Both the position numbers and the translations under genes were made by a program. Under the pieces are notes generated by a model. The model saw nothing but the letters and a program-made list of their open reading frames with translations. It had not been told where the DNA came from and searched no databases. Below, piece by piece: positions 1 to 63,561 of a stretch of 63,561 nucleotides of DNA; the stretch's first letter is position 1; each line of letters starts with the position of its first letter. The stretch is taken from IMG/VR virus record IMGVR_UViG_3300044801_000216, positions 1 to 63,561 of that record, one strand, 5' to 3'. This DNA comes from a virus. Lineage: Duplodnaviria; Caudoviricetes.

Positions 1-127
1 CTCTCGCTGGAACCGATTCAGGGCAACAGCCTGACCGAGTTCATTCGCTCGATCGAGGGACTGACGGGGAAGCAGGGACAGCAGATCTTAGGCTCCGGAT
101 TGGCGCAAGAGCAGTCGGGTGTGAACT
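1..127. repeat. Terminal direct repeat, copy 1 (identical to 63435-63561); circular-assembly overlap
   Basis: CTCTCGCTGGAACC...GGGTGTGAACT occurs at both ends; 127 nt is a common assembler k-mer size. Confidence 0.95.
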
Positions 128-579
128 CGGTGGCGCCCGTGCTGTCGTTGCTGACCAAATTGGTCAGTGGCGACCAGGCGGACATCACACAAGCCACTCA
201 GCCCGAGATCGACCAGATCACGCAGCAGTTCGACCAGGTAAGAAACCTGGTGTCGATGCAGCCCAGAGGCGGTGGAAAGACAACCGCGCTGGCGGAGGCT
301 CCGTTTCAGAAGTCTGCGTCGATCCAGCGCATGCAGGGCGACATGCGGACCAAAGCGGCCGGTGAACTAGGGACGTTAGGGACTAACCTGGCCGGCCTGG
401 GGTTGAACGAAGCGGGCCTGGGAGCGGGGCTGGAGAGTACGTCCGCCAACATCGCGCTCACCAAGGAAGGACAGGATTACAGCCAGCCGGGCATATTCCA
501 AGACATACTTGGCACTCTTCAAACAGTTTCCGGTCTTGGCAGCGCAGCGGCGCAAGCAAAGTACGCGGGGTTGTTCTAA
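1..579 (+). CDS. 3' part of a gene starting at 63399; putative internal virion/ejection protein (about 204 aa in total)
   Basis: In frame with GTG 63399 across the junction; Q/A/G/L-rich; TAATG overlap with the next gene. Confidence 0.7.
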   Translation, partial: LSLEPIQGNSLTEFIRSIEGLTGKQGQQILGSGLAQEQSGVNSVAPVLSLLTKLVSGDQADITQATQPEIDQITQQFDQVRNLVSMQPRGGGKTTALAEAPFQKSASIQRMQGDMRTKAAGELGTLGTNLAGLGLNEAGLGAGLESTSANIALTKEGQDYSQPGIFQDILGTLQTVSGLGSAAAQAKYAGLF

Positions 580-2237
580 TGCCTACCGATACCGCTACCG
601 ACAACAACGCAATGTCAGGTCTTATCGATCGGACAAGTGGATGGGGAGGGCCCGGCGCATCTGGAGCCAATAGCGGCAGTGGCAGCGCAGGCGGCAGCGG
701 CGCGGGCGGCAGCGGCGGCAACGGCGGCAGTGGCGGCCTTGCTTCCAAACTCGTCTCGATGGCGATCGACCAGAAAGCGGCGCAGGAAAAGAAGGCTGCG
801 TTGGCCCCGTTGTCGGCGGCCAGGCTGGTCATGCAGACCTACGAGCGAGACCCCGACGCGGTAGACCCGGAAATGCTTCAGTGGTCGTTGAGCACGCTGA
901 GCGACATCGACAAGGTGATGCAGGGACAATCGCTGGGCGGTGGCAAGGGCAAAGGAGACGGCAAAGGCGGCGGAGTCAAAGGTAAACTCGGAGGCATTGG
1001 CAGCTTGCTGGCCAATATGATTACGGGCGGGTTGTCCGGCACGATGCAGGCGAACTCCAGACGGCGATCCGGAATGGCGGAAGCCGAGCGGCGCGCGGGA
1101 GCGTCGATGCCGCAAGGCAAAACTTTGACGCTGACTCCGGAAGAACGCCAGAAGCTCGAAGCCACACAGGCGGAAGCGGCGGCGGCCGAGAAGCTGAAGA
1201 TTCAGGAGGCCGAAGACACCTACAAGCGCAAGGCCAACCAGCAGGTCTACGAGCAAGAACTGGACCGTCTTATCGAAGCCGGACTGGACCCCATACGCGC
1301 TGCCGAAGAAGCCAACGCGATCGCGGCGGGAAGATCGATCCCGGCGGCGTCGAGGACGGCTGCCGCCGCACCGGCAAAGAAGCAGACGGCGGCCGAGATC
1401 GCGCATCAGGCATATGCCGACAAGCATGGGCTCGACGCATCCAAACTGACCGCCGAGCAGAAGATCAAGGCGGTGCAGGAAGCGAAGCCGACCGGACGCG
1501 CATCCGCCAATGCCGCCGGCGCCGATCCGGAAGTGAAGTTCACCGACAACGAATTACGATCTCAAGCCCGGTTGTCTCTTATCACCAAGCACGACCCAAA
1601 CTTCGGAACCAGGAACCCCAAGTTGACGGCCCGCTTCGGCGCGATCAAAGCCGAAGAGATCGAGAAGATGGGCGGCCCACAAGCCGTAGCCGCGGCACAG
1701 GCCAAGTACGCGGGCGAAACGCACAATCTGTCTGGACTGCTGCGGCTTCAGAGCCAAATGCGAGCGGCCAAATCCGGTACCGACTTGGAAATCGACCGGC
1801 TGAAGCGGTTGAGCAACAGTGTGGACTTGGATTCGGTTGCCCGCTACAACAGCTTCGAGCAGTTCCTATCGGCCAACCTGACCGACAATCCCGATCTGGC
1901 GCGCTTTAGAGAAGCGTTGGTGGCCGCGCGCTACCGCTACAACAGCATGATCTCTTCTTTCAGATCGAGCGGCGGATCGGCTACCAACCAAGTGCGAAGC
2001 GAGACCGCCGAGGAGATCATCAATCGCTCCATGGCGCGCGGAGCTTTGAATGCCGCCGCGGACGAGATGAAGGTGGGACTTCAGAACGTGATGTCCGGAT
2101 TGGACCAGGCGGTCGTGTCCACGGAGAACGAACTATCGGGCAAAGTGTCGGCGGATAAGCCAAATGCTGCATCGGCATCCGGCGTTAAAGTCAAGGTGTG
2201 GGACGATAAGCAAGGTAAGTTCGTGGAGGCGAAGTAA
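579..2237 (+). CDS. Putative internal virion/DNA ejection protein, 552 aa
   Basis: Helical Ala/Lys/Gln-rich sequence with a G/S-rich N-terminal linker; TAATG coupling; lies after the tail module. Confidence 0.6.
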   Translation: MPTDTATDNNAMSGLIDRTSGWGGPGASGANSGSGSAGGSGAGGSGGNGGSGGLASKLVSMAIDQKAAQEKKAALAPLSAARLVMQTYERDPDAVDPEMLQWSLSTLSDIDKVMQGQSLGGGKGKGDGKGGGVKGKLGGIGSLLANMITGGLSGTMQANSRRRSGMAEAERRAGASMPQGKTLTLTPEERQKLEATQAEAAAAEKLKIQEAEDTYKRKANQQVYEQELDRLIEAGLDPIRAAEEANAIAAGRSIPAASRTAAAAPAKKQTAAEIAHQAYADKHGLDASKLTAEQKIKAVQEAKPTGRASANAAGADPEVKFTDNELRSQARLSLITKHDPNFGTRNPKLTARFGAIKAEEIEKMGGPQAVAAAQAKYAGETHNLSGLLRLQSQMRAAKSGTDLEIDRLKRLSNSVDLDSVARYNSFEQFLSANLTDNPDLARFREALVAARYRYNSMISSFRSSGGSATNQVRSETAEEIINRSMARGALNAAADEMKVGLQNVMSGLDQAVVSTENELSGKVSADKPNAASASGVKVKVWDDKQGKFVEAK

Positions 2238-3688
2238 TGCCTCAGACCTACCGCGTCGGGGACACCGACTATCAGTTTCCCGACGACTACACGGACGAGA
2301 AGGTGCAGGGTATCTTGTCCGCGCAGGGAATTATCAAAACCGGCAAGAAAGAGAAGCCCGGTTTCTGGTCGCAGTTGGGCACGCAAGCCAAATCGTTCGC
2401 GGGCACGCTCGTATCCGACATCGCCTCCGCACCTGGCGCTCTCGTACAAGCCGGGTCCCATCCGATCGACGCAGTAAGCGGCATCCTGAAAACTCAAGGT
2501 AAGGAGTTCGAGGAAGCCAAGTCCTCTTTCAAGAAGGGCGAGTACGCGCACGCGCTGCGGCATGGACTAGGATACCTTGTTCCGATCGCCGGTCCCGCCG
2601 CTTCCGAAGCCGGAGCCGAGATGGAACGCGGCGAATACGGCAAAAGCTTGGCTCACACGGCGGAGTTGAGCCCGCTGCCAGAGACCGCCGCCGGCAAACT
2701 CTTCGGGTTGAGTAAGAAGCTGGCTCGACCGGTGGCTGAAGCGGCGGCGAAGTCGGTATACGAAGCCGAGTTGAAACCTGGAATGAAGATGTCCTTGGCG
2801 CAGCGAGGAGAGGTTGTAGAGCGCGGTCTGAAGGGCGAACTGCCCATTGAGAAGAGTTCTTTGGACGTGCTTCAGAAGGAGATCGATTCCAACAGGCAAC
2901 ATATCGTGGATCTGACCAAGGACCCGGCATCGCCGTACAGCGAGCGCTCCGTGCCCGTAGCCGACGTTCTCATGCCCGTTGACAAATGGATTAACCGCGT
3001 GGCCAGAGTGGACAAGCGGGCGGCCAAGGCGCTCCAGCGTGCGCGCGATACATGGGCGGAGTCTCTTGGTTACGAGGCTCCTACGGCGGCCAAGAAAGTA
3101 CCCACGTCTATTTTGGAACCGTCCGGCAAACCTCTTACGAAAACCGTTGCCGGCACACCCGGCCGGGCGGAGACGACGATCGCCGAAGCGCAGCAACTCA
3201 AAGACGACCTGTACGCAGTCATCAACAGCGGCGCTTATGCCGAAACCGCCGAGCCCGGCACGATGACGGCGGGACGCAAACTGGCTGCACGCGGTATGAA
3301 GCGTGGTATTGAGAAGTCGATCCCCGAAGAACCAATACAGGCGATCAACCACGCGATCGAGACCGACATTCGTTTGAAGGAAGCGATCAACAGCGCCGTC
3401 AAAAGGCACCCCAGTTGGATCAACGACTGGGCGGTGTTCGTATTGGGCGCCGGTGTGGGAGAAGCAATCGGAGCTATGGTTGGAGGCGGAGCCGCGCGCG
3501 GTATCGGCGGGGGCGCTGGGGTAGCCGTAGGAGCGCTTACCCGCATGGCCGCCCGCAACCCAAGAATCATGAGCCGTCTGGCGATCGCGCTGAACCGCAG
3601 CGGCATACCCACCACCGGTTTTATCCGCGGCACATCGATTGCCGCGCGCACTGTTGCGATTGGGGCCAGGGAGCGTGATAATAACTGA
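2237..3688 (+). CDS. Putative internal virion/DNA ejection protein, 483 aa
   Basis: N-terminal YQFPDD motif and C-terminal Gly/Ala hydrophobic stretch resemble podovirus ejection proteins; coupled to the upstream gene. Confidence 0.6.
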   Translation: MPQTYRVGDTDYQFPDDYTDEKVQGILSAQGIIKTGKKEKPGFWSQLGTQAKSFAGTLVSDIASAPGALVQAGSHPIDAVSGILKTQGKEFEEAKSSFKKGEYAHALRHGLGYLVPIAGPAASEAGAEMERGEYGKSLAHTAELSPLPETAAGKLFGLSKKLARPVAEAAAKSVYEAELKPGMKMSLAQRGEVVERGLKGELPIEKSSLDVLQKEIDSNRQHIVDLTKDPASPYSERSVPVADVLMPVDKWINRVARVDKRAAKALQRARDTWAESLGYEAPTAAKKVPTSILEPSGKPLTKTVAGTPGRAETTIAEAQQLKDDLYAVINSGAYAETAEPGTMTAGRKLAARGMKRGIEKSIPEEPIQAINHAIETDIRLKEAINSAVKRHPSWINDWAVFVLGAGVGEAIGAMVGGGAARGIGGGAGVAVGALTRMAARNPRIMSRLAIALNRSGIPTTGFIRGTSIAARTVAIGARERDNN

Positions 3689-3699
3689 AGGCCACCCTC

Positions 3700-3999
3700 A
3701 TGAACGGATTGAACTCGGATTTATCCCTCCCCGCCACGACTACTTCCCAGCAGGACCTGACCACCGCCGGCCAGCGCCGGGTGAACCTCTTGTGGGAGTA
3801 CACCCAAGCCATCATCGCGATCGTCGTCACCGTTTGCACGATGACGGCGGGGGCCTACGCGACGTTCAACAAGAGCGAGACCCCGCCTGTGCTTAACATC
3901 TCGTTCGGCATGGTGATCGGGTTCTATTTCAGCCGGACGAATCACGCGGCCATCGGAGGCATTGGCAAGAAGCCGTCGCAAGATTACGAGGGACGGTAG
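3700..3999 (+). CDS. Small two-TM membrane protein (holin-like)
   Basis: Two hydrophobic segments (AIIAIVVTVC; ISFGMVIGFYF); last gene of the plus arm. Confidence 0.55.
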   Translation: MNGLNSDLSLPATTTSQQDLTTAGQRRVNLLWEYTQAIIAIVVTVCTMTAGAYATFNKSETPPVLNISFGMVIGFYFSRTNHAAIGGIGKKPSQDYEGR

Positions 4000-4004
4000 C
4001 CGTT

Positions 4005-4403
4005 CTACTCCATGTCGAACGCCAGCAGCCTGCTGGACAAAAAGGGCTTGCCTTCCGAATATGCCTGCGCGATCGTATCGGCGGGCACGCCCAAAGCGAG
4101 CAGCCGTTCCTTGCTCAATGTCTGGCGAGTTTGATACCCGTGATACTCGAACCCGCACAGGCCGTGCTTGAAGCCGGTCAATTCATACGCATGGCAGATG
4201 GCCGCCAGTTCTTCGCGGATTTCGGACTCGCGTTCCTTCAGCTCGCTCTGTTTGGCGCTATTGGCTACTCCTTCCTTGAGCAGCTTGACGGCGTGGCGCA
4301 TCGTTTCGGTGTCGTCGATCACGCTCGCTAAGGGTAGTTTCGAGTTGGCGGCGCTGGTGAAGCGCGGCGCCTTGGTGGGTTCGGATTCGGTTTCTTTCGG
4401 CAC
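4005..4403 (-). CDS. Hypothetical protein, 132 aa
   Basis: SD AAGGAG upstream; abuts the polymerase gene. Confidence 0.7.
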   Translation of the reverse strand: MPKETESEPTKAPRFTSAANSKLPLASVIDDTETMRHAVKLLKEGVANSAKQSELKERESEIREELAAICHAYELTGFKHGLCGFEYHGYQTRQTLSKERLLALGVPADTIAQAYSEGKPFLSSRLLAFDME

Positions 4404-4406
4404 AAG

Positions 4407-5861
4407 TTACTCCTTTTCTTTCCAGCGTTCCAGGATCTCGCAATCGGACTCTATCGGGGTCCGCCACAGACGCACACCCGTCTGGCGGTCGTCCATCACA
4501 TGATCGAACACATACTGCATCAACGAGCCCACCGATGCGGCGTAGTCTTCTTCGACCTCGGCGATGATCTGGTCGTGGACGCTCAGCAGCGCTTCGCAGT
4601 ACACATCGTTCGCGCGCAGGACTTCAAATTCGTCTTCGCACTCGGCCATGGCCAGTTTGGTTTGCTCCGCGTTGGATGCGGTGACGGCGAAGTTCTGAGC
4701 CTCTCTAAGCCCCTCGGATACCTTCCAGGACAGACTCGAACGAACCTGTGGGATGTAGCGCACCCGTCCCCAGGGGTCCCAAACAAACCCATATCTTCTT
4801 GCCCGATAGTACTGGACATCGAAGTACGGCTGGACCTCTGGATATGTTTGGTGCCAGGATTCGATGAACCGCTTGCACCACTCTTCGGTCAGCCAGTCGG
4901 GCGGCGTCATATCCGCGGCCCAGTAGTCGGTCACCAACTGGGCATGGAGACCTTTTTCGGTTGTGCCGTTCTGAATCCCGAAGTTCACCCTCTTACTGGG
5001 CAGCCGGTGCTTGTATTTGTCTACTTGCGCCGGGTCCGAGATCCCGAACGACTTCATCGCCGTGTTGGTGTGGATGTCTCCGCCCGCGTTGTAGATCCGG
5101 ATCATCGATCGAGCGTCGGCCAGGTGCGCGAGGTCGCGGATCTCCATCTGGGAGAAATCGACGCTGACCAGTCGGGTGCCCGGCGACGCCATAAACGCGC
5201 CGCGGATACGGGCCCCCAGATTGGAACGGATAGGTATTTGCTGGAGGTTTGGATTCCGGCTACTGAGCCTGCCCGTGATCGCGCGCGTGGTGGGGAAGGT
5301 AGTGTGCAAACGCCATGTAGACTCTACATGCGGCAGTTCGCACAGGGGGCACGATAGACCTTTGGGGTGCAGCCGGGCCTTTTGCGGCAGTGCGTCGCAG
5401 AATGCCGATTTGAGCTTGGCGCGTTCGCGATACTGGAGCACCAGCGGCACCACCGGATGATCGTCGCGGCACATCTCCAACTGCTTGCGTCCGGTGCTGA
5501 TACGGCCGGCGCCGGTCGTCTTGAGTTTCAGTTTGCTTCCGATGGCGAGCAAGTCGAACAGCAGGACCCGGATCTGTTCCGAGCTGGCGGCGTTGATGGT
5601 GGCGCTGCCCTGCTCTTCTTCGATGTTCGCCGCCGCCGCGCTGAAGCGGTCGAGCGCGTCCGGTGGGATGTAGGAGGCGATCCGCTTCTGAAGCTCCGCC
5701 ATCTCGGAGCCGAACTGGGAAGATAGCTCGCGCAGATAGGGCAGGTCAACGGCGATGCCGACGCGGGTCATTCTATTTAGCTGGGGCAAGACCATCAGAT
5801 CGAGCCGGCGGACGTTTTCAAGGTCCGGCCGGCCAGGCAGCGCGATGCCGTTATAGAGCAT
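4407..5861 (-). CDS. polA: Family A DNA polymerase, polymerase domain only
   Basis: TGRLSSRNPNLQQIP, motif A DFSQMEIR, motif B RLPSKRVNFG, motif C VHDQ; probable ATG at 5861 after AAGGGGG. Confidence 0.92.
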   Translation of the reverse strand: MLYNGIALPGRPDLENVRRLDLMVLPQLNRMTRVGIAVDLPYLRELSSQFGSEMAELQKRIASYIPPDALDRFSAAAANIEEEQGSATINAASSEQIRVLLFDLLAIGSKLKLKTTGAGRISTGRKQLEMCRDDHPVVPLVLQYRERAKLKSAFCDALPQKARLHPKGLSCPLCELPHVESTWRLHTTFPTTRAITGRLSSRNPNLQQIPIRSNLGARIRGAFMASPGTRLVSVDFSQMEIRDLAHLADARSMIRIYNAGGDIHTNTAMKSFGISDPAQVDKYKHRLPSKRVNFGIQNGTTEKGLHAQLVTDYWAADMTPPDWLTEEWCKRFIESWHQTYPEVQPYFDVQYYRARRYGFVWDPWGRVRYIPQVRSSLSWKVSEGLREAQNFAVTASNAEQTKLAMAECEDEFEVLRANDVYCEALLSVHDQIIAEVEEDYAASVGSLMQYVFDHVMDDRQTGVRLWRTPIESDCEILERWKEKE

Positions 5862-7224
5862 CGGCGTCCCCCTTGTAGATTCTGAACGCGCCCTTGCGCC
5901 GGCGCTCCAGATCGGCTGCGACACGTCCCGTCCAATCCGCGTCGCCGCAGGCGTAGTTGACCGCATCGGACAACTTGCAGTTGGCAATGCCTAAGATCGG
6001 ATACCGTCCCACGCGCGCTTCCACATACGCGGTCATCCACTCGTTCGACGGTTCGTTCCAGAAGTCGTTCAGCCGTTCCCAGGGGTCGTATTCGGAAGTT
6101 ATATCGGTCAACCGCAGCAGCCGGTCGAGCAACGATTCTAACTCGCCTTTGTGAACGACTTCCTTGACCCTGGTTTTGAGTCGCACACGTTCGGCGAAGC
6201 ACAGGTCTCTTTGCGCAATCCGCAAGGCTTCGATCATCCAGGTCTGCAACGCTTCGATGGAGGCCGGGCGCACGGTTTCGTTGTAACTTGTCATCGTGTG
6301 CCTGAACAGCCTGTACGCCAGCGCCTTCAGGCCTTGCGGCAGGTTGCCAAGATGAAAGGCTTCCTGCATTGTGTCGCGATAAGCTCTTACGCGGATGCCT
6401 AGCTGCCGGAGGACTTCGAGGTCGTAAGCGGCGTTGTGGAACACGACTTCTTCGGCGCAGGATAGAAGTCCCCGTAACTGGGCCAGCGCCGCGCTATCTC
6501 GAACTTGAACGAGACGGCCCATTCCAGGTTGTTCGCTGTACTGAACAGACCAAGGCGAACCTCCATGGCTCTCCGTGTCAACGGCGATTCTTGCGACCGT
6601 TTGGCCAGTTCTAAACGCAATGAGCCGGGCAACCTGATAATCATAAGTCTCCTTCGGTGGATCTTCTTCGTAACAGTAGTCCAACGGGTCGTTACGTTTC
6701 AGTCCCGCCCAGTCCTCCATGCAAATCTGCATCCAGCGCGATTCGTGCAAGCCGATAGACGGATGGTACATAGGCACCAGCCAGCCGGACCAGCCGAACA
6801 ACTTACCTACCTTGTTGGTGTGCTGTGGTATCCCGTGGTGCAATTCGAGCTTGATTCCGGGCACCAGCTTACACGCGGTAGCCCCCATCAGGATAATCTC
6901 CCGTGGATTCGTCTTCTCGATCTCATCCGGTATGTGGTGCTGCGCACAATGCAGGACTTCTTTGTCCGATGGGGTCTTGTTCGAGTCCGCCCAACAAAGT
7001 ACGGTGTTACATACGCGGACTTCCGAACGGTCAAGACCAGCTAAAGGCAGATACAGTTCGTCCCATTCTTGGCCGGTCTTGCCCACTAAGACGCGTCCGC
7101 GCAGGTTCTCGTCCTTGCCGGGACGCTCTGCGATGCAGAGGACCGCGGCCGGTTGCGGACCGTCGCCTCCGATGGCCCGATAGCGGCGCGGGCAGTGCGG
7201 ACAAGGAGTGGTCCAGTTGGGCAT
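5851..7224 (-). CDS. Uracil-DNA-glycosylase-like domain fused to a DEDDy 3'-5' exonuclease (N-terminal half of the polymerase)
   Basis: CPHCP, AERPG..E...VLVGKTG, NTVLC and YHPS (family-4 UDG-like); Exo I DTES, Exo II FHNAAYD, Exo III YACGD; TGATG-coupled start at 7224. Confidence 0.88.
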   Translation of the reverse strand: MPNWTTPCPHCPRRYRAIGGDGPQPAAVLCIAERPGKDENLRGRVLVGKTGQEWDELYLPLAGLDRSEVRVCNTVLCWADSNKTPSDKEVLHCAQHHIPDEIEKTNPREIILMGATACKLVPGIKLELHHGIPQHTNKVGKLFGWSGWLVPMYHPSIGLHESRWMQICMEDWAGLKRNDPLDYCYEEDPPKETYDYQVARLIAFRTGQTVARIAVDTESHGGSPWSVQYSEQPGMGRLVQVRDSAALAQLRGLLSCAEEVVFHNAAYDLEVLRQLGIRVRAYRDTMQEAFHLGNLPQGLKALAYRLFRHTMTSYNETVRPASIEALQTWMIEALRIAQRDLCFAERVRLKTRVKEVVHKGELESLLDRLLRLTDITSEYDPWERLNDFWNEPSNEWMTAYVEARVGRYPILGIANCKLSDAVNYACGDADWTGRVAADLERRRKGAFRIYKGDADAL

Positions 7225-7442
7225 CAGGCGGCTCGCGCCGGTTTCTCCGACGGTTTCTCCGCCGGTTCGGGCGGGTAGATAATCTGCACCAGACGTTCTT
7301 CGATCTCGTGGATCTCCACTTTGCAGCCGTAAGTGTTGGAAGTGATCCTGGCCCACGCCCAAGCGCAGGTAAGGTATCGATGGAACGACTGCACCGGGTG
7401 CCCGTCTTTGAGAAAGTCTACAGCGGTGGCTCGATACTTCAT
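7224..7442 (-). CDS. Hypothetical protein, 72 aa
   Basis: SD GGAGGAG; overlapping start/stop codons on both sides. Confidence 0.7.
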   Translation of the reverse strand: MKYRATAVDFLKDGHPVQSFHRYLTCAWAWARITSNTYGCKVEIHEIEERLVQIIYPPEPAEKPSEKPARAA

Positions 7443-8212
7443 GTGCTCCTCCCTCTCAGCCAGTTCACAATCGATCCGGCCGTCTCTTTTCCGAAGTGCT
7501 TCACGTTCCCTTTTCTGTCGGTCCATTCAACCCTGCGCCACTCTTTTTCGTCCGCGAGGCACATGTCCGCCGGGGATCTGAAGTGCTTGCCGATGTCCCA
7601 TGCCTTACTATCGATCCCCGGCACCTGCGCCGCCATCATCGTAACCGCGTTCGCTTCGCCCTGGTGAAGAATACAAGCGCCGCGCCGTTGAGCCGATGGC
7701 TCGTTCGAGAACAACACGTCGTGGCTCCGGTGAAGCTGATAGTCTTTCTGCCACCAGTGGAACCTGCTGGCATACAGGTGTGCGGTCTCCGCCAGCGAGC
7801 CAGTTCTCCAGCAAGGGACCCCGCCGCATTCGTACTGGCTGTACAGGTAACTGTCTACCTGCCTGTAGGAGATCCCGCTGCCGCGGTGGAACAACGTAGT
7901 CCACCCGCCGGCGCGACCGTTCACGATCTCTATGGCGCCGGTCTCTCCGGGGCGCCATACGCCTTCGACGATCAGCTCGACACGGTCGTAAATCCCCCAC
8001 ATGCCCTTCAGTTGGTGGCCGCTCAACCGTCTGTCCTGCATGCAGGCGATCAGGTCGGTCAGCCGCTTACGTTCATATCCGATCAGGAGCCCTTCGTTCG
8101 ACTGGATCGCCAGGTCGCCAAACTCCAGACGGACTACCGACAGGGGAAGACCGAAGCGGGAGAGCTGTTCTACCATCCCCGTGTCTTCCCGGTCGTCTAC
8201 CAGTATCGACAC
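7439..8212 (-). CDS. ERCC4/XPF-type structure-specific nuclease
   Basis: VDDRE, GD, ERKRLTDL and LIVEG motifs. Confidence 0.85.
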   Translation of the reverse strand: MSILVDDREDTGMVEQLSRFGLPLSVVRLEFGDLAIQSNEGLLIGYERKRLTDLIACMQDRRLSGHQLKGMWGIYDRVELIVEGVWRPGETGAIEIVNGRAGGWTTLFHRGSGISYRQVDSYLYSQYECGGVPCWRTGSLAETAHLYASRFHWWQKDYQLHRSHDVLFSNEPSAQRRGACILHQGEANAVTMMAAQVPGIDSKAWDIGKHFRSPADMCLADEKEWRRVEWTDRKGNVKHFGKETAGSIVNWLRGRST

Positions 8213-8217
8213 AGGGG

Positions 8218-8547
8218 TTAGTTCCTTATCAGCGGTCCACGCGGGCCTGATTGACCTGGCACGACGATTTTGCGTTCCTGCGCGGCGCGCTGTTCCTTCA
8301 TCTTCAGCTCGAATTCGGCGCGTTCTACTTGCGCGTCTTCAATCGTTTTTCGGACCATCTCCTTGTAAGCGTCGGTCCGCTTACCCGGATCGCGCTGCCC
8401 GAAGAGCCTGGTGACGAGCATCTCGCAGAACGTGACGTTGTTCGAGATCAGGTTGCGGCTGATGTTCATATGGCTCACGTACTCGACTTGTTCGAGCAGG
8501 GCCTGTTCGATCTGGTTCGCGGTGACGCGGTCTTTCTGCTTTTTCAC
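8218..8547 (-). CDS. Hypothetical helical protein, about 109 aa
   Basis: GTG at 8547 with GGAG SD inside a 15-bp tandem duplication (8550-8579); start uncertain. Confidence 0.6.
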   Translation of the reverse strand: MKKQKDRVTANQIEQALLEQVEYVSHMNISRNLISNNVTFCEMLVTRLFGQRDPGKRTDAYKEMVRKTIEDAQVERAEFELKMKEQRAAQERKIVVPGQSGPRGPLIRN

Positions 8548-8566
8548 TTGGTTAATCTCCGTGCGG

Positions 8567-9328
8567 TTAATCTCCGTGCTTCCATTCTTCTCTCGACGGT
8601 TCCGTGGGGTCGAACGCAAACTCTTCGATCGACCGCATTTCCGATTCTCCGGCGAAGACCTGTTTGCCGAAGTCCCGGTCGTAGCCTTCGGGCGTTTGAT
8701 ACTGGCCCCTGGTGCGCCCGATGTTGTGAACTCTCGATAGCACCGGCGCCAGCGCCGTCAGCCTGTGCCGGCTCATCAACCTGGAGATCGACCAGTCCCA
8801 GCCGGTAGGACGTTCCCGTTTCGAGTTCCAGTTGGGGGCGAGCCATTCGATCCATTGGCGGCGTATGCAGCCCCATCCCCACGGCGTAAACGTGGATCTC
8901 TTTACTACCGCTTCGGGCTGGTCCGAAGTAACGCTGTTGGAGTACAGCATGACGCAGAGCGTCTGGTTGTAATCCTCCGCGTGCCACATGTGGTACCAGC
9001 AGGCCAGTCTGAGTGCGTCCGGGCTCGGCACCGTGTCGTCTTCCAGGTGCAGGTTGAAGTCCGAGTGCAATTCCTCAAAGGTGTACTGCAACAGCCGCCG
9101 GGGGTGTTCGTCCACGCCCAGATGGTCTGGCCAGGCAATCAAGGCGTAGGAGTCCAAACATCGGGCGGTATCGATAACTTTCGCTTGATTTGGCGCCGGA
9201 TCGACGCCGATCACAATCCGCTCCGGCGCATACTCGGGACAGTTCTCCAACGCCACCTTCAGACTTTCCAGCACTTGCTTGAGGTAGTCCGGTCTCCTGT
9301 AGGCCGCCACCGTGATCGTGCGTATCAT
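8567..9328 (-). CDS. GT-A fold glycosyltransferase (GT2/GT13-like)
   Basis: AYRRPDYL..VLESL, LEDD, PWGWG, WDW and SRVHNIG motifs; ATG 9328 with GGGAG. Confidence 0.8.
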   Translation of the reverse strand: MIRTITVAAYRRPDYLKQVLESLKVALENCPEYAPERIVIGVDPAPNQAKVIDTARCLDSYALIAWPDHLGVDEHPRRLLQYTFEELHSDFNLHLEDDTVPSPDALRLACWYHMWHAEDYNQTLCVMLYSNSVTSDQPEAVVKRSTFTPWGWGCIRRQWIEWLAPNWNSKRERPTGWDWSISRLMSRHRLTALAPVLSRVHNIGRTRGQYQTPEGYDRDFGKQVFAGESEMRSIEEFAFDPTEPSREEWKHGD

Positions 9329-9366
9329 TGTGTTACTCCCTATCGAAAGGGTCGGTTTTAACGTGC

Positions 9367-10650
9367 TCACGGTTTGATACTCTCCATTGCCGCTACGGCC
9401 GCTGCGGCGATCTCCTTGGCGTTCCACACCAAAGGCCGGCGCTGGCGGTAGTAGGTCAACTGCGGGCCGTACCAGGGGCCCGATGTGCGATCCGGCATAC
9501 CCCAGCGCCATTCGGAAGCGACGGGCAGCAGGACCAGCGTAGGAATTCCCAACAGGCCGGCCAGGTGAGCTACCGCCGTGTCCACGGTCAAAACGAAGTC
9601 CATCGAGCACATGTATTCGGCAGTGGCGCGCCATGAGGTCTGGCGTTCGGGTTCGAGTTTCATGAAATCGGTCTGCGCGGTCTGCGCGGTCTGCGCGGTC
9701 TGCGCGGTCTGCGCGGTCTGCGCGGTCTGCGCGGTCTGCGCGGTCTGCGCGGACGTGTCCTTACCGTACAGGCAGGCGTTGTCGATAGAGAGAGACAGGA
9801 CTTCAACCCCACCGGAGAATCTCCCGTCTTGGACCAGTTCGTACACGACCGCGCCGGCTCGATCGTAAGAGAGCGAGCGTTTGGGATACGGAGCGAAAGC
9901 TTCCTCGGCGCGCCAGCAGAAGCCGATGCGGAAAGGTCGATCCGCACAGGGACTCGCAAGCGAGAGACCGATAGCGCACGCTGAATTACCCTCTGGCGGC
10001 ACGTCCTCCCGCGTCTTCATCCCCAGCGCGCCCGGCAGGCTCAGAATGCTCGTGGCGTACTCGTACTCTCCGAATTTGAGCTGGTCCACGCCCACCTTGT
10101 AGACTCTACCAACGCCCAACGCGGACCAGTCGCAGAAATCCGCCAACCGCGGAAACAGCGTGAGACCGATCGTGCCAGCGCGCTTCTTGGCTTCCGGCAG
10201 CCAGCGCATAAACTGCATGATGTCGCCGTAGCCGCCTTCGGCCTGGATCAGAAGGCTGCCCGCTTGCTGGCCTGTCCACAACTTGCTACCCGGCCAAGGA
10301 ACCCAACTGACACCGATCCGTCCGGCTTCCCAGTAGGGCCAGGCTTCTTCAAAAAGCCCGTGACGCATCAGTGCGCACGCCAGACCTAACGCCGCAGTCT
10401 GGTACTCGGCCACGCGATCGTCGCTCATCTTGCGCGCGCGCATCAGCTCGACGGCGCGCCGGTGATAGACCAGCGCCTCCGTGAACGCCCCCATGTCGGT
10501 CTTGATCTGGCCGAAGGTGTGCCACAGGGCGGGTTCGTTAATGCGCTCCGGAAGCAGGTCGTCCGCGACCGTCATCGCCAGACCGGGTTTGCCGATCTGG
10601 CGCAATGTGACCGCCGCTTGCAATTGCTTTAGGTAGAGTTCGTCGTTCAT
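9367..10650 (-). CDS. TPR-like domain + GT9-like glycosyltransferase
   Basis: EGGYGDIMQFMR, ILSLP and MDFVLTVDTAVAHLAGLLG..T.VLL...WRW motifs; helical N-terminus. Confidence 0.85.
   Translation of the reverse strand: MNDELYLKQLQAAVTLRQIGKPGLAMTVADDLLPERINEPALWHTFGQIKTDMGAFTEALVYHRRAVELMRARKMSDDRVAEYQTAALGLACALMRHGLFEEAWPYWEAGRIGVSWVPWPGSKLWTGQQAGSLLIQAEGGYGDIMQFMRWLPEAKKRAGTIGLTLFPRLADFCDWSALGVGRVYKVGVDQLKFGEYEYATSILSLPGALGMKTREDVPPEGNSACAIGLSLASPCADRPFRIGFCWRAEEAFAPYPKRSLSYDRAGAVVYELVQDGRFSGGVEVLSLSIDNACLYGKDTSAQTAQTAQTAQTAQTAQTAQTAQTAQTDFMKLEPERQTSWRATAEYMCSMDFVLTVDTAVAHLAGLLGIPTLVLLPVASEWRWGMPDRTSGPWYGPQLTYYRQRRPLVWNAKEIAAAAVAAMESIKP
9670..9750. repeat. 9 x 9-bp perfect tandem repeat (GGTCTGCGC), encoding (AQT)9
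   Basis: Seen directly. Confidence 0.95.
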
Positions 10651-10651
10651 C

Positions 10652-10876
10652 TCATGTGGTCTCCTTCGCGCTTACAAGCGCGCCGGCCCACTTGGACACG
10701 CGGGCCACCAGGCATTCTTGCGAGCAGATATGCACCAGCGTAGGACTTCCCGTGGTGTAAAACCTGGACAGCACCATGCAGCCGACCATGTCTGCCTGGT
10801 AACTGATGCAGAACCAGTGGTTGCTCTCCTGTTTGACCCGGCCGCATTCGTCGCACTTGTAGACTGTCTGCTGCAT
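10652..10876 (-). CDS. Small Zn-finger protein
   Basis: CDEC...HICSQEC. Confidence 0.7.
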   Translation of the reverse strand: MQQTVYKCDECGRVKQESNHWFCISYQADMVGCMVLSRFYTTGSPTLVHICSQECLVARVSKWAGALVSAKETT

Positions 10877-10879
10877 CGC

Positions 10880-11680
10880 TTACTCCCAATCTTCGATGGA
10901 GCTGTCCGGCCGCAGTTCGCACGCCAGGTATTTGAACTCGATCATGTCGCCGGACAGCAAATGCTGCCCCGCCTCGCCCATCAGCGCAGCCCGGTCCTGG
11001 CACATACGGACATCCAGCCAGAAGCCGTCCTCGACGCTGAAGTGGGTCTCGACCAGCACATTGCACTCGTAACCGAGAGCTTTGTAACCGGCGTTTTCGT
11101 CGTACCCGAGAGCTTCTTTCTTCTGGTACGACTCTTTCGATTCGGTCGTGAACACCACATGCTTGGTTTGCAGGCTCTCAAGCAGCATCCGCATCTCGGT
11201 GTTCGGCGGTTCCCAGGCCGTCTTCTCGGCGCTGAAGCGCGTAGACCGCCCATAGTGGGCGGCGACGATCAGGTTGTACAACGTGTACCCGCTGTCGATC
11301 CCGATGGTTTTCACTTCCGGCATGTCCAACAGGGACCAGTACGCCGCCTTGATACGGTCCACCAGAGCCCGGTAGAACCCGATGGACTCCTCGCGGTTCA
11401 TCATCGCCAGCTCCATCGGGTTCTTATATCTGTAGAACTGCTCCGGGTCTTTGGGCCAGTAGACCTTACGGGTGGGATAGAGATCGCGCAAGACCTGTTC
11501 GATGGTGGGTCTGACTTTGCGCTGCAACGGGACCACGCCCAAACCCGGTGCGGTCGCCATCAGGCGGGTTTTGCCCGTGCCGGAACGTCCGAAGACGCCG
11601 ACGAACAGCTTTTCGGGAGCGCCGATTTTGAGCGTCTCGAACTCGACCTTCTGCGCGGCTGGCACCACTGTGTTTTTCAT
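10880..11680 (-). CDS. Sak4-like/AAA_24 P-loop ATPase (putative recombinase)
   Basis: GRSGTGKT Walker A, IGIDS Walker B; next to an exonuclease. Confidence 0.75.
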   Translation of the reverse strand: MKNTVVPAAQKVEFETLKIGAPEKLFVGVFGRSGTGKTRLMATAPGLGVVPLQRKVRPTIEQVLRDLYPTRKVYWPKDPEQFYRYKNPMELAMMNREESIGFYRALVDRIKAAYWSLLDMPEVKTIGIDSGYTLYNLIVAAHYGRSTRFSAEKTAWEPPNTEMRMLLESLQTKHVVFTTESKESYQKKEALGYDENAGYKALGYECNVLVETHFSVEDGFWLDVRMCQDRAALMGEAGQHLLSGDMIEFKYLACELRPDSSIEDWE

Positions 11681-12294
11681 TCGCAATACCCCTCTGAGAT
11701 CGCTCCGGAGCGGTTGTTCTCGATCATCTTACGCATCTCGCCTAACTCCTTGGATGTGAATCCGACCAGGTATTTCGTGTAAACCGGATCGGGAAACTCC
11801 ATCACACTTAATACGTGCCAGCGCACGAACTCGCAGCCGTACCCGATGCAGTAGCCGGCGCCTTGGCACAGCCATGCCCACTTCTTCTTGAGCATGTCCG
11901 CGCCCGTATATTTCTTGGCCCGGTTGCACTTGAACTCTTCGATGCAGGGCTGGTTCACGTCCGACAGATAGCCGATGCCGTCGCAGGTCATGATAACCGG
12001 ATCGGTTACCTCGCCGGGTTGCCAGACCATGTCCGGATAAAGCGATGCTGCAAACTCTTCCCATGCGATGCCGAGAGCCCACCGCAGCGGCACCGCTTCT
12101 TCGTCTAACTGTTCCAGGTAAGAAGTGATCCGAGACTTTTGAGCGACGTACCGCAACAGACCGGACAGATGCAGTCCCGGTGCGCGCGGCGGTGGCACGA
12201 TGAAGTTGTCCGACGTGTCGCGCGGCAGGACGATTCTCCTGCATAGGTCCGCTCGTTCGAGACGGACATCCGTTTCTGAAATTAGTGTGGGCAT
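11677..12294 (-). CDS. PD-(D/E)xK (Cas4-like) exonuclease
   Basis: LHLSGL, G.AWEE, CDG, EEFK and Q..GY motifs. Confidence 0.7.
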   Translation of the reverse strand: MPTLISETDVRLERADLCRRIVLPRDTSDNFIVPPPRAPGLHLSGLLRYVAQKSRITSYLEQLDEEAVPLRWALGIAWEEFAASLYPDMVWQPGEVTDPVIMTCDGIGYLSDVNQPCIEEFKCNRAKKYTGADMLKKKWAWLCQGAGYCIGYGCEFVRWHVLSVMEFPDPVYTKYLVGFTSKELGEMRKMIENNRSGAISEGYCE

Positions 12295-12303
12295 CTTGGT
12301 TGT

Positions 12304-12600
12304 TTACCCCGACCCCGACCCCGACCACGACCGCGACCCCGACCCCGACCACGACCGCGACCCCGACCCCGACCACGACCGCGACCCCGACCACGACCGC
12401 GACCCCGACCCCGACCACGACCGCGACCCCGAACGCGACCGCGACCGCGAACGCGACCCCGACCACGACCACGACCGCGACCCCGACCGCGACCCCGAAC
12501 ACGACCACGACCGCGACCCCGACCGCGACCCCGACCACGACCACGACCCCGAACGCGACCCCGACCACGACCATCCCGCAAACAACCACGAAGCAGTCAT
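12304..12600 (-). CDS. Low-complexity Ser-(Trp/Gly/Arg) dipeptide repeat protein, 98 aa
   Basis: ATG directly follows the upstream stop and the TAA lies just before the next start; mostly TCG-NGG hexamers. Confidence 0.6.
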   Translation of the reverse strand: MTASWLFAGWSWSGSRSGSWSWSGSRSGSRSWSCSGSRSGSRSWSWSGSRSRSRSRSGSRSWSGSGSRSWSGSRSWSGSGSRSWSGSGSRSWSGSGSG

Positions 12601-12601
12601 C

Positions 12602-12883
12602 CTACACCACCCGACGGGGAGCACCGGAAATCTGTACAGCGTCGATGAGGGCGCTTCTGCCAACGGCTACCAGACCATCGGGGAAGGGTTCGACCTCGCT
12701 AAAATTCAAGGTCTTCAGAGCCTCGTTGAATCGACCTGTGTCGGCGATCCAGGCCGCGTCTTTGAGCACGATTTCATGCTCGTCGATCGACACTAGAATG
12801 CCTGTGTCGATCATGGTCACTGTGCGGATTAGGTAAGCCTCTCCTACCCGCCAAAACGATTTGACTTTCTCGCTCGCTGCCAT
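12602..12883 (-). CDS. Small beta-rich phage protein (possibly Sm-like fold)
   Basis: YLIRTVT..TG.L...L.DAAWIADTGRF; SD GGGGAG. Confidence 0.75.
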   Translation of the reverse strand: MAASEKVKSFWRVGEAYLIRTVTMIDTGILVSIDEHEIVLKDAAWIADTGRFNEALKTLNFSEVEPFPDGLVAVGRSALIDAVQISGAPRRVV

Positions 12884-12918
12884 TTTGTTAACTCCCCGAT
12901 TGGATTCTCTATTCCCGT

Positions 12919-12977
12919 TGGGGCCGGCGCTCGCTCATGGAGTAAACCACGGTGGCGCGCGCCACACGCCGGCCCCA
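12919..12977 (-). other. Intergenic multi-stem RNA structure
   Basis: 11-bp outer stem TGGGGCCGGCG/CGCCGGCCCCA enclosing two inner hairpins. Confidence 0.55.
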
Positions 12978-13015
12978 CGCAAGAACGACTACATCGGAAC
13001 GACTACATCGTCCGC

Positions 13016-13951
13016 TTAGTCGGCGAACTTCACCTGGCCGTTCTCCAGGATCTCGAACAGGCCCTCGGCAGCGCCGGTGGCTTCCAGCCAGTCGTCGTCG
13101 CCCAACTGATTTTGCACCGCCTTCTTCAGCTCGGCCGGCACCGCCGGCTTGTGCTTGCTGATGGCCATCAACGCTTCGATCTTCAGGCGCTTGATGTCGG
13201 CGATCACCACGCCCTTTCTGGCGGGCGCCAAGGTCTTCGAGAGGATCGCCGCGGCGATCTCTTCGGCGGATTCGCTAGCGGGTTCTACCGCAGCGGCGGC
13301 GGGAGCGGTTGCAGAAGCCGCCGCCTTGCCCTTCGGCGCCGGTTTGCCCTTTGCGGCCGGCTTAAGCTCGTAAGGGAACTCCTTGATCTCGGTCACCAAG
13401 AACACTGTGGGATCGCTGGTCTGGTCGTCGCGGAACTTCTTGCGCGTTTCCGTTTTGAAGTAGGCGTACAGGCCCACCAGGTCGTTGAACCAGGTGCGCT
13501 TCAGAATCTTGGGCTGGAAACCCTTTTCCTGAAGCGAGGCCGTGAACGTCATCCACTTGGTCTTGTCGTTGAGCTGGAACCCGTCCTGCACAGCAAACAG
13601 GGTGTCCCCCTCGGCGCCGAGTTCGCCGGTCATGTCTTCGGGATCGCTGTCGGGGTTGCCGTCCACAAACCTGCCCGGATGGCACAGGTTGAGTTCGCCA
13701 CTTTCTTTGTTGGCGCTCTGGATCGAGAGCAAGACTTCGCTCGGCTGTTCGGCGCTCTGGTTGCCCGCGTTGTCGTTGAAACGCTGGATCTCCAGGCAGG
13801 CAAACAGTCCGGGGGGGCCTTGCCGGCTGGATTCCTTGTCCGGAGGAAACTGGAATACGAGCGCTTTGGCGCTGGTGATTTTGCCCCATCCGTCCGCGAA
13901 TCCACCCTTAAAGTGGAACGCATCCTCGGGGGCGCTACTGACTCTGGGCAT
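13016..13951 (-). CDS. Hypothetical protein, 311 aa; ssDNA-binding protein candidate
   Basis: Strong SD AAAGGAG; beta-rich N-domain with an A/K/P linker; lies between helicase and recombinase. Confidence 0.6.
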   Translation of the reverse strand: MPRVSSAPEDAFHFKGGFADGWGKITSAKALVFQFPPDKESSRQGPPGLFACLEIQRFNDNAGNQSAEQPSEVLLSIQSANKESGELNLCHPGRFVDGNPDSDPEDMTGELGAEGDTLFAVQDGFQLNDKTKWMTFTASLQEKGFQPKILKRTWFNDLVGLYAYFKTETRKKFRDDQTSDPTVFLVTEIKEFPYELKPAAKGKPAPKGKAAASATAPAAAAVEPASESAEEIAAAILSKTLAPARKGVVIADIKRLKIEALMAISKHKPAVPAELKKAVQNQLGDDDWLEATGAAEGLFEILENGQVKFAD

Positions 13952-13968
13952 GATGGTACTTCTCCTTT

Positions 13969-15585
13969 TCAGTTTGGGTTGGCACTTTTGACGGTGCTGT
14001 TGGTGGTGTTGATACGCGGCGGAGGCGGGGGCGCCGCCAGCACCGTAAAGATTCGGAACCCCGGAGGGCAATACGAGCGCCCTTCCGGACCGCACAGTTG
14101 ACGCACGGCGTTATCGTACACGAAGTTCTCGCAGCGGTCGGTCTCGTACCGGCGCGCGCGGCCCACCATCTGATAGATCCGTTGGGCGGCGTGATGGAGC
14201 CGGTAACCGCCAATCTGCGCACAGCGTTCCTTGACTACCCTCTGCGTTTCGTTTGGGAACGGGAACTTGAGGAAGTGCTGGTGCTCGCATTCGACGCCGG
14301 GGAAGTCGAAACCTTGCTCGACAGATGGCGTAACGAGAATTGTCCGCGCACAGGTTCCAGGACTGGCTGCCCTGAATTCGTCCAGGCAACGCGCAAGGTC
14401 GCTTCCTTGTTCGTTAAAGATGAACCGTCGAGCGTGACGCGAATGCTGCAAGGCTCGTCTGGATCGAGCGTAACTGACTGTATGAACAATCCCTTTCCGG
14501 TCGAGACGTTGATCGATAACCTTGTCCATCGCGGCGATGACTTCTTGGTAGTCTTCATCGGTACTCCTCCACGAGAGCTTTTTGGTTGGGATGTGATAGA
14601 CCGGAGCGTTCGATGCCGGGAAGACCTGGTCCCAGGCGCGATAGTCGTACAGGGTGTCCTGCGGCATCAGCAGGCGCAAAGTGAACTGGTTCAAACTGGC
14701 GGACATCAGCAGCACGCGCGGGACACCGCTAAAGAGCGTGCGCATCCAGGGGTTCAATCGGATGGGCTCGAATGTGACGTGACCTCGATCGTCGAATTGC
14801 CACACCCAGTTGGAGTTCATGCGAATAACACGTCGCAGACGATCGCAGAGGTCCTTGTCGTCGTCGTCGTTCGATCCGGCAAGCTTGTCGGCACGGCTCT
14901 TAGACCACTCGCGCCAGATGCGAGAGGCATTCTCTTCGTCGGTCCGATATGAACCTCCGTCCGCCGGCTGCATGACACCCGCACGCGGCAGCGACGAACC
15001 TGTCTTGCCCAGTTCGCTCGCGTAAAACTTCACCGCTGCGAACCCGCCAAGCTGTCCTTCGAGCGCATGTGCTTCGTCGCAGATCAGCAGCTCGACAGGC
15101 CAACCGTCAAGCTCCAGCGCCCGGCTGTTATGCTTTCGGGCGTGCAGCCAGTACGCATAGTTGGTAACGATCAGCCGCGAGTTTTTGGCGTTGTCTACCG
15201 CGTTGGCATACTCGCACCCGCTGGTGTTGGACACACTGCACTCTTCGTCGTAGCCGCGCTCGCAATCGCCGTAGTTGGGACAGCGGTAGTTGGCGCGCCC
15301 GCGGATGTCCACCATGCCCATCGAAGCGAAGTCCCTCAGGACCTGGCTCTGAAGCTGCTTGGTGGCCACCAGATAGACCGCTTTGACGTTTGTAAGTTGC
15401 GCGAGCGCCATCGCGATCGCGGTCTTGCCGCCGCCAGTAGGCAAACAGGCGGCGCTAATGGGTTGCTCGCATGCGGCGGTGAGCCACTCAAGAGCCTCGC
15501 GCTGGTGGCGGCGGAAGGTAGTAAACTTGTCCGGCAGTCCCAGATCGGCGGGAGAGAGCGAATCGAAGATCGATTGGGCGTTCAT
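13969..15585 (-). CDS. DinG/Rad3-like SF2 helicase
   Basis: PTGGGKT, GRANY.C plus Cys cluster, NYAY, DEAH, MSAS, GFDFPG and Q.VGRARR motifs. Confidence 0.88.
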   Translation of the reverse strand: MNAQSIFDSLSPADLGLPDKFTTFRRHQREALEWLTAACEQPISAACLPTGGGKTAIAMALAQLTNVKAVYLVATKQLQSQVLRDFASMGMVDIRGRANYRCPNYGDCERGYDEECSVSNTSGCEYANAVDNAKNSRLIVTNYAYWLHARKHNSRALELDGWPVELLICDEAHALEGQLGGFAAVKFYASELGKTGSSLPRAGVMQPADGGSYRTDEENASRIWREWSKSRADKLAGSNDDDDKDLCDRLRRVIRMNSNWVWQFDDRGHVTFEPIRLNPWMRTLFSGVPRVLLMSASLNQFTLRLLMPQDTLYDYRAWDQVFPASNAPVYHIPTKKLSWRSTDEDYQEVIAAMDKVIDQRLDRKGIVHTVSYARSRRALQHSRHARRFIFNEQGSDLARCLDEFRAASPGTCARTILVTPSVEQGFDFPGVECEHQHFLKFPFPNETQRVVKERCAQIGGYRLHHAAQRIYQMVGRARRYETDRCENFVYDNAVRQLCGPEGRSYCPPGFRIFTVLAAPPPPPRINTTNSTVKSANPN

Positions 15586-15600
15586 CTCGGAGCAGCCTTT

Positions 15601-15629
15601 ATCATACGCCCCAGATCAAGAACTGTCAA
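15601..15629 (-). promoter_or_regulatory. Sigma70-type promoter for the replication operon
   Basis: TTGACA-N17-TATGAT, just upstream of the helicase ATG. Confidence 0.75.
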
Positions 15630-15631
15630 GT

Positions 15632-16270
15632 TCATTCGTCCACTTCCATAGTCTGCCACGGTTCGCTGCCGGCAATCGCCAGCAGCAGATCCCGAAAAGG
15701 CAATGGAGTCAGCTCCCGTTCCCGATGCGACAACTTCTGGCAAGTGCCGGTGCGAATCCTGCGCCTGCGCTCTTCTGCGGAATGGAAGCCATCCTCCAAT
15801 CTTACTTTGCCGGGTATCTTACCCCATCGCAGATTGGGCAACGCCGTATCGAAAGCGTACAGCCAAGTCGCCTTTTGGGCACGGTGACCATACCAGCCCT
15901 GATCGACACAACATGTCCATCCGCCAAAGAGTCCTCCGTCGGCGGGAATCCATCCTCCTTCGCGCGGCGGGGTTGTCAACCCGAACGCCTTCCACGCCCA
16001 CGACGCCGCCGGGTGTTCAAGCACGCCACCCCATTGGCGCACGGCGGACAACGCGGCAACAAAACATCCACCATCGTCGCCTTTTTGAAGACGCACCTTG
16101 GACGAAGGTCCGCCAAACCAGTAGCGGCCCCATCTGGCACATGGCGGGTGAGCCACGACCTTATGCGGTCCACGATATAGTCTTGCGTCCCGCGTTTCCG
16201 TCCAGGGATCGACGTGCCGGAGACCGATGTACGGGCCTGTAGCGTTTACGAAAAGAGCGGCGATCATCAT
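15632..16270 (-). CDS. C5-cytosine-methyltransferase-like protein lacking a canonical motif I
   Basis: VVAHPPC (motif IV-like), VLEHP (motif VI-like) and YGH...K.T; ATGA overlap with the upstream gene. Confidence 0.6.
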   Translation of the reverse strand: MMIAALFVNATGPYIGLRHVDPWTETRDARLYRGPHKVVAHPPCARWGRYWFGGPSSKVRLQKGDDGGCFVAALSAVRQWGGVLEHPAASWAWKAFGLTTPPREGGWIPADGGLFGGWTCCVDQGWYGHRAQKATWLYAFDTALPNLRWGKIPGKVRLEDGFHSAEERRRRIRTGTCQKLSHRERELTPLPFRDLLLAIAGSEPWQTMEVDE

Positions 16271-17538
16271 TCGTCCCACCCCATGCGCAACATCGTCAGC
16301 GCCTTTTCGCTGATGCTCCAGGGGCCGCTGGAATCCGGCGCGGGACAATCCAGCAGGCCGTGGACCTTCAGATCTTCGAGCGTCCGCTTGGCCGCTCCGA
16401 TGGCGATGCCGATCCGGCCGGCGATGTCGCTCGCGCCCTTGAGGCCGTTTCGGATTGCCGCGATCGCCGCGGCCCTGGTAGACGGCAGGCTGTCCATCGC
16501 ACAATGTCGCAGCACATCCAGGCTTTCGTTTGGCGTGCAGCCGATGCGCTCCATGCCACGAAGAAGCTGTGCAAAGGTGTTGGCTATGCGCGGTCCTAAT
16601 GCGGACCTGGTGATCCCGCTGATCTCGTTATGGTTCCAGCGGTCGCGCTGGACCGCCGATCTGCCTCTGGCGCAGAACTGCGACAGGATCGAGATCGTCT
16701 TGCGCTCACCGTCCGTCAGCGGCCGGGGCGGCGAAAACTCGTCCCAGTCCAGGTCCACCTCGAACGACCAGTTTAAAAAGTGCAGCGCCAGATCGTTCGC
16801 CTTGCCCGGACCGTCCGGGTTGTCGAGCGCGCTGTCGATCTCGTGATAGCCTTCGCTCTTGGGGTAGCGGTAATACAGACACCGTTCGCCCATTTCCGCG
16901 TTGGCGCGCTGGTTGTCGGGACTGTCGATCACATCCGTACAAGCCGCGACAAAGCCGATCTTGCCGGAGAACGAAAGCGTCTTGCCGCCATCGGTGCCGA
17001 CCTCGCGCTGGTAATGCTGGTCGTGCAGCATTCCGATGGCGCCCATTGAAGCTCTGCTGGCTGCCGGGTCGGCTGCTAAAACGGTACGGGCGAAGTCCAG
17101 CATGACCAGCATGCCGCGCGGGAACCCCGCCGGACTCTTGGGGATGCTGGCCAGAAGACCTCCCGTGGCGTCCGCCGTGCGCTCTTTCGCCTTGGTGCCG
17201 CTCAGCAACGCCGCTTTGCCGGATAGGTCTCCGCATTCGCGGCAGGAGTCCAAGTTCAGCAGTGGCTTCAGCAGTTCGGTCTTACCGCTCTCGGGCGGTC
17301 CTACCAGCATGATCCAGACCGGATACCCGCGCATGGTGTTGGCCACCAGCGCACCGCAGACTGCATAGAGCGGCCCAGGATCGGGAAAGTACAAACACGA
17401 TTGAATCGCGGACGCCAGCTTGTGAATTGGTGTGTTCGGGTTCGCCAGCGGCGACCGCGTGCTCGAAACCAGGAACGGTCTCGGGCGCGAAGGAGCGGAC
17501 AAGTCCGGTTTGTGATTGAGCGCGGCTTCTCGAATCAC
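16267..17538 (-). CDS. P-loop ATPase (MCM-like helicase candidate) with C-terminal HTH
   Basis: GPPESGKT Walker A, LVMLDF; ASDIA..IG....A.R.LEDL wHTH-like end. Confidence 0.7.
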   Translation of the reverse strand: MIREAALNHKPDLSAPSRPRPFLVSSTRSPLANPNTPIHKLASAIQSCLYFPDPGPLYAVCGALVANTMRGYPVWIMLVGPPESGKTELLKPLLNLDSCRECGDLSGKAALLSGTKAKERTADATGGLLASIPKSPAGFPRGMLVMLDFARTVLAADPAASRASMGAIGMLHDQHYQREVGTDGGKTLSFSGKIGFVAACTDVIDSPDNQRANAEMGERCLYYRYPKSEGYHEIDSALDNPDGPGKANDLALHFLNWSFEVDLDWDEFSPPRPLTDGERKTISILSQFCARGRSAVQRDRWNHNEISGITRSALGPRIANTFAQLLRGMERIGCTPNESLDVLRHCAMDSLPSTRAAAIAAIRNGLKGASDIAGRIGIAIGAAKRTLEDLKVHGLLDCPAPDSSGPWSISEKALTMLRMGWDE

Positions 17539-17616
17539 ACAGATACCAGTAAGTAATCGGGATTAAACGAACGGAACTAACTTAACACCAAACGTCGGGT
17601 AAGTGCAAGAGCGAAG

Positions 17617-18939
17617 TTACTTGCCCTTCTTGACTGGCTTCTTCGTTGCGGGCTTCGGCGCGGTCTTCTTCGCCGCCGGTGCGACGGTCTTCTTCGCCGC
17701 TTTGGCAATCTTGGACTTCGGCCGCTTGGCCGCGGCTTCTTCGACCAGTAGGGCTATCTGGTTCCAGTGCTCGATCACTTCTTGGTCCAGCGCGTCGCCT
17801 CTCCACCACTGGTCGCCCAAGGTCGAGATGAAGTTCCGCATCACATCCGGGTAAGAAGCTCCGCGCAGTACTTCGAGCAGTTTGCGCAGCTCGGCCGGCG
17901 TCTTCTGAAGCGGCCTGTCGGCCTTCAGAGCCTTGGCTTCCTTGGCGGCCTGGCGGATGTGCTTCTTCTCGACTTTGACGGGTACGGCCGCTCCGGCTGC
18001 CTTGTCCGTCCCGGTCGCCCCAGCCGCTTTGGCCGCTTTGGCCGCTTTCTCGGCTGCGATGCGCTCTTTGTGCTTCCTGCGCTGTTCGTCGAACACACCC
18101 TTGGGCGTCTTGACGGCCGGTTTGCCCCTTTTTACCGGCGCGGACGCCTCTTCCTTGCCACCGTCCTGCAATTCCTGGACCGCTGGCGCGTCCGTTTCGA
18201 CTTCCGGCGTGGGTAGGACCGGCTCGGGTGCAATTGAAGCCTTCTGAGCGGCACGGACGCGCTCCTCTTCGGCAATCTTCTGCGCCCCGGACACGACTAC
18301 ACCCGCTTTGGACGGTTCGACGTGCGTCAAGGCAAAGAACGCCGCGTCGGCGCGCATGCCGCCACTGGCGACTTGGGTCAGCAAATCGTCGTAGACCGCT
18401 TGCTCCATCGCTTCGGGCTTGTGCAGCAGTTTGTCGTGCTCGCTCACTTGCGCCCGCGACACCCCCAGGTACAGAGCTACCTCGCGCGTTCCTTCCCAGC
18501 CATGCGACGCGCGCAGGTCTTGACACAGCTTAGCGAGTTGCAGCGCGGTATACCCGCGGCGCTTCAGATTGGCATGAATGGCCAGCCTGAGTGCGTCTTC
18601 GGGCGAACCGGACGCGCCGACGGCGCAAAGAAGCTGGAACGGCTCCTTGGCGTCGATCCGCCTGGCGGCCTTCAGGCGCCGTCCGCCGTCGATCAGATAA
18701 TACGCGCCGTCGGCGCGCTGTTCGACTACGCAGGGCACGATCTGGCCGTTGGACTGAAGCGACTTGGCCAGCGCGCCGATGCTGTCGTCCTCGTCGGGCG
18801 GCAGCGGCTCGGGACGGCTCTTGGCCACCAGCGGATCGACGACGATCTGATTGGGGCGCAGGAAGACCAGGCGCGGACCAGTAGTGGGTTCACTTGGATG
18901 CGCGCTGTTTTCGTTCACGACTGTTTCGACTCTTGCCAT
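17617..18939 (-). CDS. parB: ParB/Srx-domain protein with HTH and K/A/P-rich histone-like tail
   Basis: LAKSL...GQIVP..V...YLIDGGRRL.A, ANLKR and REVA.YLGVSRAQVS. Confidence 0.85.
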   Translation of the reverse strand: MARVETVVNENSAHPSEPTTGPRLVFLRPNQIVVDPLVAKSRPEPLPPDEDDSIGALAKSLQSNGQIVPCVVEQRADGAYYLIDGGRRLKAARRIDAKEPFQLLCAVGASGSPEDALRLAIHANLKRRGYTALQLAKLCQDLRASHGWEGTREVALYLGVSRAQVSEHDKLLHKPEAMEQAVYDDLLTQVASGGMRADAAFFALTHVEPSKAGVVVSGAQKIAEEERVRAAQKASIAPEPVLPTPEVETDAPAVQELQDGGKEEASAPVKRGKPAVKTPKGVFDEQRRKHKERIAAEKAAKAAKAAGATGTDKAAGAAVPVKVEKKHIRQAAKEAKALKADRPLQKTPAELRKLLEVLRGASYPDVMRNFISTLGDQWWRGDALDQEVIEHWNQIALLVEEAAAKRPKSKIAKAAKKTVAPAAKKTAPKPATKKPVKKGK

Positions 18940-19228
18940 GGAAGGATTCCTCGTCGGGCGGTAAAGTATTCGTCTTTGGCTTTGGCTGGTACAAACCGTT
19001 GACCTGGTCCAGCGTCCAGCCCATCAGCTTGGCGACCTTCTGCGCCACGCCCATGGACGGCCTGCTGTGGCCGTTCAGGATGCGGCCAGCATATGTGGAG
19101 CTGATGCCGATGGACTTGCCGATGCGCCGCAGATCCACGTCCGGATAAGACGCGCAGCGCCGTCCCCGCGTGCCTGGGGCGCGCTGGGGGACCGGATTGG
19201 ACGGTTGCAACTGTCTGGCCTTGGCCAT
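18890..19228 (-). CDS. XRE-family HTH transcriptional regulator
   Basis: LRRIGKSIGISSTYAGRILNG.SRPS...AQKVA. Confidence 0.75.
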   Translation of the reverse strand: MAKARQLQPSNPVPQRAPGTRGRRCASYPDVDLRRIGKSIGISSTYAGRILNGHSRPSMGVAQKVAKLMGWTLDQVNGLYQPKPKTNTLPPDEESFHGKSRNSRERKQRASK

Positions 19229-19236
19229 GCAGAACA

Positions 19237-19265
19237 ACCGTATCATATCGTGCAGTGGAAGTCAA
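19237..19265 (-). promoter_or_regulatory. Leftward promoter, probably giving a near-leaderless HTH mRNA
   Basis: TTGACT-N17-TACGGT, 8 nt before the ATG; no SD. Confidence 0.5.
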
Positions 19266-19283
19266 CAATCAAAATGCGGAGCC

Positions 19284-19296
19284 TGTAGAGTCTACA
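19284..19296. promoter_or_regulatory. 13-bp palindrome TGTAGAGTCTACA (one of 5 perfect and 3 near-perfect copies)
   Basis: Also at 5316, 20730, 41989, 51368; one-mismatch copies at 10098, 32068, 47287. Confidence 0.8.
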
Positions 19297-19417
19297 TGGA
19301 TCGCAAAACTTGGAAAGAGGCGGGGTGTCCGCCGGGCATACCGCGATGTCCGGCGGGCGCCCCGCTCAAGGAGGCGAACGACAGATGCAGAGGTGAGCAT
19401 GTTGCGAGCACGAGATC

Positions 19418-19446
19418 ATGGTAGCGCAGGAGCGAGTGGAAGTCAA
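19418..19446 (-). promoter_or_regulatory. Second leftward promoter
   Basis: TTGACT-N17-TACCAT; shares TTGACTTCCACT with the 19265 promoter. Confidence 0.55.
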
Positions 19447-19493
19447 TAATGGCGTGGGGTCTTGAGTATTGTATCAAAAGTGGAAAATGTTAG

Positions 19494-19570
19494 AGTTGTG
19501 CTTTCCGCGTAGAACTAAGAGGATTAGAATCCCCCCTAAATCTCTTTAGTTCTACGCGGAAAGCACAACT
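19494..19570. repeat. 25-bp perfect inverted repeat with a 27-nt spacer
   Basis: AGTTGTGCTTTCCGCGTAGAACTAA (19494-19518) / TTAGTTCTACGCGGAAAGCACAACT (19546-19570). Confidence 0.95.
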
Positions 19571-19604
19571 TTCTCTTTTGCCAGTTTTATGTTATAGTCA
19601 CGGT

Positions 19605-20717
19605 ATGAATCACCACATATCGTCTATCTTCATGCCAGGACAGAAGTTAGAAGGCACGATGCTGACCGTGATCGGTCCCACTGGTACTACCTGGAGGATG
19701 ATTCGCTGTCGTTGCGACTGCGGAAACGAGTTCGTCGCCACCTATGGGGCGCTCTTTTATGGCAAGTATTCGTGCGGCTGTAGACGCCGCAACGGCTCGA
19801 TGTTTCATTCGGGCGAGCGCGTTCTGGACAGTATGCTGACCGTGATCGGCCCCTTCGCAGGTTCCTGGTCGCATATCCAATGCTTGTGCGACTGCGGCAA
19901 AGAGGTGGTGATACGCTACCAAAACCTGCGCACCGGACAGTACTCCTGCGGTTGCCAGCGGCGTTTGCGAGAGTGTGTGTTCAAACCGGGCGAGCGTTTG
20001 CCCGACACGATGCTGACCGTAATCGGACCGGAATACTCGAACTCCTGGTCGTATGTGCGGTGCTTGTGCGACTGCGGCGCGGAGATTGTAGTCAGCTATC
20101 AGCGCTTGCGGTCCGGCAAGTTCTCGTGCGGTTGCAAACGCAAACTGCGTCCCGACATGGCCGACCATACGGGATGGACGACTGCCACAGTCTACGGCAA
20201 CGACGGACGCGGCCGTAAGCTGACCATCTTGTATTTCGATCCGGAAAGCCAGCAGTGGGTCTACTTGTGCCACTGCTGCGCCGAGGTGTTCCAATTGCCG
20301 CGGGGAGCGCGCAGGGGTGTACAGGACACGCTGCACGAACTGGCCGGCGCTATCTGTCCCAACTTCTTAGGCGAGTTTGTGCCGGCCTTCTACGCGAACG
20401 ACCGTCTCAGCTTCACATCCGGGGGCAGCCGTATGGTGGGCGCCGAATGCCTGGCGCGCAAACTGGAAGCGCGCGGTTTGAACAAGTTCGTCAAGCGCGA
20501 CTACAAAGGCGCTCTGGAAGGCTTCTATGTGCCGTCCGACGGCAGTTTCCCACAGATCAGAATCGAAGTCTCGGAGATGAAAGCGATGGTCGAGCGCGAG
20601 CCCGAGCTGCTCAAGCTGGGACTCGCCAAACCACCCGAGCCACAACCGGTCAAGCAAGTCATCGACGAAGACGCGGAAGGCTTCGCGGAACTCGACAAGA
20701 CCGGCGCGGAAGACTGA
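19605..20717 (+). CDS. Protein with three tandem C.CDCG...SCGC Zn-binding repeats (homing-endonuclease-associated type)
   Basis: Three units of about 58 aa, MLTVIGP...C.CDCG...Y..L..G..SCGC; extended -10 TGnTATAGT 6 nt before ATG 19605. Confidence 0.75.
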   Translation: MNHHISSIFMPGQKLEGTMLTVIGPTGTTWRMIRCRCDCGNEFVATYGALFYGKYSCGCRRRNGSMFHSGERVLDSMLTVIGPFAGSWSHIQCLCDCGKEVVIRYQNLRTGQYSCGCQRRLRECVFKPGERLPDTMLTVIGPEYSNSWSYVRCLCDCGAEIVVSYQRLRSGKFSCGCKRKLRPDMADHTGWTTATVYGNDGRGRKLTILYFDPESQQWVYLCHCCAEVFQLPRGARRGVQDTLHELAGAICPNFLGEFVPAFYANDRLSFTSGGSRMVGAECLARKLEARGLNKFVKRDYKGALEGFYVPSDGSFPQIRIEVSEMKAMVEREPELLKLGLAKPPEPQPVKQVIDEDAEGFAELDKTGAED

Positions 20718-20744
20718 TCCGTTCCCGTTTGTAGAGTCTACAAG

Positions 20745-21044
20745 CTAAAGTTTGACGCCTTCTTCGGTACGCTCCATGCGGACGCCTACCGACACGCCGA
20801 GCGAAAATGCGTGCAGGAACAAGCTTTTGGAAAACTCGTGCGGCAGCGGTTTCCTGCCGTGCTGCACCAGGAACCCCGTCACGATAGCCATGGCCATCGC
20901 ATCCGCCATGTCCAAGATGCCCGGCACCGCGTCTACGTCTTTGGCGAATTCCTGCTGGGTGGCCGTGAGCCGGTCAACGTCGTCCGGCGCCGGATTGCCC
21001 TCGAATACCACGAAGTTCTGCATCGCTTCCTGAAGCGTCATCAT
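20745..21044 (-). CDS. Hypothetical protein, 99 aa
   Basis: Overlaps the recombinase stop codon. Confidence 0.65.
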   Translation of the reverse strand: MMTLQEAMQNFVVFEGNPAPDDVDRLTATQQEFAKDVDAVPGILDMADAMAMAIVTGFLVQHGRKPLPHEFSKSLFLHAFSLGVSVGVRMERTEEGVKL

Positions 21045-22024
21045 CTGGGTTCGTCTCCTCTGCCGTTCTCCAAGTCCATATAATCTCCTGCGTTGGCTTC
21101 TTCGCCGGTCCTGGTGTAGATCTCGGTCGTCTTCAGACTCGCATGTCCCAGGCTGTGCTGGATGGTTTCCAGCGGAGCGCCGCCTAAGCGCGACAGTTTG
21201 GCGTAGGTGCGTCTGAGATCGTGAGGTCTAAGTCGTGGTACGCCGATCGTTGTGCCGTAGCGTTTGACGATGTCTCTGACCGCCGCGGCCGACAGAGACC
21301 CGTTGATTGTGCCGCCGCGATCGACCGACCGCAGCAGGTAACCGTCGATAATCCCCGCCGCTTTGTGCCAGGCTTCGATGGTCTTCTGAGCCCACTGAGG
21401 CACCGCGATGCTTCGGATACGTCCGCCTTTGCCGACCAGGTTGACCAGCAGCATGTGGCCGGCCCTGTATTCGATCTGCTGGATTGTGCAGCCGCACGCT
21501 TCGGAACGGCGCAGGCCGCAGCCTAACAGCAGCGCCAGGACAGCGCGGTCGCGCCGTCCGATCGTGGTTGTGCCGCTGGGCGCCAGCAGCAGTTGTATGC
21601 ATTGCGCCTTGTCGAGCCACAAGCCGGTTCTGACGCCCGAGATCCGTTTGGCCTTGATTGCGCCTATGCGGACCGCCGCGTCGTGTTCGATCCAGCCGAG
21701 TTCTCCGGCTTCGATGGCGAGCTTCTTTAGCGCCGCCAAGGCTTGATTGCGCACTTGGGGGCTCGATTGTGCCACTTCCAAGCTGCGCAGCCAGGCTTTG
21801 ACGCTCTCGCGGTCCAGCGCCGTTGCGCCCGTTGTGCCGCCGGACCAGGCCAGCCAGGCTTTGATGCGCTGGTGGTAGACCCGGCGCGAACAGTCGGAGA
21901 GTCCCGATAGCGCCGCTGCGATGCAGCGGTCGGCCAGGGACGGAGATTGAGATTGTGCCGGCGCTTGTGCCGGCGCGCGTATTAGAGTTTGCGTGCTCAT
22001 GGTTGTGCTCATGGTTGTGCTCAT
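21041..22024 (-). CDS. Tyrosine recombinase/integrase (Xer-like)
   Basis: GLRRSE, GKGG, PHDLRR, LGH and TEIY form a full catalytic set; start lies in a 12-bp MSTT tandem repeat. Confidence 0.92.
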   Translation of the reverse strand: MSTTMSTTMSTQTLIRAPAQAPAQSQSPSLADRCIAAALSGLSDCSRRVYHQRIKAWLAWSGGTTGATALDRESVKAWLRSLEVAQSSPQVRNQALAALKKLAIEAGELGWIEHDAAVRIGAIKAKRISGVRTGLWLDKAQCIQLLLAPSGTTTIGRRDRAVLALLLGCGLRRSEACGCTIQQIEYRAGHMLLVNLVGKGGRIRSIAVPQWAQKTIEAWHKAAGIIDGYLLRSVDRGGTINGSLSAAAVRDIVKRYGTTIGVPRLRPHDLRRTYAKLSRLGGAPLETIQHSLGHASLKTTEIYTRTGEEANAGDYMDLENGRGDEPR

Positions 22025-22164
22025 AGGTTTCTCGTCAGATAGATCAGCGCGCATACGGCCAACATCAGCAGAGCGCAAGCCAGCATCCAATGCGCCAGTT
22101 GCATGTCCGGCTTGCGCTCGATTGGTTCGAGCGGCTGTGTAGTGCGACGTTGTTGGGAGCCCAC
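22021..22164 (-). CDS. 47-aa single-TM protein (not in ORF track)
   Basis: MGSQQRR...LAHWMLACALLMLAVCALIYLTRNL; ATGA overlap with the integrase start. Confidence 0.55.
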   Translation of the reverse strand: MGSQQRRTTQPLEPIERKPDMQLAHWMLACALLMLAVCALIYLTRNL

Positions 22165-22167
22165 GGG

Positions 22168-22452
22168 TTACTGCTCCTCGCCCGTGCGGGCTTGGACTAC
22201 TTCTGCGGTGTAGTGCATGTGGGCCACGCGGTCGAGTTCGGCAAACTGCGACTTCCATCCGTCGCACCAGTGCCGAATGTCCGCGAGCAGGTCGATCACG
22301 GCTTGTTCGCCGTCGCCGTGCGTGCTCGGGTAGCCGATCAGTTTCGTTATGCGCTCGGCGCGCACTTCGTTTTCTGTTCTGTAGGCCAGCCGCCGTTTGG
22401 CGAGGGCCCGGTCTTCTTTCGTTCGCTTCTGTGCCTTCTGTGCTTGTGCCAT
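22168..22452 (-). CDS. Hypothetical protein, 94 aa
   Basis: SD GGAGG; DLLADIRHWCD motif. Confidence 0.75.
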   Translation of the reverse strand: MAQAQKAQKRTKEDRALAKRRLAYRTENEVRAERITKLIGYPSTHGDGEQAVIDLLADIRHWCDGWKSQFAELDRVAHMHYTAEVVQARTGEEQ

Positions 22453-22539
22453 CGTTCGATCCTCCCGCCTGAAGGTCCGGGTGTCTGTCCGGGCCTTCGG
22501 GTGGAAGGCCAGCGCCCACGCTGGCCGGTAAATACCTGA

Positions 22540-22923
22540 TTATCCCAATGCATTCGGGATAGCCACCTCCTCCGCTCCGAGTTGATGCACCCAGCGGCAT
22601 GGCGCATCTGGCGCAAGCGCGCGGAACAGATGGACCCGGATACCCTTTGCGCCTCGGACGATCTCTCCGAGGTAGCGGGTGCTTTCGGGTGTCCACTCAC
22701 GGAATAGGTACGTGACGCCAGAAGTCTTGAGCCTCGCGGTCAGATGGCGATGTGTGGTGCGATAGAGCGGCTGGCTGGCCGCTCGGGTGACTACCTGGGC
22801 GGGTAGCTCGATCCAGCCGCGGAAAACGAGTTCGTCCGCGTGATGGGCGCGGGCATTAGCGTTGGTTTGCCGCGCCACGGCGGGAGCGGCGAAGAGGGAC
22901 TGCATTAGGTCTCGTCTTGTCAT
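22540..22923 (-). CDS. Hypothetical protein with twin-arginine-like N-terminus
   Basis: MTRRDLMQSLFAAPAVA; SD AAGGAG. Confidence 0.7.
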   Translation of the reverse strand: MTRRDLMQSLFAAPAVARQTNANARAHHADELVFRGWIELPAQVVTRAASQPLYRTTHRHLTARLKTSGVTYLFREWTPESTRYLGEIVRGAKGIRVHLFRALAPDAPCRWVHQLGAEEVAIPNALG

Positions 22924-23216
22924 GCGATCTCCTTGTTCCGCCGATACCCCCGGCGGCGTTTCAGTTTCGATGGCCGCAACCCGTGCGGCGTCTTGACCGG
23001 GCCACTCACTATGCGGTCCCAGGCCTCGCGCCGCAATCGGCGTAAACGATACGATATCAACTCCTCGCGCGCATCGGCGGTAAGTGCTGGGTACTCGATC
23101 TCAGTGAGTGCCGCTTCCTGCTGGCAGTCTTCGGGGAGCGCCAGCCATAACCAGCGGTGGATGTGGCCGTACCGGGCGGCCAGCGGAGCCAATCGGATTG
23201 TGGATTGCGGCAGCAT
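22920..23216 (-). CDS. Hypothetical basic protein, 98 aa
   Basis: ATGA-coupled to the next gene. Confidence 0.65.
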   Translation of the reverse strand: MLPQSTIRLAPLAARYGHIHRWLWLALPEDCQQEAALTEIEYPALTADAREELISYRLRRLRREAWDRIVSGPVKTPHGLRPSKLKRRRGYRRNKEIA

Positions 23217-23294
23217 AATTAATTCCTATTGTGGACGCGGGGCCGGGTGAAAGGGCCAGCGCCCATGCTGGCCGTGATACTTGGCCGGGCTTGC

Positions 23295-23498
23295 TTAACC
23301 CTCATCGACGATTGCGAGGCCAGTCTTGGCGGCGATACGCCTGGCTCTCGCTATCGCGTCCGCGTAGTGGTCATAGATAGCGATGGTTTCGGGAGCATCC
23401 ACGTGATTGATGCCTCGACTGACAATGTAGGGCCGGTCTGGATCGGTTTCGTCAATCCATACCTGTATGGTCTCTTGTTCGTCCATCTCATCCTCCAC
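23295..23498 (-). CDS. Hypothetical protein, about 62-67 aa
   Basis: GGAGG SD; flanked by repeated intergenic elements. Confidence 0.65.
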   Translation of the reverse strand: MEDEMDEQETIQVWIDETDPDRPYIVSRGINHVDAPETIAIYDHYADAIARARRIAAKTGLAIVDEG

Positions 23499-23585
23499 CT
23501 GGCCTCGCCTCCGCTCGGACGCGGGGCCGGGTGGGCCGGGGTGCCAGACCCCGGCTATGCTCTCAACAGCTGGAGCGTCAAACCG

Positions 23586-24443
23586 TCAAACGTACACGTA
23601 CACGTTGTTTCTTGTGCGCACTTCGTCGTCCGCCTTGTCCACCTCCGATCCTTTGCCCGGCTTGAACTTCTCCCGCTGCCCGCTCAGCAGCTCCAGTTCC
23701 CGCCAGAATTCCACGTCCGCTTTGGCCGTTTCGAGTTCCGCCAGCAGAGCCGCGCCTTGCGGCTCCGAGTGCTTGAACGGTTCTGGCTTCGTTCCATAGT
23801 GGCCGTCCGCGTATCGGTCCACGATGGCTTTGTAGTAGTTGTCTTCACGCGCTTTCAGTTCGCTCAAGCGCACCACGCGCCGCCCGACGAGTTTGTCCAG
23901 CTCGGCGTAGATCTCCGTCTTGATTGGGTAGAAGCGGTTCATCGGCTGCCCTTTGCGCATCGCCATGACCCGCGCGAGTCCGCGTCCGAACCGCCGCTGC
24001 CGTTCGCGTTTCTCTTGGTCGTACACGCGCCACCACGCGGACCCGTAGCGGTCGCCGAAGTAGTACTCGTAGGACTTCGAGAATCGCGTGAGATGGTTGC
24101 AAAAGATACCTCGCGCGTGCTGGACGCTCTCTTCGGCTTTGTGCCGTCCGCGCGTGCATTGCTCCAGAGTCAGCGGGCTATCCGGTATGGCGACCTTGGG
24201 AACGAGCGTTGTGCGCGCCTTGTGCTTAACTGGCGTCCCCCAAGCCGTCACCGTGGCCGTATAAAACGAATCCGATCCGGCCACGGGTGCGAGTTCCAGC
24301 CGGTACTGTAGGCCGTCGCGGGCCAGCGATTTGCATGTCGCAATGAGCGCGTGCCAACGGTCGCGGGGCGTGTGCCGTAACACGATTGTGGTTGTGCGGT
24401 CTATCTCGTCCGCGTCGATTTTGATTGAGTAACGTCCTTGCAT
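23586..24443 (-). CDS. Hypothetical early protein, 285 aa
   Basis: ATG 24443 after GAGG. Confidence 0.65.
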   Translation of the reverse strand: MQGRYSIKIDADEIDRTTTIVLRHTPRDRWHALIATCKSLARDGLQYRLELAPVAGSDSFYTATVTAWGTPVKHKARTTLVPKVAIPDSPLTLEQCTRGRHKAEESVQHARGIFCNHLTRFSKSYEYYFGDRYGSAWWRVYDQEKRERQRRFGRGLARVMAMRKGQPMNRFYPIKTEIYAELDKLVGRRVVRLSELKAREDNYYKAIVDRYADGHYGTKPEPFKHSEPQGAALLAELETAKADVEFWRELELLSGQREKFKPGKGSEVDKADDEVRTRNNVYVYV

Positions 24444-24658
24444 TGTGCCCTCGCGTAGACTGCCGTGTACACCGTGCGCTTGATTACCAGTCGCATGGGC
24501 CAGCCGCAACATGTAAAAACGTGCTCCGGCGGCAGAGCGAAATAATCGCCCCGATGGGCGCTGTCCTCGGCGCCGCAGTGTTCGCAGAACAGTATCGGGT
24601 GCGGAACGTTAGACCTGGTTTGGTCTTTCAGGTCTCTTACGTGTACTAGTTTTTGCAT
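24401..24658 (-). CDS. Small Zn-ribbon protein
   Basis: CEHC...CCG.PM.L; SD AAGGAGG. Confidence 0.7.
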   Translation of the reverse strand: MQKLVHVRDLKDQTRSNVPHPILFCEHCGAEDSAHRGDYFALPPEHVFTCCGWPMRLVIKRTVYTAVYARAQCKDVTQSKSTRTR

Positions 24659-24694
24659 TGTGCCTCCTTGCCTCCTCGCTTCCGTTCTAACCGT

Positions 24695-24732
24695 TCGCCC
24701 GCATGGCACTCTAACAAGTGCCATGCGGGCGA
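24695..24732. other. 16-bp perfect intergenic hairpin
   Basis: TCGCCCGCATGGCACT-6 nt-AGTGCCATGCGGGCGA. Confidence 0.8.
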
Positions 24733-24736
24733 TGGG

Positions 24737-25030
24737 TTAGAAGTCTGCCATATGTGTCACCTCCGATCCGTCTGCGCGTTCGCACAGCAGGATGCTGATT
24801 TGGCGCTCTTGCTTGGGCTTCACAGACACGTTTCGGCCAGCGGAAGCATCGCGGTATTTCTGCCGATAGATTTCTTCTGCCTGCCGCTTGGTGCTCGCTT
24901 CGACTACTGCAAAATGGGACTTGCGACGTTCAGACGGCCCAGATCGCCCCATCCCACGGAACGGCATCCATGTGTAGCATGACCATTGTTTCATCAGTAC
25001 CTTCCCTAGCGGGTTACGTTTCGTATTCAT
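24737..25030 (-). CDS. Hypothetical early protein, 97 aa
   Basis: SD GAGGAG. Confidence 0.65.
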   Translation of the reverse strand: MNTKRNPLGKVLMKQWSCYTWMPFRGMGRSGPSERRKSHFAVVEASTKRQAEEIYRQKYRDASAGRNVSVKPKQERQISILLCERADGSEVTHMADF

Positions 25031-25062
25031 AATCTCCTCTCCTCTCCTCTCGGCGCTTCCGG

Positions 25063-25578
25063 TTAGAACGGCTCCCCGCACGTTACCTCGGCAATGAACG
25101 CGTGGGAGTCTTTGTACTTCGATTCAAACGTATAACTCAGCATAGCTACTCCCGACTGAGTTATATTGCGATATTCCGGCGCGCCCCACAAATCGAATAC
25201 GTATTTTACACATTGCACCCGGCGTGGCAGTGGACTCTCGGCGCAAACGTGTATGGTGGCCACGTCTACCAGGCTTCCGTCCGGTCGCTCAAATAGCTGT
25301 GAGCTCGTGAAACCTCGATAGCGCCGTCCGGCGATCTGAACGGACCCTTCCAAACAGTATCCCGACTCACGAAGTGCGCTCAGGGTCCGTGTGCCATAGA
25401 CGTAACCGTGGAATCCTGCCGCCAATGCCCGATAGGACACCGGAATCCGACACATGCACGTAGTCTTGAGACTTCCCCGGACTTCGTCTACTCCGTCTGG
25501 AACGTTCCAGACATTGTTAGGCGGGAGTTTCCACGCGGATGATGCCGTATCCGCGACCACGTATTTCGTGCGCTTCAT
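25063..25578 (-). CDS. Hypothetical early protein, 171 aa
   Basis: SD AGGAG. Confidence 0.65.
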   Translation of the reverse strand: MKRTKYVVADTASSAWKLPPNNVWNVPDGVDEVRGSLKTTCMCRIPVSYRALAAGFHGYVYGTRTLSALRESGYCLEGSVQIAGRRYRGFTSSQLFERPDGSLVDVATIHVCAESPLPRRVQCVKYVFDLWGAPEYRNITQSGVAMLSYTFESKYKDSHAFIAEVTCGEPF

Positions 25579-25633
25579 ATTCTCTCCTATCAACCTTTCC
25601 GGTAAGCTCACATTCGCGTGTGAGCTTGGCGCG

Positions 25634-26191
25634 TTAGACAACACTCCAGATCGCGCGCAGCGTCCGGCACGTCTTCACGTACAAGGTGACGTTGCCATGG
25701 TCGTTCACAACGGCCGCCTCGCCACGGAACCAAGCGGGAATTTCGGCCAGGTCCGCGACCTTGAGTTTGTCGCCGAAGTCTACGGCGCAGCCGTGCTGAG
25801 TCGCTATGGTGTCCAGTGTGCGAAACTCTTCGTCCCAGCCTTCCGATAGCCAGAAGCCATAGTCCGCGCCATCGCCGGGGTGAGAGCCGAAGTAGAAGTA
25901 TGGACCCGCATACTCGCCGAGTGCATCGACCAAGGCGTCAAGATCCCAGTCCGAATCTTCGGACGCCAAGTAATCGTCGTGCAGCGTGCTATTCGTGGCA
26001 TGGCTGTGTTTGTCGATCTCGCGTACCAGCTTGAGGTGATCGCGGCGCCGCTTGCCCGATACGATACCGGGCCGCTTTGCCAAGCTCTCCAGCTCGGATG
26101 CAAACGTGGGGATAAGATCCTCGGGCCGCATGGTTCCGCTCGAAACCGATCCCATAGGATAGTGGATGCGCTGTTTTTGGTAGCGTGCCAT
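25634..26191 (-). CDS. Hypothetical early protein, 185 aa (first gene of the early operon)
   Basis: SD AGGAGG; YFGSHPGDGADYGFW motif. Confidence 0.8.
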   Translation of the reverse strand: MARYQKQRIHYPMGSVSSGTMRPEDLIPTFASELESLAKRPGIVSGKRRRDHLKLVREIDKHSHATNSTLHDDYLASEDSDWDLDALVDALGEYAGPYFYFGSHPGDGADYGFWLSEGWDEEFRTLDTIATQHGCAVDFGDKLKVADLAEIPAWFRGEAAVVNDHGNVTLYVKTCRTLRAIWSVV

Positions 26192-26212
26192 TTGTGTTTC
26201 CTCCTAGCATCC

Positions 26213-26242
26213 ATCTTAGACGCCCCCGGTATGTAATGTCAA
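26213..26242 (-). promoter_or_regulatory. Early promoter
   Basis: TTGACA-N18-TAAGAT upstream of SD AGGAGG. Confidence 0.7.
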
Positions 26243-27006
26243 GGACAAAACTAGAGAGTTATGTGTATTTAATTTGGCCACGCGATTGCAGGCAGGAGCG
26301 GGCCCGGCAGCACGCTGTCTCATGGAGCCACGGGCGTCGAGCGTAGCGAGACGGTGGCGACAGGTGACAGCCTAAGGCAGACAGCCCATCGCAACAGAGT
26401 GTAGTCAAAATGACTACACATCCGCTCATAAGTGTGGCCAATCAGCCACACAAGTGTAGTCAAAATGATGCACTGTGTGATACACTGTATGCACTGGCAC
26501 GTTCGGGAAGGGTGGCGGGGGTCATAACAGCACTGTGCAGTATGAATAGAGGATACGTGCGTGCGTGGCGCGGGACCTGGCGAGGCGCAAGCTGTGCCGC
26601 TATGTGTCGGTGTCATGCGCTGGGTTGACGCCAACGCAGACCACACACACACTGTAGCAGACTCACCAGGTCACGTCCAGCCTGGTCTGTACATACTCAT
26701 GATAATGTCTGTTATCAGCATGTAAGTCTTGTGGTGTGTAATACTTACATAGCTGGCAGACATGCCGGCGCACCAGCGTCGCTTCATTGTCTAGGGGTTG
26801 AAGCTGTGGATTGCGGCTTGACTCCGCGCAGGCCGATCGCAATTTCAGTCCGGTTTTTTATCGTACCTGTGGGGAATAAATCAACGAGATTTCAAGCGTG
26901 GATTTTTCACTGCGACAGTTCGCGCGGGTAAGAACATCTACTTGCCCGCGACACCGCGACAGTTCGCGCGTCTGCGCGACGAACTGGAGCACACAAGCGG
27001 TGACCT
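26243..27006. other. Largest probably non-coding region; candidate genome end/packaging or origin region
   Basis: No convincing ORF; AT-richer; contains a palindrome and direct repeats. Confidence 0.5.
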
Positions 27007-27936
27007 TCATTTGTTATCGCGCATGCGCTTCTCCGCCAGGGCCAGGTAGTCCGCGTTCAAGTCGATGCCCACGCTGTTCATGCCAAGCTGGTTCGCGACC
27101 ATCGATGTCGTGCCAGATCCACAGAACGGGTCGAGCGCGTAACCTCCGGCGGGGCACCCGGCCCGCAAGCACACGCGTACCAGTTCCGGCGGGAACGTCG
27201 CGAAGTGCGCGCCCTTGTAAGGATGCGTGGCGATGGTCCAGACGGAGCGGCGGTTGCGGGTATCTCGTGCAGGAATCAAATGCAGGTTAGCTCTGGTCCT
27301 TCCCTTTTTGGGGTCTTCTAGCGCATAGACATTGGTGTCAACATTCCCTGATTGCCTGTTAGTAGACGGTTCCTTTACTGCCTCCACGTCATACCAGTAC
27401 TTCTCTGACTTCGCCATCAGAAACATGTACTCGTGACTCTTTGTCGGCCGGTCGGTCACGCTCTCCGGCATCGGATTCGGCTTGTGCCAGATGATGTCCG
27501 AGCGCAGATACCAGCCATCCGCCTGGAGCGCGAACGCCACGCGCCAGGGGATGCCTACGAGGTCTTTAGGCTTCAGGGACACTCCGGAAGTGCCACAAGC
27601 GACTTCATGCGGAACGCCTCCACGCTTTGAAGAACGCGACAGTCCAGGATTAGCGTGCCAGTCTTTGTGAGCGTCACCCCCGCTGGCCGTGTAAGAATCG
27701 CCTAAATTCAAAAACAGCGTGCCATCGTTCCGCAGAACGCGCCGCACTTCTCTGAACACCTCAACCATCCGCGCAACGTAAGCCTCCGGGGTTGCCTCAA
27801 GCCCGAGTTGGCCGACCACGCCGTAATCCCGCAGTCCCCAGTACGGCGGCGACGTAACGCAGCAGTTGAAGAATCCGTCCGGCCAGTCGCGCAGCAGCGC
27901 CCGCGCGTCGCCTTGCAGCAGACAGTAGTCCATCAC
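27007..27936 (-). CDS. N4-cytosine/N6-adenine DNA methyltransferase (beta class)
   Basis: TSPPYW precedes DPFCGSGTT; HFATFP. Confidence 0.93.
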   Translation of the reverse strand: MMDYCLLQGDARALLRDWPDGFFNCCVTSPPYWGLRDYGVVGQLGLEATPEAYVARMVEVFREVRRVLRNDGTLFLNLGDSYTASGGDAHKDWHANPGLSRSSKRGGVPHEVACGTSGVSLKPKDLVGIPWRVAFALQADGWYLRSDIIWHKPNPMPESVTDRPTKSHEYMFLMAKSEKYWYDVEAVKEPSTNRQSGNVDTNVYALEDPKKGRTRANLHLIPARDTRNRRSVWTIATHPYKGAHFATFPPELVRVCLRAGCPAGGYALDPFCGSGTTSMVANQLGMNSVGIDLNADYLALAEKRMRDNK

Positions 27937-28955
27937 AATATCTTCTTCTCCCGGTCGATCAACTCCAGCCAGTCTTTACTGGCGATTCTATATCTCCAGG
28001 GGTGATACTCATACGGATCTCTGGGCCCCCTGAAACTGGCTCTCTGCGCGACGATGCGCTCGATATTCAGCCGCTTCACTTCGTCGTTGGCCAATCGGTG
28101 CGGCGCGTACCCGTACTTTCTGAAGCGCTGATACGCTTGAATTCCTTCGGATCTTTTCAATGCCGTTTGCTTCAGGATCTCCACCGTCACAAAGGGAATC
28201 GAGTCTCTCATTACACGTTCCACGGCGCGCCAGTCGGGCCCCCGGCCGTCGCTGTATAACAAGCTCACACCCGTTGCGATCGCGGTCAGATTGCCGACCA
28301 GGCTCTCCCAGTCGGTCTGCAACGGTGCGATGCGCTGCAACAGTTCGCACCAGTACATGAACGCATCGGGTAATCTTACCGCCGCATCGGACACGATGGC
28401 GCGATGGGAGTCGTCCAGGACTCTTCTTGCCCTGCGCCCCAGCTCGGCCAGGTCTTCGTGCCTGTCCGCCAGGGCCGCATACGCGCTTCTGGGGTGTTCG
28501 ACTCTCAATCGGACGCACATGGCCATCAGCACCGCATAGGTTCTGGTCATCATCTGGCGCCAGCCGACGTGGGTCCACAACTGAGACGCGGGCAGGCGGT
28601 CCGGCAACCTGCGCCACTCGGCATCGACAAACACGCCCGTGGCGCCGGCGGCCGAACCAGGCGCGGTCCTGGTGGACAACCACTGCTGCAAGGTCTCTTC
28701 GCATTGCTGGGTTCTCATCACCCGCGGCACCGCCAGACTGTGCGTCGCGGCTTCGCCACCTAATGAAAACCAGGCTTCCGACGTGTCTCTGCTCGGATAA
28801 TCGGTCTCCACAATGAGCCACGGGCGCTTGCGCCTGGTCAGCTTGGGGTCCAGCAGCGCGGTCAACAACACCTCCGTCGCCTGACGGTCTTTCTGGCCGA
28901 ACCGGGCCTCCAGCCATTGATGAAGTTCTTCGATCCGGTTCGGGTAGGGGTTCAT
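27933..28955 (-). CDS. Hypothetical protein, 340 aa; probable degenerate paralogue of the 16267-17538 ATPase
   Basis: Collinear similarity by eye; no Walker A. Confidence 0.6.
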   Translation of the reverse strand: MNPYPNRIEELHQWLEARFGQKDRQATEVLLTALLDPKLTRRKRPWLIVETDYPSRDTSEAWFSLGGEAATHSLAVPRVMRTQQCEETLQQWLSTRTAPGSAAGATGVFVDAEWRRLPDRLPASQLWTHVGWRQMMTRTYAVLMAMCVRLRVEHPRSAYAALADRHEDLAELGRRARRVLDDSHRAIVSDAAVRLPDAFMYWCELLQRIAPLQTDWESLVGNLTAIATGVSLLYSDGRGPDWRAVERVMRDSIPFVTVEILKQTALKRSEGIQAYQRFRKYGYAPHRLANDEVKRLNIERIVAQRASFRGPRDPYEYHPWRYRIASKDWLELIDREKKIL

Positions 28956-28973
28956 ATTCGTACTTGACAGATC

Positions 28974-29002
28974 ATTATAACCGTGGCATCCTTGAAATGC
29001 AA
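28974..29002 (-). promoter_or_regulatory. Leftward promoter at the divergence point, overlapping a possible rightward promoter
   Basis: TTGCAT-N17-TATAAT on minus; TTGACA-N17-CATCCT on plus from 28964. Confidence 0.6.
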
Positions 29003-29104
29003 TGGCCATCAAAACAGAGTACAAAGATCCGGGCGGCGAGCTGCCGACTCTGACCTGCGCCTATGGAGAGACCGAGATAGTTGTCTCGGTAGGGTGAGTC
29101 ACGC

Positions 29105-29221
29105 GTGACTTGGTACGACATCGTAGGGCTGATGCTGTTAGGCGCTATCCTGATCGGTCTGATCGACGCGCTGCTAGGCCGACCGGGACATATCAGGCAT
29201 CGGCGCAAGCCTTGGAGGTAG
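29105..29221 (+). CDS. 38-aa single-TM peptide (not in ORF track)
   Basis: MTWYDIVGLMLLGAILIGLIDALLGRPGHIRHRRKPWR. Confidence 0.5.
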   Translation: MTWYDIVGLMLLGAILIGLIDALLGRPGHIRHRRKPWR

Positions 29222-29230
29222 ACTCTCTAT

Positions 29231-30139
29231 ATGCCGACCATCAACCGTTTGCCATCGCAGTTGACCTACAACGACCTCAACGGTCAGGAAGCGGTCGAGA
29301 TCCTGACCGACTGGTTCCGCCAACTACTCGCGACGCGTCCCGAGCTGCAACCGCATCTGACATTGCCTAACGCCCGCATCGGACTGGTTATCGGCGTGTC
29401 GATCGACATGTTCGTCGGGGGCACCGTACCTGTAGCGAGTCCGCCCGATAAGCTCGAATTTGGCGGCCAAGTAGTGCTGGACAACCAGGCGCCCGGCGGA
29501 GAGCCCGTAGGGCGCGCCGAATTCCTCAAGCATGTGGACGCCACCTTGGAGCAGATTATCAACGTCGCGCCCATCGCGGGCGGCAAGGTGCCCGACCAGG
29601 TTCGAGCCGATCACGATCTGCCCATCGGCCGTCCCGGCTATGGTCCGCGCGACACAGGCTCGCATCTGTTCATCGCGGACATCGTCGAACAGACCGATCG
29701 TAATCGAGGCGAGGAGCGCCAAAGTGAGCGCGCCGCGTCCGCGCGGGCGCGCGAACAGGACAGGGAACGCGAGAGCCCCACCGGCGGTCGCGAAGGCATC
29801 GTGGCCGAGGGCTACCAGTTCTCCAGCGAGCCCGCATCCGCATCGGTCAGCGTGCATGCTACGTCCGGCATCGAACAGACCATCCCCATGGGAGGCCGCG
29901 GCAAAATCGAGATCGATCTGACCGGCGAGGGCAAACTGCACGAGGGCGGCACAATCGTCAAACTGGGCACGATGGACGTCGCCTCGGCCAAGTCCGCCGG
30001 AGACCAGCGCGGCGCCGAATACGGCGCCGTATCCGGCACGTACGATGCGGGTCCGGCGGGACTGGCCCGGCCCAATCGCGGCGGCGGCGGGTTATACAGC
30101 GACGGCCGCTCGCGCATCAGCTTCGGCAACAAACATTGA
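29231..30139 (+). CDS. Hypothetical protein, 302 aa
   Basis: SD GGAGG; long ORF with GC3 bias. Confidence 0.8.
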   Translation: MPTINRLPSQLTYNDLNGQEAVEILTDWFRQLLATRPELQPHLTLPNARIGLVIGVSIDMFVGGTVPVASPPDKLEFGGQVVLDNQAPGGEPVGRAEFLKHVDATLEQIINVAPIAGGKVPDQVRADHDLPIGRPGYGPRDTGSHLFIADIVEQTDRNRGEERQSERAASARAREQDRERESPTGGREGIVAEGYQFSSEPASASVSVHATSGIEQTIPMGGRGKIEIDLTGEGKLHEGGTIVKLGTMDVASAKSAGDQRGAEYGAVSGTYDAGPAGLARPNRGGGGLYSDGRSRISFGNKH

Positions 30140-30187
30140 CGGTGACTTACAACGACTTACTAACTCGTTTACGAAAGGAACTCTAAC

Positions 30188-30691
30188 ATGTCTCTAGCAC
30201 CCCCGCGGCAGCTTGAAATCGGCACCATCCTGACGCTTCGCATGCGCGGGCATTCCAGAACCAACGGCGAGGACTACTACGCGCCGGCGGTGGTTCTCAA
30301 ACAGCATCGGCCCAACGGCGAGATCGAGGTCATGATCTGGGACTCGACGGCGGGGACGCATTATAACGCCGCCTATCCGATACGGGACATCTCTTCCCGC
30401 GGCGAAGGCGCCGGGCGCGAACTGTACGAAGAATCCAACATCGGCCAGGTCTTGTTCAGCCCCGTGCGGTTCGCCGAAGCGATGGACCTGGTGTTGGACA
30501 TGCAGCAGGAGATGCTCAACCTCCAGATCGACGTGGCCGGCCTGAAGCGTTGGCGCGCGGAGATCGAGGCGCGGACTACCGGGCAAGCCGGCGGCGAACA
30601 ACCCGCCGGGGCCATTGGGTCCGCTGGAGCCGCTGGAGCGACGCTGCACGATGCGCCGGGGGCGCCGAAGGCGCCAACGGCGAAGAAGTGA
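30188..30691 (+). CDS. Hypothetical protein, 167 aa
   Basis: SD AAAGGA; beta-rich N-terminus followed by a coiled coil. Confidence 0.75.
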   Translation: MSLAPPRQLEIGTILTLRMRGHSRTNGEDYYAPAVVLKQHRPNGEIEVMIWDSTAGTHYNAAYPIRDISSRGEGAGRELYEESNIGQVLFSPVRFAEAMDLVLDMQQEMLNLQIDVAGLKRWRAEIEARTTGQAGGEQPAGAIGSAGAAGATLHDAPGAPKAPTAKK

Positions 30692-30720
30692 AGCGGAGCG
30701 TGTGACAGTGCAGGTTAAAG

Positions 30721-30933
30721 ATGAAGGACAAGCATGTAGAGGATGACTTCGAGCGTACTCAACGGCGCATCGCCCAATTGAAGGTACGCATCGCCGACGC
30801 CGCGATGGAAGAATATCGTCTCTCGATCATGCTGGCTGGCAGCTTCACGAGCGAGGTGGAGGCGGAGAAGAAGACGATGTGGCTCTGCGCCGAGCTTGCG
30901 GCTCTGGAGTCGGAAACGGGAGGCCGGAAGTGA
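30721..30933 (+). CDS. Small coiled-coil protein
   Basis: Paralogous to the next gene. Confidence 0.65.
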   Translation: MKDKHVEDDFERTQRRIAQLKVRIADAAMEEYRLSIMLAGSFTSEVEAEKKTMWLCAELAALESETGGRK

Positions 30934-30938
30934 GGCAC

Positions 30939-31244
30939 ATGCCGGATCGGACGGTCGAAATTTTCCGCGAGCTTGCCGCGTTGGAGTCCGTGGAAATGTC
31001 AAGCAAGGCGAAAGAGGAGGGTCCGGAAGTGAGTTCGGAAAACACTTCGGTTGCCGTGTCCCCGGAATATGCCGCACGGCTCCGTCGCCGTATGCGGATC
31101 GGTACGCTCAGGGGCCGCATCGCCGACGCCGCGATGAAGTGGTACTGGAGCGGATGCGCTGCGGAGGAATGGACTGAATTGGAAAAACTCTGCGCTGAGC
31201 TTGCGGCGCTGGTGTCCGCCCCCATGGGCGGAGGGAGAAAGTGA
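30939..31244 (+). CDS. Small protein, paralogue of the preceding gene
   Basis: RIADAAM...LCAELAAL.S...GGRK shared. Confidence 0.65.
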   Translation: MPDRTVEIFRELAALESVEMSSKAKEEGPEVSSENTSVAVSPEYAARLRRRMRIGTLRGRIADAAMKWYWSGCAAEEWTELEKLCAELAALVSAPMGGGRK

Positions 31245-31396
31245 TGGCCGCTGAATCGGCCGACGCCGAAGTGATTTGCGAGTTCATGGAGCCGAGGCCC
31301 CCGTTGCCGGAAGCGTGGCCGGGGGGCGAGTACGTCTTTGTTGGCACTTATCCTACCCTCCGCGAGGCGCTCAGGGCCGCAGAGAAAAAGGCATGA
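31244..31396 (+). CDS. 50-aa hypothetical protein (not in ORF track)
   Basis: TGATG coupling; MAAESADAEVICEF... Confidence 0.5.
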   Translation: MAAESADAEVICEFMEPRPPLPEAWPGGEYVFVGTYPTLREALRAAEKKA

Positions 31397-31407
31397 GAGG
31401 CGACCAT

Positions 31408-31851
31408 ATGAGCCTGATCTCCATCGTGGCCGATCTGTTCGGTCTTACCGCCGCGATCGACCGCAACACTGCGGTGCAAACCCGTATCGCCGAAGCGCTG
31501 GAGCGGTTATCTCCACCGCCGCTGGTTATGGCGAGCGATCTTGCCGGCGCGTCCCTTGCCGGCGCGGCCGGTACACGTTTCGACGACGGTTTCCATCTGT
31601 CCGAATCTCCCGAAGAATACCAGGAGCGCACCAATTCGGAAGCCGCCCTGGCTATCTCTCTCGGCGTAGCTCCCTGGTCGCCGGCGTTCCAGGACGCGAT
31701 CTTATCGATGCGCAACGGCCTGATGCGGCCTACAATGGTGGTGAACGATGAAGGCCAACTTGTCGAAGTCCCCGGTCTCGACGAAGCGCAAGCCGCACAG
31801 GCTGTTCGAGACGCCTTCGTTCAAGCCCGCGCGCAAGAGAACGAGCGCTAA
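31408..31851 (+). CDS. Hypothetical protein, 147 aa
   Basis: GAGG SD before ATG 31408. Confidence 0.65.
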   Translation: MSLISIVADLFGLTAAIDRNTAVQTRIAEALERLSPPPLVMASDLAGASLAGAAGTRFDDGFHLSESPEEYQERTNSEAALAISLGVAPWSPAFQDAILSMRNGLMRPTMVVNDEGQLVEVPGLDEAQAAQAVRDAFVQARAQENER

Positions 31852-32677
31852 GGCCGAAGCATCGGCGGCAGTGGCGGCGGTGGCGGTAGAGCTTGTACCC
31901 GCGACGCAGAATCGCAAGCCGCTGCCGCCCGAGCCCGTACAGGACTTGACCGTTGAAGATCCGCCCGTACAGGATCGGTCTTCCGCATCCGCGCCGCTCC
32001 ATCAGGTCAACGCCTCGGGCAATATCACCCGCGCGCTGCACACGCCCTTGAGTGCCGCATTCCGGTTTGTAGAGCCTACATGGCGCAACTACATCGTCTA
32101 CGTCGATCTGGAAGCGCGCACGGGCAACGCGGACGCCAGGCGTTATTTGGAATGCTGGCAGGCGCTTTCTCCATCGGAGCGCCGCTTGCATTGGCCCGAA
32201 CAACTCTGTGAACTCGCGATAGTCCACACAGCCGACCTGGTCCGCTGGGTCGCCGGACAAGCCTGGCAGGAGGGCGCGACCAAGGCCGCTATGTGTATGA
32301 CGTTTATGCGAGATCGCGTGTTGGAGAAGTCGGCCGAGTTTGCTATGTCCGCTCCGGAGAACTTCAAGCACGCCGAGCTGTTCATGAAAGCCAGCGGGCT
32401 ACTACCTGCATCGGGTCCGCGCGGCAGCGGCCCCGGCGCGGTCAATATCTTCACCGCGCCGATGGCGTCCAACGGCTCCGTCGTGTTGGCCGACGGCCGT
32501 ACCGAGATGTCGCCAACTCATACGTCCGGCCTGCGTTCGATGGACGAAGACATCGTGGAACTGAGCAAGATCATGCAGACGGGAGACACCCACTGCGCGG
32601 CGGAGGAGCTGAAGGACGACATAAAGGACGCGGACGACGATGACGACGACGAAGACGGAAACGAAGACGAAGACTGA
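31748..32677 (+). CDS. Possible terminase small subunit
   Basis: Position upstream of TerL; helical core and acidic tail; start uncertain. Confidence 0.45.
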   Translation: MKANLSKSPVSTKRKPHRLFETPSFKPARKRTSAKAEASAAVAAVAVELVPATQNRKPLPPEPVQDLTVEDPPVQDRSSASAPLHQVNASGNITRALHTPLSAAFRFVEPTWRNYIVYVDLEARTGNADARRYLECWQALSPSERRLHWPEQLCELAIVHTADLVRWVAGQAWQEGATKAAMCMTFMRDRVLEKSAEFAMSAPENFKHAELFMKASGLLPASGPRGSGPGAVNIFTAPMASNGSVVLADGRTEMSPTHTSGLRSMDEDIVELSKIMQTGDTHCAAEELKDDIKDADDDDDDEDGNEDED

Positions 32678-32873
32678 AGACCTGGTGGCGGAGCACCGGG
32701 AGTGCGTCGAGATTTGGACGGCGATTTCGCATATTGCCGCCGCATGTTACCCTAAGCTCGACGAAGACGCGCGCAACGCCTACGAGATACTTCCGGGGCT
32801 GATCGACCGCTGCAAGGAAACGTTCGATGCGCTGCCGGTGGAGAGCCGTCCGCTGCACTACTTGATGGTCTGA
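32640..32873 (+). CDS. Hypothetical protein, 77 aa
   Basis: TGATG coupling to terL. Confidence 0.55.
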   Translation: MTTTKTETKTKTEDLVAEHRECVEIWTAISHIAAACYPKLDEDARNAYEILPGLIDRCKETFDALPVESRPLHYLMV

Positions 32874-35191
32874 TGTACGCCAAACGCATTATCGACCGCA
32901 ACATAGACCGCTGGCTGGCGAGCCCGGCCAATCGCGGCGCCAAACTGGAACCCGTGTCCGTTCTCGAATTCTCGCGCGTGGTCGCGCACCTCGATTCTCT
33001 TGTCGAGAAAGATCGAGAATCCGGCCGGCTCATACCCATACGCCAGACGACTCCCGACGGCCGCCAGGTCTTCAACTCCTCCACGGGTCAGCCGCTTCTG
33101 ACCTGGCAGGACACCCTCACCGAAGAAGAGCGCAAGTGGATCAGGCATCAACGTGTCCTGTGCGCGCTGGACTTCTGGTACTGGGTAGAGCGCGCCTGCT
33201 GGATCAAGGACACCGACAACCAGACCGTCCGTATGGAGTTGTGGAAGAGCCAGCAAATCTTCCTCGAACTCGTGGCCGAGATGGAGGACGAAGAGATCGC
33301 GATCTTCCTCATCATCTTGAAGGCGCGGCAGCTCGGCATCAGCCGTATCATCACGCTCATCTTGCTTCACCGCGTGGTGTTCGACTCCAATATCAACGCT
33401 TACCTGGCTTCTTCGACCGAGAAGAAGACGCTGAAGCTCTTCAAGCTGATCTCGTTCGTGCTGGTCCGCATGCCCTTCTGGATGCAGCCCGGCAGCGGCC
33501 AACCGGGCAAACTCGGCAAGGTGGACCAAGCCGGCAAGCTGCTGGAGTTCTTTAACGGCTCCGCGATCACGATGGAGCACGGCCAACAGTCTACCGGCAT
33601 GGCCCGCGGCGACTCGCCGAACGTGGTCCATCTGTCCGAACTGGCCGAGTTCGACGACCTCACCTCTCTTGTCGATTCCGCCCTGCTGCGCGGAATGCAT
33701 CCGTCCCCCCGTGCGTTTCTGGCTCTTGAAGGCACTGCCGAAGGCATCAACAACCCGTGGCATCAGAAGTGGGAGTCCGCCAAGTCGGACTGGCCGCAGC
33801 GCAGAGGCAGGCTCCGGCCTCTCTTCTTGCCGTGGTTTGTAGGCGGTTTGTACCCGAAGGAAGTCTTCTTGCGCTCGAACCCGGTGCCGCCCGACTATTC
33901 TACTTCGATGGCTTCCTGGGCTCTGTCGCACGCCAAGATGGCCGAAGAATATGTGCGTCAGAACGACTACCTGGCCCGGCGCCTGGGTTCCAACTGGCAG
34001 ATGCCCCTGGAGCAGATCTGGTACTACGAGTGCGAACGCGGCAGCGCCGTCAAGGAGAACCGTCTCAACAAGTTCCTGCAAGAGATGCCGGCCAACGACG
34101 ACGAAGCCTTTCAGAGTTCCAATATCACCGTGTTCGACGTGGAGACCCTGAACTTCTACCGCACCAACACACGTACCCAACCTGTCTGGGGCGTGTTCGG
34201 CTTGCGCGGACCCACCGAGTTTGTCCCCCCGCGCCTTCAGCCTTCCGACATTCTCATTAACAAGTCCCTGCCGCCCATTCCAATAGACGCCGACGCCGGC
34301 GGCGGCGTCACGATCCACTTTGAACTGGTTCCCTTGCAATTCAGAGGTTGGGACTACGAGGGCGACAGCGCCAAAGGATCGGTGGACAAAATCTACGTTT
34401 GGGAGCCTCCCATCGAAGGTTTCGAGTACGGGTTCGGCTGCGACACCGGCGACGGCATCGACAAAGACCGCACCTGCATCGAGGGACTGCGAAAATACTC
34501 TCTGGAGGGCCCGACCAAGCAGGTCTGCGAGTTCTCTTCCGGCCATATGAACGCCTTGGACGCCTGGCCTTTCTTACTCGCCTTGGGCACCTGGTACAGC
34601 GTGCCAGACCGCCACGGTACGCGCCGCCAGGCACGTATGGCGATCGAATGCAAAGGTCACGGCGACCTGGTACAGAACGTCCTGCGCCTGATGAACTGGA
34701 CTAACTTCCACATGTGGAACGACCGCAAGATCGACGACCGCAAGGTCGATCTCTCGCAGGCTCACAAGATGGGCGTGTTCACCAACTTCTTCTTCCGCCG
34801 CGCCATGATCGAGATGATCGTCCGCAGCTTGCGCGATGGCGAGATCGAGGTCTGCTCTCCGTTTTTTGTGAAAGAGATGCAGTCGCTTGAAGGCGACGAA
34901 TACGCCCAAGAACTGCGGGCCGGCTACGGCGGCCACGACGACCGGATTATGAGCCTGGGTTTCATCCTCTCCAGCTTTTATAAGTGGGACCCGAACTACT
35001 GGCGCGCGGCCAAGATCATGGCCTACAGCGGGCGCAACCCGGCGCACGCGGCCTACGATAATTCGATCCTCTTGGGTTCTTCGGGCGCACCCGGACAATC
35101 CATAACGCGCGCGCAACCGAGCCGGCAATACGCCTCTTGGGCCTACGGAGCGCAGTCGAACACCGACGGTCTGCCCGAGCGGCGTTCTTGA
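32873..35191 (+). CDS. terL: Terminase large subunit
   Basis: ILKARQLGIS, VHLSE (Walker B), EGTAEG, GCDTGDG..D and HDDRIMS. Confidence 0.93.
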   Translation: MYAKRIIDRNIDRWLASPANRGAKLEPVSVLEFSRVVAHLDSLVEKDRESGRLIPIRQTTPDGRQVFNSSTGQPLLTWQDTLTEEERKWIRHQRVLCALDFWYWVERACWIKDTDNQTVRMELWKSQQIFLELVAEMEDEEIAIFLIILKARQLGISRIITLILLHRVVFDSNINAYLASSTEKKTLKLFKLISFVLVRMPFWMQPGSGQPGKLGKVDQAGKLLEFFNGSAITMEHGQQSTGMARGDSPNVVHLSELAEFDDLTSLVDSALLRGMHPSPRAFLALEGTAEGINNPWHQKWESAKSDWPQRRGRLRPLFLPWFVGGLYPKEVFLRSNPVPPDYSTSMASWALSHAKMAEEYVRQNDYLARRLGSNWQMPLEQIWYYECERGSAVKENRLNKFLQEMPANDDEAFQSSNITVFDVETLNFYRTNTRTQPVWGVFGLRGPTEFVPPRLQPSDILINKSLPPIPIDADAGGGVTIHFELVPLQFRGWDYEGDSAKGSVDKIYVWEPPIEGFEYGFGCDTGDGIDKDRTCIEGLRKYSLEGPTKQVCEFSSGHMNALDAWPFLLALGTWYSVPDRHGTRRQARMAIECKGHGDLVQNVLRLMNWTNFHMWNDRKIDDRKVDLSQAHKMGVFTNFFFRRAMIEMIVRSLRDGEIEVCSPFFVKEMQSLEGDEYAQELRAGYGGHDDRIMSLGFILSSFYKWDPNYWRAAKIMAYSGRNPAHAAYDNSILLGSSGAPGQSITRAQPSRQYASWAYGAQSNTDGLPERRS

Positions 35192-35194
35192 GCC

Positions 35195-35223
35195 TTGATT
35201 TCCGTTCCTATACGGTCTATAAT
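35195..35223 (+). promoter_or_regulatory. Promoter for the post-terminase block
   Basis: TTGATT-N17-TATAAT. Confidence 0.7.
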
Positions 35224-35256
35224 CGGTATCGTCCGCCCCATGGAGGAATCACAACA

Positions 35257-35424
35257 ATGACAGTCGAAGAAGTGCAGGCCAAGACGGCCGAACTCAAACT
35301 CCAGATTCAGGGTTTGGTGCAGGAGTTCGAGATGGCCACGGGATGTATCGTGCATTCCATACCGATCTACCCCGGTTTCCAGGTCAGGCCGGTTACCGTG
35401 GACGTGAAGGTTCAGATCCCTTAG
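35257..35424 (+). CDS. Hypothetical protein, 55 aa
   Basis: SD GGAGG. Confidence 0.7.
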   Translation: MTVEEVQAKTAELKLQIQGLVQEFEMATGCIVHSIPIYPGFQVRPVTVDVKVQIP

Positions 35425-35433
35425 AGGCGCACC

Positions 35434-36522
35434 GTGCTAGATTATCTCGATTCTCCGTCGCCCCTCTATCACCCCAACGTCCACGCCCCCTGGTCCAAGT
35501 GGAGCGAGGACCAGATCCTGCACGTGGCCGGCGTCTACTCGAACCCTTTCAGGTGGCGCAACCGCCGCCAGTTGTTCAACGACTTCGTGCGCCACATGCG
35601 GGCCACCCCCAACGTTGTTCTGCATGTGGTCGAGCTGGCCTACGGAGATCGTCCGTTCGAGGTGACCGAAGACGGAGACCCCCTCTCGATCCGGTTGCGC
35701 ACGGATTGCGAGATGTTCCACAAGGAAAACCTTGTGAACCTGGCCGTCCGCTCGTTCCCGCCCGATTGGAAGTACGGCGGCTATAGCGACGGCGACTTCC
35801 ACTTCACCCGGCACGACTGGGCGCTGGAAGCCATCCATATGCTTCAGCACCACGAGTTCGTCCAGCTCTTTTCCAACTACGCGGACGTAACTTCTTCGAC
35901 GGCAACGAGCGACACCGGCCACCGGATGTACCGCAGCAACTCCAGCTTCGCGTGGAACTATCTGCACCAGCCGGAGTTCAAGGCCCTGAAGCGGAAGCAA
36001 CAGGCAACGGACCCCTATTATGGTCTCCCGCTGCCGTCCGCCGAGTTCCCGTTCGGGTTCCCGCCCGGCGCCCCCGGCGGCGCATGGGCGTGGCGCCGCG
36101 GCGCGTTCGACACCGTCGGAGGCATGCTGGACACCTGTGTGATGGGCTCGGCCGACTGGTGGATGGCGTTCGGTCTCATTGGCCAGCAAACGATGTTGCG
36201 TGGCGACGCCACCGTCAGATCGTACAACGACGAGATCCGTAACTGGCAGCGGCGCGCCCGCGCGCTCACCGCCAACATCGGCTGCGTGGACAACTTCGCG
36301 CTGCACTTCTGGCACGGAGCGTCTTCGAGCCGCGCCTACGGCAACCGCGAAGGCATCCTGATCGATTTCAAGTTCGACCCCCGCTACGACATCACGAAAG
36401 ACTGGCAGGGAGTGTATCGGTGGACGGGCAACAAGCCGCGGCTGCGCGACGCCGTGCGCCGGTATTTTATCAACCGCATGGAAGACACACCCTCGCCGCA
36501 TGGAAAGGCCGGGTTGCCGTAA
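35434..36522 (+). CDS. Putative GT-A glycosyltransferase
   Basis: VELAYG, FHKENLVN, DGD (DxD), GSAD..MA and HFWHG. Confidence 0.65.
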   Translation: MLDYLDSPSPLYHPNVHAPWSKWSEDQILHVAGVYSNPFRWRNRRQLFNDFVRHMRATPNVVLHVVELAYGDRPFEVTEDGDPLSIRLRTDCEMFHKENLVNLAVRSFPPDWKYGGYSDGDFHFTRHDWALEAIHMLQHHEFVQLFSNYADVTSSTATSDTGHRMYRSNSSFAWNYLHQPEFKALKRKQQATDPYYGLPLPSAEFPFGFPPGAPGGAWAWRRGAFDTVGGMLDTCVMGSADWWMAFGLIGQQTMLRGDATVRSYNDEIRNWQRRARALTANIGCVDNFALHFWHGASSSRAYGNREGILIDFKFDPRYDITKDWQGVYRWTGNKPRLRDAVRRYFINRMEDTPSPHGKAGLP

Positions 36523-36534
36523 AGGAAAACTCGT

Positions 36535-37050
36535 ATGAAATTCAACATCGCTTCTCGAACCGTTTTGATCTCCGTTCTCTGTCTCTGCTTGATCGGATGC
36601 ACCCCCACGCAGATCATCGCCGACATCACGACCGCCGTGAACGCCGCCGAGGTCATCATTCCGATCATCATGCCCTTTCTGAACGCGAGTCCCAAGGCGC
36701 AAGCCGTAAGCGACTGGACCCAGGCGGCGCTGGCCGGTCTCGATTCCGTGTCGAACTGTCTGTCCATCGGCGGCACCCAAACCGAACAGGCGGCGTGCGT
36801 CACGGCCAACTTAGCCAAGGTTGCCGCTACCGTGCCGGAACTGGCCGGGCTGCCATCCAATGTCGCCGCGGCGGTCTCGGTGCTGGCATCGGATGTCGAG
36901 AACCTGCTCAAGACCTACGGGACTCCTCCTACTGCGAAAGCGGCGTCGAGCAACACGGAGATTCACTACAACGCTCGCGCGCAGAGCCAGTTGTCCGCGT
37001 TGAAGGTGCGTATCGCAAAAGACCTGGGACGGCTACGGGCGGGGATGTAG
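36535..37050 (+). CDS. Lipoprotein
   Basis: Hydrophobic N-region ending in lipobox LIG-C. Confidence 0.75.
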   Translation: MKFNIASRTVLISVLCLCLIGCTPTQIIADITTAVNAAEVIIPIIMPFLNASPKAQAVSDWTQAALAGLDSVSNCLSIGGTQTEQAACVTANLAKVAATVPELAGLPSNVAAAVSVLASDVENLLKTYGTPPTAKAASSNTEIHYNARAQSQLSALKVRIAKDLGRLRAGM

Positions 37051-37054
37051 GGCC

Positions 37055-37816
37055 ATGCCGGTCAAGTTAGGTAAGCGCGCCGCCCGGTTCGACCCGCGCA
37101 CGCTCAAGATGGCGCGGTATATCGAGATCGCAGGCGCTCCGCCCGCGCCCCCATCTGCAATCGACTGGCTCGCGAACGTGTCCAGTTGGCCCATGTATAT
37201 GAACGACGTGCTGGGCGATTGTGTAGAGGCGGCCGGCGGCCACATGGTCGAGCTTTGGGAGAAGTACACGAACTCGAACAAGCCGCAACCGACCAATTCG
37301 CAGATCGTGCAAGCTTACTCTGGCGCCGGCGGGTACGTTCCAGGAGATCCATCGACGGACCAAGGGACCGACATGCTCTCGTTCCTGAAGTACTGGAGAT
37401 CGACCGGTATCGGCGGGCACAAGATCCTGGCGTTTGTGTCTCTCAAGCGCGGCGACTTGACCGAACTTCGTCAGGCGATCTGGCTGTTCGGCGCGGCCAT
37501 TATCGGGGTGCAGTTGCCCGTAAGCGTGCAGAACGCAAACGAGTGGTCGGTACCTGACGGACTGTCGGGAGACTACGCACCCGGTTCCTGGGGCGGCCAC
37601 TGCGTGCCGGTTGGAGCTTACAACGAACAGTTGCCGGGGAGGCTCAGAAACAAGCTGGTCACATGGGGGTCGGTGATCCCCATGAGCGACTACTTCTACT
37701 ACTGTTATTGCGACGAAGCCTACGCGGTTCTGAGTCAGGACTGGATCGACACCAACGGCCTGGCGCCCAACTTGTTCGATCTGGATCTTCTCCAATCCGA
37801 CCTGGCGGCACTATAA
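37055..37816 (+). CDS. Papain-like cysteine peptidase (endolysin candidate)
   Basis: ND.LGDCV.A (Cys), GGHCV..GAY (His), VTWG. Confidence 0.7.
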   Translation: MPVKLGKRAARFDPRTLKMARYIEIAGAPPAPPSAIDWLANVSSWPMYMNDVLGDCVEAAGGHMVELWEKYTNSNKPQPTNSQIVQAYSGAGGYVPGDPSTDQGTDMLSFLKYWRSTGIGGHKILAFVSLKRGDLTELRQAIWLFGAAIIGVQLPVSVQNANEWSVPDGLSGDYAPGSWGGHCVPVGAYNEQLPGRLRNKLVTWGSVIPMSDYFYYCYCDEAYAVLSQDWIDTNGLAPNLFDLDLLQSDLAAL

Positions 37817-37823
37817 TAGACTC

Positions 37824-38027
37824 ATGTCAACCGACCGTCTCTTGCTTTTGCAGGCAATCTTCGTGACGCTTCAGATCATCAACGCGGGACTGGCGGGGAT
37901 TCTGCCTCATAGTCCCGTGGGGGCGTTCGTTCAACTTGTGGTTGCGGCGGTGGTAGGCGGGTTCCAGTTCTACCTCCAGAACCTTGGCAACCAGGCGTTG
38001 CCGGCGGCAACTCAATCGAAACCGTAG
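37824..38027 (+). CDS. Small two-TM protein (holin-like)
   Basis: Two hydrophobic helices; follows the peptidase. Confidence 0.55.
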   Translation: MSTDRLLLLQAIFVTLQIINAGLAGILPHSPVGAFVQLVVAAVVGGFQFYLQNLGNQALPAATQSKP

Positions 38028-38036
38028 GTGCGGTGC

Positions 38037-38291
38037 ATGGCCTTTAGAGCATTGCAGAGCCGTCATATGTACGGCGCCGATTACGACACCGACGCCCAAG
38101 CGCTCACAATCCAGTTCGTCAACGGAGCGGTGCATCGCTACATCGGCGTCCCTCAGACCACCGCGGATACGCTGTTTCAGGTGAGCAGTCCGGGGACTTA
38201 TTTTCACGACAAAATCAGGGGTAATTATCGCGAGTTCCAGATCGCGTCCGGCTCGACCAAGAGCGGGCGCAGAAGCCGGCGGAGATTCTGA
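38037..38291 (+). CDS. KTSC-domain protein
   Basis: YD....LTIQF.NG...RY.GVP...S.G.YF...IRG.Y. Confidence 0.88.
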   Translation: MAFRALQSRHMYGADYDTDAQALTIQFVNGAVHRYIGVPQTTADTLFQVSSPGTYFHDKIRGNYREFQIASGSTKSGRRSRRRF

Positions 38292-38292
38292 C

Positions 38293-39030
38293 ATGCCCAT
38301 GATCGCTTTCAAGTGTCCCTGTTGCGGACGTGTGGAGGACCAGTTCTTACATCCACGCAATATTCATGCGGGGATGACCCGCGAATGCGAGGGTGTGATC
38401 CTGCCCGAGCCGGAGATCAGGAAAGAGAAGGTCGAGATCAGGATTAACAACCCCGACGGCACTCAAACGATCGAGTACGAAGAAATCGAACTCGAACTCG
38501 CGCCCGCGATGACGATTTGCACGGGCACGATGACGCAGTGCAGCCTTATGGAAGTCCCGCGGTACGGTTCGCGTAACGCACGCGGGTTCGAGCCCCTGGT
38601 GGTTTACGAGCGCGTCGGCGAACTCTCTCGTGGCCAGCAGCGTTACTACGTTCCCGGCCGCAACAACGAGCCGACCGAACCGGGCATGAAGCGCGTCGAG
38701 CTGACCAACATGGCGGAGTACAACCGCTTCGTCAAGACCGCCAACGAGTACGAAACCGGAAAGATGCGAGATCACCGCGAGATGCACAGGTTCTATTGGG
38801 ACTCGCGCCGCAAAGCGATGCGGGATCACGTGGACTCGCGGATCAGGCATTCGCCGCTGCTTGTATCTCTGGCGCGGCTGGTACGTGCAAGAAGCGACCG
38901 GAAGTCCAACGCGCGTTACGGCAAACCGCTGGACGCTCACTTTCACTCGCAGTTGATGGAGTTCAACCAGGGCAACATTCAAGACTTCTGCGCCGAGGAC
39001 ACCGGATGGAAAGCGACACGTGCGCGTTAG
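38293..39030 (+). CDS. Protein with an N-terminal FmdB-like Zn ribbon
   Basis: MPMIAFKCPCCG..E. Confidence 0.65.
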   Translation: MPMIAFKCPCCGRVEDQFLHPRNIHAGMTRECEGVILPEPEIRKEKVEIRINNPDGTQTIEYEEIELELAPAMTICTGTMTQCSLMEVPRYGSRNARGFEPLVVYERVGELSRGQQRYYVPGRNNEPTEPGMKRVELTNMAEYNRFVKTANEYETGKMRDHREMHRFYWDSRRKAMRDHVDSRIRHSPLLVSLARLVRARSDRKSNARYGKPLDAHFHSQLMEFNQGNIQDFCAEDTGWKATRAR

Positions 39031-39204
39031 AATCCGGCACGGCCACACCCGGCCTGGACTTTCCCGACCCCGAGTGGAACATCCTGCCCGACGATTTCAA
39101 TATCCGCAAACGCAGGCCGTATCACCGCCGTATTCGTAAGCGCGTATCTCTTCGCCGCTTCCCGTTTGAACGGGTTAGAGTTACACTGACATTGTGAACC
39201 TCCG

Positions 39205-41418
39205 ATGAACCGCCACCCCGGTTACTCGCCTATCGACACCGCTTACTTGTGTCCCGCTCCATTCGAGCTTGACCGCAGCCGCCAGGAGTGGACCCCCTGT
39301 TCGCCCGACGAACTCTTCGCCTGGTCGCAGCAGATGCTCTCGGACGCACGCAGCTATCTCCGTCTCCAGCCGGCCTACAAGTACATCGCCGATGGCATGG
39401 ACATGGTCAACGGGGACTACCTGGTTACAGGCACCCAGTCGTTATCGGACGTGCGCACCGAGGCCACGATGCGCAACACCCGCGAGATCGTGGCCGCCCA
39501 GACCAATCTGCGCATCATCCCGTCGTTCAAATCCGAAGCGGAGCAGTACCGCGAGCAGAACGCGATATTAAACAAGGGCTTCATCGCCTGGCAGAACATG
39601 ACCTTCGCGGACCGTCAGCTCCGCAAGGCGTGGCAGTGGGCCTGCGCGGGCGGAACGGGGTACATAGGCCCCCGCTACGATCCCCATTATTATCATCGCG
39701 GCAAGGGAGACATCGTCTGGGACCCCTACGGACCGCTCGACGTTCTGCCGCTGGGTCTGCCGTCCAATCTGAGCCTGCAAGGAGCCTATGCCGTCGGTCT
39801 TCGCAAGAAGATGCCGATCCACCAGGTCTGGCGGATGTTCCCGTTGCAGCGCGACAACATCAAGGCCAACCGGGTCTCTACCGGCGGCAAAGGCATGGTG
39901 ATCGCGCAGGCGGTCAAGTTCGCCAGTGCGGTCCTGAAGCGCTTCGGTCAAGGCAACCGCCAGCCCGAGGAAGCGTCCACCTGGGACACAACCGACGTGT
40001 ACTACATCTACGTGGACGACGACTCGGTGAACGAAACAGGGCATCCGTTACAAATCTGCGGTCCCGACGGCCAGTGGGGCACCAGTTGGTCTTACACCGT
40101 GCCCTTTGTGGGACAACAGGTAGCTACAGGCCGGGTTCTGTCCGGCGGACGCCAGGAGTTCCGCACGGCCCGTCGCGAAGACTGCCTGATCTATCCCAAC
40201 CGCAGGCTGGTCATCGCTACGGACACCTGCATTATCAATCCGGCGCCGGAGCACCAATCGTCCTACCGCTGGGACGGCCGTGTGCCCATCGTGCAATTCA
40301 GGGCGGACGACTGGGCCTGGAATTTCCTCGGGTTCCCCGTGACCCGTTACGGCCAGTCGATCGAGAAGCTGATGATCGAGCTGTGGCGCGGCGTCGGCGA
40401 CAAGATGAATTTGAGCCTGAACCCCAGCGCGTTTTACGACCGCGGCTCCAGCGCGCTGGCAATGCTGCAAACGGTGAACCCGCGGATACCCGGATTGCGC
40501 GTCGGTTTGGACATGGGTTTGACCGGCGCTTCGAGCCAGTTCGTGCCCATGCTGCCTCACGAATGGTATCAGGTGGACTCCGGAATCGTCGAAACGGTGT
40601 CCAAGATCCTGCCGGCCATTCTGAAAGAGCAGATGGGAGTGGCCGACGTATCGGCGATGGCGCGGGCAAGGCAGCTACCCAGCGGAGATTCCACCGAAAA
40701 GCTGCTGGAAGCGATGGGTCCGCTGGTGAAAGACCAGTCGCGCAACATGGAGGAAGGCATCAGGCTCGCCGGCGAGATGTGGAAGTCCGACTGGTTCCAG
40801 TTCGCCACCGCCAAACGCCGCATGCAGATGTTAGGCCCCGATGGCGTCGCCGAAGAGGACTTAGATTTCGAGCCGGGCACGCTCATCCCAATGTCCGAGG
40901 ACCCCAACGACAAGAAGCGGACGCTGCCGATGTTGGAGGGACCGGACGGCTCCTGGAATTACAGCCCCGATGCGCCGGACGAACGCATGCCATCGCTTGC
41001 AGTGGAGCAGTTCGAGCGCGCCCGCTGGCACAAGGGAAACTTTACATTCTCCGTCACACCTTATTCGCTTCACGAGTTCAATTCCACGACGCGCAAGTTG
41101 TTCATGCTCCAGTTGATGAAAGTCGGGTTCCCGCTTTCGTGGTGGACACAGGCCGATTTGTTCGACGTGAAGAACTTCGGTCCCTGTATGTTCAAAGATC
41201 CCGAATCGGGAGAACTCCGCGAAGCCCGCAACGAGATCGAGCGCTGGACCGTGCAGCTTGAAATTCAGGCCCGAATCGCGCAAGCGATGGGCGGCGGAGG
41301 CGGCGGCAAAGGCAAAGGCGGCCAGCGCGGCCGTCCGCAGACGTTCGCTCAACCGCCCGTGATGGAAAGCAAGGCCGGCGGCTCGACCAGTACGGTCAGA
41401 ACATCGGCACATAGTTAA
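39205..41418 (+). CDS. Portal protein
   Basis: 737 aa; position between terL and scaffold/capsid; portal-like segments (ACAGGTGY, GVADV..AR..SG). Confidence 0.78.
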   Translation: MNRHPGYSPIDTAYLCPAPFELDRSRQEWTPCSPDELFAWSQQMLSDARSYLRLQPAYKYIADGMDMVNGDYLVTGTQSLSDVRTEATMRNTREIVAAQTNLRIIPSFKSEAEQYREQNAILNKGFIAWQNMTFADRQLRKAWQWACAGGTGYIGPRYDPHYYHRGKGDIVWDPYGPLDVLPLGLPSNLSLQGAYAVGLRKKMPIHQVWRMFPLQRDNIKANRVSTGGKGMVIAQAVKFASAVLKRFGQGNRQPEEASTWDTTDVYYIYVDDDSVNETGHPLQICGPDGQWGTSWSYTVPFVGQQVATGRVLSGGRQEFRTARREDCLIYPNRRLVIATDTCIINPAPEHQSSYRWDGRVPIVQFRADDWAWNFLGFPVTRYGQSIEKLMIELWRGVGDKMNLSLNPSAFYDRGSSALAMLQTVNPRIPGLRVGLDMGLTGASSQFVPMLPHEWYQVDSGIVETVSKILPAILKEQMGVADVSAMARARQLPSGDSTEKLLEAMGPLVKDQSRNMEEGIRLAGEMWKSDWFQFATAKRRMQMLGPDGVAEEDLDFEPGTLIPMSEDPNDKKRTLPMLEGPDGSWNYSPDAPDERMPSLAVEQFERARWHKGNFTFSVTPYSLHEFNSTTRKLFMLQLMKVGFPLSWWTQADLFDVKNFGPCMFKDPESGELREARNEIERWTVQLEIQARIAQAMGGGGGGKGKGGQRGRPQTFAQPPVMESKAGGSTSTVRTSAHS

Positions 41419-41430
41419 GGAGACAGTCGA

Positions 41431-41589
41431 ATGCTCGTTACGATTCTGTTGGTATTCGCTTTCGTGCTCGCGTTGATCGGTTCGGTCATGGGTCCGGCAG
41501 TGGAGCCCTGGACCTGGCGTTGGCGCCTGGTCTGGCTCGGCGTGTCCTGCTGGATTCTGGCCACGCTGCTGGCGCAGGGTAAGTTCTAA
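41431..41589 (+). CDS. 52-aa two-TM membrane peptide (not in ORF track)
   Basis: SD TAAGGAG; MLVTILLVFAFVLALIGS...WRLVWLGVSCWILATLL. Confidence 0.65.
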   Translation: MLVTILLVFAFVLALIGSVMGPAVEPWTWRWRLVWLGVSCWILATLLAQGKF

Positions 41590-41590
41590 C

Positions 41591-41767
41591 GTGCCTTCCA
41601 GCGAGGTCATGCACGAGTTCAAGCGGGGACGCTTGCATTCCGGAGGCAAGCGCGGCCTCAAGGTGAAGTCCCGCAAGCAGGCGATCGCGATCATGCTGTC
41701 GGAGCGCCGTAAGGAGCGTGGCGGTGCCGGAAAACGAAAACGGTCGCGTTCCACCAAGCAGCGGTAA
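41591..41767 (+). CDS. 58-aa basic protein, DUF6496-like (not in ORF track)
   Basis: VMHEFKRG.LHSG...VKSRKQAIAI.LSE. Confidence 0.75.
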   Translation: MPSSEVMHEFKRGRLHSGGKRGLKVKSRKQAIAIMLSERRKERGGAGKRKRSRSTKQR

Positions 41768-41993
41768 GACCTGTGGAACCTTCAACGGTTCTTCGCTCTC
41801 CGCTTTGACGGGCGCCGTACCATCCGCCAAGCTACAGGTAGAAGTCCGTTTGCCGGCGTCTTCGATGGCTGAAGTTCTGGAAACGATTCACCGCTTGGGC
41901 AGGACCGGCAATCTGACCGTGAACTTCTCGAACGGTCACGCGATGGACCTCAAGTGGTCCAGCAGCAGGCAGGCAAAACCACCGGAAGTGTAG
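41718..41993 (+). CDS. Hypothetical protein, 91 aa
   Basis: SD TAAGGAG before GTG. Confidence 0.55.
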   Translation: MAVPENENGRVPPSSGKTCGTFNGSSLSALTGAVPSAKLQVEVRLPASSMAEVLETIHRLGRTGNLTVNFSNGHAMDLKWSSSRQAKPPEV

Positions 41994-42012
41994 ACTCTAC
42001 AGGAATCCGCAC

Positions 42013-42042
42013 TTGACAGATTCGATCTCTTACCCCCATACT
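42013..42042 (+). promoter_or_regulatory. Promoter upstream of the head operon
   Basis: TTGACA-N18-CATACT, 11 bp downstream of a TGTAGACTCTACA palindrome. Confidence 0.6.
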
Positions 42043-42114
42043 GTTTGCTGAAGGGCGTTCATCGCGGCAGGGAACGTCCCCGGATGCGATTCACCTCCTT
42101 GGGTGGATTTAGCG

Positions 42115-42160
42115 AAAGGCAGGTCACTCAATCAGCCGGGTGGCCTGCCTTTTGTGTTTC
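42115..42160 (+). terminator. Intrinsic terminator/attenuator-like hairpin
   Basis: AAAGGCAGGTCACT/GGTGGCCTGCCTTT followed by a T-rich tract. Confidence 0.65.
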
Positions 42161-42262
42161 TGGGGACTGGCTCTAATGCGCAGTGCGTTCGTTCCAAGTA
42201 CCGATAGCCGGGACACAGGGTAACCTGTTCGATCCTTGGTGGTCGGAGAAAGGAGCAACACC

Positions 42263-42340
42263 ATGACGGAGAACCTGTTCGGGCCGGTGGAGAATCGGCG
42301 CGGTAAGGGACGCCACAAGGGCCGCGGCAAAAAGCGGTAA
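42263..42340 (+). CDS. 25-aa basic peptide (not in ORF track)
   Basis: SD AAAGGAG; MTENLFGPVENRRGKGRHKGRGKKR. Confidence 0.6.
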   Translation: MTENLFGPVENRRGKGRHKGRGKKR

Positions 42341-42439
42341 CCTGTGAGACCGGCCCCCGTTCGATTCGACTCTTGCGGGGGCCGGCCTTGACTTGTAACC
42401 AGTACCAGCCCTTTGTAGAACGTAACGGAGGGATATTCG

Positions 42440-42793
42440 ATGCCTGAAGTCAACTCGCCCGCGTCGGCGTCCCCCTCGATGCTGGCCGGAATGAACCCTC
42501 CCCCGCCGGAAGGCGGCGGCGAAATGTCGGGCCGCGTGCCCGGCTCCGGTTCCCCGGACCAGGCTCAGGCCGGATCGCAGCCGGACCAGCAACGGTCCTC
42601 TGCGGACGCGAAGCTGAACAAGGACGTTCAGACACTACGCTCGATGGAGGCGGCGCTGCTGGAGATGGGACAATCCTATCCGACAGCCACCAAGAGCCTC
42701 CGAACCGCTTCGGAGTCCATCCGTTCCGCACAAAGGCAGATCGTGTCGAGTCCAGGCACGGCCGAGCCCCCGGTGCCCAACACCACCGCGTGA
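42440..42793 (+). CDS. Hypothetical P/G/Q-rich head-region protein
   Basis: SD GGAGG; lies between portal and scaffold. Confidence 0.75.
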   Translation: MPEVNSPASASPSMLAGMNPPPPEGGGEMSGRVPGSGSPDQAQAGSQPDQQRSSADAKLNKDVQTLRSMEAALLEMGQSYPTATKSLRTASESIRSAQRQIVSSPGTAEPPVPNTTA

Positions 42794-42905
42794 CAGGCGG
42801 GGTGCTGGCAAGGCGCCGCGGACAAACTTGACCGGGCCAGGTTCGATCGGCAGTTTAGTTCAGCAACCCGTTGCACAAATGCAAACGGACTGAAAGGAAA
42901 ACAAC

Positions 42906-43940
42906 GTGCCAGTAGACAAGCAGTTTTTGGAACAGTGCATCGCAGAAGCCTCCGATGGCGACCAGGAGTTCGCCACCGCCTTGCGCGCCAAGCTCAGTGC
43001 GAACGACACTCTGGCGGCCAAGTTCGTAGGCGGCTACATGCGCAATTCGGACTACACCAGGAAGACGCAGGAGTTGTCCGACCAGCGCAGGCAGTTCGAC
43101 GGTCAATCCGGACAGCTCGACACCTTGCGCAAGGCGCTCGAAGCCGCCGAAATGGAGAAGGCGAACATCCTGAAGGAATTGGCGGGCCACCGCATCGGCA
43201 CCGCCAAAGCGCGCGAGCTGATGAAGCTCCTGCAAGAGAAGTATCAATTGACCGACGACGATCTGCCGGGGATGAGCGATCTGATCGAGACCTCCAAAAA
43301 GGGCAAGCCGGTCGATACGACCGAGGACGTGGACTCCCGCATCAAGGCAGCGGTCGCCGAAGCCGAAACCCGGATGGAGAAGAAGTTCGCCGGCGCGATG
43401 ATCCCCGAGATCGGCGCCATGGCCGCGATGCCCCGCGTATGGGGCTCGATCGAGCGAGAGCACAAGGATCTGACCGGCAAGGATCTCAGCGACGAAGAAG
43501 CCACGGCGATCCTACAGGACGCGCGCACGAACAACAAGTCGCTGCGCCAGTCCTGGGAGGACAAGTTCGGCATCGGCGGCAGCGACGGCCTGCGGATGCA
43601 GAAGCGCGACGAGAAGCTGAAGTCGCAGTGGCAGGCCGATCGCGAGAAGGAAGAAGCGGATAAGCGCAGCAAACAGGCGCTCGAAGTGGTAACACCCGCC
43701 CAGGCGGACCTGGGAAGCGGACCCGGCATCAGCCCCGCGTTCAAGACCAGGTTCAGAACTTTCGAGATGGACCCGAACAAACCGGCGCAGGCTGCCGGCG
43801 ACGGGGTTCCTACCTTGAAGGTCGAACCCGGACAGCATGTGCGGCAAGCGGGCGACCGCGGACCCTCTGGAGCGCAGCGGGCCGCCGCGAAGTTTTTGGA
43901 GAGAGTCAACAGCGGAGGTTACGGCAAGAAAACGGCGTAG
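42906..43940 (+). CDS. Capsid scaffolding protein
   Basis: DYTRKTQEL motif; charged coiled coil; directly before the MCP. Confidence 0.78.
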   Translation: MPVDKQFLEQCIAEASDGDQEFATALRAKLSANDTLAAKFVGGYMRNSDYTRKTQELSDQRRQFDGQSGQLDTLRKALEAAEMEKANILKELAGHRIGTAKARELMKLLQEKYQLTDDDLPGMSDLIETSKKGKPVDTTEDVDSRIKAAVAEAETRMEKKFAGAMIPEIGAMAAMPRVWGSIEREHKDLTGKDLSDEEATAILQDARTNNKSLRQSWEDKFGIGGSDGLRMQKRDEKLKSQWQADREKEEADKRSKQALEVVTPAQADLGSGPGISPAFKTRFRTFEMDPNKPAQAAGDGVPTLKVEPGQHVRQAGDRGPSGAQRAAAKFLERVNSGGYGKKTA

Positions 43941-43961
43941 CCTCGAAAGGAGTGAAATCAG

Positions 43962-45101
43962 GTGGCAGATCCGTTGTTAGATCCTATCAACGAAACGACA
44001 CTTCCGGAAGTGAACCAGGATGCGATCGAGGATGAGTTCTTTCTATCGAGCGTTTTCCAGGCTCACCTCCGCAGTAAGTGCTTGGTTCCTTTTGAGGGCG
44101 GCGCTTTCATGCGCAACCTTCAACTCTATGCGCCTCTCATCGGCGGCGCATATGCCAAGGGCGTAGGCGGCTTCAATCTCACCAAGCCGCTGACAATCAG
44201 CTCGAACGTCTTCGACCCTAAGTACTACGTGGTCATGATTGTCGAGTACCTGGAGGACATCAGCGTCCTCAACACAGGGGACCTTGCGGTCTTCAGCCTG
44301 CTCGAAACCGACATGGCGAACGCCTACCTGACCATGAGCACAATCATGGCGCTGGATCTCCAGCAGAACGGCCAGGTGGCGCCTCGGACCATCAACATGA
44401 ACGGCTGGACGGAGTTCCTGAACAACGGCGTGGACCCCTCGTATGACGCGGGCATCTACACCACCTACGGCACGGCTGCCCGCAACGGCGCGACCGGCGC
44501 GGCGCTCAACGGCAATGTCTACTGGGGCGGACAGGCCAAGTCGGGTTCGACCGCCGCGGCCGGCACGATCCAGTACGCGCAGATCAACGCGATGTACATC
44601 TTGGCCAAGCGCGGCCAGGCCGAGCCGGAGTTGTTCACGATGAACAAGCCGCTCAACAACTTTGTCGAGAACCGCATTCAGCAACAGCAGCGGTTTGGCA
44701 CGGAAGGCGCGGGAGTACGCGACCCGTTCTTCGGCGCGATGGGGTTCCGCTTCAAGAACCTGATTGTGATGGTGGACGACTACTTCCCGTCGAGCTTCGG
44801 CGCGTTCGGCAAGACCACCAATCCGGGCGGCAGCAACCTGACCGGCACGGTGGCGACCGGCGCCGCGACCAGCTCTAACTTCCCGCTGAACGCGACCTGC
44901 ACGGTTGGCGAGGTCGGCTGCATGTTCAACATGGGCCGCATCGCTTTCCGGCTCTCGGCCAGCTCGGAGTTCGGCTTCATGCCGACCGACTTCATACGGG
45001 CTCCCGACAACACGCGGGTAGCTTCTCAACTGAAGGCCGCCGTCAACGTCGAGAACACCGCCCCCTGGACCGGAGTTCAGGGTTACGGCTGGACTTCATA
45101 G
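43962..45101 (+). CDS. Major capsid protein
   Basis: 379 aa; follows the scaffold; strong codon bias; QQQRF...GF..F.....VD segment. Confidence 0.85.
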   Translation: MADPLLDPINETTLPEVNQDAIEDEFFLSSVFQAHLRSKCLVPFEGGAFMRNLQLYAPLIGGAYAKGVGGFNLTKPLTISSNVFDPKYYVVMIVEYLEDISVLNTGDLAVFSLLETDMANAYLTMSTIMALDLQQNGQVAPRTINMNGWTEFLNNGVDPSYDAGIYTTYGTAARNGATGAALNGNVYWGGQAKSGSTAAAGTIQYAQINAMYILAKRGQAEPELFTMNKPLNNFVENRIQQQQRFGTEGAGVRDPFFGAMGFRFKNLIVMVDDYFPSSFGAFGKTTNPGGSNLTGTVATGAATSSNFPLNATCTVGEVGCMFNMGRIAFRLSASSEFGFMPTDFIRAPDNTRVASQLKAAVNVENTAPWTGVQGYGWTS

Positions 45102-45119
45102 GAAAGGGGGACCACTCAC

Positions 45120-45791
45120 ATGGCAGCAGCCAGAGGAAACTACAGAGACGTACTCATCACCCAGCGGTATCTCAATACCGCCACCTACGCGGGCGACCCC
45201 GCGCCCGGCACGCTCGTTCAAACGTCCGACGTGTCCGGCTCCATCGTGCAGTCCTACGACGGCATGAAGGGCGCGATCATGACGTTCAGCGCCGCGGAAG
45301 CCGCCAATTACAGCGATCCCAACTACGCGACGCTGTACGGCGGCGAGTTCCAGTACGTGCGGTTCGTGCCCGCTACCGGGCCGGCCGTGCAGGGCCAGGT
45401 CGTGTTCTGGAAGGACTCGACCGTCAACCTGCTCACCGGGTACCGCGATGTCACCTCCGACGAATCCGCCGCCGAACTGGGCGAGATCGCCGGCATCGCG
45501 CTCGCCAACACCGCCAAGAACAAGTATTGGTGGATTCAGATTTCGGGCGTGGCGCAGGTGAAGTTCGCCGGCGCTAACAACGCGGCGACGCCGGCGGTCG
45601 GCGATCTCGTGTTCGCCGATTACGCGGCCGGCAGCATCTATGCGATCAACCCGACGCAGAGCACTACCGGGCTGACCCTGGCGCAGTTGAAGGCGTGGCT
45701 GGGCACCGCTTTTGCGACGGCGCCGGCCAACAGCTCGATCTCGCCTGTTCTGTTGGGCGGACCCGGTCCCAAGTACTATCCGGGCACCTAA
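45120..45791 (+). CDS. Capsid decoration/cement protein
   Basis: FQYVRF, AGIAL...YWWIQISG.A.VK; follows the MCP. Confidence 0.65.
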   Translation: MAAARGNYRDVLITQRYLNTATYAGDPAPGTLVQTSDVSGSIVQSYDGMKGAIMTFSAAEAANYSDPNYATLYGGEFQYVRFVPATGPAVQGQVVFWKDSTVNLLTGYRDVTSDESAAELGEIAGIALANTAKNKYWWIQISGVAQVKFAGANNAATPAVGDLVFADYAAGSIYAINPTQSTTGLTLAQLKAWLGTAFATAPANSSISPVLLGGPGPKYYPGT

Positions 45792-45804
45792 GGAGGACAC
45801 CTAC

Positions 45805-46170
45805 ATGGCAGGTTCTTTCGCGGACAGCCCGCGTAACGGCTGTTGGGGAGATCGTCCCTACTCGGTGATCGATTGGCCGGGACCGGCATCGTACTCGCAG
45901 GTCTCGGAAGCTACTCCGCCGACCGGAGGCCAGGCGATCGATCCGACGGCCTTCGGCTTGGTAGCCGGTCTGGAGGGCATCTTCATGGTCGGCGCGTCCA
46001 CCACCGGCACTTACGGTGTGGTGGCGATGCAGGCGGGCGGACAACAACCGGGGCTTCCCAATCCGGCATGGATCTTGCTCTGGTACAACCTGCATACCGG
46101 AGCCGAAGCGTCCGGGGCGGCCAACTTGTCCGGAGAAACGGTTCGCTTGATCGCGTTCGGACCGTACTAA
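45805..46170 (+). CDS. Small virion protein (decoration-like), 121 aa
   Basis: SD TAAGGAGG; E.SG.ANLS..TVRL.AFG end. Confidence 0.65.
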   Translation: MAGSFADSPRNGCWGDRPYSVIDWPGPASYSQVSEATPPTGGQAIDPTAFGLVAGLEGIFMVGASTTGTYGVVAMQAGGQQPGLPNPAWILLWYNLHTGAEASGAANLSGETVRLIAFGPY

Positions 46171-46220
46171 CTATCGGGGCGGGGACATGACATCCGGTCG
46201 AGTCCCCGCTTGGATTGTGC

Positions 46221-47291
46221 ATGCCCAGCCCCTACCAGATGCTCAGTTTCGAGCAGCTCTACAAAGAGTTGCAAGGGGAAATATCCGCACTGCCCGACCC
46301 GATGGCGATGCGGATTATCAACCGCGCCTGGAAGCGGGTCAACGATTACAGGTTGTGGTCCTGGCAGGTTATCAGCAACGCACAGTTATTTGTTCCCAAG
46401 CTGATCTTCGCCGGCGCCGCCACAGCCACCTTCAACAGCACCGCGGTAACGATGGATGCGACGGCTACAGCGGCGCTCAACGTTGTCGTGTTTGGGAATC
46501 CCCCGCTGGCGAGCCCGATCTTGGGCGTAGGCTACCAGATCCGGATCGGCACATCCACTACCGGCCTCTCTTCTCCAACGGGCCCGAGTTACACCATCGT
46601 CGCCTGGGACGGCGCGGGCAACCTCACCATCGACCGGCCGTATGGAGAATCGAGCCAGGTTGACGCCACGTATCAGGTTCTCAAATGCTACTATGCGGCG
46701 CCGTTTCTGCCGGTGACTTCGACCGGCGCGGATGGGCAGTTCGCCAGATACATGTCGGTGACCAATCTGCTCGACGGCTACGCGATCACGGGCAAACAGC
46801 TCTACTTCAACCAGGAAGAGTTGAACCGTATCGACCCGCAGCGCGGCGGCCAGGGCGACGCCTACATACTGGCCTACTACCAGCCAAACTCGCTTGGCCA
46901 GCCTGTGTACGAGATGTACCCGAACCCGGTCGGTGAAACGACCTACCAGGCCAATTACGTTTCCAAAGGCCCGCTGCTGACGATGACTACCGGGTTGCCG
47001 CAGGTCAGCTACGCGCTCGACGACACGGTGACGTTTCAGGCCAAGCAATTCGCCGGCCAGTGGGCCGCGGCGAACGCAGGCAGGTTTAAAGACTTGCAAG
47101 GCGTCAACTGGCTCTGGTACTGCGATCAGATGGAGCGGGAGTACAAGAAGAGTCTCATTTTGTGCATCAAGGAAGACGACGAGATCATGCCGAGCCCGAA
47201 GCCGTTTGTGTACAACGGCGGATTTTCGTTCCCGCTTGGGGGCGAGTTCTTGCAGTCTCACGATCTGTCTTCTATCCTCGCGCCGATGTAG
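46221..47291 (+). CDS. Putative head-tail adaptor protein
   Basis: IINRAW.R....W motif, MYP.P; position. Confidence 0.6.
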   Translation: MPSPYQMLSFEQLYKELQGEISALPDPMAMRIINRAWKRVNDYRLWSWQVISNAQLFVPKLIFAGAATATFNSTAVTMDATATAALNVVVFGNPPLASPILGVGYQIRIGTSTTGLSSPTGPSYTIVAWDGAGNLTIDRPYGESSQVDATYQVLKCYYAAPFLPVTSTGADGQFARYMSVTNLLDGYAITGKQLYFNQEELNRIDPQRGGQGDAYILAYYQPNSLGQPVYEMYPNPVGETTYQANYVSKGPLLTMTTGLPQVSYALDDTVTFQAKQFAGQWAAANAGRFKDLQGVNWLWYCDQMEREYKKSLILCIKEDDEIMPSPKPFVYNGGFSFPLGGEFLQSHDLSSILAPM

Positions 47292-47321
47292 AGTGTACAA
47301 TCGATTGAAAGGAGAATTTCA

Positions 47322-47516
47322 ATGGGATCTCGAATCACCAGTAAAGGCAAATCCGGTATGATCGGCGGCGTCCGTTCGCCGATGGCCGCATCCGGAAACG
47401 GCTTGGTCGCCAAGCCCAAGTTGCACCCGTCTGTCGCGGCCAACACGACCCGGCCGGGCATCAGTAAGAAGACCGCGCCGATCCGCAGTCCGCAGAACAA
47501 GGGCGACATCGTCTAA
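47322..47516 (+). CDS. 64-aa basic protein
   Basis: SD AAAGGAG. Confidence 0.65.
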   Translation: MGSRITSKGKSGMIGGVRSPMAASGNGLVAKPKLHPSVAANTTRPGISKKTAPIRSPQNKGDIV

Positions 47517-47548
47517 TACGTTCCGGTTGGCCGGGTGGCCGGTCTGCG

Positions 47549-48916
47549 ATGGGCTATGCGTTCATTACCTTCCCTGCGGCCCGAGCCGCTTTGGCCGCGC
47601 GGTTGCAAGACACTGGGCTGGTTTACTGGAACCAGCCCGGCGAGCTGGACGCCTGCCTGATCGAATCCTTGAGATTTCATCAGGCGCTCACCGGGGCCTA
47701 CAAGCAGAAGATCGCGTTTCAGACTCAACTCGATATTTGCTTCTACGATCTCCCGCTGCTGACGGGCGTCGCCAACGGCGCGGCGGTGGCTTACACGGCG
47801 ACCGACGTAGAGGTGGCGAACAACGTACTCGCCGCGTTGCTTGAACCCCCGTTGGCCGCCGTGTGGTCCGGAACGGGGCAGTTCTCTATCGCACAACTAC
47901 AGGTTGCACTTCAGAATCGGTTGAACCGCTTCATTGGCGACACCGGCTGTACGGTGACCCGTCAGATTGTGGCTTGTCCGCCTCCGCCGGCAGAGGTGAC
48001 CTCGCTGCCGGATAGCACGCTCGACGTAAGGCGTGTCGCATGGCGACCGTTGCCGTTGCCTTACAACCGTATTACCAATCCTTATGGCCCCATACCTCCT
48101 TATTATCCGGCTTACCCGCTGGGCCGGATGGACGAATGGGCGGAACAAGCCTATGTTCCCGGCGCCGCGCAGGACCCGATGCAGCCGTTCGGATACTCCA
48201 CCTACGGCGTCCCCCCGGTGTCGATCCGGACGATCCCGCCGCCGATTGACGAAGGCGCGATCGACAGCCTGCTCGTAATGAGCGGTCCCACGGTGAATCT
48301 CGACCCGCTCAATCCGGTGGTGTTAGGCCTACCCGACAATCTCTCTCCGGCTCTCAAGTGGGGCGTGCTGGCCGAGATGCTGGCGAGCGACGGACCATCG
48401 AGAGATTACGCGCGCGCGGCTTATTGCGAACAACGCTACCAGGAATTTGTTCAATTGGCCGCGCTGATGCCGATGGCGCTTCTGGCGGACATCGGCAACG
48501 CCGGATGCGGCATCGGATCTGTAATCGACCTGGACGCTTTCCAGCCGGATTGGCAGCGCACCACCGGACCACCCTCGTTCGTAGGCATGTGCGGGCGCAA
48601 TATGGCCTGCATCGGACAGACGCCGGACGGCACATACGGCGTCGGCCTGTGGGTGTCCGCCAATGCATCAGTGGACACCACCGGGTTCTTGCAAATCGGC
48701 CGCGATCAAATCGCCCCGGTGCTCGATTACGCACAACACATCGCCTGTTTCAAGATGGGCGGCGCGGAGTTCGATCAGACCGCCGGGCTGTATCAAAATC
48801 TGATCGCCGCCGCCAAAGTTCAGAACGCCCGTTTGAACGCGGTGGCTTTCTATCGCGGACAGCTCGAACAACCGGCCCAGAAGTCCGAGTTGCAAGTGAA
48901 CCGATTGACGGTCTGA
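47549..48916 (+). CDS. Putative adaptor/tail-tube protein
   Basis: RL.D....W...EL; ALKWGVLAEML..DG. Confidence 0.6.
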   Translation: MGYAFITFPAARAALAARLQDTGLVYWNQPGELDACLIESLRFHQALTGAYKQKIAFQTQLDICFYDLPLLTGVANGAAVAYTATDVEVANNVLAALLEPPLAAVWSGTGQFSIAQLQVALQNRLNRFIGDTGCTVTRQIVACPPPPAEVTSLPDSTLDVRRVAWRPLPLPYNRITNPYGPIPPYYPAYPLGRMDEWAEQAYVPGAAQDPMQPFGYSTYGVPPVSIRTIPPPIDEGAIDSLLVMSGPTVNLDPLNPVVLGLPDNLSPALKWGVLAEMLASDGPSRDYARAAYCEQRYQEFVQLAALMPMALLADIGNAGCGIGSVIDLDAFQPDWQRTTGPPSFVGMCGRNMACIGQTPDGTYGVGLWVSANASVDTTGFLQIGRDQIAPVLDYAQHIACFKMGGAEFDQTAGLYQNLIAAAKVQNARLNAVAFYRGQLEQPAQKSELQVNRLTV

Positions 48917-48917
48917 C

Positions 48918-51900
48918 ATGGCATCCTACCAGCGCGACTCCAACAAATTCGCTTACTCGGGCATGGATATTCGCCACCCGCCCGATCTGATGCCCGCTGG
49001 AAGATGTCCGCTGCTGTTCAACCTGCAACCGGACTTGCAATCCGGCGCGCTGGCGCTTCGTCCGGCGATCTCGCTATTGGCTACTGTGGGTGCGGGCGTG
49101 CCCGTTCATTCGGTGGTCCGGCTGAACGATAGCGTCCCCGGAGCCAACGCTTCAAGCAGGTTTGTCGGAGCCGGAGCGAATCTCTATAGTCCAGCCGGTC
49201 TGTTGGACACCGGCTACAGCGGCAACCCGCTGGCGCTGGTTCCATACCGTCCCGCTCAATCTCCGGAGTCCTGGTTGTACGTCTACGACTCGCTCCGGCA
49301 GCGCCGATGCAAGACCGACAACGCGCCGATCCAGCAGATCGGCATCGCCGCTCCCACGCAAGAACCGGCTGTAGCGTCCGTGCTTCCGCTGTACGATCTG
49401 CTCGATAACGCCGCTCTGGCCGCGTCGTGGACGGCTATCGATCTCTCCGGGGGCACGGCCGGCGCGGCAACTCAGGTAAACCGCGTGCCGCAACCCGGCG
49501 CCGGTATGTCGCTGCTGACTTCGCTCTACGACTCCGGCGTTACCGGCATGGGCTTGTTCGCTCCCACACTGTACGTCTACGGTCCTCAGGAATTCGCGTG
49601 GATGTCCGAGGGCAGCATGGTCACCCTCGGCGGCGAGACCGTGACGATCGAGCAGGTCGTACCGGGCACTTACAGCACAACGGTTAGCTCGATCGCTTAC
49701 GATTCGGGCGCTACCGGACTTTGCACCATCGTGCCGGCGGTACCGCTTCCGGGTCTGGTTCGCAACGCGCTGATCTGTTTGAACACGACTTCCACGCCCC
49801 CAAACGGCACATACGCTCGCGTTCTGAGCGTCACCGCCGGCCCGGACGGATCTTACTCGTTTCGGTGCTCGACCGGCGCCGCCACGATATTGTCCGGTCA
49901 AACTATCGTGGGCATCCCGTGCTTTCGGGCGTGGACCGCCGCCAATCATGTAGCCAACGCACCCGTCACGGGCAAGTCGATCAACTTCACGTTCACCCCC
50001 ACCGTAACCAACGGTTCGATGTCGGCGATCGTTAACGCCACACCCGTAACAGGTAACATCTCTTATGCCGGCGCGCGGCCTCTTCAGAACGAAGACTACA
50101 TGCACTTGAGCCTGGCCTTCGACCATCCCGAGTGGGTGACCGAAGTCCACATTCTGCTCGATGTAGACGCCGCGACCAACGACTTCACGCAGAACTACTA
50201 CTACTACGTGATGCGCCAGGGAGACTTCCAAGCGTCCAACGTGGGCGGGTCCACTACCTTGCAGGACCAGTTTAACGCGCTGTCCAATGCGATTGCCAAT
50301 CAATTGGGGTCCGTCGAGGAACCGGCGGCCGGAAGCGGCGCGCCAAGCTACCCGGTGCCGGAAGAATTACAGACGAGTCCGCCGTTGACGGCCCAACTGA
50401 TCCTGGGTTCCCTTGGTTGGACCGAGGTCATGTTCAAACTGTCCGATCTGACTCGTGTAGGATCGGATCAAAGCAAAACCTTGGCCAATGTGGCCAAGAT
50501 CGGCATTCAGGTTTTCACGAGCGGCGGAGTGGTCAACTTATACTTCGGCGGCTGGTGGGCCGGCGGCGGCTACGGTCCGGACTGCAACTTTAACTCCGGC
50601 GGCAATCAGGCGCCGCCGATCCAGTGGAGATACCGGTATCGGAACTCGCTCACGGGCGCCCGCAGCACCGTGAGCCCGGAGACGCGCAATGGTGAAATAC
50701 TACGTCGTCAGGCGATCTCGCTCACGGTCCCCAACAGTGCGGATACTCAGGTTGACACCGTTGATTTCGAGCGAAGAGGTGGAACGAATCCGGACTGGCA
50801 TTACGTCGCTTCGGTGCTGCAAGGCGGAAGCACAACCACGTTTGAAGATCATGTGACCGAGGCGGCCGCGCAGATTAGCGATCCGCTGGAGGTGGCCTGC
50901 TACCAGCCCTGGCCGGTCACGGATATGCCAAGAACGGGAACCGCAACGGTGGTTGGGACCTCGGTAGTCTGGTTGTCCGGAGACAAGTTCAACCTGCGCT
51001 GGCTACGGGGCGCCGAGATCGTCATCGGCGGAAACACGTACAGCCTGTTCGCACCGCCTACAAGCGCGACAGTTATTCAACTGGCGGAGAACGTACCGCC
51101 GCCAGGTGGAGTTCTCGCTTTCTCTATCCCCGAAGCGACCATCGAAGGACAACCCCTGTATGGTTGTTGGTTGGATGAAGCGAACAACCGGATCTGCGGT
51201 GTGGGCGACCCGCTCAACCCAGGCCTGATGTACTTCTCGAACAACGACAACCCGGACGGCGCATCGGATTCGGGATACCTTGAGATCACAAGCCCGAGCG
51301 AACCGTTGCTGAACGGGTTCTATGCCGAGGGTTCCAACTACGTCTTCACCTCTTCGTCGCTGTATCGTGTAGAGTCTACACCTGGAGCGGCGAACCCGTA
51401 TGCGGCGTACCGCTTGAGCGGCATCGAGGGTCTGGCCGGCGCATGGGCCTTCGATGTACGGCGCAAGATGCTGTTCTATTGGGGGCCGGACGGGGTATAC
51501 GCTTACGGCTTCGGCGCGGCGGCGGAGAACCTGACCGCGACGGACCTATATCCGTTGTTTCCGCATGCGGGCCAGGCCGGTCAACCGGGCTTTCCGGGTG
51601 TGCCCGTAAACGTGGTGGGCCAGACGATCTACCCGCCCAACTATGCGCTGCCCAACTTGTTGCGCGTCGGTTACGCGGAGAACTTCGTCTACGCCACCTA
51701 CCAGAACTCGAACGGCACGATCGAAGCGTTGGTGTACTCGATCTTGTCGAAGGGCTGGCGCAAGGATTCGTATCTGCCCGGAGCGACGCTGTTTGTGCTG
51801 GAGAAGGGTGTGCAGAACCCGGTGCTGATGGTAGGCGGCGCGGACGGCAATCTGTACCAGGTGGACAGCACGGCCACCGCGGATACGGGCGGACCGATCG

Positions 51901-52859
51901 ACTGGGTTGTCTTACCGCCCGTTAAAGACATGGGCGACAGCCGCGCGGTGAAGCAATTTGGCGACCTGTGGTTCTCTTACGCCGGATCTCCCTCGATGCA
52001 GGTATTGTGGGACAACCTGCTTGTAACGGGCCCGGCGCCAACAATCGCGGCGGCTGCCGCACGCACTCAAGCGATTCTGGATCTGTTCGCGTCACCGGAC
52101 ACGAACGATACGCCGTTGATTCACTACAATTTGACCGCGTTGCTGACCGGCACCGGACCTGTTTGGCTTTACGAGTGGCAACCTTCGTTCATCCCGCTGC
52201 CGGAGTCCACGACCTCGCGCGTGACCGCATGGGGCGGTGGAGACACGTTGCACTACAAGTTCGTGCAGGGCATACGGATTCACGCGAACACGCAGGGCCG
52301 GACGAAGCAATTACAAGTCCAATACGACGGCTACCAGGTGGGTCCCACAATTGCGGTGAACCACGACGGCGAGCAAACCCTGCCGTATTCGTTCGCCGTT
52401 CCTTTCAAGGCGCACATGATGCGTTTGGTCCCATTGGACGACGTGCCTTGGGAACTCTGGGAAGACAGCCAGTGGGTGTACGAACCCGAGCCGGAACCGG
52501 CTAACTACTGGATCTCGCAGCCGACCTCGCTTGGGCAGTCCGGGTACGTTCACGCACGCGAAAGCTGGATTGCGTTCGCTGGAGCGCAGGGTGGCACTGT
52601 AAGCGCCGTTGTGGACGGAGGGCCGGCTACGCTGATCGCCAGTTTGCCGGCGGCGTCCACGCCGGTCAAGCAATACTTTGTATGTCCCCCGCTGAAGGGC
52701 CGGTACTGGCAGTTGACCGCGTCGGGAACAGGGTTGCAATTGTACGAGAAGGACATCGAATTCCTGGTCAAGTCCTGGGGCAGCGCCGGACCCTACCAGA
52801 GAGTGAAGCCGTTTGGCGATCTTAGTGGCGGCGGCGGCGCGTCGGGAGCGCGGATCTGA
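48918..52859 (+). CDS. Putative tail nozzle/stabilisation protein, 1313 aa
   Basis: Beta-propeller-like blades (MYFSN..NPD, YVFT..SLY, FYWGPDGVY); position. Confidence 0.65.
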   Translation: MASYQRDSNKFAYSGMDIRHPPDLMPAGRCPLLFNLQPDLQSGALALRPAISLLATVGAGVPVHSVVRLNDSVPGANASSRFVGAGANLYSPAGLLDTGYSGNPLALVPYRPAQSPESWLYVYDSLRQRRCKTDNAPIQQIGIAAPTQEPAVASVLPLYDLLDNAALAASWTAIDLSGGTAGAATQVNRVPQPGAGMSLLTSLYDSGVTGMGLFAPTLYVYGPQEFAWMSEGSMVTLGGETVTIEQVVPGTYSTTVSSIAYDSGATGLCTIVPAVPLPGLVRNALICLNTTSTPPNGTYARVLSVTAGPDGSYSFRCSTGAATILSGQTIVGIPCFRAWTAANHVANAPVTGKSINFTFTPTVTNGSMSAIVNATPVTGNISYAGARPLQNEDYMHLSLAFDHPEWVTEVHILLDVDAATNDFTQNYYYYVMRQGDFQASNVGGSTTLQDQFNALSNAIANQLGSVEEPAAGSGAPSYPVPEELQTSPPLTAQLILGSLGWTEVMFKLSDLTRVGSDQSKTLANVAKIGIQVFTSGGVVNLYFGGWWAGGGYGPDCNFNSGGNQAPPIQWRYRYRNSLTGARSTVSPETRNGEILRRQAISLTVPNSADTQVDTVDFERRGGTNPDWHYVASVLQGGSTTTFEDHVTEAAAQISDPLEVACYQPWPVTDMPRTGTATVVGTSVVWLSGDKFNLRWLRGAEIVIGGNTYSLFAPPTSATVIQLAENVPPPGGVLAFSIPEATIEGQPLYGCWLDEANNRICGVGDPLNPGLMYFSNNDNPDGASDSGYLEITSPSEPLLNGFYAEGSNYVFTSSSLYRVESTPGAANPYAAYRLSGIEGLAGAWAFDVRRKMLFYWGPDGVYAYGFGAAAENLTATDLYPLFPHAGQAGQPGFPGVPVNVVGQTIYPPNYALPNLLRVGYAENFVYATYQNSNGTIEALVYSILSKGWRKDSYLPGATLFVLEKGVQNPVLMVGGADGNLYQVDSTATADTGGPIDWVVLPPVKDMGDSRAVKQFGDLWFSYAGSPSMQVLWDNLLVTGPAPTIAAAAARTQAILDLFASPDTNDTPLIHYNLTALLTGTGPVWLYEWQPSFIPLPESTTSRVTAWGGGDTLHYKFVQGIRIHANTQGRTKQLQVQYDGYQVGPTIAVNHDGEQTLPYSFAVPFKAHMMRLVPLDDVPWELWEDSQWVYEPEPEPANYWISQPTSLGQSGYVHARESWIAFAGAQGGTVSAVVDGGPATLIASLPAASTPVKQYFVCPPLKGRYWQLTASGTGLQLYEKDIEFLVKSWGSAGPYQRVKPFGDLSGGGGASGARI

Positions 52860-53284
52860 TGGCCAAGTCCAAACGTCCGCCGGTAGCGATCAACCCGTCG
52901 ATACCGCTCGAAATCCAGCGCGAACTGCGCAAAGTAGCGTCGTTCGCCTTCGACGCGCAGGACAGATCCGACGAAGCGCTCGAAGGTCTGAAGGGCAAAG
53001 TCGGAAAGAACGCGCAAGACCTGATGGAAGTCAGTTCGTTCGTTTCCAATCAGGTGCAGGCCGGTGGGAAATATCCGATCAAATTGACTTCCCTGGTGGG
53101 ATCGGTACCGTCGTCCACGATCGCGGACGAAGGCAAGATTCTTACGGCCGGCGGGGTAAGACAGCCGACATGGCAGGCGGCCAATACTACGGGTATCACC
53201 GCAACAATCTCTTACAGAAAGTCGGATGGAGTCACCAACGGAACCCTGAATTTCACCAATGGGCTTTTGACCGGTTCCAGCTAG
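52859..53284 (+). CDS. Small tail-associated protein
   Basis: Coiled-coil N-terminus and C-terminal TLNFTNGLLT. Confidence 0.6.
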   Translation: MAKSKRPPVAINPSIPLEIQRELRKVASFAFDAQDRSDEALEGLKGKVGKNAQDLMEVSSFVSNQVQAGGKYPIKLTSLVGSVPSSTIADEGKILTAGGVRQPTWQAANTTGITATISYRKSDGVTNGTLNFTNGLLTGSS

Positions 53285-53312
53285 GCGTAAAATAGAGTAA
53301 GGAGATGCAACA

Positions 53313-55757
53313 ATGAAACGATGGATCGCGCTTCTGACGTTCTCGGCTGTGTGTGCCGCTCCGGCGCACGCGATCGCCACGGCGCAGGGCTGGTGCGAAC
53401 TGGGGAATCAAACCGTCGCGGTGCAGGGTTACATCAGCAGCGCCGATACGCCGGCGCAGCGGTCCTACCCAGGGTGTACCGTGACTGTGTATGTCACCGG
53501 ATCTTCGGGCACGCTGGCCACGCTCTACGCCGACAACAACGGTACGGGCTTGGCGAACCCGTTCACGGCGGACAGTTATGGCCGCTGGTTCTTTTACGCC
53601 TCGGGCGGCTACTACGACGTGTCGATCTCCGACGGAGGAATGCCCACACCATATACTTTTGGCGCAATAGACGCGGTGGATACGTGCCTGGTCGGCAAGG
53701 TGCTGTCGAAGGTGCTGGTGCAGGTAGCCGACGTGAACGTACCCAACGCACAGGTGATGGGCGCGCTGGGAACGGGGATCGTCAAAAACACGGCCGGCTC
53801 GGGAGTACAGTCGATCGCGGTCGGAGCCGATCTGCCGCCGATGATAGGGGATTCGGGTTCCGGTGGCACACGGGGCGCGGTGCCGGCGCCACCCGCGGGA
53901 AGCGCCGCGGGCAACGAGTTTCTATCCGCGTCGGGCACTTGGGGTCCTATACCGATTTTGATAGGCGATTCGGGCTCGGGTGGGACCGCCGGGGAAGCTC
54001 CGGCGCCGCCGGCCGGGTCCGCCGTGGCTGGAAAGTTCTTGAGCGCGGACGGAACCTGGGCCGTTCCGAGCGGAGGCGGTGGCGGCACATGTTCCAATTG
54101 CGTCACTTTGGACACGGTGCAGACCATAGTGGCGGCGAAGACGTTCACCGCGGGGATTGTGATGTCCGGTTCGGATGTGGAGTTCGACAACGGGCATCAG
54201 GTTCGGTTCAAGGATACGTCGGGCAGTTATCAGACCGCTTTGACGTGGGACGCATCGAACAATGTCGATGTAGGTCCTGTTAGCGGGAGCGGGGGAAACA
54301 CTTATTTGTGGGCGGGCGGATACGCCGTCGCGGGCGCGACTGTGACCGCCTTTTTACCCAACGGCGATTTCACCAAGAATTTGGGAGACGGGACGCACCG
54401 TTGGCTCTCTCTGTCGGTGGGCACCGTCGATGTTTATGGCAGCGGGGCTCCTCCTAACCTGGAATTACTCAACCCCACGAGTGGCCAGTACGTGGACATC
54501 ACTCTGCCCGCCACGGTGACTACTTCGTACACGCTGACGTTGCCTCCCGCTCCCGCTTCGGCCGGCAATTGCCTTGGAACCACGGGCGCCGGCGCTACAT
54601 TGTACTGGGTGGCTTGCAGCGGCGGTACGGGAAGTCTTCCGGCGCTCGACTCTACCTCTATCGTCGAAGGCTCCTCCGATAACACGAAGCAGATGAAGTT
54701 CAGCGTCGCGGGACTTACGACCGGAACCACGCGCACGCTGACGGTGCCGGACGCCAACATCACCCTGGCCGGACTCGAAAATACACAGACGTTCACGGGG
54801 CAGAAGACGTTCTCCACCGCGAACGTGATTCTGGCCGGGTCCATAGAAGTTCAACCGGCTACGGACTTCGGTTCCCTACTCGGAGACGCCACGCACCGTT
54901 TTGGGGAACTGTTCGCGGGGCACGTCGGTTTGTACAGCGGAAGTTATTACGTGGAATTGAGTACCGCCGCGAGTCCGAGCGCGTCTTATAATCTGACGTT
55001 TCCTCCCGCCGCCGCTACGGGCGCCGGTTGTCTGGGCACTGCCGGAGCGGGTTCCACACTCTCATGGGTGACTTGTTCGGGCGGCGGCGGCCTGCCCGTG
55101 GTCGATTCCACATCCATCGTCGAAGGGTCTTCGGATTCGACCAAGCAGATGCGGTTCAGCGTAGCCGGTCTGACTACCGGCAACACGCGGGTGATGACCG
55201 TACCGGACTCGAATATGACTCTGGCGGGACTGGAGAACGCACAGACGTTTACGGGGGCGAAAACATTTAGCAATTCGGACGTGGTTCTGTCTGGGGTTAA
55301 TTTGGATCTCGACAACAACACATCGATTCGTTTCAGGGACACGATTGCGGTCTATCGGACAACGTTGACGTTGGACAGCAGCGGCAACGTGGACGTAGGA
55401 GCGATCACCGGAAGTGGAAACGCTTACCTGTGGGCGGGCGGATACGCCGTCGCGGGCGCGACTGTGACCGCCTTTTTACCCAACGGCGATTTCACCAAGA
55501 ATTTGGGAGACGGGACGCACCGTTGGCTGAGTTTGTCCACCGGGAACATAGACATCTATGGCAGCGGGGCTCCTCCTAACCTGGACTTGCTGAACCCTAC
55601 GAGTGGCCAGTACGTGGACATCACTCTGCCCGCCACGGTGACTACTTCGTATACGCTGACGTTACCGGCGGGTCCGGCTCCCACTGGCGCCCAATACTGT
55701 CTCGGAATCGCCAGCGGAGGCGGCGGTACGCTGACCTGGGTGCAATGCACTCCGTAA
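53313..55757 (+). CDS. Tail fibre/spike-like repeat protein with signal peptide, 814 aa
   Basis: MKRWIALLTFSAVCAAPAHA; LANPFTAD..G...FYA anchor-like domain; Q.FTG.KTF and VPAPPAG...FL..DGTW fibre repeats. Confidence 0.75.
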   Translation: MKRWIALLTFSAVCAAPAHAIATAQGWCELGNQTVAVQGYISSADTPAQRSYPGCTVTVYVTGSSGTLATLYADNNGTGLANPFTADSYGRWFFYASGGYYDVSISDGGMPTPYTFGAIDAVDTCLVGKVLSKVLVQVADVNVPNAQVMGALGTGIVKNTAGSGVQSIAVGADLPPMIGDSGSGGTRGAVPAPPAGSAAGNEFLSASGTWGPIPILIGDSGSGGTAGEAPAPPAGSAVAGKFLSADGTWAVPSGGGGGTCSNCVTLDTVQTIVAAKTFTAGIVMSGSDVEFDNGHQVRFKDTSGSYQTALTWDASNNVDVGPVSGSGGNTYLWAGGYAVAGATVTAFLPNGDFTKNLGDGTHRWLSLSVGTVDVYGSGAPPNLELLNPTSGQYVDITLPATVTTSYTLTLPPAPASAGNCLGTTGAGATLYWVACSGGTGSLPALDSTSIVEGSSDNTKQMKFSVAGLTTGTTRTLTVPDANITLAGLENTQTFTGQKTFSTANVILAGSIEVQPATDFGSLLGDATHRFGELFAGHVGLYSGSYYVELSTAASPSASYNLTFPPAAATGAGCLGTAGAGSTLSWVTCSGGGGLPVVDSTSIVEGSSDSTKQMRFSVAGLTTGNTRVMTVPDSNMTLAGLENAQTFTGAKTFSNSDVVLSGVNLDLDNNTSIRFRDTIAVYRTTLTLDSSGNVDVGAITGSGNAYLWAGGYAVAGATVTAFLPNGDFTKNLGDGTHRWLSLSTGNIDIYGSGAPPNLDLLNPTSGQYVDITLPATVTTSYTLTLPAGPAPTGAQYCLGIASGGGGTLTWVQCTP

Positions 55758-55779
55758 ACTTACAATAAGGAGAACGCCA

Positions 55780-56103
55780 ATGCGCGCGATCGCAACTCTG
55801 ATTTTTACGGCCCTTGTTGTCTTGGCCGCGGACACGAAACCCACGGTTACGTCCCCGGCCGGTCCCCTGCCGATCCCCAAGGACCGCCAGGAAGACATCT
55901 CCCGCGCCATGCTGCACGTGCAGCAAACGCAGATGGCCGAGGTTCAGACCCGTACCGCCGCCGAGTCCGCCGCCGAGCACTACCGCATTATGCTGGCGGC
56001 GCTTCAGAAAGAGTTCAACGCCGAAGGCTGCGATCTGGACCTCGACAAGACGTGGCGTAACTGCCCGGCGGAGAAAACTCCGGCGGTTCGGCCCGCGAAG
56101 TGA
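55780..56103 (+). CDS. Small exported coiled-coil protein
   Basis: MRAIATLIFTALVVLAA; SD TAAGGAG. Confidence 0.75.
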   Translation: MRAIATLIFTALVVLAADTKPTVTSPAGPLPIPKDRQEDISRAMLHVQQTQMAEVQTRTAAESAAEHYRIMLAALQKEFNAEGCDLDLDKTWRNCPAEKTPAVRPAK

Positions 56104-56109
56104 GAATCT

Positions 56110-59100
56110 ATGCGTAGAATCGTTCTGCTGTTCCCGTTATTGATCGCGTCCGCCTGGGCTCAGTGCGCGGGTGGCGCCGGAGTAATCACCAGCCCATCCA
56201 CGTGCGGAGGATGCTCCGGTGGCGGCGGCGGCGGCGGAAGCGTCTCGTGGGGCGCCATCGTGGGCACGCTGGGCAACCAGCTCGATCTGGCGGCAGCGTT
56301 GAACGCGAAGCAGAATACAATCGCGTCCTACGCAACCATCAGCGGTTTGCTGGGGTATCCGAGCGCGTTCAACCCGGTGAACACGGGCGACTGGGCGGGG
56401 ACCTGGCAGACGCACCAGCCGTCGTACTTCCAACCCGCGTTGAGCGCCTACTCGACCATCAGCGGGCTGAGCGGGTACCCGTCCACTTTCCCGCCGATCA
56501 ATACGGGCGACTGGGCGGGGACGTGGCAGGGCCAATCGCCGGGCGCGTGGGGGAGGTATTTCTCCGCGACGCGGACCAGCGGCGCGGTGCTCACGCTGGG
56601 GGCGGACTGCACAAGTGCCAATCCCTGCCCGGTGAGGGTCGGCAATACTACCTACCGGCTGACCTCGAGCGCTACGGTGACTCTCAGCGCGGGCGCCGGC
56701 AGCGGCACGGCCCAGGTCTACGTGGTGAGCGGCGGCGCGCTCACGGTTGGGCACAACCTGACGGGCGCGGATGTGACTTGCGGGGGCTGCACGGCGGTTT
56801 CCAGCGTCACCAATCCGCCCGTGCCATCGACGCTGCTGTGGACCTGGACGGCGACTTCGAGCACATGGGACACCTCCGGGGGGACCGACTTTCGCGCGGC
56901 CTACTCGACACAGAACGTACAGGCGGGAAGCGCGGGCGGAGTGGCGGTGAGTACTTCGGGGGATGCGACTACGGTGGAGCAGGACCCGGCTACGATCTAT
57001 GGATACGCCCCCGCGAGGACCGGGACTATCGGAAGCTTGCCGGGAACGTGCGGAGCCGGGGAGCAGTATTTCGCCACCGATGCGCCGCCCGGAGCCAATC
57101 TGTATTTCTGCACGGCGACCGATACCTGGACTTCAATGGGCGCGATTATCGACTCGTTCACGACAACTTCTCTTACCCTGTATCCGCTAGTGAACCCGAC
57201 AAACACGTCTTATGCCAATCCAGGTGGATCGGGAGACCGAAGATCCTCTATAGTCGTAGCGGTTTCGTCCCCAAACTCCCCCGTGGGAGGAGATCTAACG
57301 GAACTGGTCGATGGGATTACGAGCGGCGGGGGCGTGTACTTTCCAATCGCCACGGACATTTCCGGCCGATGGGTTAGCTTTGACTTCGGCGTACCACGTC
57401 TGATATCCGAGGTTACTTTGTACCTCTGGGGAAGTAACGATATGCAGAACTGGAAATGGCAAGCTTCCGCGGATAGTTTTGCTTGGACCGATATTAGCGC
57501 GATCTTCGATATTCCAGGAAACACCAGTCCACTTACTGTAAGTTGTCCCGGATCGACATCGTACCGTTATTGGCGAATGATCGAGACGAGCGGAGTGGTA
57601 AGCGGAGGAGCGGTTCGGGAGGTCACGTTCAAAATCTCCACCGACCCCCTCCTGGATACAACGTTGACGAACTACGGAAAGTCCCTGACCTATGGGATAG
57701 AATCGGCGCAGGCGTTCCAGGCCATCGGGGTATACAAAGGAACTTGCGACATCTCCGCCAGAGGCCAAATCTACGTGGACAAGGGAGCTTCGGGAGTCTC
57801 CGACCAGAGTTACGAGTGTATAAAGGACGCGAACGACGCTTATGTATGGTTGCCGCTTACGCCCTCGGTGCGGTCGGATTTCTTCTCCTGGAACGTGGTA
57901 CCGGGAACGGCTTGGGCATCGGCGGGAGCGCAAACCGCGACTTTGGCGCCAGTGCCCGCCGGAGTCAACGGCGCGGATTCTTCGCACAATCTGTACATCT
58001 CGGACGGGTCTAACTCGGAAGTGGTAACGATCACGGGTGGAACGGCCGTCAGTGGGGCGGCTTCCGGCACGATAACGTTCACTACGGCGAACGCACACAA
58101 TAACACCGCCTGGACTCTCGGTTCCGCCACGGCGGGAATAAAAGAGGCTTCCGAGTATCTGGTTTCCGGGGGGACGATACACGTTCCCGCCGGCAATTCC
58201 ACGATGCGCGCCGCGGCGGCGATTACCAAGTCCGCCATCAAAATCGTGGGAGACGGCGGGTGGTCCGCGTCATACGACGACACATCTCATGGGTCCGTGC
58301 TGGTCAACCACTCGAACACAGCCGATGTTATCCAGATCGGAGACGCCTCGAATCATACTTACGGCTTCCAACTGGAAAGTGTTGGGTTCACGACGGACAC
58401 CTACGCGGTCTCCGGAGCGGCGACCGATGGCGGGTTAATTAAGTTGACGATAGCTCCGCACGAGTTCTCTACCGGCGACAAGGTGTATGTGCGCAACGTC
58501 GGCGGGGTGACGGCGGCAAACGGATACTGGACGGCAACTGTCGTGGACGGCACGCACATCGACCTGCAAGGCTCGACGTTCTCCGGCGCTTACTCCTCCG
58601 GCGGAGCTGTCTATCGGTCTAAAACCGCCGGGTCCGCGATCCATCTCTATAGCTTCTCGAACGCCTCGGTACGCGATGTTACTATCCGCCATCATTACCA
58701 GCCGGTCTTGGTTGGGTACGGCGACAACTTCCATTTCGACAACTATGTCATCAAAGGCACGACGCCAAACGTTATATCCGCCGGGAGCGCGGGCATCGCT
58801 ATCAACACCGCCGGAAACGAAGTCTTCGTCGGAAAAGGCGTCATCGACGTGGACGACGGCGTTTGGACGGCCAACGGGGGTCCGTGCGATTTGTCTTACG
58901 GGTTCTGTCCCAACCAGGAGCCATACGCGGGCATTTTGATGTTACAAGGTTTTGGCATATATATCGACGGCGCCAGCGTGATTCACGGCGGCCATGGTCT
59001 GCTTGCGACCCCCACAGCGGGAACGGCGGTAACGTGGGTTTATATCGTAAACTCCCTGTTCGATACGTCGTCGGGTACGAACTTGATTCAACCGAACGGT

Positions 59101-59781
59101 AGCGGCGCTAACGTGTACGGCGTGGTTCTCGCAAACGATTGGTTCACTAACAACAACGACACGGGGTTGACAATCTCCCAGTCTTCCTCCGGTGTGGTGG
59201 ACGGGGTACAAATCTCCAACGCCCGTGTGTTCGACAATAGGCAGAACGGAATTTATTTAGCGGCGGGGCGCAACCTCCAAATCGGGTCCGAGTCCCAAAT
59301 CTGCGGTAACGGCCTGGGTTCTTCCAACACTTACGACGGCTTGGTAGTCGGCGCCGGCGCCTCTCACTGGTCGTTTGGGAACTCCACATCGGGAACTTGC
59401 TCTGGGTTTGGAACGAACCAGCGTTACGGCGTCAACATCGGAGCCAGCGGGCCGTACTTCAGAGTTGTGGGCAACGATTTATCGGGGAACGCCACGGGTG
59501 GATTTGCGAATACAAGTGGGGCCGCAAACGGGATCGTATCCAACAATTTGGGATACAACCCGGTGGGGGCCGGTTCAATCAGCGTGACCGGAAGCCCGTT
59601 CACCTACACGGCCGGCCCCAGTCCAGAGGTAGTCTACATCAACGGCGGCACGGTTTCCGGGGTGGTGCGGGGATCTTCGACGATCTGCGCGGCGAGTCCA
59701 TGCCAAGCGACACTGCCTCCGAACGGCGCGGTGGTTGTCACCTACAGCTCGGCTCCGACGATGGTCAAGGACGTACAGTAA
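56110..59781 (+). CDS. Multidomain tailspike/depolymerase-like protein with signal peptide, 1223 aa
   Basis: MRRIVLLFPLLIASAWA-Q; F5/8-like domain (WVSFDFG...YRYWRM); FCCH-like insert; parallel beta-helix. Confidence 0.78.
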   Translation: MRRIVLLFPLLIASAWAQCAGGAGVITSPSTCGGCSGGGGGGGSVSWGAIVGTLGNQLDLAAALNAKQNTIASYATISGLLGYPSAFNPVNTGDWAGTWQTHQPSYFQPALSAYSTISGLSGYPSTFPPINTGDWAGTWQGQSPGAWGRYFSATRTSGAVLTLGADCTSANPCPVRVGNTTYRLTSSATVTLSAGAGSGTAQVYVVSGGALTVGHNLTGADVTCGGCTAVSSVTNPPVPSTLLWTWTATSSTWDTSGGTDFRAAYSTQNVQAGSAGGVAVSTSGDATTVEQDPATIYGYAPARTGTIGSLPGTCGAGEQYFATDAPPGANLYFCTATDTWTSMGAIIDSFTTTSLTLYPLVNPTNTSYANPGGSGDRRSSIVVAVSSPNSPVGGDLTELVDGITSGGGVYFPIATDISGRWVSFDFGVPRLISEVTLYLWGSNDMQNWKWQASADSFAWTDISAIFDIPGNTSPLTVSCPGSTSYRYWRMIETSGVVSGGAVREVTFKISTDPLLDTTLTNYGKSLTYGIESAQAFQAIGVYKGTCDISARGQIYVDKGASGVSDQSYECIKDANDAYVWLPLTPSVRSDFFSWNVVPGTAWASAGAQTATLAPVPAGVNGADSSHNLYISDGSNSEVVTITGGTAVSGAASGTITFTTANAHNNTAWTLGSATAGIKEASEYLVSGGTIHVPAGNSTMRAAAAITKSAIKIVGDGGWSASYDDTSHGSVLVNHSNTADVIQIGDASNHTYGFQLESVGFTTDTYAVSGAATDGGLIKLTIAPHEFSTGDKVYVRNVGGVTAANGYWTATVVDGTHIDLQGSTFSGAYSSGGAVYRSKTAGSAIHLYSFSNASVRDVTIRHHYQPVLVGYGDNFHFDNYVIKGTTPNVISAGSAGIAINTAGNEVFVGKGVIDVDDGVWTANGGPCDLSYGFCPNQEPYAGILMLQGFGIYIDGASVIHGGHGLLATPTAGTAVTWVYIVNSLFDTSSGTNLIQPNGSGANVYGVVLANDWFTNNNDTGLTISQSSSGVVDGVQISNARVFDNRQNGIYLAAGRNLQIGSESQICGNGLGSSNTYDGLVVGAGASHWSFGNSTSGTCSGFGTNQRYGVNIGASGPYFRVVGNDLSGNATGGFANTSGAANGIVSNNLGYNPVGAGSISVTGSPFTYTAGPSPEVVYINGGTVSGVVRGSSTICAASPCQATLPPNGAVVVTYSSAPTMVKDVQ

Positions 59782-59794
59782 TAGGAGATAACTT

Positions 59795-60952
59795 ATGCGA
59801 AGAATCTTTGCACTGTGCGCACTGTGCGCGTTGTGGACGCTGGCTATTATAAGCGCGGCGGCGCAGATCACGCCTCCGCCAGGCGGCGGCGGCAGTCCGG
59901 TTGACCTCACCGCGATTCACCCCGCCAGCGCCCTAACCGGCAGTGGCGCGCTGCTGAAGGACTCCGCAGCGGGGACGGTGGGGCTTCAGACCGGCACGGG
60001 AGTTGCGCGGCTCGCTTCCGGCGTAGCAACCGCAGCCGAACTCTCGGGCGACGCAACCACCAGCGGGAGTAATGCCGTTACCGTCACGGCTCTCCACGAT
60101 TCGATCTGTCACGGTGCCGGTGGTGGAGCGGTCTTGCACAGCGATTCTCCATATGCGATTCCAGCGGGGTGCAGCTACATGGACTGCGACGCCACGGCGG
60201 GAGCCGTTGTGCTGACTCTTCCCGCTACGTCGGGGAGCGGAAGAGAGATCACAGCCAAAAAGATAGACTCCTCGACGAGCGCCTGCACCCCAACCGTTAC
60301 CGGCGGCGATGCGGTAGACGGTGTTTCGTCTTTCAGTTTGACCTCGCAATGGGCTTCCAGTAAGGTAGTTGACCGGGCAACGGGATACTGGGACAGGTCG
60401 CATGTGAATCAGTTGGCGGGAGACGTATCCGGGGCCAGCACAGCCAACACTGTGACTAAGATAAATGGAACGTCTCTCGCGGGGCTGGCAACCGGATTCC
60501 TGTTCAACACGATTACTACGGGAGTTCCCACGGTTCCCACCGCAACAGCCAATACGGTGCTCGCTGGTCCAACTTCCGGCGCTGCGGCGGTTCCGACTAC
60601 CCGCGCTTTGGTGGCTGCGGATATTCCGGCAGTTCCTATCGTTTCCGGCACCGGGGGCGCGCTTACCGGGCCGTCCGAGTTTTACGTTTGCACAACCACA
60701 TGTACGGTGACTCCTCCGGTCCCCGTGGCAGGTTATCAGTTCTGCATTCGCAACGCTCCCGGAGTTTCCACGGTTATCACTCTCGCTGGAGTCGCACTGG
60801 TGTACTACGAGAAAACCGACTTATCGGGGTATGGGACTGTTGCGACGGCGGCAACGTCGAGCGGGATAACCGGAGACAAGATTTGTATTGTGGGGCTGGA
60901 TGCAACCCATTACTTGACGTACTCATATATGGGCACGTGGACGGTGAACTAA
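59795..60952 (+). CDS. Fibre-like protein with signal peptide, 385 aa
   Basis: MRRIFALCALCALWTLAIISAAA-Q; LSGD/LAGDV repeats; NTVLAGPTSG...P..RALV.ADIP. Confidence 0.75.
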   Translation: MRRIFALCALCALWTLAIISAAAQITPPPGGGGSPVDLTAIHPASALTGSGALLKDSAAGTVGLQTGTGVARLASGVATAAELSGDATTSGSNAVTVTALHDSICHGAGGGAVLHSDSPYAIPAGCSYMDCDATAGAVVLTLPATSGSGREITAKKIDSSTSACTPTVTGGDAVDGVSSFSLTSQWASSKVVDRATGYWDRSHVNQLAGDVSGASTANTVTKINGTSLAGLATGFLFNTITTGVPTVPTATANTVLAGPTSGAAAVPTTRALVAADIPAVPIVSGTGGALTGPSEFYVCTTTCTVTPPVPVAGYQFCIRNAPGVSTVITLAGVALVYYEKTDLSGYGTVATAATSSGITGDKICIVGLDATHYLTYSYMGTWTVN

Positions 60953-62160
60953 TGAAACGGCTTTTCGGTTCGCTCGTTTTGTTTGCCGCTATCGGGATGG
61001 GGCAGATTCTCGATCCCATACTTTCCGGTGACGGAGGTCCGTTTACGCTGGTCGCAACCACGGTCGGGTCTTCGCAGACGGTGACAATAAACAGGCTGAC
61101 ACTCAATGGCAACGCTCTGCTCAATTGGGGCGATGGCGGCACCGCTACCATTACCAGCGGCAACACCGGAGCATGGACCCATGTGTATGCGGCGGCTGGG
61201 GCGCACGCGATCACGCTTCCGAACGCTCGGATGATCGTGGGATTGGACTTGCGCGACGCACAACTAGGCGGGCTGAATACCTCGCAGTTGAGAACAAGCT
61301 CGCTGAACTACTTCTATGCGACTGCCATAACCGGGAGCACGGTTAAGAGCGCGGACATGAGCGCGTGGAGGCCAACGTACTGGGGACTGTACTCCATGCC
61401 CGCCGGAACCTACTCGATCTCCAGCGCGGATATGTCGGCGTGGCGGCCTACGACTTGGTCCCTAGCCTACATGCCCACTGGAACCTACAGCATCTCCAGC
61501 GCGGATATGTCGGCGTGGCGGCCTACGACTTGGTACCTGTTCTCCATGCCCACGGGGACGTACTCGATTTCCAGCGCGGACATGAGCGCGTGGAGGCCAA
61601 CGAACTGGGACCTGTTCTCCATGCCCGCCGGAACCTACTCGATTTCCAGCGCGGACATGAGCGCGTGGAGGCCAACGAACTGGTACCTGTTCTCCATGCC
61701 CACGGGGACGTACTCGATTTCCAGCGCGGACATGAGCGCGTGGAGGCTAACGAACTGGGAACTGTTCTCCATGCCCACGGGGACGTACTCGATTTCCAGC
61801 GCGGACATGAGCGCGTGGACGACGGTGCAAAATCTGTATTGTTATTCTAACGTGGGTGGTGTACTAACCATCTCGGCGTATACGGATTTTACCGGACTCG
61901 TTGCGCTGCACAATCTGCAACTGCAAAACAACGCCTTAGCCCAAGCGTCGGTGGATGCCGTGCTTAAAGGACTCTGGACCGCCCGCGCCAGCTTCACGTA
62001 TGCGACCCCATCGCTGACGATCAATGGGACGAACGCAGCGCCTTCTGGAATCTATCAATCGAACTGCCCAACCCCCGCGACAGGTAAAGAATGGGCATAC
62101 GATCTGGTCCATGAAACGTGTGCGGGCGGTGGACACGTCTGGACTGTAGCGACTAACTAA
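60952..62160 (+). CDS. Exported LRR-like repeat protein, 402 aa
   Basis: TAATG-coupled start; MKRLFGSLVLFAAIGMG-Q; NWGDG (PKD-like) N-cap; 25-aa repeats; L.NN.L....VD.VL C-cap. Confidence 0.78.
   Translation: MKRLFGSLVLFAAIGMGQILDPILSGDGGPFTLVATTVGSSQTVTINRLTLNGNALLNWGDGGTATITSGNTGAWTHVYAAAGAHAITLPNARMIVGLDLRDAQLGGLNTSQLRTSSLNYFYATAITGSTVKSADMSAWRPTYWGLYSMPAGTYSISSADMSAWRPTTWSLAYMPTGTYSISSADMSAWRPTTWYLFSMPTGTYSISSADMSAWRPTNWDLFSMPAGTYSISSADMSAWRPTNWYLFSMPTGTYSISSADMSAWRLTNWELFSMPTGTYSISSADMSAWTTVQNLYCYSNVGGVLTISAYTDFTGLVALHNLQLQNNALAQASVDAVLKGLWTARASFTYATPSLTINGTNAAPSGIYQSNCPTPATGKEWAYDLVHETCAGGGHVWTVATN
61348..61818 (+). repeat. Six full plus one partial 75-bp tandem repeats
   Basis: Units start at 61348, 61423, 61498, 61573, 61648, 61723 and 61798. 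Confidence 0.95.
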
Positions 62161-62174
62161 AAGGAGAAACCTCA

Positions 62175-62561
62175 ATGAAGCGAACGATTGTGATTTTAGC
62201 TCTGGCTATTTTGCCTGGATTGCTCTCGGCGCAAACAACCGTAGCGACGGTGACGATTACCGTGCCAACTGCGGCGGTTCCGATTGTCAACGCCTGGATC
62301 GCAACGCAGTGTGCCGTCTATGCAACCGATGGCATAACCTGTGTGACCCCTCAGTACGCCTCGGCCAAGGACCTGGCTCAACAGATTGTCCAGGCGGCGA
62401 TCAATGCCAAACTGATGGGCATTTTGCAGTGGGCCGTCACAACTACTGATCCGAGCATCCCGGCGGCCGTGAAAACTCAGATAACAAACCGGCTCAATGC
62501 ACAGACGGCCATCGCGAACGCGCAAACGGCGGCGGCAACGGCTACCGTTACGGTGAATTGA
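62175..62561 (+). CDS. Exported protein, 128 aa
   Basis: MKRTIVILALAILPGLLSA-Q; SD AAAGGAG. Confidence 0.78.
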   Translation: MKRTIVILALAILPGLLSAQTTVATVTITVPTAAVPIVNAWIATQCAVYATDGITCVTPQYASAKDLAQQIVQAAINAKLMGILQWAVTTTDPSIPAAVKTQITNRLNAQTAIANAQTAAATATVTVN

Positions 62562-62563
62562 GA

Positions 62564-62902
62564 ATGAGACATACGCCCTGGCTTTTGGCCGCTCTGATAT
62601 TCGCGCTGGCGATGGCTCCTCTGCTGCACGCCGGAGAGAACCACCGCCATCTTTGGCTTGCGTCGGTTGCCACGCTCGTCGCAGCGGAGGGAATGGACGT
62701 AGCCAGTTCGCGCGGTGGAGTGGAAGCGAATCCGATCATGAAGCACGGCGGAGTGGCGATCAAAGTATCCGCAGTAGGAGCGGTAGTGTTGATCGAGTGG
62801 CTGGCGACAAGACACCACCCAAGCAAAGTGCCAGCTATTGTGAACTTCGCTGGAGCGGGCGCACTAACCGGCGTGGCTGTGAGAAACTGGAGGATCAAAT
62901 GA
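62564..62902 (+). CDS. Exported/membrane protein, 112 aa
   Basis: Signal-like N-terminus; D..SS.GG.EANP motif followed by TM-like helices. Confidence 0.7.
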   Translation: MRHTPWLLAALIFALAMAPLLHAGENHRHLWLASVATLVAAEGMDVASSRGGVEANPIMKHGGVAIKVSAVGAVVLIEWLATRHHPSKVPAIVNFAGAGALTGVAVRNWRIK

Positions 62903-63000
62903 AACGCATTCTGCTGTTCGTTGCGATCTGCGGGGCGGCGATGGGGCCTCGGAGCGATTCTCGGTTCGCCGCAAACTCAAGAAAGGACGTATACTACTGA
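62899..63000 (+). CDS. 33-aa signal-peptide-like ORF, possibly the frameshifted 5' end of the next gene
   Basis: SD GGAGG; ATGA overlap; MKRILLFVAICGAAMG. Confidence 0.45.
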   Translation: MKRILLFVAICGAAMGPRSDSRFAANSRKDVYY

Positions 63001-63001
63001 C

Positions 63002-63379
63002 ATGGGCGCATATGCGACAGGCTTTCCATTGTTTCCCGCCGGCTACGTGGCCGGCACGATCACGATCTCAGCCGGACAGGCGAACTCGCCGCAATCGCTT
63101 CTGGCGCTCATTCAAGCGCAACTGGACGCCAACTGCGCCGGGTCTTACCAGGAGGTCACCTTGCAGGCGGACGCCAGCGGCGCATTGTACGTGGGCCGCC
63201 CGAACATCGTCGGACCTCTGTCCACCACCAACTACGGCTACATCCTGGCCGCGGCCACCACTGGGGCAGCAGGGGCTTCACGCACCTACAGGTCCAGCTT
63301 TCCGGGCAACAACTCTCCGGTCGGCGATCTGATGGTGCTGATGAGCGGCGCCGGAACGTTCCATGTCGAGGTAGCATAA
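63002..63379 (+). CDS. Small beta-rich protein, 125 aa
   Basis: LQAD....LYVG......NYGY.L. Confidence 0.7.
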   Translation: MGAYATGFPLFPAGYVAGTITISAGQANSPQSLLALIQAQLDANCAGSYQEVTLQADASGALYVGRPNIVGPLSTTNYGYILAAATTGAAGASRTYRSSFPGNNSPVGDLMVLMSGAGTFHVEVA

Positions 63380-63398
63380 GAGGCAGGAGGCAAACCCG

Positions 63399-63561
63399 GT
63401 GGCTTCCAACACACCCGCCACGCCCGGCCAAGGCCTCTCGCTGGAACCGATTCAGGGCAACAGCCTGACCGAGTTCATTCGCTCGATCGAGGGACTGACG
63501 GGGAAGCAGGGACAGCAGATCTTAGGCTCCGGATTGGCGCAAGAGCAGTCGGGTGTGAACT
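63399..63561 (+). CDS. 5' part of the gene continuing to 579 across the circular junction
   Basis: SD GGAGG at 63386, GTG at 63399, in frame with position 1. Confidence 0.75.
   Translation, partial: MASNTPATPGQGLSLEPIQGNSLTEFIRSIEGLTGKQGQQILGSGLAQEQSGVN
63435..63561. repeat. Terminal direct repeat, copy 2
   Basis: Identical to 1-127. Confidence 0.95.

What the first reader, a model, noticed from the sequence alone, without database searches (positions are those of the whole stretch)
53313..63000. Whole tail-fibre/tailspike module appears Sec-exported: eight consecutive genes with signal peptides
Seen: the genes starting at 53313, 55780, 56110, 59795, 60952, 62175, 62564 and 62899 all begin with M-(K/R), a hydrophobic core and a small-residue cleavage-like site. 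Four have Gln at +1 and most carry paired Cys. The flanking nozzle-like and ejection-like genes have no such N-terminus. These proteins contain fibre repeats, a tailspike-anchor-like N-domain (LANPFTAD..G...FY) and a beta-helix, and I see no other receptor-binding candidates in the genome. Known: tailed-phage virion proteins normally fold and assemble in the cytoplasm without signal peptides. Inference: either the adsorption apparatus matures in the periplasm (with disulfides) and docks onto particles at lysis or exit, or this is a phage-encoded cell-surface appendage built from tail-fibre parts.
Basis: partly seen in the sequence, partly recalled or inferred. Interest (0 to 1): 0.9.

Follow-up and report, generated by a model that had tools for sequence, protein, structure and literature searches.

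The report
Phage tail fibres carrying export signals
A complete soil phage genome puts ordinary bacterial secretion signals on its fibre and tailspike-type proteins, as do dozens of relatives including a cultured phage of Acidobacteriota, so these host-recognition parts probably fold outside the cytoplasm where the rest of the particle is built.

Summary
The window is a complete 63.4-kb short-tailed phage genome. All eight genes from 53313 to 63000 start with a basic residue, a hydrophobic core and a small-residue site. None of 33 other genes does. The starts are firm. Six look like cleavable Sec leaders. 62564 is a multi-pass membrane protein, and 62899 is a 33-residue ORF of doubtful standing.

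The 814-residue fibre carries a beta-sandwich domain found at the front of many phage tailspikes. This domain has thousands of relatives. Of 205 examined, 175 have a leader and 26 do not, and the leaderless ones mostly lack its cysteine pair. Related phages keep the leader-bearing gene inside the tail operon, and so does cultured Tunturiibacter phage Tunturi_1.

In cultured Cellulophaga phages, proteins with similar leaders are annotated as virion proteins from MS/MS.

Export is well supported, though only indirectly. Docking onto particles at lysis is my leading reading (about 0.4) and is unproven. I found no paper describing this. This scan has flagged the same theme on other genomes.

The parts
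47549..48916 (+). Tail adaptor (455 aa), no leader. About twice the length of T7 gp11-type adaptors.
   Evidence: AF2 model on 19 homologues, pLDDT 83.7. Foldseek PDB matches: podophage adaptors A4 (E 1.8e-6), GP4, Pa223, KHP30, VP1 and T7 gp11. Not flagged by the leader rule.
48918..52859 (+). Nozzle-like tail protein (1313 aa), no leader.
   Evidence: Follows the adaptor with a 1-base gap. Homologous to Tunturi_1 gp31, 29% identity over 1149 residues, and to the genes after the adaptor in relatives. The name rests on position; its fold was not tested. No PDB sequence match.
52859..53284 (+). Leaderless 141-aa protein. Likely a stub of a leaderless tail fibre, or an adaptor for fibres.
   Evidence: No leader and no Cys. 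The homologue in L001/L014 is also 141 aa. In L016 the first ~35 residues are alike by eye, but the protein runs on to about 440 residues (from the internal Met of the 537-aa frame) and has His-x-His motifs. No family or PDB match.
53313..55757 (+). SP814: leader (about residues 1-20), N-terminal beta-sandwich anchor-type domain (about 24-126) with Cys28/Cys55, then a fibre with internal repeats.
   Evidence: leader and start. (domain, fold and relatives). (PHROG fibre-repeat families at 443-568). (internal repeats). (Cys pairs).
55780..56103 (+). SP107: small protein with a leader or N-terminal anchor and two Cys (84, 95). Role unknown: possibly a periplasmic helper or spanin-like protein.
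   Evidence: No family match. Small leader-bearing genes follow the large ones in relatives too.
56110..59781 (+). SP1223: leader (about 1-17), Gln at +1, fibre repeats (GDWAGTWQ), a galactose-binding-like domain (about 400-494) and a C-terminal beta-helix-like part.
   Evidence: Pfam F5/8 type C, just under the curated cut-off. Atlas feature search of residues 560-1223: Beta_helix/Gp49 pectate-lyase-like, score 0.93 (a lead only). Repeat homologues in 9 viral loci all have leaders.
59795..60952 (+). SP385: leader (about 1-23), Gln at +1, fibre-like protein with 8 Cys.
   Evidence: The mature start QITPPPGGGGS recurs directly after an unrelated leader in L006-L009.
60952..62160 (+). SP402: leader (about 1-17), Gln at +1, seven 25-residue repeats.
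   Evidence: repeat spacing 25 at residues 133-283. No family match above noise.
62175..62561 (+). SP128: small exported protein, Gln at +1, two Cys (46, 56).
   Evidence: No family match.
62564..62902 (+). TM112: polytopic membrane protein, not a secreted protein. Possibly lysis-related.
   Evidence: Two 19-residue segments over KD 1.6 (3-21, 62-80), plus further hydrophobic stretches by eye. No family match.
62899..63000 (+). 33-codon ORF with a hydrophobic N-terminus. Uncertain whether it is a real gene.
   Evidence: GGAGG upstream, and its start overlaps the stop of the gene before it. Flagged by the rule. It is too short to judge, and there is no canonical lipobox by eye.
63002..63379 (+). 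Leaderless 125-aa gene that closes the block. The next gene runs across the terminal repeat into the ejection-like genes.
   Evidence: No Pfam match.

Best explanation
Six of the eight genes encode proteins with ordinary cleavable Sec (signal peptidase I type) leaders. Four are large tail-fibre or tailspike-type proteins (814, 1223, 385 and 402 aa). Two are small companions (107 and 128 aa).

Proposed mechanism, all inferred:
1. The proteins are exported unfolded through the host inner membrane.
2. The leader is cut off. Four of them then begin with Gln.
3. They fold in the periplasm, with disulfides.

The head, adaptor, nozzle-like protein, ejection-like proteins and the 141-aa stub have no leader, so they stay in the cytoplasm.

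The 814-aa protein keeps the same N-terminal anchor-type domain that leaderless tailspikes of sister phages use. I therefore think the exported proteins are still the phage's adsorption apparatus. They would join the finished particle only when lysis opens the inner membrane and the two compartments mix. Tailspikes can be added to finished P22 heads in vitro (recalled knowledge).

My odds: export about 0.85; docking on the virion, given export, about 0.5. A share of the exported enzymes may also act freely on the host's own envelope polysaccharide.
For: **Leaders are real features of the genes.**
- The rule flags 8 of 8 in the block and 0 of 33 elsewhere.
- It flags 0 of 116 core structural proteins in 35 related loci, against 45 of 79 large non-core ORFs.
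- The starts are fixed by short upstream frames, ribosome sites and gene coupling.

**Leaders are conserved as a property, not as a sequence.**
- L001: 74% identical, leader kept with substitutions.
- L016: nozzle 59% identical, with different leader-bearing downstream proteins.
- 9 of 9 viral loci sharing the fibre repeat of the 1223-aa protein have leaders; these are 6 distinct sequences.
- Of 36 viral loci with the N-domain, 33 are flagged and the other 3 show a hydrophobic stretch by eye.

**The N-domain family.**
- 3185 representatives at E<=1e-3, and most of the best 150 align from residue ~1.
- Of 205 members, 175 have a leader and 155 of those have both Cys. Of 26 leaderless members, 4 have both (Fisher p 4e-14).
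- The AXA-like site lies a median of 7 residues before Cys1, as Met1 does in leaderless members. Position -1 is Ala in 114 of 174.

**Anchor role.**
- Foldseek against viral models: 24 matches at E<=1e-3, all at the front of larger proteins. They include pectate-lyase-type phage proteins, a Pantoea phage tail spike and an EPS depolymerase.
- PDB: Pan3 tail complex (Z 8.7, 23% identity), Pam1 tail machine, and the P22 and Sf6 tailspike head-binding domains (Z 6.7-7.0).
- The Bryobacterales-MAG contig L019 has a leaderless copy after its nozzle gene.

**Tail-operon position.** In relatives the gene lies between the p358 homologue and the adaptor, between adaptor and nozzle (L024, L026, L031, L032), directly after the adaptor in L017 (no nozzle gene in that locus), or after the nozzle.

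**Cultured relative.** Tunturi_1 has 25-30% identity in TerL, portal, MCP, adaptor and nozzle. Its gp12 is 42% identical over the leader plus N-domain. Its gp13, gp14, gp16 and gp17 also have leaders.

**Precedent for a virion location.** Cellulophaga phage phi18:3 gp085-087 and phiSM gp08 are annotated 'structural protein, experimental MS/MS proteomics' and have leader-like N-termini with Gln after the likely site.

**The family is nearly confined to phage-type DNA.**
- 36 confirmed loci in viral contigs.
- 3 confirmed loci in one genome each of 185,579 species, found with motif patterns.
- 1 strong match in 201 genomes of one order.
Against: - No trained signal-peptide predictor and no experiment was available. 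The leader rule is my own.
- Nothing here shows these proteins on a particle. Tailed-phage virions are otherwise assembled in the cytoplasm (established knowledge; the expectation is stated in PMC6199706, passage read).
- The leader-Cys link is not independent of descent. On a tree, only 4 independent pairs lie on supported branches. Cys went the same way in about 2.6, the other way in 0 and did not differ in 1.4, with sign-test p 0.25.
- 20 of 175 leader-bearing members lack the full Cys pair.
- The N-domain fold is a common beta-sandwich. PDB Z-scores of 7-9 are shared with pilins and carboxypeptidase domains.
- The motif patterns used to find the 36 viral loci contained the Cys residues, which biases the sample towards leader-bearing forms.
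- Leaderless fibre candidates exist in relatives: about 440 aa in L016 and 661 aa in L024. The particle may not need the exported proteins.
- Only SP814 has the anchor-type domain. How the other three large proteins would attach is unknown.
- MS detection in Cellulophaga phages could reflect co-purification. Those proteins are not shown to be related to the ones here.
Confidence: 0.42

Rival explanations
1. The proteins are exported but never join the particle. They would be free periplasmic or released enzymes and binders. They would strip or mask the infected cell's own envelope polysaccharide or receptors, easing release of progeny, stopping progeny from sticking to debris, or excluding other phages. 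The particle would adsorb with the leaderless stub and the large nozzle-like protein.
For: - Export separates them from the cytoplasmic particle.
- Leaderless fibre-type proteins stand beside them in relatives (L016 about 440 aa; L024 661 aa).
- C-terminal parts of family members carry glycan-cutting families: PF12708, PF13229, PF00295, PF04616.
- Exported proteins in or beside fibre regions are known. Lambda Lom is described in PMC12309495 (passage read).
- Pantoea WceF is an exported tailspike-like enzyme (PMC7949094; title and abstract start from the search listing only).
- Matrishin et al. read leader-bearing Porphyromonas phage genes as modifiers of the host surface (PMC10367356, passages read).
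Against: - The N-domain is shared, at up to 67% identity, with leaderless tailspike-type proteins, and it resembles particle-binding domains.
- The gene sits between adaptor and nozzle in several relatives.
- The block is about 15% of this genome, and about 20% in lytic Tunturi_1.
- The window phage has only a 141-aa leaderless candidate.
- Leader-bearing proteins are annotated from MS/MS as virion proteins in Cellulophaga phages.
Confidence: 0.33
2. The hydrophobic N-termini do not lead to export of the pool that matters. The proteins would stay in the cytoplasm and assemble there. This could happen because the phage blocks Sec late in infection, or because the leader is removed by another protease or serves as an assembly or membrane-tethering element.
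For: - This fits the textbook cytoplasmic assembly route.
- Matrishin et al. suggest that 'signal peptides' predicted on capsid proteins are cut by prohead proteases.
- No predictor or experiment was run here.
Against: - The leaders have the full n/h/c layout with Ala at -1 and -3.
- Their sequence is free to vary while the property is kept.
- Leaderless relatives start where the predicted cut falls.
- The Cys pair follows the leader in raw counts.
- No core particle protein has such an N-terminus (0 of 116).
Confidence: 0.1
3. The block is a cell-surface appendage, or a lysogenic-conversion cassette built from fibre parts. It would be displayed on the host and would not be part of phage spread.
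For:
- Leaders and repeat-rich bodies resemble adhesins.
- A repeat protein (60952) is present.
Against: - No lipobox, beta-barrel, sortase-type or other anchor signal was seen.
- The family is rare in bacterial genomes.
- The same layout occurs in the cultured phage Tunturi_1, isolated on its host.
Confidence: 0.05

Closest known systems
Podophage tailspikes and fibres with an N-terminal particle-binding domain (P22 gp9, Sf6 gp14, fibre parts in the Pan3 and Pam1 tail complexes; pectate-lyase-type tailspikes of Pantoea phages)
   Same: N-terminal beta-sandwich followed by fibre repeats or a beta-helix enzyme. The gene lies beside the adaptor and nozzle genes. Fold matches.
   Different: Those proteins have no leader and assemble in the cytoplasm (established knowledge). 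Here a Sec-type leader precedes the domain, and the domain carries a Cys pair.
Tunturiibacter phage Tunturi_1 (PP887698.1), gp12-gp17
   Same: Cultured short-tailed phage of Acidobacteriota, 63 kb, with the same core genes at 25-30% identity. gp12 has leader plus N-domain, 42% identical to residues 1-112 here. gp13, gp14, gp16 and gp17 also have leaders.
   Different: The block lies between the p358 homologue and the lysis genes, not after the nozzle. The paper that describes the phage does not contain 'signal peptide' or 'mass spectrometry' (term search of PMC11924767).
Leader-bearing 'structural proteins' of cultured Cellulophaga phages (phi18:3 gp085-087, KC821620.1; phiSM gp08, KC821616.1)
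   Same: Consecutive large proteins with leader-like N-termini and Gln after the likely cut. They are annotated as structural from experimental MS/MS.
   Different: Bacteroidota hosts and other phage groups. No sequence relation to the window's proteins was found or sought beyond the searches named. The original paper was not held, so I saw only the GenBank notes.
Leader-bearing genes of Porphyromonas phages (Matrishin et al. 2023, PMC10367356)
   Same: Phage genes with Sec leaders that obey the Gln-at-+1 rule (passages read).
   Different: These are genes of unknown function, read as modifiers of the host membrane. The passages shown by my term search for 'signal peptide' do not name tail fibres or tailspikes.
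Exported proteins encoded in or beside fibre regions (lambda Lom), and bacterial exported tailspike-like enzymes (Pantoea WceF)
   Same: A leader on a protein encoded in a fibre region (Lom; passage in PMC12309495), or a tailspike-like fold on an exported enzyme (WceF; PMC7949094, title and abstract start in a search listing only).
   Different: Lom is a small outer-membrane barrel with no fibre parts. WceF is a chromosomal bacterial gene. Neither has the tailspike anchor-type domain in a phage tail operon.

Membership tests
Cleavable Sec (signal peptidase I) signal peptide | Basic n-region with no acidic residue before the core | tested here: met
   8 of 8 genes.
Cleavable Sec (signal peptidase I) signal peptide | Uncharged hydrophobic core of about 7-16 residues, and a single hydrophobic segment in the protein | tested here: met
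   Met for six genes (53313, 55780, 56110, 59795, 60952, 62175): one segment each. The core of 59795 is about 20 residues. Not met for 62564 (several segments). 62899 is too short to judge.
Cleavable Sec (signal peptidase I) signal peptide | Small residues at -3 and -1 after the core | tested here: met
   AHA, LAA, AWA, AAA, GMG and LSA in the six genes. In the family, -1 is Ala in 114 of 174 and -3 is Ala in 93 of 174.
Cleavable Sec (signal peptidase I) signal peptide | Call by a trained predictor; cleavage and export shown by experiment | not testable with these tools
   No SignalP or DeepTMHMM was on hand, and there are no data on the proteins.
Twin-arginine (Tat) signal peptide | S/T-R-R-x-F-L-K-type motif, long n-region, weakly hydrophobic core | tested here: not met
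   By eye. Two leaders start MRR, but they are 17-23 residues long with strongly hydrophobic cores. The others start MKR or MRA. The motif is recalled, not from a tool.
Podophage tailspike or fibre with N-terminal particle-binding domain | N-terminal beta-sandwich domain of the tailspike-anchor type | tested here: met
   AF2 pLDDT 78.9. 24 viral-model matches at E<=1e-3 at the front of tailspike-type proteins. PDB matches to Pan3, Pam1, P22 and Sf6 at Z 6.7-8.7, among many generic sandwiches.
Podophage tailspike or fibre with N-terminal particle-binding domain | Gene in the tail operon beside adaptor and nozzle | tested here: met
   Adaptor identity shown by fold. Gene order in the window and in relatives.
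Podophage tailspike or fibre with N-terminal particle-binding domain | Leaderless protein that folds and assembles in the cytoplasm | tested here: not met
   A leader is present. Leaderless members of the same domain family exist: 26 of 205.
Podophage tailspike or fibre with N-terminal particle-binding domain | Present on the particle and binds the tail | not testable with these tools
   No proteomics or structure of this phage exists.
Right-handed beta-helix depolymerase (56110 product, C-terminal part) | Beta_helix / pectate-lyase-type repeats | tested here: inconclusive
   No Pfam match at E<=0.01 for that part. The atlas feature search gives Beta_helix/Gp49 pectate-lyase-like at 0.93 with 185-191 shared features (a lead only). 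The fold was not predicted.
Fibre-region outer-membrane or lipoprotein morons (lambda Lom/Bor, T5 Llp type) | Small outer-membrane barrel, or a lipoprotein with a lipobox | tested here: not met
   The proteins are 385-1223 aa with fibre parts. No lipobox Cys at +1 by eye. The family features are recalled.

The most novel reading that the evidence does not exclude
Two-compartment assembly of a tailed phage. The head, tail core and ejection proteins are built in the cytoplasm. The whole distal adsorption apparatus (fibres, tailspike enzyme and small helpers) is exported by Sec, cut, disulfide-bonded and perhaps capped with pyroglutamate in the periplasm. It docks onto particles only when lysis joins the compartments. 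This would be the normal route for a large clade of phages of Acidobacteriota. Together with the Cellulophaga cases, it may also be a recurrent solution in phages of other soil and water bacteria.
Probability: 0.4. Interest if true: 0.9.

Novelty: new variant of a known kind. Interest (0 to 1): 0.72.

Why it matters
Tailed-phage particles are taken to be assembled wholly in the cytoplasm. Annotation pipelines and authors use the lack of signal peptides as a mark of virion proteins (PMC6199706).

If the receptor-binding parts of a whole clade mature in the periplasm, three things change:
- when and where infectivity is acquired;
- how fibres can be disulfide-stabilised for life in soil;
- how such proteins should be expressed for study or use.

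The finding also affects host prediction and the annotation of soil viromes, where these genes would be taken for host or 'moron' genes.

A cultured relative on a cultured host (Tunturi_1) makes the question directly testable.

Tried and rejected
**Starts downstream of the hydrophobic segment.** Rejected. The next in-frame ATG lies far inside each gene, and the named starts have ribosome sites or are coupled to the gene before.

**Family and PDB sequence searches.**
- Pfam, PHROG and NCBIfam scans of the block gave almost nothing.
- PDB sequence searches of the 141-, 814-, 1223- and 1313-aa proteins and of the adaptor profile gave nothing usable.

**Complex prediction.** Three copies of the 141-aa protein with three copies of SP814 residues 21-135 gave no verdict (score 0.00 against a mark of 0.32). 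This counts neither for nor against binding.

**Homologues of SP814 residues 132-169.** L002-L004 match at residue 634 of one 1166-codon frame that is identical in all three loci, with no leader. They say nothing about the N-terminus.

**Cultured-phage search.** tblastn of the N-domain against 50,697 phage records found no match. The Tunturi relation came from the capsid protein and from a direct comparison.

**Endolysin.** None was recognised in the ORFs that I scanned. Tunturi_1 endolysin has no match in the window. The lysis genes of this phage are therefore not placed, and I did not scan every ORF.

**Tree test.** The phylogeny-aware test of leader against Cys pair was underpowered.

**Bacterial genomes.** The genome search in one order gave 1 strong and 8 weak partial matches in 201 genomes. 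The weak ones lie in ORFs of about 1180-1260 and 616-639 codons, which I did not study.

**Literature.**
- Searches and the passages read gave no description of tail fibres or tailspikes of tailed phages made with Sec leaders.
- The library lacks most subscription journals.
- Supplements were closed. Those of the Tunturi and Porphyromonas papers, and the Holmfeldt proteomics tables, may bear on this.

Full report
**What the window is.**
- The 63,561 bases are a virus record with a 127-base direct terminal repeat, that is, a complete genome of about 63.4 kb.
- It encodes a family A DNA polymerase, a large terminase, a scaffold protein and a major head protein (PHROG matches).
- A 737-aa protein is homologous to the portal of a cultured phage.
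- The 455-aa protein at 47549 folds confidently (pLDDT 83.7). It matches the tail adaptors of short-tailed phages: A4 at E 1.8e-6, then GP4, Pa223, KHP30, VP1 and T7 gp11.
- The 1313-aa gene that follows is nozzle-like by position and by homology to the gene after the adaptor in relatives. Its fold was not tested.
- This is a short-tailed phage of a lineage with little annotation.

**The observation.**
The rule needs a basic and no acidic residue before a 10-residue uncharged window of mean hydropathy 2.0 or more, followed by a -3/-1 small-residue site.
- The starts are not in doubt. Five of the frames open only 1 to 15 codons upstream. Four starts have AGGAG-type ribosome sites, one has GGAGG, and three abut or overlap the preceding stop. 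No plausible start lies just after the hydrophobic segment.
- Six products have one hydrophobic segment, at the N-terminus, and sites AHA, LAA, AWA, AAA, GMG and LSA. Four would begin with Gln after the cut.
- The 62564 product has several hydrophobic segments and is a membrane protein. 62899 is a 33-codon ORF that I cannot judge.
- The mature parts hold locally paired cysteines, among them one pair in each repeat unit of the 814-aa protein.
- The flanking adaptor, nozzle-like, 141-aa, 125-aa and ejection-like proteins have no such N-terminus.
- The 814-aa protein has long internal repeats and matches PHROG fibre-repeat families.
- The 1223-aa protein has a galactose-binding-like domain just under Pfam's cut-off. 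Its C-terminal part resembles beta-helix, pectate-lyase-type proteins in a feature search (0.93; a lead only).

**Are the leaders conserved?**
- A contig with a 74% identical fibre keeps the leader, with substitutions that keep it hydrophobic.
- A phage whose nozzle is 59% identical carries different downstream proteins, and these also begin with leaders. One has the same N-domain fused to another body.
- Nine viral loci share the fibre repeat of the 1223-aa protein. They are six distinct sequences, and all begin with leaders.
- Three further loci (L002-L004) match only residues 132-169 of the fibre, deep inside one leaderless frame that is identical in all three. They are uninformative.

**The N-terminal domain.**
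- Residues 1-152 of the 814-aa protein found 3185 cluster representatives at E<=1e-3 and 1402 at E<=1e-10 among 1.84 billion. Most of the best 150 align from about residue 1 of both proteins, so leader plus domain is the common layout.
- C-terminal bodies vary and include pectate-lyase, beta-helix and glycoside-hydrolase families. This is the pattern of swappable tailspike heads on a constant anchor.
- The AF2 model (pLDDT 78.9) is a beta-sandwich.
- Against predicted viral structures it gives 24 matches at E<=1e-3, all at the front of larger proteins. Among them are 'pectate lyase superfamily' phage proteins, a Pantoea phage tail spike and an EPS depolymerase.
- Against solved structures the best phage matches are chains of the Pan3 tail complex (Z 8.7, 23% identity), the Pam1 tail machine, and the head-binding domains of the P22 and Sf6 tailspikes (Z 6.7-7.0). 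These stand among many generic sandwiches of similar score.
- I read this as an anchor-type domain. The fold alone does not prove it.

**Leader-bearing and leaderless forms of one family.**
- A second search was seeded with a leaderless member. With its hits, 205 members were placed on a profile of the domain.
- 175 have a hydrophobic leader. 26 start 2-11 residues before the domain. 4 have the domain further inside the protein.
- Both conserved cysteines are present in 155 of 175 leader-bearing members and in 4 of 26 leaderless ones (Fisher p 4e-14). Those four may be truncated gene calls, since they start inside the basic stretch that follows the cut site in others.
- On a tree of the domain the leader state changes at least 16 times. 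Only four independent pairs lie on supported branches. Cys status went the same way in about 2.6, the opposite way in 0 and did not differ in 1.4 (p 0.25). The link is therefore suggestive, not proven.
- In leader-bearing members the last AXA-like site lies a median of 7 residues before the first Cys. Met1 of leaderless members lies at the same distance. Position -1 is Ala in 114 of 174 (the search window for the site bounds the range by construction).
- The leader thus behaves as a removable addition to a domain that also works without it.

**Genomic setting in relatives.**
- A motif scan of viral contigs gave 36 confirmed loci out of 65 stretches. 33 are flagged by the rule, and the other three show a hydrophobic stretch by eye. 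The motifs contained the cysteines, which favours leader-bearing forms.
- All loci belong to one broad group of phages that share homologues of the portal, head protein, a 358-aa tail-region protein, the adaptor and the nozzle-like protein.
- The leader-bearing gene lies between the 358-aa homologue and the adaptor in many. It lies between adaptor and nozzle in L024, L026, L031 and L032. In L017, which came from the genome scan, it follows the adaptor and no nozzle gene is in the locus. Elsewhere it lies after the nozzle.
- Six near-duplicate loci were dropped from the 41 mapped (the 36 plus L014-L017 and L019). In the 35 left, none of 116 core proteins is flagged. By contrast, 45 of 79 non-core ORFs of 400 residues or more are flagged, 21 of 183 of 150-399 residues, and 19 of 307 shorter ones. 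Many unflagged large ORFs are antisense artefacts, ejection-like proteins or leaders missed by the start choice.
- One relative, on a contig of a Bryobacterales MAG, has a leaderless copy of the domain after its nozzle gene and no flagged gene in 20 kb.
- The family is scarce in bacterial genomes. The genome scan gave 3 confirmed loci out of 73 stretches, in one genome for each of 185,579 species. Two of the three are phage-type contigs. One order gave 1 strong match in 201 genomes.

**A cultured relative.**
- The head protein matches Tunturiibacter phages Tunturi_1 and Tunturi_2. These are short-tailed phages isolated on Acidobacteriota from tundra soil (PMC11924767, passages read).
- Tunturi_1 shares TerL, portal, head protein, the 358-aa homologue, the adaptor (gp30) and the nozzle-like protein (gp31) at 25-30% identity. 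Its gp12 aligns with residues 1-112 of the 814-aa protein at 42% identity, leader included.
- gp12, gp13, gp14 ('tail spike protein'), gp16 and gp17 ('virion structural protein') all begin with leaders. Four have Gln after the likely cut.
- The paper does not contain 'signal peptide', 'tail spike', 'tail fiber', 'mass spectrometry' or 'structural protein'. The feature seems not to have been noted there, and those product names are not from proteomics.
- The host of the window phage is therefore probably an acidobacterium (inference).

**Are such proteins ever on particles?**
- Earlier notes of this scan named leader-bearing 'structural proteins' of Cellulophaga phages, and I checked this lead.
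- In GenBank, phi18:3 gp085, gp086 and gp087 and phiSM gp08 are 'structural protein; annotation based on experimental MS/MS proteomics analysis'.
- All four start with a basic residue, a hydrophobic core and a small-residue site followed by Gln.
- The neighbouring phiSM gp09 pectate lyase also has a leader but carries no MS note.
- I could not read the original paper.
- This is annotation-level evidence, from unrelated phages, that leader-bearing fibre-size proteins can be found in purified particles.

**How it most likely works.**
- Shown: the leaders are there, at firm starts. They are conserved as a property across a large phage group that includes a cultured member. They are restricted to the distal fibre-type genes.
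- Inferred: the six proteins go through Sec, are cut by signal peptidase I and fold with disulfides in the periplasm (about 0.85).
- Inferred further: they remain the adsorption apparatus and dock by the N-domain when lysis merges the compartments (about 0.5 given export).
- Recalled support: holin lesions are large enough for big complexes, and P22 tailspikes bind finished heads in vitro.
- Main rival: the exported proteins act freely on the host envelope and never join the particle. That reading must explain three things: why they keep the anchor-type domain shared with leaderless tailspikes, why the gene sits between adaptor and nozzle, and why this phage has only a 141-aa leaderless candidate.
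- Both could hold at once.
- How the three large proteins without the N-domain would attach is open.

**Comparison with what is known.**
- In form these are tailspike and fibre proteins. They fail one defining trait of that kind, leaderless cytoplasmic assembly.
- The nearest printed statement that I found is that Porphyromonas phages carry leader-bearing genes of unknown function that obey the Gln rule (PMC10367356; echoed in PMC10653852).
- Another paper uses the absence of signal peptides as a sign of phage origin for fibre-like proteins (PMC6199706).
- Searches found no account of tail fibres made with Sec leaders.
- This scan has noted the same theme on other genomes (329 notes in at least 291 genomes hold the search words). 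Later checks there put low odds on the bold reading.
- I set my own odds on what I tested here: the leaderless and leader-bearing pairs, the cultured relative and the MS-based annotations.

**Verdict.** Export is probable. Periplasmic maturation of virion parts is plausible and testable, but unproven. I rate it a new variant of a known kind, with interest 0.72.

Noticed in passing
window 56110, 59795, 60952, 62175; L056 (Tunturi_1) gp12, gp13, gp16, gp17: Gln follows the likely leader cut in 4 of 6 window leaders and in 4 leader-bearing Tunturi_1 proteins. [quoted passage not shown] A similar habit in phages of Acidobacteriota would be new.
   Followed up: partly
window 47549-48916: The adaptor is 455 aa, but its Foldseek matches to podophage adaptors span only about 200-260 alignment columns against chains of about 180-240 residues. 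Roughly half of the protein is an extra part, which could be a docking platform.
   Followed up: no
window 52859-53284; L016 about 3070-4387: The leaderless 141-aa protein shares its first ~35 residues by eye with a leaderless protein of about 440 residues in a relative. That protein ends in a part with His-x-His motifs, as in some fibre tips (motif recalled). The window copy looks like a stub of that fibre.
   Followed up: partly
window 60952-62160: Seven tandem 25-residue units (SADMSAW at residues 133-283, spacing exactly 25) in a leader-bearing protein. Another first-reader note on this window (e1-6241811) concerns their variable positions.
   Followed up: partly
window 62564-63000: A small polytopic membrane protein and a 33-codon hydrophobic ORF close the block. 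In Tunturi_1 the leader-bearing block is followed by small membrane proteins and the endolysin. No endolysin was recognised in the window among the ORFs that I scanned.
   Followed up: partly
window 63399-63561 and 100-579: One gene runs across the 127-base terminal repeat. The last ORF of the window continues as the first, with the same residues at both ends.
   Followed up: partly
L014 10001-14251; L015 10004-14557: The nozzle-like protein varies from 845 to 1520 aa among relatives. The longer forms hold repeated extra units near the C-terminus, by eye. These could themselves bind the host surface.
   Followed up: no
L062-L066 and three further places in genome handles: Weak partial matches of the N-domain profile (27-41 bits) fall in chromosomal ORFs of about 616-639 and 1177-1257 codons in 8 of 201 genomes. 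These may be host envelope proteins with a related sandwich domain. I did not examine them.
   Followed up: no
window 38028-38291; L060 972-1211: A KTSC-domain protein is encoded in the window (Pfam E 1.7e-15). One is also annotated in Cellulophaga phage phi18:3 (gp074).
   Followed up: no
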